DNA of 38,717 nt, from the IMG/VR virus record IMGVR_UViG_3300035542_000088, positions 1 through 38,717 of that record; one strand, written 5' to 3'. Source of the stretch: a virus (Duplodnaviria > Caudoviricetes). The notes under the pieces were generated by a model that saw only the letters and a list, made by a program, of their open reading frames with translations, ran no database searches and had not been told where the DNA came from. Positions 1 through 38,717 of the stretch are shown here, one piece after another. The position numbers were made by a program, and so were the translations under genes. Positions within the stretch are counted from its first letter, which is position 1. Each line of letters starts with the position of its first letter.

Positions 1-715
1 TGCTTACAGCCGGCACCAGTTTTTCAATAACCATTTTTAAAAATTCAGGCTCACGTCCAAGACCCAGATCGTTTATTTTATCTGTAATTCCAAGATAATC
101 CGTTGTCTGTTTCACCTTGCTTATGTTGTATTCGTATTTGTTTCCCCAATCTTTGCGAAGCGAGGACTCAGCTTCCTGCATCTGGCTTTCAATCTGCTTT
201 GATATTCCTTCTGTCGCAGATATAGCCCGCTGTGTATCCCATTCGGCAAGAGCCTTTGCCTGCTCTTTGCTTAAGGATATCTTAGAGGCCAGTTCCTTAA
301 ATTCATTCAGGGCTTCCTTGCTGTACGGAACGTTTTCAGGAAGTTCTGGAACGTCAATCTCATATCCTTCAGCATTACCCGGAACTCCCATGATTTCACG
401 GCGCTTTGCAGCAATCGATTCATCTTTAGATGTCCAGAATTCTTCAAGCTTCTTCCCGACAAGCCCCTTGGTATTGACATAGCTTTTGTTCAGATCAACA
501 ATATTTTTGATCTGTTTAATCGAACTGTGGCTTCCGAGATCATCCGGCAGGGAAGAATAAAACTCATCTTTAAATGATCCGTCAGGATTAATCAGTTTTG
601 TAAAATCCGTTTCTGTAGATTTATTCTCAATAACAGATTTAACCTGTTCGGGATTTTGGTTGTCTTCTGTATTCGTTACTTCATCCGCGACTGCATTGTC
701 GATTACTGTGTCCAT
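1..715 (-). CDS. capsid scaffolding/assembly protein (3' end outside window)
   Basis: Not in the ORF track. Manual translation from ATG at 715: MDTVIDNAVADEV...LPDDLGSHSSIKQIKNIVDLNKSYVNTKGLVG...GVPGNAEGY...LRKDWGNKYE. Acidic, helical, and directly after portal and Bbp19-like genes, as for T7/BPP-1-like scaffolds. Confidence 0.7.
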   Translation of the reverse strand, partial: MDTVIDNAVADEVTNTEDNQNPEQVKSVIENKSTETDFTKLINPDGSFKDEFYSSLPDDLGSHSSIKQIKNIVDLNKSYVNTKGLVGKKLEEFWTSKDESIAAKRREIMGVPGNAEGYEIDVPELPENVPYSKEALNEFKELASKISLSKEQAKALAEWDTQRAISATEGISKQIESQMQEAESSLRKDWGNKYEYNISKVKQTTDYLGITDKINDLGLGREPEFLKMVIEKLVPAVS

Positions 716-717
716 AT

Positions 718-924
718 TTATTTCTCCTTTGTTTCTTTAATCATTGTTATTAAATACAGATATGTATCCCGCTTGCCGTTCTTATACGCCATGTCGACCG
801 GATCGGATGTATCCGTAAACGCTTCCCATCCGCAAACTTCCATGAGATCATTTAAGACCGTTTCACCCTCAGGAGTATCAAATACATACGAATATGCACC
901 TAAAAGTTTTTTGTTTATATTCAT
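718..924 (-). CDS. Bbp19-like small head-region protein
   Basis: YSYVFDTPEGETVLNDL...AYKNGKR pattern; position between portal and scaffold. Confidence 0.7.
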   Translation of the reverse strand: MNINKKLLGAYSYVFDTPEGETVLNDLMEVCGWEAFTDTSDPVDMAYKNGKRDTYLYLITMIKETKEK

Positions 925-2579
925 TACTGCCCCATGATCATTGCTGCAGGACTTCCTTCTTCAGGAGCTTTGCCTCCCTTTAATACGGCGTCCCCGATGT
1001 TAGGAAGGTTGTTAATAAGCTGTTGCTGTTTCTGCGCCTCTGCAGCGGCCTCTCGTTCTTTCTGTACAGTTTCAGGAGATTTAAGAGCATTCATACTTGC
1101 AGAGTTTGCAAACCATGACTGACGGAACAGCTTGTCTCCGTCTACATTTCCCAGCGGCTGAGCCATCTGCGGAACATATTGTGCAAGTTCTGTAAACATC
1201 TGAAGAGTCTGAAATGCACCTGAAACTTCAAAATTCTTTGTGGCCAGTGAAAGCTTTCCTACATATTCAATTTCAAATTCAGGAGAATCTTTAAGCTTGT
1301 CCGGCATTTCGGGAAGCATGTTGCGCTTTGCAAGAACGTAATATACGAAGGAGACAATCTTATTGATAACCTCATCCTGATAACGATTAACAAACGGGGC
1401 AAGCGCCATTAAATCGGTTGACATCCGTTGATTCACCTCGAATGCCGTCATGTTTCTGTATTCGTCAAGTGGACGGAATAAATGGTTGAAGAATATTCTG
1501 CGTATCGCCGCCTCATGCAGTTCAAATATGCTTTGCGCAATTCCAGGGTCTCCGTTCGGAGTAAGTCGTTCCGGCTTCCCAAGGGGACTGTTTGATCTGA
1601 ATTTTACAATTGCACCGGCCCGGTTCGGATTGCTTGTGAATGTTACGCTGTCATCATCAGGAATAAGCCATTGAGGATTTGCGTGGTTTTCTGCCGAGAT
1701 AAGCATTGATTTATAAATTGAGTTTGTCCGCCTTGCAGTCGAAAGGGACATGCTCATAGGCCCTCTTCCGTAATCTTCACAGTTTCCTATAGAAAATCTG
1801 CCGACAAAATAGGGCATGTAATCATATCCGCCCTCTTTAATAATCTGTTTTGTTTTGCTGCTTATATAAACAGACGCAAACGGCTTGTTTTCTTTATTTA
1901 TCTTGCTTGGATCATATTCGGAGCGCTTGCGTACAATATGAATCACTCCGTATTTGCTGTCATATTTTTCATTTCCAGATCTCATGATATCAATAATTTC
2001 ATCAAGAGACGCCTGCTTAAGTTCTTCTTTGCTGAACTCCTGTATCATCTGTCGGGCTGTTAGATTCATTTCACGTCCTACCGTATCAACCCGCCCCTTG
2101 TTATCCAGCATGATCCTGAAATCCGATACAGTAAAGCTTTTGAACCGTACGATACTGTCGTCATCTTCTTCCCCGTACATGCAGTTTGTGCCGAAACATC
2201 CTAAATCAAGAAGCGCTTCCTGCTGTTCCTGTGCAAAATTGCTTTCAATAATCACTCCGTGAATCAACCGGCTTACCCTCTCGTAGTAATCCGCAACCTC
2301 TTCATCGTCCATCATTGACGGAACCGGATGTTTTATTTTAGCCCATACAGTCTGAGACGGGAACATATAGCTGAAAAATCCTGATGCAAAATTCCAGTTT
2401 GCTTCTACACAGGTGTCAATCATTCTCTGTGCAGGTTTTTCCATCCCCTGTACACGAATACTTGTAATGTTGTCTTTGCGCGGAAGGCACCAGTCCGCAG
2501 ATTCCTGCCACATTTTTTCCCAGTTCGAGGCATTGTCATTCATTGACTTCCACAATTTGAAGTAATTAGAGCCGTCCAT
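924..2579 (-). CDS. portal (head-to-tail connector), T7 gp8/Bbp21 type
   Basis: 551 aa; WQESADWCLP, DLGCFGT, YGRGP, MTAFEVNQR and EIEYVGKL motifs typical of this portal family. Confidence 0.92.
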   Translation of the reverse strand: MDGSNYFKLWKSMNDNASNWEKMWQESADWCLPRKDNITSIRVQGMEKPAQRMIDTCVEANWNFASGFFSYMFPSQTVWAKIKHPVPSMMDDEEVADYYERVSRLIHGVIIESNFAQEQQEALLDLGCFGTNCMYGEEDDDSIVRFKSFTVSDFRIMLDNKGRVDTVGREMNLTARQMIQEFSKEELKQASLDEIIDIMRSGNEKYDSKYGVIHIVRKRSEYDPSKINKENKPFASVYISSKTKQIIKEGGYDYMPYFVGRFSIGNCEDYGRGPMSMSLSTARRTNSIYKSMLISAENHANPQWLIPDDDSVTFTSNPNRAGAIVKFRSNSPLGKPERLTPNGDPGIAQSIFELHEAAIRRIFFNHLFRPLDEYRNMTAFEVNQRMSTDLMALAPFVNRYQDEVINKIVSFVYYVLAKRNMLPEMPDKLKDSPEFEIEYVGKLSLATKNFEVSGAFQTLQMFTELAQYVPQMAQPLGNVDGDKLFRQSWFANSASMNALKSPETVQKEREAAAEAQKQQQLINNLPNIGDAVLKGGKAPEEGSPAAMIMGQ

Positions 2580-2794
2580 TATTCACCAAGAAGGGTTTTT
2601 ATCGCTGTGTCTGCAGGGTTTACCTTTTTTGTCAAAAGGGTTGACATCCGCCCGCTGCTTGAAAGAATCCGCCGTTTTTCAGCGGTTTGAGCCTGCTGTA
2701 CATCCGCAGATGTTTCTGTCGGTGCAGGTGCAGGAGATATCGGTTCCGGCGATGATATTTTTGTTGCTTTCTTCGGTGACAGTGCTGATCCCAT
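2579..2794 (-). CDS. small virion-associated protein upstream of portal
   Basis: 71 aa, MG start, Pro/Ala-rich, GRxSTLLT...KTLLG end typical of the pre-portal small protein of BPP-1-like podoviruses. Confidence 0.65.
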   Translation of the reverse strand: MGSALSPKKATKISSPEPISPAPAPTETSADVQQAQTAEKRRILSSSGRMSTLLTKKVNPADTAIKTLLGE

Positions 2795-3128
2795 GGTATA
2801 ATCTCCTTTTCAATTCATCCATTCTGTACGTTTTCCACTCTCCCCGCCTCTCAAACGCAACAAAAGGAAGATCAAACGGCGCAATTGCGAATATTCGTTT
2901 TATATTTCCTGCGAAGTAATGTATTACCCATACATCAAATTTGTCAAGAGTTTTATTTATACTTTGTTCAAATAACATATCAATCGAATACGGATATGCC
3001 AAAACAAAAATATCATCTCCGCTATAGACATACCTGTTCGGTTCAAAAAATTCAGCAACCATCGAATCAAAACGTGGACCGTAAAATTTCTTTGCGTGAT
3101 CTATCGGCCTAGACGATGATGTATTCAT
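2679..3128 (-). CDS. hypothetical protein between terminase and portal
   Basis: 149 aa ORF coupled to the terL end; its C-terminal ~38 aa overlap the next gene. Confidence 0.55.
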   Translation of the reverse strand: MNTSSSRPIDHAKKFYGPRFDSMVAEFFEPNRYVYSGDDIFVLAYPYSIDMLFEQSINKTLDKFDVWVIHYFAGNIKRIFAIAPFDLPFVAFERRGEWKTYRMDELKRRLYHGISTVTEESNKNIIAGTDISCTCTDRNICGCTAGSNR

Positions 3129-4536
3129 TATCCCATTCCATTTTTGTTTTTCTTTTCGGCCTGTTGACGATATACGGTTCTACAAGACCAAGATGGCGGG
3201 CCATCGACATCATTCTTACACTGTCTGCTCCGTGACTTGCCCCGCTGCATATCACACAATTGTTCCTGTGACACGGCTTTCCGGTAGATTCACTTGCATG
3301 ATACCGGCTTAAATGCCCGAAAAGACGCCTGCATGAATCCATATCCAGATGAAATTTCTTAAAATCCCTTCTGACAATCTCGATATCGTTGATGACGAGA
3401 TCACTCTTCGGGACATACCTGAAATCAAGTCCGTACATGCTTTTTGCTGTCTCTGCCATTCCTTCTCCGGTCCACGTATTTGATCGTTTCCCGTCATGCG
3501 GGATGAAGTGTCCCCCGTACCGGTACGGTTTTGTTGACATGTAATCTATGTAATGCCCGCGAAGTTTTCCGGTATTTTCATAATAATCGATAATAAACAC
3601 ATCGCTGTCACAGCTGTCCATCTGCGCAAAAGTAATTGTTGTTTTATCGCTGTCAAGCCGTACGCCGCCTAAATCCCAGAATGTATAAACAGGTTTCTCA
3701 GGATTCCATTCTGCTTTCGTACGCCCCTGGATCTTCATTTCGCTAAGTTCAAAGCTGTAGTAACTTCCCTCAACATGACTGACCGCTTCATTAAGATATT
3801 CCTGCCTTGCCAGCGAATAGCTCATCCCTGAATCAACTTCCCATTGAATGTTCCTGAATGGTTTCCCGGTAATCGGATCAATTTTTCCTTCAAGCTCAGG
3901 ATTTATGCAGATTTTATATTCTTCAGGATAGCTTTCCGGCGTTATCCAGTAGTACGCTTTTGTATCTTCCGGTGTAAGCCACTCCGTATACCATCCCGCT
4001 ACATGTTTATTTCTCTGGATATCTTTGTACAGATGGTTATCCATGCCACGCATGGTTCCGTTGAATATGCTCCATCCATCATTCTGTCTCAGAATCGGCC
4101 TGATAAAGTCGTAAATCTCAGGCTTGTGCGACTGCCACTCAGTAAAAATAAATCCCCGTCCGTCGTTCCCGAATACTTTTCCCCCGTCTGTTCCTTTCAT
4201 TCTGATTATTGATCCGTTGATAAGCTGAACATAATGATCCTGATTATGCTTCCTTACGACGTATTCAGGCGGGCATAGAAGATCAACCATATATCCGCTT
4301 TTACCGTCAATAGTCGTTATGTTATCCCATAGAATTTCTTTACCAAGCTCAAGCGTCGGGAAGCAATAGTAATATGTTCCAACAACTTTTAAAGCCTCTC
4401 TGACCGTATAGCTGAAACAGGTTACATCTTTTCCTCCTCGACGATGATTGCTAAGAATTGCGTGTTTCGCCCCGCTGTCCATTGCATTCCAGAAAGGAAG
4501 CTGGTACGGCCTAGGAGTGATTACAGGAATCTTCAT
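3109..4536 (-). CDS. terL: terminase large subunit
   Basis: PRPYQ, HRRGGKD (Walker A), FIFTEW, NGT coupling motif, RQEY, FWDLG nuclease motif, SHGADSVR. Start moved to ATG 4536, which has an AAGGA RBS. Confidence 0.93.
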   Translation of the reverse strand: MKIPVITPRPYQLPFWNAMDSGAKHAILSNHRRGGKDVTCFSYTVREALKVVGTYYYCFPTLELGKEILWDNITTIDGKSGYMVDLLCPPEYVVRKHNQDHYVQLINGSIIRMKGTDGGKVFGNDGRGFIFTEWQSHKPEIYDFIRPILRQNDGWSIFNGTMRGMDNHLYKDIQRNKHVAGWYTEWLTPEDTKAYYWITPESYPEEYKICINPELEGKIDPITGKPFRNIQWEVDSGMSYSLARQEYLNEAVSHVEGSYYSFELSEMKIQGRTKAEWNPEKPVYTFWDLGGVRLDSDKTTITFAQMDSCDSDVFIIDYYENTGKLRGHYIDYMSTKPYRYGGHFIPHDGKRSNTWTGEGMAETAKSMYGLDFRYVPKSDLVINDIEIVRRDFKKFHLDMDSCRRLFGHLSRYHASESTGKPCHRNNCVICSGASHGADSVRMMSMARHLGLVEPYIVNRPKRKTKMEWDNEYIIV

Positions 4537-4954
4537 TCGCTTCCTTAATCTCCAGATCAATCATTTTTTTTGCCAGCTTCAGAAGATCGTAGCTTTTCGG
4601 AAGAGCGTCCTTGAAGTCTATCAGTTCTATGCTTATATCCCTGTCCGCAGCCTTCAGGCCATAGATGTCTTTGAACTGCGCAAGTTCAGCAGCCGTAAGT
4701 GATCCGTCCATAAGCTTTCCATCAAGAAATCTTGTCAGCTCTTCTGATCGTTCTTCGTTCGTGAGAAGCCTGCCTTTGCTTTTAACAAGGTTTTTCTTTT
4801 CCCATTTCTTACGCTCTGCGCTGATTCCTTCTTTTTCCCAGAATTTTCCGTATTTTACTACATCGCTCCAGATTACCCTGGCAAGTGTATTAGCCTCTGA
4901 GTTTCCTATGTCTGTATTATTCTTTATCGTAGCATATATGCTCTGCTGATTCAC
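4511..4954 (-). CDS. putative terminase small subunit
   Basis: 147 aa helical protein immediately upstream of and overlapping terL; positional inference. Confidence 0.5.
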   Translation of the reverse strand: MNQQSIYATIKNNTDIGNSEANTLARVIWSDVVKYGKFWEKEGISAERKKWEKKNLVKSKGRLLTNEERSEELTRFLDGKLMDGSLTAAELAQFKDIYGLKAADRDISIELIDFKDALPKSYDLLKLAKKMIDLEIKEANEDSCNHS

Positions 4955-5008
4955 TATACCGCCCTGTTTATATTTTATACCGTATTCTTAATCATAATCA
5001 AAAATAAG

Positions 5009-5087
5009 TTGTCCGGGTAAAGGCTTTAAGGATGCCGGACTCACCCCAAAAGGCCGGTGATGAAAGTACCGGTAAGCCTTCTGACAA
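5009..5087 (-). other. structured non-coding element (nested stems) upstream of packaging genes
   Basis: TTGTC 5009-13/GACAA 5083-87, AAGGCTT 5020-26/AAGCCTT 5074-80, CCGGT 5054-58/ACCGG 5068-72. Confidence 0.4.
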
Positions 5088-5262
5088 GTTCTCATCTATG
5101 ATAAATTTTTCCTCAGGTCAAGCAATTTCCTGCTCCTGTTTTCCTTGAGTCTCATTTTTTTCTCCCTTTTTGTACTCACTGCATTTGTTTTCAGGATGGT
5201 CTGCAGGACAATCACCGCATCGATCCTCTTTTTCCCAGCATTTCATTCCTCTTTCCACATGT

Positions 5263-5505
5263 CTATTCATAGTCATACCCACATTCTTCTTTTTCTTCCG
5301 CTAACTCAGTTCCGCTTTTTATCGCCCCTCTTCCAATGAGTCTCTCAAGCCCGTTTATCCCATCCTGTTTTATCCGCTGTATGAATATCCATCCCATTAG
5401 TTCCTCAAGATCATCACTAAGCCCCCTCTCTATTGCCTTTTTTACTGTCGATTCCCGGCAATAGGCCGCTTTCGCTATCTCTAAACTGCTGTATCTCTGT
5501 TTCAT
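5263..5505 (-). CDS. small putative DNA-binding (HTH-like) protein
   Basis: MKQRYSSLEIAKAAYCRESTVKKAIERG resembles an HTH. The track's upstream extension to 5760 crosses repeats and is probably non-coding. Confidence 0.5.
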   Translation of the reverse strand: MKQRYSSLEIAKAAYCRESTVKKAIERGLSDDLEELMGWIFIQRIKQDGINGLERLIGRGAIKSGTELAEEKEECGYDYE

Positions 5506-5520
5506 ATCGTGCACCCTAGA

Positions 5521-5639
5521 CGACATTTGTCGCCTTTTCAATAAAATTTTACTTCTCTTTTTTTCAAATTCGACGACATTTGTCGTATTCCAAAGCGACA
5601 TTTGTCGCCTTTTTGCCTCCCAAATAGTGACATTTGTCG
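5521..5639. repeat. four palindromic (C/T)GACATTTGTCG sites
   Basis: Copies at 5521, 5574, 5596 and 5628 (CGACA-TT-TGTCG), separated by T-tracts. Confidence 0.9.
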
Positions 5640-5832
5640 CCTTTTCCGAATTTTCAGTTTTTGTATGGGGGTTGTAACCCCCCATCCCGCCAGCAAACAA
5701 CCCCCGACGGCACCCCCCCTTAGCCCCCCCCTGTAAAACGACGGGGTACGGGGTGATCATATTAGCCGGTTAAGCGCCCTGAGGGGCCGCAGGAGCGCGT
5801 TTGATAGCAAACAGGTATGCTTACAGCCTTGA

Positions 5833-5994
5833 GGTGCACCGGCACCCTGACGGCAAGCGAGTGGCTCCTGCGGCACACCGGAGCTGCGCAGGCACCAAGC
5901 GGGCATGGTTGCGGCATTATACTGCTGATACACTGAGGGTAGACTGCTGATAGACTGCAGCACACTGCGGTGCACCGGCACCCTGACGGCAAGC
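5833..5994. repeat. 26-bp perfect direct repeat GGTGCACCGGCACCCTGACGGCAAGC
   Basis: Copies at 5833-5858 and 5969-5994. Confidence 0.9.
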
Positions 5995-6300
5995 TCCGGT
6001 GGCGATCGGCAGCCACGCCAGCCACCGCTCTATGGGCAATCTACTGCTCGTTGTGTTGATAACTGGCATTATACCTTATAGTACGCGTGTAATATAGTGG
6101 TAACTGCCTTCTCCCCGGGCAGGGCGGGGGGTTGCAACAGCAATTATTTTTTACATATGGGTTTTGCTGGTAGTGGTTGTTATATACATCAGTTACCCGG
6201 TTGACTATCCGGGTGCCGTGTTGGTATCAGTGCACCGATATTGATCTGGTCTATCCTGATACATGCTGACGCGCGGTTAACGACTGCCTGATTTATCTCA

Positions 6301-6353
6301 TTTTTGCGAAATTCTCATTCTTGTTTTTGCGAAATTCTTGTTTTTGCGAAATT
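6301..6353. repeat. three TTTTTGCGAAATT direct repeats
   Basis: Copies at 6301, 6324 and 6341. Confidence 0.85.
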
Positions 6354-6532
6354 GCGGCGTGTTTGGCTTGTCTGGGTTGGACTGCATATTGTGTTGTATG
6401 GGTTTTTTGGGGTTAATCATACTGCATATTGTGGTGGGGCCGATTGTGCTTATGTTTGGCACGTTGTTTGCTTATGTTGTTGGCATGATATACGACGATA
6501 ATTTAATGAGCAAAAAAAATAAAAAATAAATC

Positions 6533-6560
6533 TTGCCGTGTATATATGCTTATGTAGTGT
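6533..6560 (+). promoter_or_regulatory. early sigma70-like promoter with GTATATA motif
   Basis: TTGCCG-16-TAGTGT with an A-rich UP region, ahead of the first early gene. Confidence 0.5.
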
Positions 6561-6594
6561 AGGCAATAGATGGAACAAAAAAAGGAGAAATAAA

Positions 6595-6879
6595 ATGTAC
6601 AGTGCAATAAAAACTAATGCGATTAACGAAGCCGCGGCACGCGAAGAGTTTGGTGACACCGCAGTGGATTACCTGCTGACGATAAATTGTGATTTTACTA
6701 ATCGGGTAATCGGCCGCTGCTATGGCGTGACTGAAATGAGTGCATCGATTGAGGCGCCTGACAAGAGCGGCGAAGAAAGGACGCTTGAGGTGCTGTATTT
6801 GGTGGACAGTGACAGTCTGGCGGACTGTGACGATCTAGGCAGTCTGGACTACTCAGATTATACATTTGTCCTCGACTAG
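6595..6879 (+). CDS. early hypothetical protein (acidic)
   Basis: AAGGAG RBS before ATG 6595. Confidence 0.7.
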   Translation: MYSAIKTNAINEAAAREEFGDTAVDYLLTINCDFTNRVIGRCYGVTEMSASIEAPDKSGEERTLEVLYLVDSDSLADCDDLGSLDYSDYTFVLD

Positions 6880-6940
6880 GAACTATGAGCGACGCCCGTC
6901 CGGATGACACGCAATACTAACCAAATGAAAGGGAGAAGTT

Positions 6941-7240
6941 ATGAAAACCACGGAAAAACGCAAGTTTACAACGGCGGACATTATCACGAGCAAGCCGTTA
7001 TTCGATCGGGATAAAACCATGTACTATTTACCGGTAGACACGGCGGATTTGACTGTCAAAGAATTAGACTGGCAGCGGCGCGGACTTATGCAAACCGCCA
7101 GCGGGTACGGCAGAAAACTAACTACACGGTACACGGTACACTTTAACGGACGGGCACGGCGCGTTTATTGTTGCTGCCAGTCTAATTCCGGCACGTGCTA
7201 TATTATACACGACGGGAACTGGCTTATTTTAAACGTTTAA
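6941..7240 (+). CDS. early hypothetical protein
   Basis: GGGAG RBS; TASGYGRKLTTRY...RRVYCC...SNSGTCYI pattern recalled from phage early proteins. Confidence 0.75.
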   Translation: MKTTEKRKFTTADIITSKPLFDRDKTMYYLPVDTADLTVKELDWQRRGLMQTASGYGRKLTTRYTVHFNGRARRVYCCCQSNSGTCYIIHDGNWLILNV

Positions 7241-7260
7241 CCAAAGGAAAGGGTGCAAAC

Positions 7261-7557
7261 ATGAAAAGCTGTAAAAACTGTGAAAACTGGATCAGCGCTA
7301 CCGCTGAATGTGCGATCATGCTCAAACTAACGCAACAGGATTTAATGCACGCCGGTATAGGCTCTTGCCGCACGGCATGGGCGCACGGGTACGTGTCACG
7401 GAGAAGTGACCCAAAAGACAGGCATTTGCAATTTACCCATAGGCTAAAACTTGCTTTTGTGTGTGTCCCATCGTGGAAATCCTCTTATTATTGCGTGCGG
7501 CAATATTACAATTATGCCGCATGTATAGAACTTGCAAAGAAAGAGGACTGCAAATGA
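7261..7557 (+). CDS. early hypothetical protein
   Basis: ATG 7261 after a purine-rich RBS; CxxC near the N-terminus. Confidence 0.6.
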   Translation: MKSCKNCENWISATAECAIMLKLTQQDLMHAGIGSCRTAWAHGYVSRRSDPKDRHLQFTHRLKLAFVCVPSWKSSYYCVRQYYNYAACIELAKKEDCK

Positions 7558-7649
7558 GAGACTTCCTTCTATCCTGCCTCACTGGCTTAATTTTAGGCAT
7601 GCTATGCGCCTTATCTGCAATCTATCTGTAAGGACTGTTTAAACGAAAG

Positions 7650-7924
7650 GCCCCGCAAAGGGGAGAAAGAAAAGGCTAAATCATGACCACCATAATAAAA
7701 TTACTACCCCATAACCTTCGTCTTGTGACTGACTCGCAGGGTACAGAACGTATCCGGGAAGAGGTAGGAGAGCCGGCAGCCGGTTATGACTCCTTTTTCG
7801 TAAGGGAAGAGCAAGGGGAGCAAGGGGAGCTTGCGGCCGTTTGGGGGTTTTGTGGAATAGTCCCGTACCTGTCTAAACTCGTTACTAAATTGAAATAAGA
7901 GCCCCGCAAAGGGAAGAAAGAAAA
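7650..7924 (+). repeat. intergenic direct repeat GCCCCGCAAAGGG(G/A)AGAAAGAAAA (small hairpin plus purine run)
   Basis: 7650-7673 and 7901-7924, 23/24 identical, flanking gene 7683-7898. Confidence 0.85.
7683..7898 (+). CDS. early hypothetical protein
   Basis: 71 aa ORF in the early operon. Confidence 0.65.
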   Translation: MTTIIKLLPHNLRLVTDSQGTERIREEVGEPAAGYDSFFVREEQGEQGELAAVWGFCGIVPYLSKLVTKLK

Positions 7925-7946
7925 ATAAAAAGGGAGAAAAATAATA

Positions 7947-8231
7947 ATGAAAAAATTAAATCAAAAAATAAATGTATCAAATATGATTAGCGCAAACGGG
8001 AACACGATCCCTAATCAATTTATAATCCATACAGAAAACGGCTGGTTTTTCCAGAGCTACCAGTCTGTAATTGCGTTTCGTGACAATGATAACAATATTT
8101 ATTTAGATAAAAATAAATGGGACTATTCGCGTACTACAGGGAAATACCGTAACCAGTTTCTTTGCGAGACTAAAAAAGATACGGAAGGAAAAATAGAGTC
8201 CGGTGAATATAAATTAATTGACTTGAATTAA
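7947..8231 (+). CDS. conserved phage hypothetical protein
   Basis: NQFII...FQSYQSVIA...WDYSRTTGKYRNQFL motif recalled from many phage early regions; GGGAG RBS. Confidence 0.8.
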   Translation: MKKLNQKINVSNMISANGNTIPNQFIIHTENGWFFQSYQSVIAFRDNDNNIYLDKNKWDYSRTTGKYRNQFLCETKKDTEGKIESGEYKLIDLN

Positions 8232-8243
8232 GGGACATAGACT

Positions 8244-8471
8244 ATGAAAAAGGCAATACAATATGCGTATCCCACTAGTGTTACGGCGGAATACCTAGGG
8301 CACGGAAAAGACGGGTGTTACTACGTTACTATGCATGGAACAGATCCTCTTCGATTGAAGGCTAAAATTATTTCCCATGCGGTAAAATTAAGAGACTGCC
8401 TTGAAGAAGCGAAAAAGATAGACGCAAACTGGTTTGTTTATTGTGGGAAAATATTAAATGGAGAAAAATAA
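8244..8471 (+). CDS. early hypothetical protein
   Basis: 75 aa ORF with AGGGA RBS. Confidence 0.65.
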   Translation: MKKAIQYAYPTSVTAEYLGHGKDGCYYVTMHGTDPLRLKAKIISHAVKLRDCLEEAKKIDANWFVYCGKILNGEK

Positions 8472-8526
8472 AATTAAAAGTCTAAAAGAAAAAAACACTT
8501 AATAAGTTTAAAGAGGAGTTTTTGAG

Positions 8527-8847
8527 ATGAAAAATAAATATCCAATTGACAGAGAATCTCTAGCGGACTGCTATAAGGATATCATTGAGCACGATATAAG
8601 GCCGGTTAATCCAGTGCTCGTTTATAATTACGATACAGGGCGTTTTGACATCCAATCAAATTTAAATCCCATGAACGAAAATGAGCATATTATCAGCGGA
8701 CAGCTGGATACAAGCGACGGATTGGGGGATTTTCTGGGGGATTTAACGTCCGAAGAATGCAATGAATTTGTCGCTGGTATGTCTGACGATTATATAATCG
8801 AATATGTATTAGGCGATATGTTTATTGATCAAAAAAAAAGGGACTAA
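8527..8847 (+). CDS. early hypothetical protein (strongly acidic)
   Basis: AGGAG RBS; Asp/Glu-rich. Confidence 0.7.
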   Translation: MKNKYPIDRESLADCYKDIIEHDIRPVNPVLVYNYDTGRFDIQSNLNPMNENEHIISGQLDTSDGLGDFLGDLTSEECNEFVAGMSDDYIIEYVLGDMFIDQKKRD

Positions 8848-8856
8848 GAGTAAAAA

Positions 8857-9210
8857 ATGAAAAACATGACGACGGTTAAAAAAGAGCTGATGGGCGATGG
8901 ATTTAAAATTCAGCCAATGGAATGGCTGGGAGACTTTTACGCCGTTCAAAAAGATCATGAGGGGGACGGAATACGCGCCAGATTCACTTTTGGGGCGCAG
9001 CTGGGGGCAAAGGGCAAGCCGCTTGAATCAATTTTAGTCAGCGTATTTCCCTTGTTTAACGCAGAACGGTCGCTCTGCGTAAATGGGTCTCGCGCCCGGG
9101 AATTCCAGGCCGCGAAGAAAATTTCCGCGACGTATCCTAGTGTGGTTGTCAGATCCTGCGGGCGGACCTCTGCTGTTTTCAAGGCCGGTCATTTTGTGGA
9201 TAAATTTTGA
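8857..9210 (+). CDS. hypothetical protein
   Basis: 117 aa ORF in operon order. Confidence 0.6.
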   Translation: MKNMTTVKKELMGDGFKIQPMEWLGDFYAVQKDHEGDGIRARFTFGAQLGAKGKPLESILVSVFPLFNAERSLCVNGSRAREFQAAKKISATYPSVVVRSCGRTSAVFKAGHFVDKF

Positions 9211-9281
9211 CTCGCAGGTAATGCCGCGCTAGGCTACCGGCAGCGGAATTTTGTAATGTAGTTTATTTAAGGAGTTGAAAG

Positions 9282-9545
9282 ATGCTGACGGATAAAGAGA
9301 TTGAAGATATAGCGTTGGAATATACTCGGTTGTGTGGTGGACACTGGGACCACGAAGAAGCTATACCCGATGGAAATATCTTAGAGTTTGCAAGGGCCAT
9401 AGAAAAAGCTGTCTTGTTTGATGAGCTACAAACTTGGACAACATCAAGATGGTGGGCATTGCAAACAACGAAAGACGAGCGGTGCGGGAAGTGCGGGCGG
9501 ATGTTCTGGCATCATATTAAAGCAAAAATGCATCTGGAGGCATAA
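9282..9545 (+). CDS. hypothetical protein (LTDxEI...FARAIE family)
   Basis: AAGGAG RBS; common phage motif LTDKEI...EFARAIE; C-terminal CxxC. Confidence 0.7.
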   Translation: MLTDKEIEDIALEYTRLCGGHWDHEEAIPDGNILEFARAIEKAVLFDELQTWTTSRWWALQTTKDERCGKCGRMFWHHIKAKMHLEA

Positions 9546-9548
9546 ACC

Positions 9549-10022
9549 ATGGATTTTATATTTAGAATACAGAATCATTATTTTGAAAAAGGAACTCCGT
9601 GGGGTGAATTGGATAAAATAGAACAAAGGAGTTGGTTTCTATCGGTTGACATAGAAGATGATGAAGCGGTCCCTTGCTACGCAGTGCACGAATTAAGAAT
9701 TCGCCAGGGCATAGCTTTTAAGTCGGTAAAAATATTAACTGGTAAAACGCAAGAGACTTATCCGTATTGGGAAGCTCTTCTTGATATGAGCTATTCTAAT
9801 ACGGATGAGTTAAGAGACGTTACATTCAAGGATCTTCCAGCAGAAAGTGGAATTTATAGTCTAAGTATCTGGTTTGACGAAGATGGTATAAATTTTGGTA
9901 CATTTAAAAAATTATGTGAATACCGACATAAATGGGACGACGGATGGGTTTGCTCAAGATGCGGCGTCCGGAGGGCAGACTGGGTTGAAGCTGATATAAA
10001 AGGGAGACATGATCATGAATAA
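9549..10022 (+). CDS. hypothetical protein
   Basis: GGAGG RBS; C-terminal HxW...CxxC. Confidence 0.65.
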   Translation: MDFIFRIQNHYFEKGTPWGELDKIEQRSWFLSVDIEDDEAVPCYAVHELRIRQGIAFKSVKILTGKTQETYPYWEALLDMSYSNTDELRDVTFKDLPAESGIYSLSIWFDEDGINFGTFKKLCEYRHKWDDGWVCSRCGVRRADWVEADIKGRHDHE

Positions 10023-10350
10023 TTTTATAGGCTACTGCGAAGATTGCATCAATTTTGACAAGGAAGTTGCATTTTTAAAAAAGAAAATAGAACAACTACA
10101 GAAAGAAATAGAGCAACTAAATGAGCATATAGATTGCCCGTATAATTATTTGGTTGCTCAAGAAGGTCTTCGTGACCATGAGGATCAATGCAAACTACTA
10201 GTTGTTAAACAGCATGAGTTCGAGGATAGATTTACGAGATTATCTTTGGACCATGATAAATATTATGATGCTTACCATGAACTCAAAGACGCTGCCATTG
10301 CCTTGGTTGAAAGATTAGAGTGTGATAATGAAAATTGCAATAGAAGTTGA
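10009..10350 (+). CDS. coiled-coil hypothetical protein
   Basis: Overlaps the previous stop; heptad-like LKKKIEQLQKEIEQL. Confidence 0.6.
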   Translation: MIMNNFIGYCEDCINFDKEVAFLKKKIEQLQKEIEQLNEHIDCPYNYLVAQEGLRDHEDQCKLLVVKQHEFEDRFTRLSLDHDKYYDAYHELKDAAIALVERLECDNENCNRS

Positions 10351-10524
10351 CGAGAAACCCAAAACATCTCAAAAGGATATTGAACGGGAGTCTATTCTTG
10401 CTGAAAAACTTGGTTGTAGATTTATCAGGATTAAAGACTATGATTAATCGCATCTATAAAATCACAGAATCCAGCGAATATCTTGGGGTAACGAATCTAA
10501 CGGAATTTGAAAAGGAGGAAAGAA

Positions 10525-10743
10525 ATGAACAAATCTGAAGCAGGGAAACTGGGCGGACGAAAAAAGAATCCGCGCAAGGGGTTCGGGTCGGCAGAGGTTT
10601 TGAGAAAGGCCCTTGAAACCCGCAGGCGCAGACTGGCCAGCAAAGAAGCGGATCGGATTGAGGCGGGAATCATCCTGCCGCATGAAATCCAAGGAAAAAC
10701 AGAAGAAGAAAGAAAATCAATATTGGAAAGAGGAATAAAATGA
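10525..10743 (+). CDS. basic small protein (KGG-like N-terminus, Arg-rich)
   Basis: AGGAGG RBS; SEAGKLGGRKKNPRKGFG, ETRRRRL. Confidence 0.7.
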   Translation: MNKSEAGKLGGRKKNPRKGFGSAEVLRKALETRRRRLASKEADRIEAGIILPHEIQGKTEEERKSILERGIK

Positions 10744-10949
10744 TCACAAAATCTTATCTTGCAAAAAAAGTAGCGGAAAAAGGAGATTTGTATCTCGATA
10801 CAGACGGGGCCGCCGGAATTATAGAATACATAAACCGCTGCGGTATAGTAACATTCAAAAGCAAGGGACACAAAAGGATAGTCTATCCAGAGGAGTTCGA
10901 GTATTTTACACCGATTATTCTAAATTGGAGGGGACAAAATGAAAATTAA
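10740..10949 (+). CDS. hypothetical protein
   Basis: ATGA overlap with the previous gene. Confidence 0.6.
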   Translation: MITKSYLAKKVAEKGDLYLDTDGAAGIIEYINRCGIVTFKSKGHKRIVYPEEFEYFTPIILNWRGQNEN

Positions 10950-11016
10950 AAGACATCTGAAAATAGAGGTGCTGCTGCTTGTTAATATATTCCTGCGGAT
11001 GATAGCGGAATAAAGC

Positions 11017-11045
11017 TTGACCGTATATACAACGTCCTGTATTAT
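11017..11045 (+). promoter_or_regulatory. sigma70 promoter with GTATATAC palindrome in the spacer
   Basis: TTGACC-17-TATTAT; GTATATAC at 11023-11030. Confidence 0.7.
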
Positions 11046-11068
11046 GGGAAATAAATAAAGGAGGAACC

Positions 11069-11392
11069 ATGAATATATATGATCATGACGGGAACCCGGT
11101 CTTACGCACCTGCTGCATTTGCGGCAACAAGTACCACATTGACGGCCCGGAAGAACTGTACGAAGCAGACAGCGGTGAAACGGTCTGCGAAGGATGTGTA
11201 AAGGAGGTTGTAATGTATTCCATAAACTGTCTGGAATCCCTGCCGGTCGGGCGTTTCTACGGGGAATGTGAGTATAACGGCGAAAATTTCACTACGAAAA
11301 TCGTTGAATCAAAAAAAGAGGCCAGAACGCGCCTGCTGGAAGTAATGGACATCCTTTATCCCGGCATGGAAAGGATCGAGCATGAAAGTTAA
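11069..11392 (+). CDS. Zn-finger hypothetical protein
   Basis: AGGAGG RBS; CCICG...CEGC. Confidence 0.65.
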   Translation: MNIYDHDGNPVLRTCCICGNKYHIDGPEELYEADSGETVCEGCVKEVVMYSINCLESLPVGRFYGECEYNGENFTTKIVESKKEARTRLLEVMDILYPGMERIEHES

Positions 11393-11588
11393 ACAAATAA
11401 AAGACAACAAATATATAATCGACATCAAAGGGCATGTTGTCATCCTGACTCTGCAGGAGGCTCAGGATCTTGCTGACTCTATAAATATCGCCCTGATGGA
11501 TGCAGAGCTTACCGGCACAGAATACCGGTACGGGGAGCACGGTCATGATGATTGGAAAAGACAAAAGGAAATCGACAATGAGATTTAG
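11382..11588 (+). CDS. hypothetical protein
   Basis: 68 aa, coupled overlaps on both sides. Confidence 0.6.
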   Translation: MKVKQIKDNKYIIDIKGHVVILTLQEAQDLADSINIALMDAELTGTEYRYGEHGHDDWKRQKEIDNEI

Positions 11589-12540
11589 AATAACAGGAAT
11601 AGAAGCACAGTCTAAAAAACAGTGCGATACATTTAAAACCCTGCGCCCGGTAGGCTCGGTGCGATTAATCAGGGACAAAGAAAACGCTTACGATCCTTTC
11701 GCCATAGAAGTATGGTTTGATGATGTGATGCTTGGCTATGTACCCGGAATGAAGCGCGACGGGGTTTATACCGGATCGGATTTGCAGAAACGAATCATCG
11801 AAGACCAAATATACACGGCAAAGATTACCGGATACGGATATATCGACGGAAACGACTGGAATGATGATCACAGGGGGCGTTTGGGTTCTGTTGAGCTGGA
11901 AATAGGCGTGGAAGAGTCCGCCAGTAGGTCTATAGGCGGAGATTATATGCGGGTGACCGAGTTCATAAGCTATCTGAACCCGTACGGAAAATCTGACGGG
12001 CTCATAAAATGGGCGTTTGATCAGGGAAATACGTATGAAGCATACTCAGAAGCTCTAAACTCGGCCTCTGAGGCCGGAACGGCCCTTCACCTTGCCATAG
12101 AGACGGAATTACTTGGGAAGCCGCCAGACGGCGAATTTGGGCGCTTCTCGACCGCGTGGGAAAATTTTAAGTTAAAATATGAAATCGAACCCATCTGGAT
12201 GGAAGAAAGATTCTATGATTCGACACTCATGGTCACCGGACAGCCGGATTTTTTCGGATACTGTAACGGGAAACTGATGGTTCTTGACTGGAAAAGCTCC
12301 AAAAAACCGAGCATTAAACATCTTATGCAACTGGCGATATATGCCAGCAACTGCCAGTTCGACGGAAAACCACCTGAGGCGGCGATGGTTATCTGCTTCG
12401 GGTCGCAAAACAAACAGGGCTTTACAACCAGAACATGGAGAAAAGACCAGATTGAGTCGGCATACGAAGCGATGAAGCACCTTCGGAAGGTTGTTGACGC
12501 GGTAGGTTATATTTCAAAAGAAAAGGCGTATAACAAATGA
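11578..12540 (+). CDS. HIRAN domain fused to a PD-(D/E)XK exonuclease
   Basis: LIRDKENAYDPFAIEV...LGYVP (HIRAN); RVTEFIS...GTALHLAIE...EE...TGQPD...LDWKSS...QLAIYA (Cas4/lambda-exo-like). Start ATG 11578. Confidence 0.8.
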   Translation: MRFRITGIEAQSKKQCDTFKTLRPVGSVRLIRDKENAYDPFAIEVWFDDVMLGYVPGMKRDGVYTGSDLQKRIIEDQIYTAKITGYGYIDGNDWNDDHRGRLGSVELEIGVEESASRSIGGDYMRVTEFISYLNPYGKSDGLIKWAFDQGNTYEAYSEALNSASEAGTALHLAIETELLGKPPDGEFGRFSTAWENFKLKYEIEPIWMEERFYDSTLMVTGQPDFFGYCNGKLMVLDWKSSKKPSIKHLMQLAIYASNCQFDGKPPEAAMVICFGSQNKQGFTTRTWRKDQIESAYEAMKHLRKVVDAVGYISKEKAYNK

Positions 12541-12719
12541 GCGAAAAAACAATTAAAAACATCATGTTGAACGGATACGCTTCGTCCGCAAGATCAGTTA
12601 TCGAGTATGCCGAAAGGGTTGAACGCGGCGGAGAAGAGTGCCTTGTTGTACCCAAGCGATGGTTCGAGGGGCTTTTCAGGTATGTAGATGATGATACTGA
12701 AAACCCCGGAATCCTATAG
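12537..12719 (+). CDS. hypothetical protein
   Basis: ATGA-type overlap with the nuclease gene. Confidence 0.55.
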   Translation: MSEKTIKNIMLNGYASSARSVIEYAERVERGGEECLVVPKRWFEGLFRYVDDDTENPGIL

Positions 12720-12791
12720 TATTTCCGAAGCGCAAATCAATACGGTCAAGCGCAGAGTCTGATCTGGATAAAAACTTCGGGAGATTCACAA

Positions 12792-13652
12792 ATGAACAGG
12801 GGATACATAAAACTTTGGCGATCTTGCACGGATGATGATCTTTATTTCCTCGAGCCATTCACAAAATGGCAGGCGTGGATAGATCTTCTCATTCTTGCGA
12901 ATCACAAACCGGGTATGATTTCTGTGCGCGGAAATTTGATACAAGTGGATTCTGGGCAAGTCGCTGTAAGCGAAGAGTTTGTGAGTAAAAGGTGGCGTTG
13001 GTCACGTAACAAGTTTCGTCGCTTCGCAAAACTGCTTGAAAAACAGGGAAAAATAAAACAACAGAAATCTAACGTATTATCTATATATACAATAACAAAT
13101 TGGGATATATACCAATCAAACGATACAACAGAAAGACGGCAGAAAGACGGCAGAAAGACAACAGACGAACCACACCTAAGAATGTATAAGAATGAAGAGA
13201 ATATATATAAGACCCCCCTTACCCCCCATCGGGGGGATGATGAAGCGGTTGCTTTTCAGAATGGAAATAAAGATTTGTCTCCCGCAGAGCACGCAACCAA
13301 AGACCCGGGGCCGGAATCAACCGGCTTACAGAAAAAATGCTTGACTGCAAATCCCGAAAAGTCCAAAACAAAGCGGAAGAAGAACGAACCCGCTGCCAGC
13401 AAGTACGCAGGGAACCAGCCCGGATTTGAAGAAGTGGGAGATTTTTTCAGGGAAATTATTAAAAAGGACAATCTTGAAGTCGATAAAACAAACGGAAGGT
13501 GCTTTGTGGAAAACTACCTCCTGAAGCGTGAAGAATCTGAATGGATAAAAATGAACGGACAGCCGGTTAAAAACTGGAAGCTTGATTTCCACACATGGGT
13601 TAACAATGCTGTGAAAAGAGGAGAGTTTAAAACCAAGGATGCTGCCCGATGA
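12792..13652 (+). CDS. replication initiator (lambda O/replisome-organiser type)
   Basis: GYIKLWRS...AWIDLLILANH...GQ...S...RWRWSR...ITNWDIYQ N-terminal wHTH; C-terminal W...NGQPVKNWK...TW; internal iterons. Confidence 0.8.
   Translation: MNRGYIKLWRSCTDDDLYFLEPFTKWQAWIDLLILANHKPGMISVRGNLIQVDSGQVAVSEEFVSKRWRWSRNKFRRFAKLLEKQGKIKQQKSNVLSIYTITNWDIYQSNDTTERRQKDGRKTTDEPHLRMYKNEENIYKTPLTPHRGDDEAVAFQNGNKDLSPAEHATKDPGPESTGLQKKCLTANPEKSKTKRKKNEPAASKYAGNQPGFEEVGDFFREIIKKDNLEVDKTNGRCFVENYLLKREESEWIKMNGQPVKNWKLDFHTWVNNAVKRGEFKTKDAAR
13129..13165 (+). repeat. iterons of the putative replication origin
   Basis: Tandem 11-bp CAGAAAGACGG, CAGAAAGACGG, CAGAAAGACAA inside the initiator gene, next to AT-rich DNA. 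Confidence 0.65.
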
Positions 13653-15352
13653 TCACATACGACGATGTAAAGCGGGATATCCCGATTCAGAAAGTACTTG
13701 AGAAGTACGGAGTAAAGCTGAGCAGGACTTACCGGTGCGCCTGCCCGATACACGGCGGAGACAATCCTGACGCGTTCTCTGTGCACGATCAGGGAAGAAA
13801 GTGGACCTGTCACACGAAAGGATGCGGGAAGGGAAGCAGCGTTATAGACCTTGTCGCCCTGAAAGAAGGCGTATCGCCCCACCGGGCGTTTATTATGCTC
13901 AAAGAATGGTACGGACTGGAGGAACCTGAACCGGTAAAAAACGAAAAGCCGTTTATCAAGACGGGGAATCCTTTGGTCTATGAATATTTTCTGGCAGACG
14001 GCTCACCGGCCTATAAAATCAACCGCATTGAAAAAACGAACGGTACCAAGACCCGCAAGGAATTTTTTCCCGAACTGCCTGACGGAAGCCGCACACTCCC
14101 GAAAGAAAAACGGGTTCTGTACAACCTTCCGGCGGTGCTTAACGCCGGAGCGGATTATGTCTGTTTCTGCGAGGGAGAAAAGACAGCCGACGCGCTTATA
14201 CGGCTTGGGTTCATAGGCACCACCGTTTCAAATGGATGTGACGGGTGGCTTGATCAGTATGCGGAAAGCCTGTCAGGAAAAGACGTTGTCCTTCTTCCTG
14301 ATGCAGATGAAAGCGGCGGGAAATGGCACAGAAAGGTGAGCGACGGGCTTCGTGGGGTGGTAAAAAGCCTTAGAACAGTATATATACCCGATGAATTTGT
14401 AATGAAGTATCCACAGTTCAATGGGCATGATTTCGCAGATATGGCGGAAGTTCTAGGCGGGGAACAGGCTTCTTTGTGGCTTACAGAAAGCATTGTTGAA
14501 GCACATGTTCTGCCGAAAGGCATAGACCGGTCAAGCCTGAACGTAATGTCTGATGTATGCCGGGATTCTTTCCGTACGGCAGAGACCATGACGGATGCAG
14601 ACGGAATGAATCTTAAGTCAATGTTCGGTCTTGATATCCGGGTGAGACCGGCAGATATGATGCTGATTATAGCTGCTACGGGAGTAGGCAAAACAAGAAT
14701 TTTGGGGAACCTGCCGTTTGTTTACACCAATCTAAACTTTGCTATATTTGATCTTGAAATGTCTCTGTATCAGCTGGGGATGCGGTCCATTGCCTACCAC
14801 AACGGGATGAGCTTTGTAGAGTGCGAAGATAAGATCAGGGCCGGGGGATATAAAATTGAAATTCCAGAGGTTGAAAACGTATTTCTTCCGAAAGTCGCGT
14901 CGCTAACCGTTGACAAAATAAAAAAAGAAGTGGACAGGATAGAAGAATCACAGGAAAGACGGGTGGATGTTGTCGCGGTTGACTATATCTCCAAAATGAA
15001 CCGGATGGGAAGCATGACAGATTCGATTATATCAAACTGTTCAGATTTCAAGCGGTATCTGGTTGAGGAAAACAGAATCGGAGTGATCACAACCCAGTCA
15101 AAACGAATTGCAGACAAAGAAATGAAATACAACATGCCGTGCAAAGAGGACTCCATCTATACGTCGGCGATTGAGCAGAACTGTCAGGAATCGCTGTGTT
15201 TCTGCTTTAAGGAAGGCGAATATAATACCATGCTTTGCCGCTGCGACAAGTACACGCATGGTGAAGAACCTCACGAATGGACAGAGCTTGATGTCAACAA
15301 CATGAAAATAAGTTACAGGGGATTATACAGCAAAACAGAAAATGAGTTCTGA
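13649..15352 (+). CDS. primase-helicase (CHC2 Zn finger + TOPRIM + SF4/DnaB-like helicase)
   Basis: CPIH...CHTKGC; CEGEKTADA and PDADESG (TOPRIM); AATGVGKT Walker A, FDLEMS, VVAVDYI Walker B. Confidence 0.88.
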   Translation: MITYDDVKRDIPIQKVLEKYGVKLSRTYRCACPIHGGDNPDAFSVHDQGRKWTCHTKGCGKGSSVIDLVALKEGVSPHRAFIMLKEWYGLEEPEPVKNEKPFIKTGNPLVYEYFLADGSPAYKINRIEKTNGTKTRKEFFPELPDGSRTLPKEKRVLYNLPAVLNAGADYVCFCEGEKTADALIRLGFIGTTVSNGCDGWLDQYAESLSGKDVVLLPDADESGGKWHRKVSDGLRGVVKSLRTVYIPDEFVMKYPQFNGHDFADMAEVLGGEQASLWLTESIVEAHVLPKGIDRSSLNVMSDVCRDSFRTAETMTDADGMNLKSMFGLDIRVRPADMMLIIAATGVGKTRILGNLPFVYTNLNFAIFDLEMSLYQLGMRSIAYHNGMSFVECEDKIRAGGYKIEIPEVENVFLPKVASLTVDKIKKEVDRIEESQERRVDVVAVDYISKMNRMGSMTDSIISNCSDFKRYLVEENRIGVITTQSKRIADKEMKYNMPCKEDSIYTSAIEQNCQESLCFCFKEGEYNTMLCRCDKYTHGEEPHEWTELDVNNMKISYRGLYSKTENEF

Positions 15353-15514
15353 TTATGAAAAAAAACACGGCGATAAAAATACTTACTGAAATGCAGGCTT
15401 GGCGCCGGGGGGGACGGAGAGCTTAACCGGCCTCCGTACTCGTCGGAAGAATATGGACTGGCCATTGATTTTGCAATCAGGTATATATCTTCAGATAAAA
15501 ATAACAAATAAATC

Positions 15515-15543
15515 TTGACGTATATACCGTCATGGTATAGTCT
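15515..15543 (+). promoter_or_regulatory. sigma70 promoter with GTATATAC palindrome
   Basis: TTGACG-17-TAGTCT (TATAGT also at 15536); GTATATAC at 15520-15527. Confidence 0.6.
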
Positions 15544-15616
15544 ACAGGAAATAAGGGGAAGATATGTCGGGAAATTTGTTCAAGAACTTTAGAAGCAAGA
15601 ACATGAAGGATGTGAG

Positions 15617-15781
15617 ATGAAAACAATAAAAACATTCAGATTATCAGTTGACGACATCGCCAAGCTTGATTATCTGGTTTCAAAGCTTTCGGGGAAACTG
15701 GTGGACAGCAACCGCACAACCGTCATAGAGGATTCAATAGACAACCGGGCCCGCAGGCTCGGATACAAAAAGGAAATGTAA
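15617..15781 (+). CDS. ribbon-helix-helix (Arc/CopG-like) regulator
   Basis: Below the track cutoff. MKTIKTFRLSVDDIAKLDYLVSKLSGKLVDSNRTTVIEDSIDNRARRLGYKKEM: beta-strand TFRL, helix, xRTxVIE helix. Confidence 0.65.
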   Translation: MKTIKTFRLSVDDIAKLDYLVSKLSGKLVDSNRTTVIEDSIDNRARRLGYKKEM

Positions 15782-16380
15782 TGAAATGGAAAGAGTCTGA
15801 CAACAAAGGGTTTGAAATAGAGCCGGATATCTACGATGCAGTATGTACCGGAGTGATTGATATCGGAACCCAGCACGGAGAATGGCAGGGGAAAGAAAAA
15901 ATACGTCGCCAGTGCATCATTATTTGGGAACTGGCTGACTCAATGTATGACGGAGACGACGGAGAGCAGCACAGGAGGCACTTCTCTCAGTTCTACACAC
16001 AAAGCCTTGATACACGGGCCAAGCTTCGTAAGCACCTTACCGGATGGAGAGGCAGGGACTTCACCAAGGAAGAGCTTCAGGGATTCGATCCGCAGAACAT
16101 TCTCGGGAAGCCGTGCCGTCTGATTATCGGGACAAACGATACCGGTAAAAACATTGTTGATTCAATAAGCAGGTACAAGGGGGACAATATTGAACCGGAA
16201 GGAGATATCCATTGGTTCAGCTTTGACGAGTTCGAGGGATCTTTCCCGGAATGGATGAGCGATGGGATACGGGGTCTTTGCGAGAAGTCGGACGAATATC
16301 AGTCATATATAAGCGGTGATCAGAAAAACGATTATGAGGAAATAGCGCCTGAAGATGATTGTTCAAATATTCCGTTTTAG
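15781..16380 (+). CDS. putative single-stranded DNA-binding protein
   Basis: YDAVCTGVIDIGTQ...WEL...LTGWRGRDFT...ILGKPC; acidic C-terminus ending in IPF. Confidence 0.7.
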   Translation: MKWKESDNKGFEIEPDIYDAVCTGVIDIGTQHGEWQGKEKIRRQCIIIWELADSMYDGDDGEQHRRHFSQFYTQSLDTRAKLRKHLTGWRGRDFTKEELQGFDPQNILGKPCRLIIGTNDTGKNIVDSISRYKGDNIEPEGDIHWFSFDEFEGSFPEWMSDGIRGLCEKSDEYQSYISGDQKNDYEEIAPEDDCSNIPF

Positions 16381-16403
16381 TAATGAGTATGGAGGCCGAT
16401 AAA

Positions 16404-16646
16404 ATGAGCACTGAAATTAAAGATTCTGAGAAAATTCAACTCCCATCGGACAGATACTTTGAGCTGATAAAAACCAGAGAAGATTTGGATAAACTTATAT
16501 CAACCGGAATGGCTTGGGTTGTTGAGCCGAACTGCCCGCTATGCTGGGAGGACCACCTGAAACTAGAAGCATTGTTTTTTCTGTCTCGTTGTAAATATTG
16601 CAGTTGTAAATATCTTGACGGTCGTCAGATTGAAAAAGAATTCTGA
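16404..16646 (+). CDS. hypothetical protein
   Basis: GGAGG RBS before ATG 16404. Confidence 0.55.
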   Translation: MSTEIKDSEKIQLPSDRYFELIKTREDLDKLISTGMAWVVEPNCPLCWEDHLKLEALFFLSRCKYCSCKYLDGRQIEKEF

Positions 16647-16680
16647 GAAGAGTTCCCCAACCAAAAAAAGGTATAAAGAA

Positions 16681-16789
16681 ATGAACGAAAAAACTATTAA
16701 CAACGGCGGGGCGGCGTTCCCATTCGTAAGAGTCTTACGAAATAGCCGACGCCATGATTGCCGAGCGTAATAAGGGCGGTGCTGAGTGA
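16681..16789 (+). pseudogene. internally deleted GGPAFP...ADAM-family gene
   Basis: MNEKTINNGGAAFP in one frame joined to SYEIADAMIAERNKGGAE* in the +1 frame; the central GMxLRDYFA part is missing. Confidence 0.65.
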
Positions 16790-17220
16790 AAGTAATAACT
16801 CTTAGTAAAGTTTTTCTGAAAGGACATCCGCGAGAAGGTGAGCCTACGAATTTCAGAGGCAAGTTCTTGTCGGGAGAAAAAATTCATACGATTAGAATGA
16901 ATCGTAACGGATATTATAAAGACGGTGATGTGGTCTCTGTTCGGCAGTGGAGCGGAAAGCCGTACAGGTCGAAGCAAGACGTGATTGCTAATAGATTTAA
17001 AATAGGAATTGAATCCATAAGGTTTATATCTGAGTTGGAAAGACCGGTTGTTGTTAATCGTGATATTGAGTACCGCATTAATTACGAATTATTATCACAT
17101 AACGACGGGCTGTCTGTAGATGATTTCGTCAATTGGTTTTATTTAAAATCTGCCAGTGGTTTTGATGCATCGATTATTCACTTCACTAATTTCAGATATG
17201 CGAAAGGAGACACGGAATGA
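16786..17220 (+). CDS. hypothetical protein (possible ASCH/PUA-like)
   Basis: GEKIHTIR...VRQWSGKPYRSKQ...NDGLSVDDFVNWF. Confidence 0.65.
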   Translation: MKVITLSKVFLKGHPREGEPTNFRGKFLSGEKIHTIRMNRNGYYKDGDVVSVRQWSGKPYRSKQDVIANRFKIGIESIRFISELERPVVVNRDIEYRINYELLSHNDGLSVDDFVNWFYLKSASGFDASIIHFTNFRYAKGDTE

Positions 17221-17630
17221 ACATCATAATTATTAGTATCGTAATTCTATTATGTCTTGCATGTATACAAGTACATGTTGAGCGCAGGAAGTATATAGAA
17301 CACGAATATATCGTGCGGGATGCGCTGGAGAAATCGTGTAAACGGCAGCGTGAGGAGCTTAAGGCCGTTAAAAACAAGCTCAACGCTTATAAGTCGCTTG
17401 TGTCCCGCATGAAGAACGACCAGAGCACGGACGATAGTACCGCTCTACCGAATATTAACGATATGAGCAGGGCCGATCTGATCAAAGAGGTTTTGAGCCA
17501 CGGAAAAGACCCGCGTTATGAAGCAGTCGTACTCGATAGAATTCCAGAGGAATGCACGGTAATTCAGTGCGGCCCTGAGATGCTCCGCGACATGGTTGCA
17601 GAACTTCGCAATAAGGGCGGTGAGTCATGA
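17217..17630 (+). CDS. hypothetical protein, N-terminal hydrophobic helix plus coiled coil
   Basis: ATGA overlaps at both ends. Confidence 0.6.
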   Translation: MNIIIISIVILLCLACIQVHVERRKYIEHEYIVRDALEKSCKRQREELKAVKNKLNAYKSLVSRMKNDQSTDDSTALPNINDMSRADLIKEVLSHGKDPRYEAVVLDRIPEECTVIQCGPEMLRDMVAELRNKGGES

Positions 17631-18088
17631 GTAACCTGTCGTTTTTCATTCCATGCAATCCGCCAAAAAGCACGGCGCAGGCATCGCACAGAATCATGAG
17701 GCGCAGAGACGGCACGCAGTTTGTCGGCAAGTTCGCAAAATCAAAAGGAAAGCGAACTCAGGATGAATTATTACTTTTGTTACAGCCATACCGTCCGAAA
17801 AAACCGCTTGAAGGCCCTGTAGCGCTCTCCGTCAGATGGACGTATCCATGGAGAAAGAGTGAATCGAAGAAGAACAAATTATCAGGTCGCCTATGGTGTG
17901 ATACACGGCCTGACTGCGATAATCTTTTGAAACTACTGCAAGACTGCATGACCCGTCTTGCGTTCTGGAATGATGATTCCCAAGTCGCGTTTCTCAAGTT
18001 TCGGAAGATGTGGGGCGATAACAACGGAATACATATAACTGTTTCCGATGAAATAAACAAGCATTTGGTTGATAGCTATGAAAATTGA
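17627..18088 (+). CDS. rusA: RusA-family Holliday junction resolvase
   Basis: RPDCDNLLKLLQDCMT...WNDDSQV...K.WG catalytic signature. Confidence 0.9.
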   Translation: MSNLSFFIPCNPPKSTAQASHRIMRRRDGTQFVGKFAKSKGKRTQDELLLLLQPYRPKKPLEGPVALSVRWTYPWRKSESKKNKLSGRLWCDTRPDCDNLLKLLQDCMTRLAFWNDDSQVAFLKFRKMWGDNNGIHITVSDEINKHLVDSYEN

Positions 18089-18335
18089 GCTGATCAAAGA
18101 GATTGTGCCGATCCCGAAAAAGGGAGTCGGCGGGAGGAATACGCCGGAAGGGAAGGCGGATCGTCGGAAGGCGTACAGTTGCCTCGCCCGCTGTGAGGTT
18201 GGGCAGCATGTTCGGTTCGGAACATCGGATCGACCACGAATCATGAACTGGCTGGCAGCACCCCGGTTTGACGACAGATGTTTCAGGGTGGCGCGGATCG
18301 ATGACCATACCTACGGGGCGTGGAGGGTGAGGTAG
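18078..18335 (+). CDS. hypothetical, possibly DNA-binding protein
   Basis: IEKxVPIP...LxVGQ...F...WRV pattern. Confidence 0.6.
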   Translation: MKIELIKEIVPIPKKGVGGRNTPEGKADRRKAYSCLARCEVGQHVRFGTSDRPRIMNWLAAPRFDDRCFRVARIDDHTYGAWRVR

Positions 18336-18534
18336 GGAGAGGAATTTTGAAACCTGAAACTGGAAACCTGAAAAATGAAATAGGTGTGAAATGTGGAGTG
18401 AATATGAGTGAAACAAAATATACTCCGGGGCCGCGGGAAGCATCTTTTGATGGAGGCTAAAAATGCAAAAGCTAAATATCAGTCAACCCTGCCGGAATAT
18501 GTAAACGGAAGATGAATATCACAATTAAAAAAAT

Positions 18535-18621
18535 CTGCAACGACTAAGCGTGAGTTTCGGTGCGCGAAACATCGACCGTGCACCGGACGTTTTCACCGTA
18601 AAGTCGATGGATTGGTTGGAC
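18535..18621 (-). other. attC-like site a (slightly decayed copy of site e)
   Basis: AAC 18539; right arm CACCG-T-AAAGTC-G-ATG-GATTG-GTT(18615); 57 bp (18555-18611) identical to 21142-21198. Confidence 0.75.
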
Positions 18622-18627
18622 AAGATT

Positions 18628-18864
18628 ATGAGAACGAATGAAGAAATTATTGCATCACTCAAAAAGGCATTGCTTAAGGGGATTGAATCGGCAAGCCATC
18701 TCGAACGGTACAAACTCGAATATATCGACGTAAACATTTCTGTGTGCCCTGGCGAACCTCCTCTTTTTGAGGGCAAGGGTTGCAATGCCGCCGAACTTTG
18801 GCAACTCATTGGAGATTTTGAAAGGCTGTCCAACGCCCAAGCTCAACCTGAGCGAGCGGAGTGA
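18628..18864 (+). CDS. cassette A hypothetical protein (may start at GTG 18550 inside attC a)
   Basis: Bracketed by GTTGGACA 18615 / TGTCCAAC 18827; reads through into attC b. Confidence 0.6.
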   Translation: MRTNEEIIASLKKALLKGIESASHLERYKLEYIDVNISVCPGEPPLFEGKGCNAAELWQLIGDFERLSNAQAQPERAE

Positions 18865-18891
18865 GCGATAGGATGAAGCGGCTGGTTCGAT
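18828..18891 (-). other. attC-like site b
   Basis: AAC-GCCCAA-GCTCAACCT...T-AGGATG-A-AGC-GGCTG-GTT. Confidence 0.75.
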
Positions 18892-18907
18892 TCCAGAAAG
18901 GTTGAAT

Positions 18908-19225
18908 ATGGATTACAAGTTCAAAAAATTTACAGGTCAGCATGGTCGGCGGCACTACGGTAGCTACATCCGCATTCAGAAAAACGGAAGGATTTACGTT
19001 TCACAGATGGCGCGGGATCGCCTTGGAAAAACAATTGATGTTTTCCTCGACCACACAGACAAGCTGATTGGTTTAAAAGACGGGGATATGTTCAAGATCT
19101 ACGGCTCCGGTTCATTCTGTTCGGCATCTCTTGTGGATGCGATTTCAGCGAGGCGCGGAACCGTCATAAACCTCTCTTGGAGAGATGACGTTGATATGTT
19201 GGTCGGAAGGTGGATTGAGGAATAA
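18908..19225 (+). CDS. cassette B hypothetical protein
   Basis: Bracketed by GTTCGATT 18885 / AATCGAAC 19224; the TAA stop overlaps the inverse core. Confidence 0.7.
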   Translation: MDYKFKKFTGQHGRRHYGSYIRIQKNGRIYVSQMARDRLGKTIDVFLDHTDKLIGLKDGDMFKIYGSGSFCSASLVDAISARRGTVINLSWRDDVDMLVGRWIEE

Positions 19226-19336
19226 TCGAACGCTACAGAACAGCGGCGAGTGGATTGACAAAATGACTACAAGCGAACACACAGATTTAAAAGCAACCGG
19301 CGCGGGTAACTCGTACGCTGATTCTGCTGGTTGTGC
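19225..19336 (-). other. attC-like site c (loop contains the start of the radical SAM gene)
   Basis: AAC-GCTACA-GAACAGCGGCGAGT...ACTCG-T-ACGCTG-A-TTC-TGCTG-GTT; 13/14 pairs once the two bulged bases are removed. Confidence 0.8.
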
Positions 19337-20210
19337 AAGGCTCGCAAGAGTTTTCGCAAGACGTACGAAGGCAACGCCCGTTGATGATTGTGCCTTCGAT
19401 AATCGTTACACTCCCGGCCTGTTCGACGAGTTCGACAAGGTGCATATCAGCGTTGCCTTCACATGGGATTGTGCGGAGGCGGAACGGCTGGCGAATCTGT
19501 GGGCTCCGGTTTGTGGGCCGAATAACGTGACGATCGGGGGCCCTGCGTTTGGCGACCCGGGCGGCGAGTTTGTGCCTGGGATGTACATCAAGAAAGGTTA
19601 CACCATCACAAGCCGAGGCTGTCCGAATGCGTGTTGGTTCTGCCAAGCATGGCGGTCTGAGGGCCGGGTGATTCGGGAACTTGAGATCAAACCCGGATGG
19701 AACATTTTGGACAATAACCTGCTTGCGTGCTCAGACGGACATGTGAAGGCAGTGTTCAACATGCTTGAGGTGCAGCCGGAGAAACCACGATTTACGGGTG
19801 GACTCGAAGCAGCCCGGCTGGAGCCATGGCATTGCGAAAGACTGGCCAGCCTGAAGCCGAAAGTTATGTGGTTTGCGTACGACGAAGCGAAAGACCGCGA
19901 GCCGCTCCTACGTGCCGGACGTTTGCTCAACGAATACGGGTTAATCAACGCGAGCAACATAGCCCGCTGTTATGTCTTGTGCGGATACGAAGGCGACACG
20001 TTTGAGGCCGCCGAAGATCGTTTAAATGAAGCGATGGATGCGGGCTTTCTGCCGATGGCGATGGTGTTCAACAAAAGGCACGGGAAGGAACAGGAGCGGG
20101 AATGGGCTCGGTTTCAAAGAGAATGGGCATCCCCCATCATTGTGGGATCGAAGAAACAAAAACGTGCTCCTGTTCCGAGGATGCACAACAGCGGAATAGG
20201 TGGAAAATGA
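19263..20210 (+). CDS. radical SAM protein (cassette C)
   Basis: ITSRGCPNACWFC (CxxxCxxC), LDNNLL, FTGGLEA, FAYD, CYVLCGY; bracketed by GTTGTGCA 19330 / TGCACAAC 20182. Confidence 0.85.
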   Translation: MTTSEHTDLKATGAGNSYADSAGCARLARVFARRTKATPVDDCAFDNRYTPGLFDEFDKVHISVAFTWDCAEAERLANLWAPVCGPNNVTIGGPAFGDPGGEFVPGMYIKKGYTITSRGCPNACWFCQAWRSEGRVIRELEIKPGWNILDNNLLACSDGHVKAVFNMLEVQPEKPRFTGGLEAARLEPWHCERLASLKPKVMWFAYDEAKDREPLLRAGRLLNEYGLINASNIARCYVLCGYEGDTFEAAEDRLNEAMDAGFLPMAMVFNKRHGKEQEREWARFQREWASPIIVGSKKQKRAPVPRMHNSGIGGK

Positions 20211-20221
20211 CCGCACAAAAT

Positions 20222-20315
20222 ATCGATTAGATGAGGTTGAGAAACCGAGGAGAAAACTATGAGTAAAGAAAAAGATTCGGGCGAGGTTCCGATAGCCTCT
20301 ATTGACTGGTTACCA
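20222..20315 (-). other. degenerate attC-like site d (loop holds RBS and ATG of the Lar-like gene)
   Basis: Right arm T-AGCCTC-T-ATT-GACTG-GTT(20309) pairs imperfectly with GATGAGGTTGAGAAACC; no AAC at the left end (ATC at 20222). Confidence 0.55.
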
Positions 20316-20504
20316 TGTCCTTTTTGTGGCACATGCAACCCCATTCGGGGAGAAAACACAAGTGGCGATATTGCCTCGCTATTCAATTTCTGGGTGGAGT
20401 GTCGCAATGAAGAGTGCGCCGCCGAAATAACAGCGCCTACGGAATTGGAGTGCGCGAAGCGTTGGAACAAAAGGACTGCTAACAGAGGGATAGGAGAAAA
20501 ATGA
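20259..20504 (+). CDS. Lar-family restriction alleviation-like Zn-finger protein (cassette D)
   Basis: LPCPFCG...WVECRNEECAA...KRWNKR; cores GTTACCA 20309 / TGCTAAC 20477 (6/7). Confidence 0.75.
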   Translation: MSKEKDSGEVPIASIDWLPCPFCGTCNPIRGENTSGDIASLFNFWVECRNEECAAEITAPTELECAKRWNKRTANRGIGEK

Positions 20505-20505
20505 A

Positions 20506-21135
20506 ATGAAAATATTAATAGGGTGTGAAGAAAGCCAAGCCGTCTGCATTGAGTTTAGAAAACTAGGTCATGAGGCATATTCCTGCGATTTGCAAGATTG
20601 CTCAGGCGATCACCAGGAATGGCATCTGAAAATGGACGTGTTCGAGGCGATAAGATCCAATGAATGGGACATGGGCATCTTCTTTCCAACGTGTACCTAC
20701 CTTACGGTTAGCGCAAATAAATGGTACAAAGATCAGCCTGCGCGAAAAAGTGGCGCGTTGGTTGGTGCTGAACGCAGAGCGGCAAGGGAAAGCGCGATTG
20801 ACTTTTTCTTGCGACTATACAACAGCGAAATCCCGAAAGTTGGAATCGAGAACCCAATAGGGTGTATGAGTACTCGATTCCGCAAGCCAGATCAGGTGTT
20901 GCAACCTTGGATGTTTGGCCACGGCGAAACAAAGGCAACGTGTCTATGGCTTCGCGGGTTGCCAAAACTTGTGCCGACAGATGTGGTCGAAGGAAGAGAA
21001 CAACGGCTTCACTATCTTCCGAAAACCGCAGACAGGGCAAAGCTTCGCTCAAAAACCTACCCAGGTATTGCACGAGCGATGGCAGAGCAATGGGGTAAAT
21101 CGAACAGCGGAATAGATGTAAAATACAACGACTAA
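20506..21135 (+). CDS. phage DNA cytosine-methyltransferase-like protein
   Basis: KILIGCEESQAV...AYSCDL, FPTCTYL (PC-like), IENP, KATCLWL, RSKTYPGIARAMAEQWG. Confidence 0.75.
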   Translation: MKILIGCEESQAVCIEFRKLGHEAYSCDLQDCSGDHQEWHLKMDVFEAIRSNEWDMGIFFPTCTYLTVSANKWYKDQPARKSGALVGAERRAARESAIDFFLRLYNSEIPKVGIENPIGCMSTRFRKPDQVLQPWMFGHGETKATCLWLRGLPKLVPTDVVEGREQRLHYLPKTADRAKLRSKTYPGIARAMAEQWGKSNSGIDVKYND

Positions 21136-21208
21136 CATGACTTTCGGTGCGCGAAACATCGACCGTGCACCGGACGTTTTCACCGTAAAGTCGATGGACT
21201 GGTTCGAT
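21123..21208 (-). other. attC-like site e (best preserved)
   Basis: AAC-GACTAA-CATGACTTTCGGTG...CACCG-T-AAAGTC-G-ATG-GACTG-GTT: arms pair perfectly except for the extrahelical T (21186) and G (21193). Confidence 0.85.
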
Positions 21209-21219
21209 TGGAGCATCAA

Positions 21220-21477
21220 ATGAAAACAAGATTATATGATGAATACATAAGACGTTTGCTCGAAGTAAATGATGAAAACAAAACAGAAGATGAACATCGC
21301 TTGATTGAGCGTGAGTTTCGCGGATGGCTCAAGGGCGTTGAAGATGCGAAAGACTACAGATTCAATGGGGACTATTACTACATCGAAAAATTTGACTCAG
21401 GAGAATTACCAGAACGTCCGCTATGTTGCGGAGTGTTTCTTGACTGGAAATCGAACAGAGGGATAGGTGGAAAATGA
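21220..21477 (+). CDS. cassette E hypothetical protein
   Basis: Bracketed by GTTCGATT 21202 / AATCGAAC 21449; GGAG RBS. Confidence 0.7.
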   Translation: MKTRLYDEYIRRLLEVNDENKTEDEHRLIEREFRGWLKGVEDAKDYRFNGDYYYIEKFDSGELPERPLCCGVFLDWKSNRGIGGK

Positions 21478-21710
21478 CCGCACAAAATATCGATAGTAGG
21501 GTTAGCTGGCCTCCGTATGATGAAATCGACGGAGAAACGCAGCAACTTATGTATTTGGTTGAGGAAGATTGGTATTGGGCGTGGCCCGGCTGGCAACATA
21601 TTGCCGATAGACTCAATGCGGAATACGGCAACAAAAGAACACCCCAATCATGCCGCGCCAAATACGGCAGGGTCAAAGCGCAGATACTAGAAGAGTACGA
21701 AGACAGCTAA
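21474..21710 (+). CDS. cassette F protein, Myb/HTH-like
   Basis: WQHIADRLNAEYGNKRTPQSCRAKY; bracketed by GTTAGCTG 21501 / CAGCTAAC 21704, with the stop inside the core. Confidence 0.7.
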   Translation: MTAQNIDSRVSWPPYDEIDGETQQLMYLVEEDWYWAWPGWQHIADRLNAEYGNKRTPQSCRAKYGRVKAQILEEYEDS

Positions 21711-21733
21711 CAGCGGAATAGGAGAAAAATGAA

Positions 21734-21919
21734 ATGAAAATGAAGCCGTTTAAAGCATGGGCTCTTATAGACCGAAGTGACGGACAAGCATTCTATTGTT
21801 ACAGTAATCGTGGCGTGCGCCATCTGGGAATCTTCGTTACGCGGGCGTCAGCACGCAAAGCAAAAAGAGATGATCAATCTGTTGCAAGAGTTGAGATCAG
21901 AGAGGTACAGGAATTATGA
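21734..21919 (+). CDS. hypothetical protein
   Basis: AGGAG RBS supplied by the repeated AAC-AGCGGAATAGG site. Confidence 0.6.
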   Translation: MKMKPFKAWALIDRSDGQAFYCYSNRGVRHLGIFVTRASARKAKRDDQSVARVEIREVQEL

Positions 21920-22101
21920 ACACAACATTAACAGATAACGATCAAATAGATATATCAGAAAAGGATCGTTTGATTGAAGCAGAGGAAATTCTTTCGTTTT
22001 TATCAGGCGGTTATTGGGTATCAATTTTAAATGAAGCCGACGCTCCGGTTAATTTAAAAATCGGCGACAGAATTATGAATTATTGGAGAAAATTTAAATG
22101 A
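21916..22101 (+). CDS. hypothetical protein
   Basis: ATGA overlaps. Confidence 0.55.
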
Positions 22102-22260
22102 AAACTCATAAAATAGGATGGCTGAATATTCCAGGTTATATCCCCGAAACATGGAATCCGATTGTCGGATGCGCCAAGATCAGTCCGGGGTGCGAGCATT
22201 GCTATGCCGAGCGGATGGCTAATCGGCAGGCGGTGGCATGAGTTTCCATCAATCAAATAA
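22098..22260 (+). pseudogene. internally deleted Gp37/Gp68 (DUF5131)-like gene
   Basis: KIGW...[28 protein letters not shown]-terminus fused out of frame to the family's C-terminal WHEFP. Confidence 0.75.
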
Positions 22261-22318
22261 CGCCCACAGCAGCCCGTAGACGTCAAATACGCCCGTAGGC
22301 TGGTAAGGATAAGGCTCA

Positions 22319-22606
22319 ATGAAGAAACACGTCAGAGCGGCCCTTGAGGCAAGGAATTTAACCGGTTGTGAGGAATGGCCATGCGAGATATGCGGAAAAC
22401 TGAAAATTCTTCGTGGTATGCAGGTTCATCACATTATTCCCAAGGGAATGGGCGGAAGGTCAAATGCGGATATACCTGAAAATCTAATCATTTGCTGTCA
22501 TGTCTGCCATGCAGAAGCACACAAAGGAAGTCCTTCGCAGGATATTCTTCTTGAACAGGTAGGAAAAATTCTTAAAATAACCGGAGAAAGGACAGATCAT
22601 GAGTGA
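22319..22606 (+). CDS. HNH endonuclease
   Basis: CEICG...VHHIIPKGMGG...ENLIICCHVCHAEAH. Confidence 0.85.
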   Translation: MKKHVRAALEARNLTGCEEWPCEICGKLKILRGMQVHHIIPKGMGGRSNADIPENLIICCHVCHAEAHKGSPSQDILLEQVGKILKITGERTDHE

Positions 22607-22787
22607 CAAAGATTTTTGCTGGATATGCGGAAAACCAAAGGATGATCCGCGATTTGCTCAGAATATCGCCCGTGACATGAGTAATGATGCGTATTTGGCA
22701 CATCACTCAAACTCCAGCAACAAGTTCCCAGACATCGCTAACCGGGCCATGATGCTCTGGGGGCATGAGTTTCCATCAATCAATTAA
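22599..22787 (+). CDS. chimeric small ORF
   Basis: 5' part duplicates 24136-24173; 3' end duplicates 22235-22256. Confidence 0.45.
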   Translation: MSDKDFCWICGKPKDDPRFAQNIARDMSNDAYLAHHSNSSNKFPDIANRAMMLWGHEFPSIN

Positions 22788-22914
22788 AATTTAACGGGGA
22801 GAATTCCAGGCGGAATGAAAATAGAAATGTTGACAACTGTTCTTACCAATCCGTCCCGGCGGCAGATGTCTCCGGCTCCCCTCCATTTTGTAATAAAAAA
22901 GAATTGAATAAAAT

Positions 22915-23121
22915 ATGTCCGAACTATCAAAACTGAATGCATCACATCAGGGCCAGTGCGACCGGCTGCTTGGTCTGCTTGGAGTTGATATCAGAGACCG
23001 GGACGAAAAGGAGCGGATGCGAATGCTGGATCGCTGGATAACCGGTCTCGGTACAACGGAAGAAGCATCGATTAAATTGAAATCATTAAAATCGATTCCT
23101 AATGATTCTGATAAAAAATAA
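22915..23121 (+). CDS. hypothetical protein
   Basis: 68 aa ORF. Confidence 0.55.
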   Translation: MSELSKLNASHQGQCDRLLGLLGVDIRDRDEKERMRMLDRWITGLGTTEEASIKLKSLKSIPNDSDKK

Positions 23122-23139
23122 TAAGAAAGACAAATTGAT

Positions 23140-23979
23140 ATGAGCACATTTCTTGGATACAAAGGTAAAAAGAACGCTGTAATTTATAATACCGGAGACT
23201 GGCATGTTGGTTCAATAGCATTCAATGAAGCCGCTGCTCTTAAGCTGATTAATATGATCATCGAAGACGATGCTTATGTAACGTTCGGTGGAGATGCTAT
23301 TGAAGGGAAGCCCGCGAGGTCGAATCATTTTGACCCGCATTCATTGAAAAAAGACATGCTCACAATAGATCGTCAAATTGATTATTTCTGTGATCTGATC
23401 CGTCCGATTAAAAACAATTTTCTTCTTATTCAGATGGGAAATCATGAGCTGTATTTATTGCCGGACATGAACGTAACCGTAAATATATGTGAAAATCTTG
23501 ATATTGATGTGTACGGGGATTATCAGTCATGGGTTGAGTTCGGCGAGGTTACAATGCACTTTTGGCACGGAAGGCCGGTAATGCCAAGGGGGGCCAAAGA
23601 CCCCATTCAGCGGGAAGCCAATCAGAAGGCATGGCTTAAAAACAAACTGTATCCCCTGTCTGGATCAGCTCAGGCACAATATATGGCGCACACACATCAT
23701 TGCTTAATTGTCCCCCCGATTGAACAATATGCTCTTTTAAATCACGGGGATGATGTCCATGGGGAGTATTTTATAGAACAGGTCAGGGAGATTAACGGTA
23801 ATGTTTGGGTTCCTCCCGATGCCCGCTGGTATGTCAACACCGGAACGTTAAGACGAGGAGGAGGATTTAAACATATGGATTACAGCGAAATAAGCGGATA
23901 TTCTCCACCGGCTATTTCCTGTACACGCACAGAGATAAAAAACAATCGCATATATAATATAAAAAAAGTGATGCTGTAA
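23140..23979 (+). CDS. calcineurin-like metallophosphoesterase
   Basis: GDWHVG, GGDAIE, GNHE, WHG, AHTH and NTGT motifs. Confidence 0.88.
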   Translation: MSTFLGYKGKKNAVIYNTGDWHVGSIAFNEAAALKLINMIIEDDAYVTFGGDAIEGKPARSNHFDPHSLKKDMLTIDRQIDYFCDLIRPIKNNFLLIQMGNHELYLLPDMNVTVNICENLDIDVYGDYQSWVEFGEVTMHFWHGRPVMPRGAKDPIQREANQKAWLKNKLYPLSGSAQAQYMAHTHHCLIVPPIEQYALLNHGDDVHGEYFIEQVREINGNVWVPPDARWYVNTGTLRRGGGFKHMDYSEISGYSPPAISCTRTEIKNNRIYNIKKVML

Positions 23980-24245
23980 TGCCGTTTACTCCGCAGGAAA
24001 AAAGGGAATACAGGATTAAAATTAAAGAGCGAGGCCTGTGCACAAGGTGTTACAAAAACAAATCTTTAAAAGGTCATTCTCTATGCAGAGAATGTATTGA
24101 TTATTGTTCAAAACGATACAGAGAATGGGATAGAAATTTTTGCTGGATATGCGGAAAACCAAAGGATGATCCGACAAAAACAAAATGCGTTAACTGCACA
24201 CAAATAAACAGTTTTAAACAAAGCATGAGGCGGAGTAGAATATGA
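23979..24245 (+). CDS. Cys-rich Zn-binding protein
   Basis: Four CxxC pairs (CTRC, CREC, CWIC, CVNC); last plus-strand gene. Confidence 0.7.
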   Translation: MPFTPQEKREYRIKIKERGLCTRCYKNKSLKGHSLCRECIDYCSKRYREWDRNFCWICGKPKDDPTKTKCVNCTQINSFKQSMRRSRI

Positions 24246-24349
24246 TTATTTATTCTCTTTATTGGTGCCTCTATACCAGTCGCGCCACAGATACAGGGCA
24301 TCCCGCAGCCAGATACGAATGATTTTAAACAGATTTTTAGGTGTTCGTC

Positions 24350-24622
24350 TCATTTCTCCGACACCGACTCCGCGTCATAGACCACCAGCGTTCCCGGCAG
24401 AACATATATCGGCCCGGTGCGGGTATCGGTAGCGGCATCCACCAGGTCAGTAAGCCACAATCCCTCAGGAGGGATCTGATAGACCGCCTGCGGATTGAAT
24501 ACGCTCTCACTGTTTTTCTTCATCGCCGTTTCCGCTTTCGCGTACGTTTTTGAGGCGCTCACGCAACCGTTGAGCAACAGCATCATGATCAGAATTATCG
24601 GAAGCAATTGTAACTTTTTCAC
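24350..24622 (-). CDS. lipoprotein, putative o-spanin (Rz1-like)
   Basis: MKKLQLLPIILIMMLLLNG-C lipobox; overlaps the upstream TM gene. Confidence 0.6.
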   Translation of the reverse strand: MKKLQLLPIILIMMLLLNGCVSASKTYAKAETAMKKNSESVFNPQAVYQIPPEGLWLTDLVDAATDTRTGPIYVLPGTLVVYDAESVSEK

Positions 24623-24719
24623 TCTGTGCCTTCTTGTATTTTTTCCACTTGAAATAAACCGGAATCGCCGCGCCGATCAGCGTGACAATCCCGGTCAATA
24701 TGGTTATCAGTGCGTTCAT
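24507..24719 (-). CDS. N-terminal TM protein, putative i-spanin (Rz-like)
   Basis: Hydrophobic N-terminus followed by a charged helix; Rz/Rz1-style overlap. Confidence 0.5.
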   Translation of the reverse strand: MNALITILTGIVTLIGAAIPVYFKWKKYKKAQSEKVTIASDNSDHDAVAQRLRERLKNVRESGNGDEEKQ

Positions 24720-24728
24720 GACGCATCC

Positions 24729-25133
24729 TTACTCTGCAGATTCTGCATCCGTATCAGCTTCATCCTCTTTGGAGAAGAATTTCTTATCCAGCAGGATGTA
24801 AACATAACCAACCGCCTTCAGGGCATAGCCGGACAGCGCTTCAACTTTAACCTCGGTAGAATCTGAAGTGATGTCAAATCCTGCGGCAAATCCGGTTGTG
24901 AAATCAAGTGTTTCCTGATCATCGAATCCGTCACTGATTTTTTCAGCCAGCTCTGCGCTGTCGCTGTATGCACCGGCCAGCACTCCGGCGCATTTCTTGG
25001 CAATCGTCCACCATTCCGCGCCGGAAATCTTCCCGTCATCGGTGGCGTTCCAGATACTCGCCACCATCGCCCCTGCCTTCTCCCCGGCATCGTACAATAC
25101 CGAACTTGTGTCGGCAATTGATTCTTCACTCAT
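24729..25133 (-). CDS. hypothetical acidic protein in the lysis region
   Basis: AAGGAG RBS; DDGKISGAEW. Confidence 0.65.
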   Translation of the reverse strand: MSEESIADTSSVLYDAGEKAGAMVASIWNATDDGKISGAEWWTIAKKCAGVLAGAYSDSAELAEKISDGFDDQETLDFTTGFAAGFDITSDSTEVKVEALSGYALKAVGYVYILLDKKFFSKEDEADTDAESAE

Positions 25134-25157
25134 GATTTTCTCCTTGTTGTTTATTTT

Positions 25158-25409
25158 TCAGTCAATCAATCCGATTGCATCCTCAACCGTGATCGTTTCG
25201 TAAAAACTCAGATCAGATCCCGGGGTCATTCCGGCAAACCACGAACCGTCTGCCGGGTCATTTTCGACGAAGAGTGCGGTTAACGCTCCGGGGAAAATAT
25301 CCGTGCCTCCTCCAACCGGTTTATATCCTGCGTCAATCAGCTTCTGCTGAGCCGCGATTGATTCCTCTTCGCTCTCAACCAATATAATTTTCCAGATATT
25401 GTTGCTCAT
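25158..25409 (-). CDS. hypothetical protein
   Basis: AGGAGG RBS. Confidence 0.6.
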   Translation of the reverse strand: MSNNIWKIILVESEEESIAAQQKLIDAGYKPVGGGTDIFPGALTALFVENDPADGSWFAGMTPGSDLSFYETITVEDAIGLID

Positions 25410-25508
25410 TACACGGCCTCCTTTTATGTTTCGTATCCCTTGTATCGTCCGTAAAATTCCATAGGCTCTTCACCTGTTCTTAACATCCTGCGTGCATAGT
25501 GCCGTTCC

Positions 25509-25700
25509 TTACGAGCCTTCAGGCGCTTCAAGTCCCTGTGGTACAACCCGTCCTGACGGGGAGAGCACTGTTCTACTTTCCAAGGTTTCATTATTTTCAG
25601 CCCTTCCTGTTAACCACACCGGAGGATATCGTCCCCCGCACTGAATGCAAGTAAATTCCGTATCCAGCTTACCGCCGCACGCTGGGCATTTGTTCTGCAT
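25509..25700 (-). CDS. Zn-ribbon hypothetical protein
   Basis: CPACG...CIQCG; AGGAG RBS. Confidence 0.55.
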   Translation of the reverse strand: MQNKCPACGGKLDTEFTCIQCGGRYPPVWLTGRAENNETLESRTVLSPSGRVVPQGLEAPEGS

Positions 25701-25706
25701 TGCTCC

Positions 25707-25892
25707 TCACTGCTGGTTTTTGTGAAATATGTCCTCATGGACTTTTATTTTGTAGTTGACGAACTCTTCGGTTGCGTAGTCTTTAAGAGATTTATCAATC
25801 GTGTTTTCAATTGTCATTTTGCAGATCCAGCCGAGGAACGCCCCCACCACCGAAACCGCCGCCGCTCCTGCCGCTACTGCCTGCCAATCCAT
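25707..25892 (-). CDS. small membrane protein (holin/haemolysin-like candidate)
   Basis: One N-terminal TM helix with a charged C-terminus; GGAG RBS. Confidence 0.5.
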   Translation of the reverse strand: MDWQAVAAGAAAVSVVGAFLGWICKMTIENTIDKSLKDYATEEFVNYKIKVHEDIFHKNQQ

Positions 25893-25913
25893 GTTTTTCT
25901 CCGGTTAAATTAT

Positions 25914-26012
25914 TTAATAACATCCCATCATAAAAAGCACATCGAGAGTGATCACCACGCCGACAGCACCCAGCGCCGCCGCTATAATAATCAGTGTGAT
26001 AATCGTTTTCAT
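25914..26012 (-). CDS. 32-aa hydrophobic peptide
   Basis: MKTIITLIIIAAALGAVGVVITLDVLFMMGCY; ATG overlaps the upstream TAA. Confidence 0.4.
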   Translation of the reverse strand: MKTIITLIIIAAALGAVGVVITLDVLFMMGCY

Positions 26013-26350
26013 TATGACTCAAAATAAGCGTTAATCGTCGCTTTCAGCGCGGCGCGGGCCGTCATGAAATCCAGGTACGGCTGTTTGTACGACTCGTCCA
26101 GAATCCCGGCGACAGCCGCGTTGTAGTCGTTGGTCAGCTTGCCCTCGGTATCACGCGACCACATGGCGTTAATCGCCGCGCGGAGGATATTGTTCGGCGA
26201 CGGCGTGGTATGGATCACGCACTCATAGCAGGCGTAGAGCGTATCGCCGTCCTCGCTCTCCTCTTGCACTATGTCCCAGCGGAAACGGGTCGATCCATCC
26301 GGGTATCGCTGCAGCTGCTGAGGCTCCGAATTATAATGTACTTTGTCCAT
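26012..26350 (-). CDS. adhesin-associated small protein
   Basis: DGSxxFRWDI...AINAMW...EGKLTNDYNAA...Y.DF...R..LK. Recalled resemblance to the small gene next to DGR target/RT genes in Bacteroidetes-type phages. Confidence 0.65.
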   Translation of the reverse strand: MDKVHYNSEPQQLQRYPDGSTRFRWDIVQEESEDGDTLYACYECVIHTTPSPNNILRAAINAMWSRDTEGKLTNDYNAAVAGILDESYKQPYLDFMTARAALKATINAYFES

Positions 26351-26361
26351 AATAAATCTCC

Positions 26362-27837
26362 TTAAGCTTGAGGTGGAAAACAGCAGAGCCGAGAGCCGAA
26401 ATGCGTATGCCTAGTCGAGGGCGCATTACCCGTAAACGAGTAGCCGAAACCCGCATACGAACCATCAGGCGCCGAACCGCCGAACAGCACGGTACGCAGT
26501 GACGGGTCGCCGCTCGCCTGAACATACGTATAGAAAAAATCGGTCCAGTACGTTGAGCTACCGGCTCCGGATGCAACCAGCGGCATGACCTGCCCGGCGA
26601 TCATTTCTTTGATATAACCGTTGGATCTCGGCAGCTCGCCGATCTTGTAATACCCGTCATAATTAGAGTCATTCCACAAACTCGGATCGTCGCAGACAAA
26701 CGCCTCGGTAATCGGAGTCGCCGCATCGGCGGCATAAACGCGGACATTGATTCCGTCGCAGTTTTTCCAGATGTGCCCAAATGGATTTTCTACGCCGCGA
26801 TAACGGTTGGCCTGTGTAGTCAATTCGCCGTACCCCGCCGGCATGTCGAACAGCACTTCCCCGCTGCCGCTCGCCAGCTCGTTCGTATATCCGCACGGAA
26901 TAAACGGATTCTGCGCATTCCACGTGTTCCACGTCGTGTAGTTAAGATTGGTGCATCCGGCCCCCAGCCCGCCCTGCCGGAATCCGTTCGAATCCAGTGC
27001 GCTGTTGACGGCCATTTGCGAATAACGGGTTGCATACTCGATCACAAACAGAATCATCAGCGCCCGGTGCGCCCAGTAGTTGTACATCTCCCAGCCGCTT
27101 CCCCTGTTGTGCGCGTATGACCTGAATGATCCACGCGACAGATCTGAAACCGGCATCCCGCGCAGATCATGATCCGTGCCGTCGTAAGCAGTGTTGTTGT
27201 TCCCTCCTCGATAGTCATCGGAGGTGTTGATCACCGAGGCCAGTTTGAGATTCACACGGTCCAGAGATGCTTCAAATGCGCCCACATACTGCGGAGGAAT
27301 CCAGGTAAAACCATTCACCGGATACGGGCTGATTTTCCAGCGGCGGACGGTTACGTCTTCCTCATGGCGGAAATAAAAGCCCGGTCTGTAAATTTTTACC
27401 TGCCCATCCGTTCCGTCAAGCGCCGAGGCCCCGCCGGTCTTCTTCTGCGACCAGTCCGACGAATGCAGCTTATAATTTTCCGTACGGTCATCATTCAGCA
27501 GGCACGCATACATTCCCGACTGGATCGGCAGCGTGCGGTGCAGGTCCATTGACCCGATCCGCGTACAGGCCGGGTCGCTGTTTGCAAGGTCCCATTCGAC
27601 GCCGTACCATAATTGGATCAGGGGTTCGCCGTACAGAAAATAACCTTTCCCGGCACCTGTTACGTTGATGCTATCAGTGCTCTCAATCGGGCCGGAAACA
27701 TTTGTTGTTCCGGTCAATGACAAATTGTTTGCCGTACCAGACTCTTTGTCTGTTTTTGTGAGAATTGAAGCCTCATTTGTGCCCACCTGCCCGATTGCAT
27801 CGTTAACTTCGACTGTAGTATAACTTAACTTTCCCAT
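26362..27837 (-). CDS. tail adhesin/receptor-binding protein with C-terminal C-type-lectin (DGR-target-like) fold
   Basis: YGVEWD, YVGAFEA, LFVIEYAT, YRGVENPFGHIWKNCDG and a C-terminal VLFGG...AG...GSRLC variable-repeat-like end. Confidence 0.8.
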   Translation of the reverse strand: MGKLSYTTVEVNDAIGQVGTNEASILTKTDKESGTANNLSLTGTTNVSGPIESTDSINVTGAGKGYFLYGEPLIQLWYGVEWDLANSDPACTRIGSMDLHRTLPIQSGMYACLLNDDRTENYKLHSSDWSQKKTGGASALDGTDGQVKIYRPGFYFRHEEDVTVRRWKISPYPVNGFTWIPPQYVGAFEASLDRVNLKLASVINTSDDYRGGNNNTAYDGTDHDLRGMPVSDLSRGSFRSYAHNRGSGWEMYNYWAHRALMILFVIEYATRYSQMAVNSALDSNGFRQGGLGAGCTNLNYTTWNTWNAQNPFIPCGYTNELASGSGEVLFDMPAGYGELTTQANRYRGVENPFGHIWKNCDGINVRVYAADAATPITEAFVCDDPSLWNDSNYDGYYKIGELPRSNGYIKEMIAGQVMPLVASGAGSSTYWTDFFYTYVQASGDPSLRTVLFGGSAPDGSYAGFGYSFTGNAPSTRHTHFGSRLCCFPPQA

Positions 27838-27870
27838 GGCGATTCTCCATTATAAAATTTAGACATAATA

Positions 27871-28005
27871 TTAATCCTCTGTATAAATTCTTTCGTCATT
27901 GCTGTCCAATATCAGCTCATTATTGCTATCCCGCAAAGCATCGCGAACAAGCTTTGCCCATCCCGTACAACTCCTTATCCATCCATATAGTGATAACGGA
28001 TACAT
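27871..28005 (-). CDS. 44-aa hypothetical protein
   Basis: AAGGAG RBS; MYPLSLYGWIRSCTGWAKLVRDALRDSNNELILDSNDERIYTED. Confidence 0.5.
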   Translation of the reverse strand: MYPLSLYGWIRSCTGWAKLVRDALRDSNNELILDSNDERIYTED

Positions 28006-28014
28006 AATTGCTCC

Positions 28015-28335
28015 TTAGCTGGAAGGTTTCTGAACCTTGGTTATGTTCAGCTTGCCGCCGATAACGCTTATTTTGTCTCCCGGACGAATCAGGAAGTATT
28101 CTGTGCCCGCAAGGCGCATTCCTTCTTCGTTTGCCGCCGTTGGATCAGGATCAATCTTTATCCACAGATCAAAAAATTCAACGGATGAAAGCCGGTACTG
28201 CCCGCCTGCAAGAGCGGCAGACGTGGCCGCTGCGGAGGTTCCGTCAAGAACCTGTGTTTCAGGGTCTTCGGTATCGATGTATCCGAACTGAGCCCGATAC
28301 CCGCCCTTGGTGATTGCCAGTTCATTCTGTGCCAT
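28015..28335 (-). CDS. putative virion structural protein
   Basis: Beta-rich; DPTA...EYF...GDKISVI. Confidence 0.6.
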   Translation of the reverse strand: MAQNELAITKGGYRAQFGYIDTEDPETQVLDGTSAAATSAALAGGQYRLSSVEFFDLWIKIDPDPTAANEEGMRLAGTEYFLIRPGDKISVIGGKLNITKVQKPSS

Positions 28336-28350
28336 GTGTATGTCTCCTGT

Positions 28351-28842
28351 TTATGCCGCTTCTAATGCGGCTTTGATTGTATCTAAATCCTCTGCTGTGA
28401 GGTCGTTTCCTGCGGCGATGTAGGTTGCCTCAAGCTCATCGCTCTTTGTGCGTACGGCCTGAATCTTAGCCCATGCAAGGCGAATATCCTCGCTCTGTGC
28501 AATCTGCTCTTCTGTAGCCGTTCCTTGTGCCTTTGCGTCTGCAATCTCTACGGACAAGGCAAGCATATTACGTTGCTTATGCTCTGGGGCGATGGAGAGG
28601 ATAACTTGTTCTGCGAGCGATTTAATACTCTGAGCGCATTGGTCAGCATTAAATGGTGCTGTATATGGTACAACATCAGAGCCATCCCACTTTCGCTTTC
28701 CAGCGTTGTCGAGAAACTCCTGCCATTGCTCTGCTGTAATCTCGGTTCCTGCTTCTCCAATTCCAATCGGAATGCCATCGTCATTAAAGATGATTCTGTA
28801 GTGAGTCGGCTTTTCTTTTATTGGGGTTTCAAAGTTGTCCAT
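28351..28842 (-). CDS. tail fibre assembly/chaperone-like protein
   Basis: EITAEQWQEFL, APEHKQRN, WAKIQAVRTKSDELEA; follows the tail fibre gene. Confidence 0.6.
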   Translation of the reverse strand: MDNFETPIKEKPTHYRIIFNDDGIPIGIGEAGTEITAEQWQEFLDNAGKRKWDGSDVVPYTAPFNADQCAQSIKSLAEQVILSIAPEHKQRNMLALSVEIADAKAQGTATEEQIAQSEDIRLAWAKIQAVRTKSDELEATYIAAGNDLTAEDLDTIKAALEAA

Positions 28843-28851
28843 GATTTCTCC

Positions 28852-30072
28852 TTAATTTAAAACTTGATATGCGAGTATATTGACGGTGTTTGTCGTTCCA
28901 GAAGCGCCACCACTGCGTTTCCACTCAACAATTCCAGAAGAGTCGGTGATAAGTGAGACATATAGACATGAGCCAATACCGCCAGACCCGACGCTAGTTC
29001 CTGCCGCTTCAAGAACGTTATCTGCTACATCGGGGTCGCCCTTAGTCCGAAAATACACCCCATCATCTACATCGAATGTAATTCTCAAGTGCACAAAACA
29101 GCGATTACTTCCAATCGTTCCGCTCAGATCAAGGTCTGTAAAGGTTAGCGGCAATGCGCCAATGAAAACAGGAGATCCGGCGGTATTGTCTTGCATTGCG
29201 GATGCGCCAACATAAGCCTTCACGCTTTGCTGTGTAGGAACGTCTGTGGCGCTGTCTGAGGCCATGTCGTCCTCATCAATGACGCCATACCCTGAATCAA
29301 CCGCATCGCCGTCAGAATTCCATTTAGCTAGGTTGTCGGCTACTCCTGCAGTTCCAGATACTAAAGACGCATCAACGCCTGTTTTGGCCATGCCAATCTT
29401 GGTTTCCGTGACAGCCCCGTCCGCAATCTGCGCTGTATCCACCCCGCCGTCCTTCACGCTTATTTTATATTGCGCATCAAATTCTATGCTCGTGTTATCC
29501 ACTTTCGCAGAAATGATATTATTTGCAAGGTCAAGCCCCTTCTGGGAATCCACAGCAATTGCCCCTGAATCGGCAAGCGACACACTTGTAAAATTCCCGT
29601 CCTCATCAAATCCCAGCGCTTTCGAAGCGCGTGTTTCTACTGGATCAATTTCGTAACTCAGTCCTTCCGGGTCAGTGACGGGCATCGTTATAGTCCTGCC
29701 GAACTTCTCATCAAGCTGCTGTACCTGCATCACCGTTCTGTCCAAGGCGTTCTCCAAACCCATCGCAGGAAGGTCTCCCCCCTCAACCAAATCGAGTCCC
29801 TGCGTATTGGCAACCGTACGAATCAGCGTGATTTGATAATCAGAGCTGTAGGTTGCAACCGTTGTTATCCTTGCTCCGTTTTCGTAGTCTCCTGAAATTG
29901 CGTCTACGGTATACTCGGTGGTTTGTGTAAGGATTGTCTGCGCACCGGTGGTTATGTTTTTGATATAAACAGTTATATCGTCTTCATCAAATATCTTTAT
30001 ATCCAGATCAAACTGCGTTGTTGATCCGTTACATGCATACTGTCTCTTGTTCGTTGTCGTTGATATAGCCAT
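28852..30072 (-). CDS. tail fibre protein (T7 gp17-like N-terminal anchor)
   Basis: YACNGSTTQF...IFDEDDITVY...LENALDRTVMQVQQL. Confidence 0.85.
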   Translation of the reverse strand: MAISTTTNKRQYACNGSTTQFDLDIKIFDEDDITVYIKNITTGAQTILTQTTEYTVDAISGDYENGARITTVATYSSDYQITLIRTVANTQGLDLVEGGDLPAMGLENALDRTVMQVQQLDEKFGRTITMPVTDPEGLSYEIDPVETRASKALGFDEDGNFTSVSLADSGAIAVDSQKGLDLANNIISAKVDNTSIEFDAQYKISVKDGGVDTAQIADGAVTETKIGMAKTGVDASLVSGTAGVADNLAKWNSDGDAVDSGYGVIDEDDMASDSATDVPTQQSVKAYVGASAMQDNTAGSPVFIGALPLTFTDLDLSGTIGSNRCFVHLRITFDVDDGVYFRTKGDPDVADNVLEAAGTSVGSGGIGSCLYVSLITDSSGIVEWKRSGGASGTTNTVNILAYQVLN

Positions 30073-30090
30073 TTGTTACCTCGTGTATTG

Positions 30091-30118
30091 TTTATACATT
30101 ATCTCAATAAAATGTCAA
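30091..30118 (-). promoter_or_regulatory. sigma70-like promoter upstream of the tail fibre gene
   Basis: TTGACA-16-TATAAA on the minus strand in a 46-bp intergenic gap. Confidence 0.45.
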
Positions 30119-33100
30119 TTATTTTGTTTTCTTGTCGTAAACCCCTATGGACAAACCAAGCCCTTCACCAAGTGATAATGCAGCGACAATAGACGGGTCT
30201 TCCCCCTCCTGATATGCCTCGACAGCCGATTGTATTACCAGAGGAGTCATATTTTTTACAAACACGGTCGCAATTTCAGGCAATTCTATATCGCCAATCT
30301 CTATTTTTTCAGTTTTTCTTCCGATTACATCTTCTCCGGAAGTAAGTTCGTTGAATATAACAATGGGAGGAGAAAGCTTATATTTTAAAAATTGTCCTAT
30401 ATCAGAAATTGTATTCACATCAGTTTCTCCCTCTCTGATGCGTTCGGTACCACCCTTTATGGCTTTTGCAAGAATCCTCATGGGTTGCTGCATCCCGCCC
30501 CATATATCAATATGCTTATTATTAATAACAATTTTGCCCCAATCAGAATCATCCGGGTCGTCTTCTATATCTGCACCTGCCATCTTTGCCAAAGAAAGTA
30601 CCGTAAGCCCCGTTCCCAGATATGCCGCCCACTGTTTGATAATTTCACCCCTAAGTTCTGAATGGCGTAACAGATTTGCTGCCTCTATCGGAGCCTGAAT
30701 TCTTGATGCCGCAAAGCGCGGTGCAAAGAAAATAAGCGATAGCTCTTCTGCTGATCGGTCTAAAAGCTTTGCATCTCCCCTCCCGGTTGCGATGTTCACA
30801 TATCGTGCATATGCTTTTTTTACGTCGGTTCCCGCATCAGGATGTTTTGTCAGAAAATCAATCATTAATCCCTGACGAAGAAGATTTATACCGGCAACCA
30901 TATTTCTCTCAGATGCCATAACAATCTTTCCAAACCCAGGTATTTTTTCCGCCAGATTAGACGCAAAAAACTCTGTACGATCCTCAATTGTCGTATCAAG
31001 ACTTGAAAAATGTGTTCCAAGTGATGCTATTTCTGTGTGTAGTGGATGATCGCGCATTTCTACATCAATTTGTGATGCTTTTTTCTGTGAAAAAAATGCA
31101 GTAAATGCTTTTTCCCAAGCCTGTGCCGCTATTTTAGGGTGAGCAAATGAGGGAAGAAGCCCCTGTCTTAATCCGTAAGACATATCTGCGGTTGCCATAA
31201 TTGAACGAGGAAGTGTCGCAATTTCTTTAATCCAGTCTTTTGCTGTTTTTTGTCTTAAATCATAAATTTTGTTTCGGGCTTCTCTTTGTAACAGATTCAG
31301 TTCTGTTCGTAATTGTGTAAGCTGTTGCGGCTCATCTTTGCGTATACGTTTCTTTCGCTCTGTAAACTCTCCAGTACGAATCTGATCCTTAAGGTCAGAA
31401 ATCTTTTGTTCAACAGATTCAATTTTTTCAGCGACATTCTGTATATCTGCGATTTCTTCCGCAGTTAAGCTTTTTCCTTTGGATATTCTTGCGGCAGACT
31501 CAAGACTTACAATATCATAAGTAAATCTATTCACTAAAGAAGCCATCATTGAATTAGCTCTTCCGCTCTGCGTAGCAGATGTCTTAAGCGCTGTTTCAAT
31601 TCTATCAGATCGATATGCGTTCTGTGATAATTCCATAAGCGTCTGGTCAACCATGTCGTTATCTAAAGAATCCATTGCGGCTTTCTGACGTTTAAGTATT
31701 CGTATCCTTTCATTGCGAAGCTCGACCACCCGCGCTCCCATTCCGGCGACTTCCTTATCATTCATTTGATAGGTTTTTACTTTTTTATTTTCGGCAGACA
31801 TGATTACTTTATCAGCAAGAAAATCGGCCTCTTTATCAAGACCGCTTTCTAATGCCTCTGTCATTGATTTTTGGTGACTCTTTACATCTTCTTCGGAAAG
31901 TTCTTCCTCTCCTCTTTCTGCTCTGGCTTCATTTATTTTTTCAGTACTGAACCCTACAATATCATCTTCAGAAACCTCATTAACCGATTCTATTGTGCGC
32001 TCTTCATTAGCCGATTCCGGTTGAGTAAACATTTCGCTGTTAAGCCTGCTTACCTTTTCGGGTGAAGGATTTAAAAAAGCATCTCTGGCAGCTTGCTGAA
32101 CCTGTCCCGGAAGATTTAAAACCTCTTGCTCAATTTCTGTATCATTCATTGTATTGCGAATAGTATTAACATCTCCTAATGTATACGGAAGAGGCGCATT
32201 GTCATCAAATGAGGGCTGTATTTCCTGCATTAATGCCGTGCTGTGACCACCGATAAATCCTCCTCCTACACCCATCACGGCGCCCGCTATAATTCCTAGC
32301 GCCGCCGAATCATTTATTTTTTCGTTCCATGGTTTATCCTGAGAAATATTTGAACTGATCTGTTCTCCAATACTTTGCGGCAACTCCTCAACAATAGATT
32401 CGAAAAAGCCGCTTAATGCAATTTTAGCAGTCGGGGATTTAATTATTCCCGGCTTACTTTTACCTCCTGCAATAAGCACATCTATATCATCCAGTCCGAG
32501 TCTGCCTTGTAAGCTGCTTGATCCTAAAGCAATAAGAGATGTGGCCACTGTTGTTCCGGCGATAAGTGCCGCCTGTTTGGGAGTAACCGGATCGGTTTTA
32601 TTAAAATCAATTATATCTTCCAACTGCATTCCGCCGGAAATAAACCCTTCTCCAAGTGCCGCAGATATAGCCTTGCTCTTAAAAGCCATTGAACGACCGG
32701 CCCCTCCACCAAGAAGCATCGGTCCTAAAGATTCCAAAACAGTTGTTGCCGATACTGAAGGATTTTTAAGAGCCATTCCTATTTTATTAAATACACCCTT
32801 TTCAGATGAAACGCGACGCAAAGCATCCTGTGTTTCATTTGAATATAATCCGCTTAAAAATTCCTGTGTTTTTTTAGGATCATATCCAATCATTCTGAAT
32901 CCGCTTGACGGCAGTGCTATTTTTCCCTGTGTCGCAACGTTCGGAAGCATAAAAGCAAGGTCTGTAAGACCCATTAACGCCTCTCCTGTTCCAACAATTG
33001 TTTTTGCCATTCCGACACCCGTGTCCTGTAGAAGACGCATCCCTGTTTTTTTTATATCGGGTAGTTGTTCACCATAATCAGTAATCGGTCTTGCAGTATC

Positions 33101-33517
33101 AAGATAATTAAGAAACTGTTCTATCTGCTCCTGTTCGCTGTTATCAACCAGAGGTCCATAGCGAAGTGGTTCAGAATTATACTGATTAGCGATTTCGAAA
33201 ACCGCATTCTCTCCATATTCTGAATGCAGTCTGGCATTAAGAGCAGCAAGATCATGATCTATTCCGAACTTAAGATCATAAAACCGTTTTGCTTTTATTC
33301 GTTCTTTATCTTTTTCCGTTACTGCGCGTCCGATTAAGGCTCGTTCATCAGGATCAGACGGCATAACATCATTATTCATTGAGAGGATGGCTTGTGATTT
33401 TGATCCGGTTTTATCAAACGCACCGTATTTTTCCTCATATTCAGAAGACTTTTTTAGTATATCCTCCCTTGAGAATCCCCTTTCTTTCCCGGCTCTGGCA
33501 AACTCTTCAAAGGTCAT
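30119..33517 (-). CDS. large internal virion (ejection) protein
   Basis: 1132 aa at the T7 gp16 position; Gly/Ala-rich segments; DPDDSDWGKI in the C-terminal part. Confidence 0.7.
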   Translation of the reverse strand: MTFEEFARAGKERGFSREDILKKSSEYEEKYGAFDKTGSKSQAILSMNNDVMPSDPDERALIGRAVTEKDKERIKAKRFYDLKFGIDHDLAALNARLHSEYGENAVFEIANQYNSEPLRYGPLVDNSEQEQIEQFLNYLDTARPITDYGEQLPDIKKTGMRLLQDTGVGMAKTIVGTGEALMGLTDLAFMLPNVATQGKIALPSSGFRMIGYDPKKTQEFLSGLYSNETQDALRRVSSEKGVFNKIGMALKNPSVSATTVLESLGPMLLGGGAGRSMAFKSKAISAALGEGFISGGMQLEDIIDFNKTDPVTPKQAALIAGTTVATSLIALGSSSLQGRLGLDDIDVLIAGGKSKPGIIKSPTAKIALSGFFESIVEELPQSIGEQISSNISQDKPWNEKINDSAALGIIAGAVMGVGGGFIGGHSTALMQEIQPSFDDNAPLPYTLGDVNTIRNTMNDTEIEQEVLNLPGQVQQAARDAFLNPSPEKVSRLNSEMFTQPESANEERTIESVNEVSEDDIVGFSTEKINEARAERGEEELSEEDVKSHQKSMTEALESGLDKEADFLADKVIMSAENKKVKTYQMNDKEVAGMGARVVELRNERIRILKRQKAAMDSLDNDMVDQTLMELSQNAYRSDRIETALKTSATQSGRANSMMASLVNRFTYDIVSLESAARISKGKSLTAEEIADIQNVAEKIESVEQKISDLKDQIRTGEFTERKKRIRKDEPQQLTQLRTELNLLQREARNKIYDLRQKTAKDWIKEIATLPRSIMATADMSYGLRQGLLPSFAHPKIAAQAWEKAFTAFFSQKKASQIDVEMRDHPLHTEIASLGTHFSSLDTTIEDRTEFFASNLAEKIPGFGKIVMASERNMVAGINLLRQGLMIDFLTKHPDAGTDVKKAYARYVNIATGRGDAKLLDRSAEELSLIFFAPRFAASRIQAPIEAANLLRHSELRGEIIKQWAAYLGTGLTVLSLAKMAGADIEDDPDDSDWGKIVINNKHIDIWGGMQQPMRILAKAIKGGTERIREGETDVNTISDIGQFLKYKLSPPIVIFNELTSGEDVIGRKTEKIEIGDIELPEIATVFVKNMTPLVIQSAVEAYQEGEDPSIVAALSLGEGLGLSIGVYDKKTK

Positions 33518-34977
33518 TATTCATCTCCGAAAATATCATTCAATATAGCATCACGATCTTCTGTCTGAACTGATGGTGAAATAAGTTTTACAGCGGCTTC
33601 CCGGAAAGTTTCAGAATACCATTCATCAAATGTTTTATCTCCAGGATTTTCTTTCCATTTGTTGTACGATACAAACCAGTTTTTTACATTATCTGCCACA
33701 GAATCCTGAGGACTTGTTAATGAATACCGCTTAACAGCATCAAGAACACTTCTGAACTCTTCATTTACTGAAAAAACCTTATCTTTTCCGAACAATCCGT
33801 CATACGCCGCAAGATGCCCGTTTTTATTAATAACAGAATCAAGAATAGGCTGTGACGAATAGAGAAGAATTAAAGACATGGACGCTCCTGTTTTCCCAAA
33901 CGAATTAACCATTTTTTCATATGTGATATCTCCGTTTTGAAAACGCTCCATGTTGTTTAATGCATTCATTACATCTTCATCTACCGGAGCTTTTTTAGCA
34001 AGCCAGCCTGATGTAAGAGACCGAACGGCATTTTGCGGCATAACCGCCTGAAGTTCTTCAAGATCAGAATATTCAAACGTATCATCTAATACAGCCTTAT
34101 AAGCATTGTTTTGGGCCTCAGCTACTCTCTTGTTTTCGGTACGTGCAATAGAATTTATTCTAGCTCTTGCAATTGTAACGATTTGGGCTTCATGATTGAT
34201 ATCCATATCTGATTTTTTTGCAGACTTAATAATTTCTGAATATTCAGAAATTGCCTCGTTTGGAGTAAGCGTTCCGCTTTGGGTTAACTCCTGAACACCC
34301 TGCATCTCACCTGTAAATTTAAAATAATTCTGTTTCGATTTTAAAACAGACCGGTCCATTACCATGTCCTGCTCAGTATATCTATTATCAAGCAGAACAA
34401 GTTTATTAGCTGCGGCCTGCCATCGTGAGTCTGCATCTTCCCACTTTCCGGTTTCTGGATTAACCCATCCCTCTCCGCGTTCTGCCGCCAGCTTCTGTGC
34501 GGTCCATGATGCAATATCAAAATTAATCTGTGCTTTTTCTACAAATCCCCCAGCTCCATAAAACGCTGTATCTGATTTAAGTTTGCTTATTTCATATTTT
34601 CTGGTAAGAGCGGTTCTTGCTTTTTCATTTACATCAAGACTATTTATCCATTTATCCCATTCTTTTTTTACATTGCTGTAAAACTTATCAACCTGTATAT
34701 AAGATTCAGGAGATCCCGTATCAGCAATTTTTTTACCCTCATTAAAAGCCGCAGATATTTTTCCGTCCAGTTCAGTAGAATACATTGCAATCTGTGCGCT
34801 TGTGTCTTCGGCTTGCTTTTTCTGCTGATAATCAGCAAGTACTCCTCCAACCTGACTTATTGCCTGTCCAGCCTGACCAGCCGCCTGCCACGGAGCAGAG
34901 GCCGCCTGCGGACTCATTCTCGGCTGGGACTGACCCGTTGCCCTGACCTGACGTTGATATAAAGGTATTTTAGGCAT
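33517..34977 (-). CDS. internal virion protein
   Basis: MPKIPLYQRQV start typical of the gp15-position protein. Confidence 0.7.
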   Translation of the reverse strand: MPKIPLYQRQVRATGQSQPRMSPQAASAPWQAAGQAGQAISQVGGVLADYQQKKQAEDTSAQIAMYSTELDGKISAAFNEGKKIADTGSPESYIQVDKFYSNVKKEWDKWINSLDVNEKARTALTRKYEISKLKSDTAFYGAGGFVEKAQINFDIASWTAQKLAAERGEGWVNPETGKWEDADSRWQAAANKLVLLDNRYTEQDMVMDRSVLKSKQNYFKFTGEMQGVQELTQSGTLTPNEAISEYSEIIKSAKKSDMDINHEAQIVTIARARINSIARTENKRVAEAQNNAYKAVLDDTFEYSDLEELQAVMPQNAVRSLTSGWLAKKAPVDEDVMNALNNMERFQNGDITYEKMVNSFGKTGASMSLILLYSSQPILDSVINKNGHLAAYDGLFGKDKVFSVNEEFRSVLDAVKRYSLTSPQDSVADNVKNWFVSYNKWKENPGDKTFDEWYSETFREAAVKLISPSVQTEDRDAILNDIFGDE

Positions 34978-34980
34978 TAT

Positions 34981-35457
34981 TTATCCTGTTAGCATCTTAT
35001 ATTGACTTATTGTGTCCGTTGATCCGGTGAGCAGGGACGCCCCGGCTCCTATTGTACCGGCAGATGCAGCCTGCTTTCCGGTATACTTGTACAACTTGGC
35101 CTGATTTCTGCTTGCCTGAGCGCTGTTATATCCGGTTCTCTGTGTATTTAAAATATCAAGTTCCATTTCCCCTGCCTGCTCTGCCATTGTAATAAGAGGG
35201 GTTCCCTCACTGATCACAGCGCCTGATTTTGCATAGGATGCCCGCTGGGAAGCAGATGTTCGTTTCGCCTGTGTGCGCATTCTCTGCGTCTCGGCCCGGG
35301 TAGCCTGTTCTGCCGCAAGCGCTTCATTTTCAGCCAACTTCGCGTTATAGTTTGCCGCTGCCTGCTGAGCCTGCCCGGACTGATAGGAACTATAGGCGCT
35401 GACTCCAGTCCCTATTGCTGAAAGCGTTGCCGCAGCTATTGCCGCTCCCACTCCCAT
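34981..35457 (-). CDS. internal virion protein (gp14-like)
   Basis: Ala/Gln/Gly-rich; QRASYAKSG...GTPL; start moved to ATG 35457. Confidence 0.75.
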   Translation of the reverse strand: MGVGAAIAAATLSAIGTGVSAYSSYQSGQAQQAAANYNAKLAENEALAAEQATRAETQRMRTQAKRTSASQRASYAKSGAVISEGTPLITMAEQAGEMELDILNTQRTGYNSAQASRNQAKLYKYTGKQAASAGTIGAGASLLTGSTDTISQYKMLTG

Positions 35458-35843
35458 TATTTTCCCCCTTCGTAAACCATTGTTGTTTCTCCGTTGCAAC
35501 CGGTACAAAATCCATTGAAAAGCCTGCACAGTTTCTCATTTGAGAGAATCAAAAAGGATACTATTCCTTCTTTCTTCATATTCTGTGCCATATCTTCTAT
35601 GTATCCTGCAAGCTCTTTCAGGTTTTTAACGCTCTCAACCGGAGACTGTTCCGGGTCACTGATCACCCATTCAAAAAAACATACCGGCGCATTGGATGCC
35701 GTATAAAGAAAAAATGCACAGGATTCGTTTACAATATATCCGAAGTCTTTTGGCAGTATACCTTTAAGGCTTTTCTCAATTCCGCGAGCAGAAAACCATC
35801 CGAGAACCCTGTCAAAGTCTTTTTCTGTAATCCTGCGTATCAT
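35457..35843 (-). CDS. GNAT-fold/gp13-position virion protein
   Basis: MIRRITEKDF..., FLYTASN...EWVISDP; between the nozzle and internal proteins. Confidence 0.6.
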   Translation of the reverse strand: MIRRITEKDFDRVLGWFSARGIEKSLKGILPKDFGYIVNESCAFFLYTASNAPVCFFEWVISDPEQSPVESVKNLKELAGYIEDMAQNMKKEGIVSFLILSNEKLCRLFNGFCTGCNGETTMVYEGGK

Positions 35844-38125
35844 TTAAATATCTCCACATCCGGGATCATCGCAATAACCTGAATAGGAAGCGGCTTGTCC
35901 TGAACAATATAACACGTATGCAGGTAGCGGTAATCATTTGCAAAGGAAATTTTCTTTTCTCCGCTGTAAAGAGGAACCTGCGTATCCAGAATATCCTCTG
36001 TTGTTCTGAATGTAATTGTACTCAGGTGGTCAAGGTCCTGACCAACCTTGGCGTGGATAGTGTCTTTAAAGCGTATAACAGCCCGGTAGACGCCTTTTTT
36101 CTTTCCCATCGGCTGTTGATACTGCGCAGCAGGCTCGATGTACATAGGGGCCATTATGCAGGTTTTGGGAATTCCTATAACAACCCGCGATGCCCCTTCT
36201 TTTATAAGCGTTATCTCCCCGCCGGTTACAGTCTGCTGCGGGTCAACCATTCCGTCACGAAGAATGTCAACCGTTCGCCCCTCAAGATAATCCAATCCGC
36301 TTATGGTTGTTGATGCAGGATTATTAACAACGGTATAAAAATCAGACCCCGTCGCTTCAGTGGCTATATTGTCTCCCCACTCACGGTTATCAAAGTATCC
36401 TATATACCGTTTTGTGCTTCCGTCTATCTCAAGGGAACAGCTTACCCAGATTTGATCTTCATCATTGTCGCGTGCAATTGACGCAATACTCTCAAAAGAA
36501 CCTCCGTTAAGCGTCCAGCGACTAAGAGCCGTAACATCCTGATCCCGTTCATAAACCATCGGGACAAGAGTGCCGTCTTTTCGAATCATGTGCAGGATGT
36601 TGTCAGGCTGTTGCTGATAGGCAATATCAACAACGCCTCCTTTGGTTATATGCTCTGCCAGAATGGTAAGGTCCGGTGCAACCCAATCATCTATATCATA
36701 TCGATAAGTGAATTCCCTCAGTTTTCTTCCCTGACGCATGACGAACAGCACTGCCGAGTTTATCAGTACGGCCTGAATGTTCTTGCTTCCATAGGTTGTT
36801 TTGCGTTTCAAACTGAACTCTGAAGGAGTTACTGGATTTTCATAACTCTGAGCTCCGAGGGTCCATTCGCTTCCGGCTGTTCCTATAACCAGCATTCTCT
36901 GCGGAACCAGCCAGACAATATCATCAACCAGTCCGCTTCCTATGGTTATTTTCATTGCATCATCATCAAGCGTACCAAGCTCAAAGTTTTCAAAATCATC
37001 TATGCGAGACAGCCATAGAGTATTTGCATTATAATTTGTTCCGGCGAAAATAAGACGGGATTCCCACAGAGCGCAGCATTTCGGATATCCACGGTAGGTG
37101 TTCCATGCCCCCTCTGACCAGAGCTTTGTAGCATCTGTTGACCCGATCGCATTAATTACGTCGGCAGTTACAACCGTATCACTCGTATATCCTGTGATTT
37201 TAACAAGTCCCTTTGTATAATAATCCTGCACAAACAGCCTGATCTTTGCTGTGGCGGCAGTAGCTGTTACACAATATAATACACTGCTGTCCGATTCATC
37301 CCATGTTACGTCCACATTACGGCTGTCCATGTTATACTGACGCCATTTAGACCACGAGTCGCCGCCGTCTTCGCTTCTCCATACAGCCACATCATCCGAT
37401 GCACTCCACGTTCCCGTAGTTATAAAGCTGTAGGTTCCCTTCCCGGAAATCGTATTCGATGTGCCGGAAGGATGGGCCGGACCGGCACCGGTATTATTGA
37501 TGACTGTTAATATATTGTCATCTCTCGGGTGTTTGATTTCCCAATAGCTTCCCACATGATTCGCATCAAATAAAGATTCACTTGATGTAATGGTTATTCC
37601 TGTTCCGGTAAGAGCAGATACAGTAAGGGTTATATCCGTGATGTTTTCTTCAAGCAGTGCAGGATAGTCAGGCGTCATCTCTTCAAGCGTCCAGTTTGTG
37701 TCTCCGTATCTTGAAAGCTTATATACAGGATAATCTGAGTGGCAAAGCCACATAACATCTGCGCTTTGAATATATTTCAATCCGAATAAATCATCGGAAG
37801 ACCATGGCGAAACAATCTCATATGGAGTTGCCCCGTCCAATACCGGTTCATTGTTTTTATAAAACCGTACATATTCATTCCCGAGCTCAAGAATATACGC
37901 ATCTGAAGAACTGAACTCAAAACTTATAATCCTGACTTTATCATCCATCTTACTTGCCGCAACAAATTTTATACACGGACGATTTACAGCTCCTCCATAT
38001 GGAAGAACGCTCCAGTTCTCCATTACTATACAACCCGAGTTATATTTACTCAGGTCGTTTCTTGCATACATATACGGGCTTAGTTCTCCCGCATTGAAGC
38101 TGTTTATGACAGGATTGTTTGCCAT
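35840..38125 (-). CDS. tail tubular protein B (nozzle, T7 gp12-like)
   Basis: NSFNAGELSP...RNDL, YIQSADVM, GYP....ESRLIFAG, DLTILAEH, YQQQPD; start ATG 38125. Confidence 0.92.
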   Translation of the reverse strand: MANNPVINSFNAGELSPYMYARNDLSKYNSGCIVMENWSVLPYGGAVNRPCIKFVAASKMDDKVRIISFEFSSSDAYILELGNEYVRFYKNNEPVLDGATPYEIVSPWSSDDLFGLKYIQSADVMWLCHSDYPVYKLSRYGDTNWTLEEMTPDYPALLEENITDITLTVSALTGTGITITSSESLFDANHVGSYWEIKHPRDDNILTVINNTGAGPAHPSGTSNTISGKGTYSFITTGTWSASDDVAVWRSEDGGDSWSKWRQYNMDSRNVDVTWDESDSSVLYCVTATAATAKIRLFVQDYYTKGLVKITGYTSDTVVTADVINAIGSTDATKLWSEGAWNTYRGYPKCCALWESRLIFAGTNYNANTLWLSRIDDFENFELGTLDDDAMKITIGSGLVDDIVWLVPQRMLVIGTAGSEWTLGAQSYENPVTPSEFSLKRKTTYGSKNIQAVLINSAVLFVMRQGRKLREFTYRYDIDDWVAPDLTILAEHITKGGVVDIAYQQQPDNILHMIRKDGTLVPMVYERDQDVTALSRWTLNGGSFESIASIARDNDEDQIWVSCSLEIDGSTKRYIGYFDNREWGDNIATEATGSDFYTVVNNPASTTISGLDYLEGRTVDILRDGMVDPQQTVTGGEITLIKEGASRVVIGIPKTCIMAPMYIEPAAQYQQPMGKKKGVYRAVIRFKDTIHAKVGQDLDHLSTITFRTTEDILDTQVPLYSGEKKISFANDYRYLHTCYIVQDKPLPIQVIAMIPDVEIFK

Positions 38126-38127
38126 TG

Positions 38128-38382
38128 TTATACCTGATTGCGAAGATGCCAATAGGGAGATTTTTCTCCAAGACACCGAAGGGAAAGGTCAATTACTTTC
38201 GGATCAGCTTCTTCTTTAGATTCTATCTCAACAATTTCTTCTATCTGTTTAGATTCCGTCTCAACATCATCGCTTTCAATCACATTGTCAGCCATTGTCT
38301 GGTTCCAGTGAGTCATGCCGGTAATTTTTTTTGCCTCTTCCAGCGTATGCCCATTATTTTCAGCCCATGTTTTCAGATTCAC
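38128..38382 (-). CDS. hypothetical protein
   Basis: 84 aa with a GTGA overlap, between tail tubes A and B. Confidence 0.55.
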   Translation of the reverse strand: MNLKTWAENNGHTLEEAKKITGMTHWNQTMADNVIESDDVETESKQIEEIVEIESKEEADPKVIDLSLRCLGEKSPYWHLRNQV

Positions 38383-38717
38383 GGCAGTTCTCCATAGTTT
38401 TCACGTGAAAAGGTCATGTTCATATCTCCCAATGACCCGGATGAATAATTTGCTTCCAGCCAATCACTGTCAACTCTCGGAATATTATATCCCTCAAATC
38501 CGTTTACCCTTCGTGCTTCAGGAAGAATAACTTCTGAAACCTCGTTCTCAAGCGATGCGACAAGGTTTTTGTCTTCAGTAAAAGAAAATGCCAGCTTAGA
38601 TGCGAGTGATGTATAAAAAGCCCTTATAAATAACGGTGGATAAAGATTAGGGTCTATTATATATTTAATATAAATAAGATATGCTTCGCTTATATTGCTG
38701 TAAATTGTCCTTCCGAC
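38379..38717 (-). CDS. tail tubular protein A (adaptor), C-terminal part
   Basis: Manual translation: GRTIYSN...LIYIKYIIDPNLYPPLFIRAFYTSLASKLAF...EARRVNGFEG...WLEA. Confidence 0.8.
   Translation of the reverse strand, partial: VGRTIYSNISEAYLIYIKYIIDPNLYPPLFIRAFYTSLASKLAFSFTEDKNLVASLENEVSEVILPEARRVNGFEGYNIPRVDSDWLEANYSSGSLGDMNMTFSRENYGELP

Follow-up and report, generated by a model that had tools for sequence, protein, structure and literature searches.

A probable integron attC-site cluster that faces backwards in a T7-like phage, with units traded between related phages

The window analyzed here is the whole 38,717-nt stretch of IMG/VR record IMGVR_UViG_3300035542_000088. Its portal, tail, primase-helicase, and RusA genes were matched by family profile search, bearing out its earlier designation as a phage genome, here that of a T7-like podovirus; an exonuclease gene was matched as well. 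Within it a row of small genes had been taken, in a sequence-only reading, for an integron-like cassette array with no integrase, which raises the question of whether the sites are genuine attC sites, which way they face, and what moves the genes between them. We consider it probable that the array is an integron attC cluster facing backwards relative to the phage genes, with units traded between related phages between the A and C of AAC (hereafter AA/C), likely by the IntI of a predicted Lentisphaeria-type host. The array is the mirror image of the arrangement assumed earlier, with the site first and then the gene.

All five inverted 8-bp core pairs reported before are exact reverse complements (Table 1); the R boxes with their AAC and GTT are thus complementary inside five cassettes, and in a sixth, that of the Lar-like gene, at 6/7 positions, as had been claimed (7/7 in runs X5, X7, and X9, which carry 20313 C>G). 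Positions 18400–21800 hold five such pairs, a number reached by none of 300 dinucleotide shuffles (mean 0.79, maximum 4). Because the whole window contains 19 such 8-bp pairs at 100–1200 nt spacing, a single pair means little, and it is the gene-by-gene chain that counts. No cores bracket the DNA methyltransferase (MTase)-like gene. The departure of the cores from GTTRRRY also occurs in attC sites on chromosomes of the likely host class and is therefore no peculiarity of the phage.

Whether the junctions are attC sites was to be judged by a covariance model, by covariation of the stems, and by the points at which related phages differ. Full attC anatomy is present at four junctions (J0, J1, J2, and J5), on the minus strand only. 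A covariance model built from 14 bacterial sites only gave four hits in the window, at these junctions and all on the minus strand, with E values from 2e-13 to 2e-8; part of its training set was retrieved with J1 or J5 as the query, which favors these two sites. In host alignment A3, one of the 14 rows is misaligned and was retained. A strict geometry scan passed three sites in the whole window, all in the array and on the minus strand (0/300 shuffles reached three), namely J1, J2, and J5, where L boxes pair around an extra-helical base, with 5–6-nt spacers and a second extra-helical base. J0 has this anatomy by the model only and J3, a cut-down attC before the Lar-like gene, has it weakly; J4, J6, and J7 fail. 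Neither the scan nor the model scores any site on the plus strand. Across 13 phage and host sites, 12 of the 14 stem pairs are altered on both sides, and the covariation score was reached by none of 500 shuffles, a lenient control in that the structure was derived from the same sequences. The minus-strand anatomy and the covariation support the view that the sites are of attC type.

The hairpins earlier placed between the genes survive in part: attC anatomy is present at the four junctions, but about half of the junctions are half-site copies (those at 20481, 21454, and 21709 being half-sites or chimeras), and none of nine stretches folded in array context was clearly better than its shuffles on either strand (z from +1.1 to -2.2). 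Folding energy barely tells the strands apart, the predicted att-fold chance is <0.005 for J0, J3, and J6, and an Rfam search gave no match in the window.

Table 1. Features of the cassette array in the window.
Feature	Position	Strand	Basis and remarks
Core pairs	18615/18827; 18885/19224; 19330/20182; 21202/21449; 21501/21704		exact 8-bp inverted
attC site J0, first in array, partly decayed	18539..18617	-	model E 2e-8; repeat D2; 96% like J5 over 70 nt; att-fold chance 0.004
Cassette gene 1, alternative ATG 18607 inside J0	18628..18864	+	gene call; no family hit in profile searches
attC site J1, AAC-to-GTT length 56 nt	18832..18887	-	model E 2.7e-9; ungapped match to 56-nt chromosomal attC of G142
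Cassette gene 2	18908..19225	+	weak match to phrog_3828
attC site J2, holds predicted start codon (19263) of radical SAM gene	19229..19332	-	model E 1.4e-8
Cassette gene 3, radical SAM domain protein, attC-encoded N-terminal extension	19263..20210	+	phrog_9298 E 4.9e-18; alignment of 20 homologues
Half-site copy 1, likely docking sequence	20187..20223	+	repeat family D1
attC site J3, joined at AT/C, not AA/C; holds RBS and ATG (20259) of Lar-like gene	20224..20311	-	E 0.68
Cassette gene 4, Lar-like restriction-alleviation protein	20259..20504	+	PF14354 E 7e-6, TIGR03655 E 1.2e-5; under curated cut-offs
Half-site copy 2, which holds the MTase gene's RBS and ATG	20481..20513	+	repeats D1, D3
DNA methyltransferase-like gene, half-site at head, AAC core at end	20506..21135	+	phrog_757 E 4.9e-61
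Half-site copy 3, fused to probable 3' remnant of deleted cassette	21103..21126	+	repeat
attC site J5, best preserved	21127..21204	-	model E 2e-13; heads other genes in two other phage contigs
Cassette gene 6, no assigned function	21220..21477	+	gene call
Junction J6: half-site copy 4, containing an RBS and the ATG at 21474, plus unmatched right arm	21454..21503	+	repeat, gene call
Cassette gene 7, Myb/HTH-like	21474..21710	+	PF13921 E 4.8e-5
Terminal half-site J7, likely array docking site	21709..21740	+	other gene ends adjoin at AAC in X4, X14

With attC sites on the minus strand and genes on the plus strand, the site precedes the gene in each cassette. The gene and site orientation assumed earlier must accordingly be given up; the sites run opposite to the genes, and each gene moves with the site in front of it, as opposed to a canonical cassette with its gene on the attC top strand and its own attC after it. 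An automatic orientation test gave a normal result for two of five phage stretches; as the strict scan had missed a site, each of the two covers more than one cassette, and gene calls were therefore used for orientation there. Some genes have their predicted start inside an attC site (J2 and J3), and two of the five half-site copies in the array likewise hold an RBS and ATG (Table 1). Reading phase is not constant from one side of the core to the other, with offsets 0, 1, and 2 all present. The half-site is likely the docking sequence of the array. Its terminal copy resembles an insertion point in variants, is shared with phage G005, whose array also ends with this motif, and is unlike four host attI candidates (compared by eye).

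Related phages in public runs have gained, lost, and reordered units at AA/C at the 3' end of a gene. In the accessible text of Nivina et al. (2016; PMC5027507), IntI crossover falls within the AAC of the bottom strand, between A and C, and this is the point indicated here, as judged solely from natural variants: of the 33 listed ends, 19 lie at AAC, none at GTT, and 14 elsewhere (34 more loose-end rows stand outside this count). Two skips, of 2225 and 973 nt, match the spacing from one AAC to another, L002 and L003 part upstream of a shared AAC, and the radical SAM homologues P0001 and P0002 diverge directly after the Asn encoded by AAC. The joint from 19230 to 20224 is present in runs X4, X5, and X7, and one contig of X4 is exactly 18832–19231, the unit of J1 and gene 2. 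The MTase-like gene is missing in X4 and X7, where nothing of it lies between 20497 and 21471, and in X4 and X14 AAC is preceded by a gene end that is longer than the remnant fused to half-site copy 3 but closes with identical letters. X5 has gene 1 behind other letters, which end 4 nt before the GTT of this gene, and the left part of J6 differs in G002, which diverges from the window at ~21484. The same gene end is joined to different, unrelated sites; the site after a gene is variable, while the site before it is mostly constant. Many joints share just 3–6 core letters, with unrelated sequence on the other side. Of the earlier proposal that genes are shuffled as cassettes, gain and loss exactly at the AAC core is supported. 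The contigs display end products only, and no circular cassette was seen.

It is rather unlikely, in our judgment, that the attC sites are relics captured once and that the present exchange is homologous or microhomology recombination of the phage (exonuclease, RusA) at repeats. The five half-site copies and the 70-nt duplicate would supply homology, breakpoints lie inside J6, several sites are decayed, and both genes are present; joints that share only core letters beside unrelated flanks, a gene end that joins different unrelated sites, cores still complementary in 5/6 cassettes, and covarying stems all argue against it. Such recombination likely explains the chimeric sites, not the AA/C joints.

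The claim that the phage has no integrase holds as far as it is testable: searches of the window, G002, and G003 gave no match to PF00589, and the phage has no intI gene; the window and G002 jointly cover the circle. A recombinase of phage origin, unrecognized in this phage or brought by a co-infecting one, is an unlikely agent of the AA/C exchange. In its favor, family profiles leave many phage ORFs unmatched, the host attI candidates look different from the half-site, and G005 carries a tyrosine recombinase, but the latter reaches just 15.5 bits with the IntI model (cut-off 265), the circle yielded no tyrosine recombinase match, and the sites belong to the family of the host class.

The host is predicted to be of Lentisphaeria type. 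The CRISPR repeat adjoining phage-matching spacers was found in one genome of the GTDB set, G001, an uncultured Lentisphaerales MAG whose class we infer to be Lentisphaeria; none of the G001 spacers matches positions 5000–24500 of the window. G001 encodes IntI, as do 80 of 151 genomes of its class, and the phage sites resemble chromosomal integron sites of Lentisphaeria type, so that a host IntI would be the enzyme that recombines them. Among 201 bacterial genomes, 5 have sites 75–86% like J5, and the J5 stretch has no exact match in genome_contigs. The L-box pattern gave 44 matches in genomes of many phyla, many of them by chance, and does not by itself name a host. A prophage search found none (three weak RusA loci, no portal), the RusA relatives at L005, L009, L011, and L079 have no attC hit, and primase-helicase relatives occur in 2 of 301 genomes (37–39%), which share no further gene and gave no attC hit.

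An ordinary array in normal orientation, each gene followed by its own attC, taken from a bacterium is very improbable. Core complementarity fits both orientations, and phage TJE1 has such an array, but no plus-strand site scores, no listed end lies at GTT, and it is the site after the gene that varies; we count this reading as refuted by the minus-strand model hits and the end positions, unless raw reads shift the joints to G/TT. It is hardly conceivable that the array reflects terminators, or palindromes arisen by chance, between the small genes; despite the 19 pairs in the window and junctions that fold no better than shuffles, this reading is refuted by the shuffle tests and the covariance model, with covariation and the AAC ends also against it and no terminator-like site coinciding with a junction.

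With four attC sites in 2.7 kb and no intI nearby, the array falls under the definition of a CALIN (at least two attC sites within a few kb), and a phage attC cluster without an integrase is already published. In the accessible text of Qi et al. (2023; PMC9892861), phage CALINs likewise lack an integrase, have several attC sites grouped within a few kb, and carry DNA methyltransferases and small genes without known function; the authors propose that phages borrow a bacterial IntI and show recombination of five phage sites by IntI1. The arrays of TJE1 and PH101 are called typical and odd orientations are ascribed to mosaicism there, and antisense genes, start codons, and population shuffling do not figure in that text. 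The TJE1 array is indeed in normal orientation, whereas in P12002L and MW202573 the sites face against their genes as in the window, though we found no published description of this reversed polarity. Sedentary chromosomal integrons found in Kiritimatiellia and in the G001 class share the site family of the array (lengths, L boxes, stems, non-standard cores); they differ in having intI and in polarity, all 18 host cassettes tested being normal, with the gene on the attC top strand. Top-strand insertion of a normal cassette also leaves a site body before the gene (Nivina et al., 2016, in part), but in that case the extra-helical base would remain on the arm after the AAC of the gene. In the window this base is on the arm adjoining the GTT of the gene, which suggests that the site itself is reversed and AA/C is the favored cut. 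Unusual mobile-integron cassettes of the delta-attI type have a truncated attC or a piece of attI, and IntI1 can still mobilize half-site-flanked genes of this kind (PMC12901181); the MTase and Myb/HTH units look analogous to these. The half-site of the window is a candidate attI at most and differs in having five copies and carrying an RBS and start codon.

On this reading, the plus (coding) strand would fold into the recombining hairpin, and a cassette would run C-site-GTT-gene-AA. The host IntI would cut the cassette out and insert it either at another attC site or at the array-ending half-site. Its gene would be read from the phage's own rightward transcript, in some cases from an RBS and start codon that lie within the site. 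Chimeric sites and half-sites may come from another process, of lower precision, that acts on short shared sequence around RBS-ATG. Promoter-like matches number 14, against 15.4 expected by chance, and a normal Pc in front of the array would point against its genes.

Integrons have been viewed as bacterial devices, and recently as stores of anti-phage genes. We tentatively propose that phages may run a mirror-image integron of their own, in which reversed-attC cassettes with a portable RBS and start are shuffled by the host IntI at a phage-specific dock, and new cassettes arise as phage genes fused behind a site or dock copy. If this is true, reversed cassettes would be silent in a host integron, and a phage pool of them (restriction-alleviation, methyltransferase, radical SAM), reordered by the host enzyme, would be a site-specific route to mosaicism and counter-defense. 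Two accounts, in their accessible parts, treat the initial making of cassettes as still open (PMC8352920; PMC5371416). One attC site heads four unrelated genes across three phages; together with the five dock copies, this would mean ongoing cassette birth. With one site before unrelated genes, and the genes' own start codons lost to it, the system offers a handle on cassette origin. The natural variants are exact testable substrates.

None of eight proteins was matched by PADLOC. The half-site motif had 20 matches in metagenome_contigs, none with further array likeness and taken as chance. It occurs at ten loci in viral_contigs, three of which are G002, G004, and G005, the other seven having no cassette signs. 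The right-arm motif occurs at 46 loci, most of them taken as chance; four of the 46 (L161, L163, L166, and L185) have attC sites.

The accessory-gene region is a genuine CALIN (cluster of attC sites lacking integrase) with reversed polarity, partly decayed, and comparison with related sequences showed directly that its units are shuffled where integrons cross over. The array works like a mirror-read integron array, but falls short of a complete integron and consists of non-canonical cassettes. All five of the 8-bp AAC/GTT core pairs reported in the sequence-only reading were exact and correctly placed, and none of 300 shuffles of 18400-21800 reached five pairs (mean 0.79). The hairpins also claimed there were not clearly shown by folding energy alone, but were brought out by an attC geometry test; in a scan of the whole window three sites passed, all within the array and with the top strand on minus, a number reached in 0/300 shuffles. 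It is the bottom strand of attC that folds, with extra-helical bases near L'' and the cut falling between A and C of AAC (PMC5027507). A covariance model trained on 14 bacterial sites matched five sites, all on minus, at the E values tabulated below, and the best plus-strand match had E 6.8. Because J1 or J5 had served as query in collecting part of the training set, J2 is the cleanest match. Of the 14 stem pairs compared in 13 sites from phage and host, 12 were altered on both sides. Given each cassette's own cores, the att fold was the best structure for J1, J2, and J5 (chance 0.31-0.83; host controls 0.045-0.93, n = 7), and its chance was <0.005 for J0, J3, and J6.

Sites and genes of the reversed array
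Feature	Position	Strand	Type	Model E
J0	18539-18617	minus	attC	2e-8
Gene 1	18628	plus	gene
J1	18832-18887	minus	attC	2.7e-9
Gene 2	18908	plus	gene
J2	19229-19332	minus	attC	1.4e-8
Gene 3	19263	plus	radical SAM
J3	20224-20311	minus	attC	0.68
Gene 4	20259	plus	Lar-like
J4	20481		half-site/chimeric
MTase	20506	plus	gene
J5	21127-21204	minus	attC	2e-13
Gene 6	21220	plus	gene
J6	21454-21503		half-site/chimeric
Gene 7	21474	plus	Myb/HTH
J7	21709-21740		half-site/chimeric

As the genes lie on the plus strand, the sites are reversed, and the expected unit is a site followed by its gene, with the AA|C cut at the gene 3' end. The earlier cassette interpretation held for the attC-type sites and for exchange at AAC, but not for orientation, which is opposite, the site preceding the gene. 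Qi et al. (2023; PMC9892861) found 17 phage CALINs, demonstrated IntI1 recombination for five phage sites, and attributed the divergent sites of P12002L to mosaicism. On re-examination here, TJE1 had the normal orientation, unlike the window, while the sites of P12002L (30009-30055, 30910-30954) and MW202573 (2073-2128, 2623-2699, 3674-3734) run opposite to the genes, as in the window. The reversed layout is therefore already present in published genomes, without description as such in PMC9892861. Outside subscription journals and bioRxiv supplements, neither reversed phage cassettes nor starts inside attC were found in any paper. Two further phage contigs (L161:560-1380 and L185:20-1020) also have attC arrays of reversed polarity; their homologous cassettes are ordered differently, and the site preceding a given gene shows compensatory changes between them.

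Part of the array was present in 24 public sequencing runs from 18 studies, eight of which were compared, all as contigs; one of these, X1, may be the source run. A contig of run X7 proceeds from 18698-19230 to 20224-20497 and then to 21471-21783, lacking the radical SAM unit as well as the MTase gene and gene 6. X4, X5, and X7 (two studies) share the joint 19230 to 20224, and X4 and X7 share 20497 to 21471. A third joint, 19223 to 21449, has short sides (22 and 31) and occurs in X4 and in X14, from two studies; the skips of 2225 and 973 equal AAC-to-AAC distances. One X4 contig spans exactly 18832-19231. Two foreign gene ends are each joined to two different sites at AAC, and foreign sites follow the AAC of genes 1, 4, and 6. 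Gain or loss of genes exactly at the AAC core, proposed as a check in the sequence-only reading, was observed: among the ends listed, 19 of 33 fell at AAC and none at GTT (chance 1.6% per end). The tally was made by hand, with CRISPR-spacer ends and places outside 18450-21760 excluded and identical flanks counted once; 34 further loose-end rows lie outside it. In addition, viral contigs L002 and L003 resemble each other on the downstream side of one AAC but show no relation on its upstream side, and the J5 site starts at AAC ahead of other genes in contigs L001 and L163. The homologue P0001 (92% in alignment) has its N-terminal extension in common with the radical SAM protein and diverges after the His-Asn encoded by the 3' core.

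The other 14 of the 33 listed ends were not at AAC. Two are in AAC register within the shared half-site, one is the AT|C joint, and the remainder lie at 18535 or inside J6, the Myb/HTH gene, or the MTase gene. The related phage G002 retains the J6 right arm with the gene and has a different left part, and one X5 contig has 29 unaligned letters ahead of gene 1, ending 4 nt before its GTT. Judging from these flanks and from the ends within sites, a second process rearranges site interiors. Past 18535, an X5 contig carries a GTT core and letters resembling the end of gene 18069-18335, not at AAC. A variant in X4, X5, and X14 has J6 in common with the Myb/HTH gene, along with 40 nt beyond the core, and switches to other sequence at 21542.

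The half-site motif, whose first letters are AACAG(C/A)GG(A/G)ATAG, occurs in five copies that mostly precede an RBS and ATG and lack a matching arm. The final copy closes the array and takes other gene ends at AAC. The motif also closes the array of G005, a complete distant phage with 49% identity in RusA, where it immediately follows a cassette that has an 11-nt core match. The terminal half-site is likely the insertion point. Compared by eye, it is unlike four host attI candidates; it may be attI-like or a degenerate attC. Secondary sites of IntI have a GWT consensus, which the AT|C joint of the Lar unit recalls, its four shared letters fitting microhomology as well. Class 1 and 2 integron cassettes with attI pieces replacing attC are known and mobile (PMC12901181).

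In line with the lack of an integrase claimed earlier, no PF00589 tyrosine recombinase was found in the window or in phages G002, G003, and G004; G005 has one, not IntI-like. We consider a host IntI to be the probable recombining enzyme. In contigs of X1, X3, and X7, a CRISPR repeat adjoins 30-nt matches to the phage. Within the GTDB set, a single genome has the exact repeat. This uncultured Lentisphaerales MAG has IntI above cut-off and no match to the phage; the link to a predicted Lentisphaeria-type host is indirect. IntI is present in 80 of 151 genomes of the MAG's class, several with 2-5 copies, and J5 matched sites at 75-86% in 5 of 201 bacterial genomes. Beside host integrases and in these loci, the gene was on the attC top strand in 18/18 cassettes. 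The phage-matching spacers fall at 18237-18270, ~18695, 18956 (with a second CRISPR repeat type), and 19680, some within cassette genes.

Several genes are predicted to start inside sites. From 19263, within J2, to the conserved body, the radical SAM gene has no other in-frame start, and Met stands at the body start in 13 of 20 aligned homologues. The Lar-like gene relies on its tabulated ATG, with the RBS inside J3, and the Myb/HTH gene has ATG 21474 with an RBS inside J6, and a later ATG too; genes 2 and 6 each carry an RBS of their own downstream of the core. In phages G003 and G005, an RBS-like word and an in-frame start lie together inside 6 of 12 sites examined. The attC bottom strand is purine-rich (PMC5027507), which would suit an RBS, but this is only a suggestion because purine content here is 0.51-0.73 vs. 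0.57 for the region. Radical SAM homologues P0002-P0005 and P0028 have unrelated N-terminal extensions where Met is usual, as would be the case for a gene placed downstream of various attC sites.

The 38,717-nt record is linear and estimated 70% complete; among 57 ORFs scanned, T7-like portal, tail, and internal virion proteins are encoded on minus, and exonuclease, helicase loader, primase-helicase, RusA, and small genes on plus. G002 (94-99% identical) spans the gap between its two ends with ~2.1 kb that contains the end of a scaffold-like gene, as well as three ORFs tentatively assigned, by position and not by a family match, to capsid and tail tube. At 22098-22311 lies a DUF5131 (gp37-like) gene fragment of 47 aa, of which 22113-22311 is missing from G002, and 22232-22260 is repeated at 22759-22787. 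An exact 38-nt repeat (22612-22649 and 24136-24173) is common to two small Cys-rich genes.
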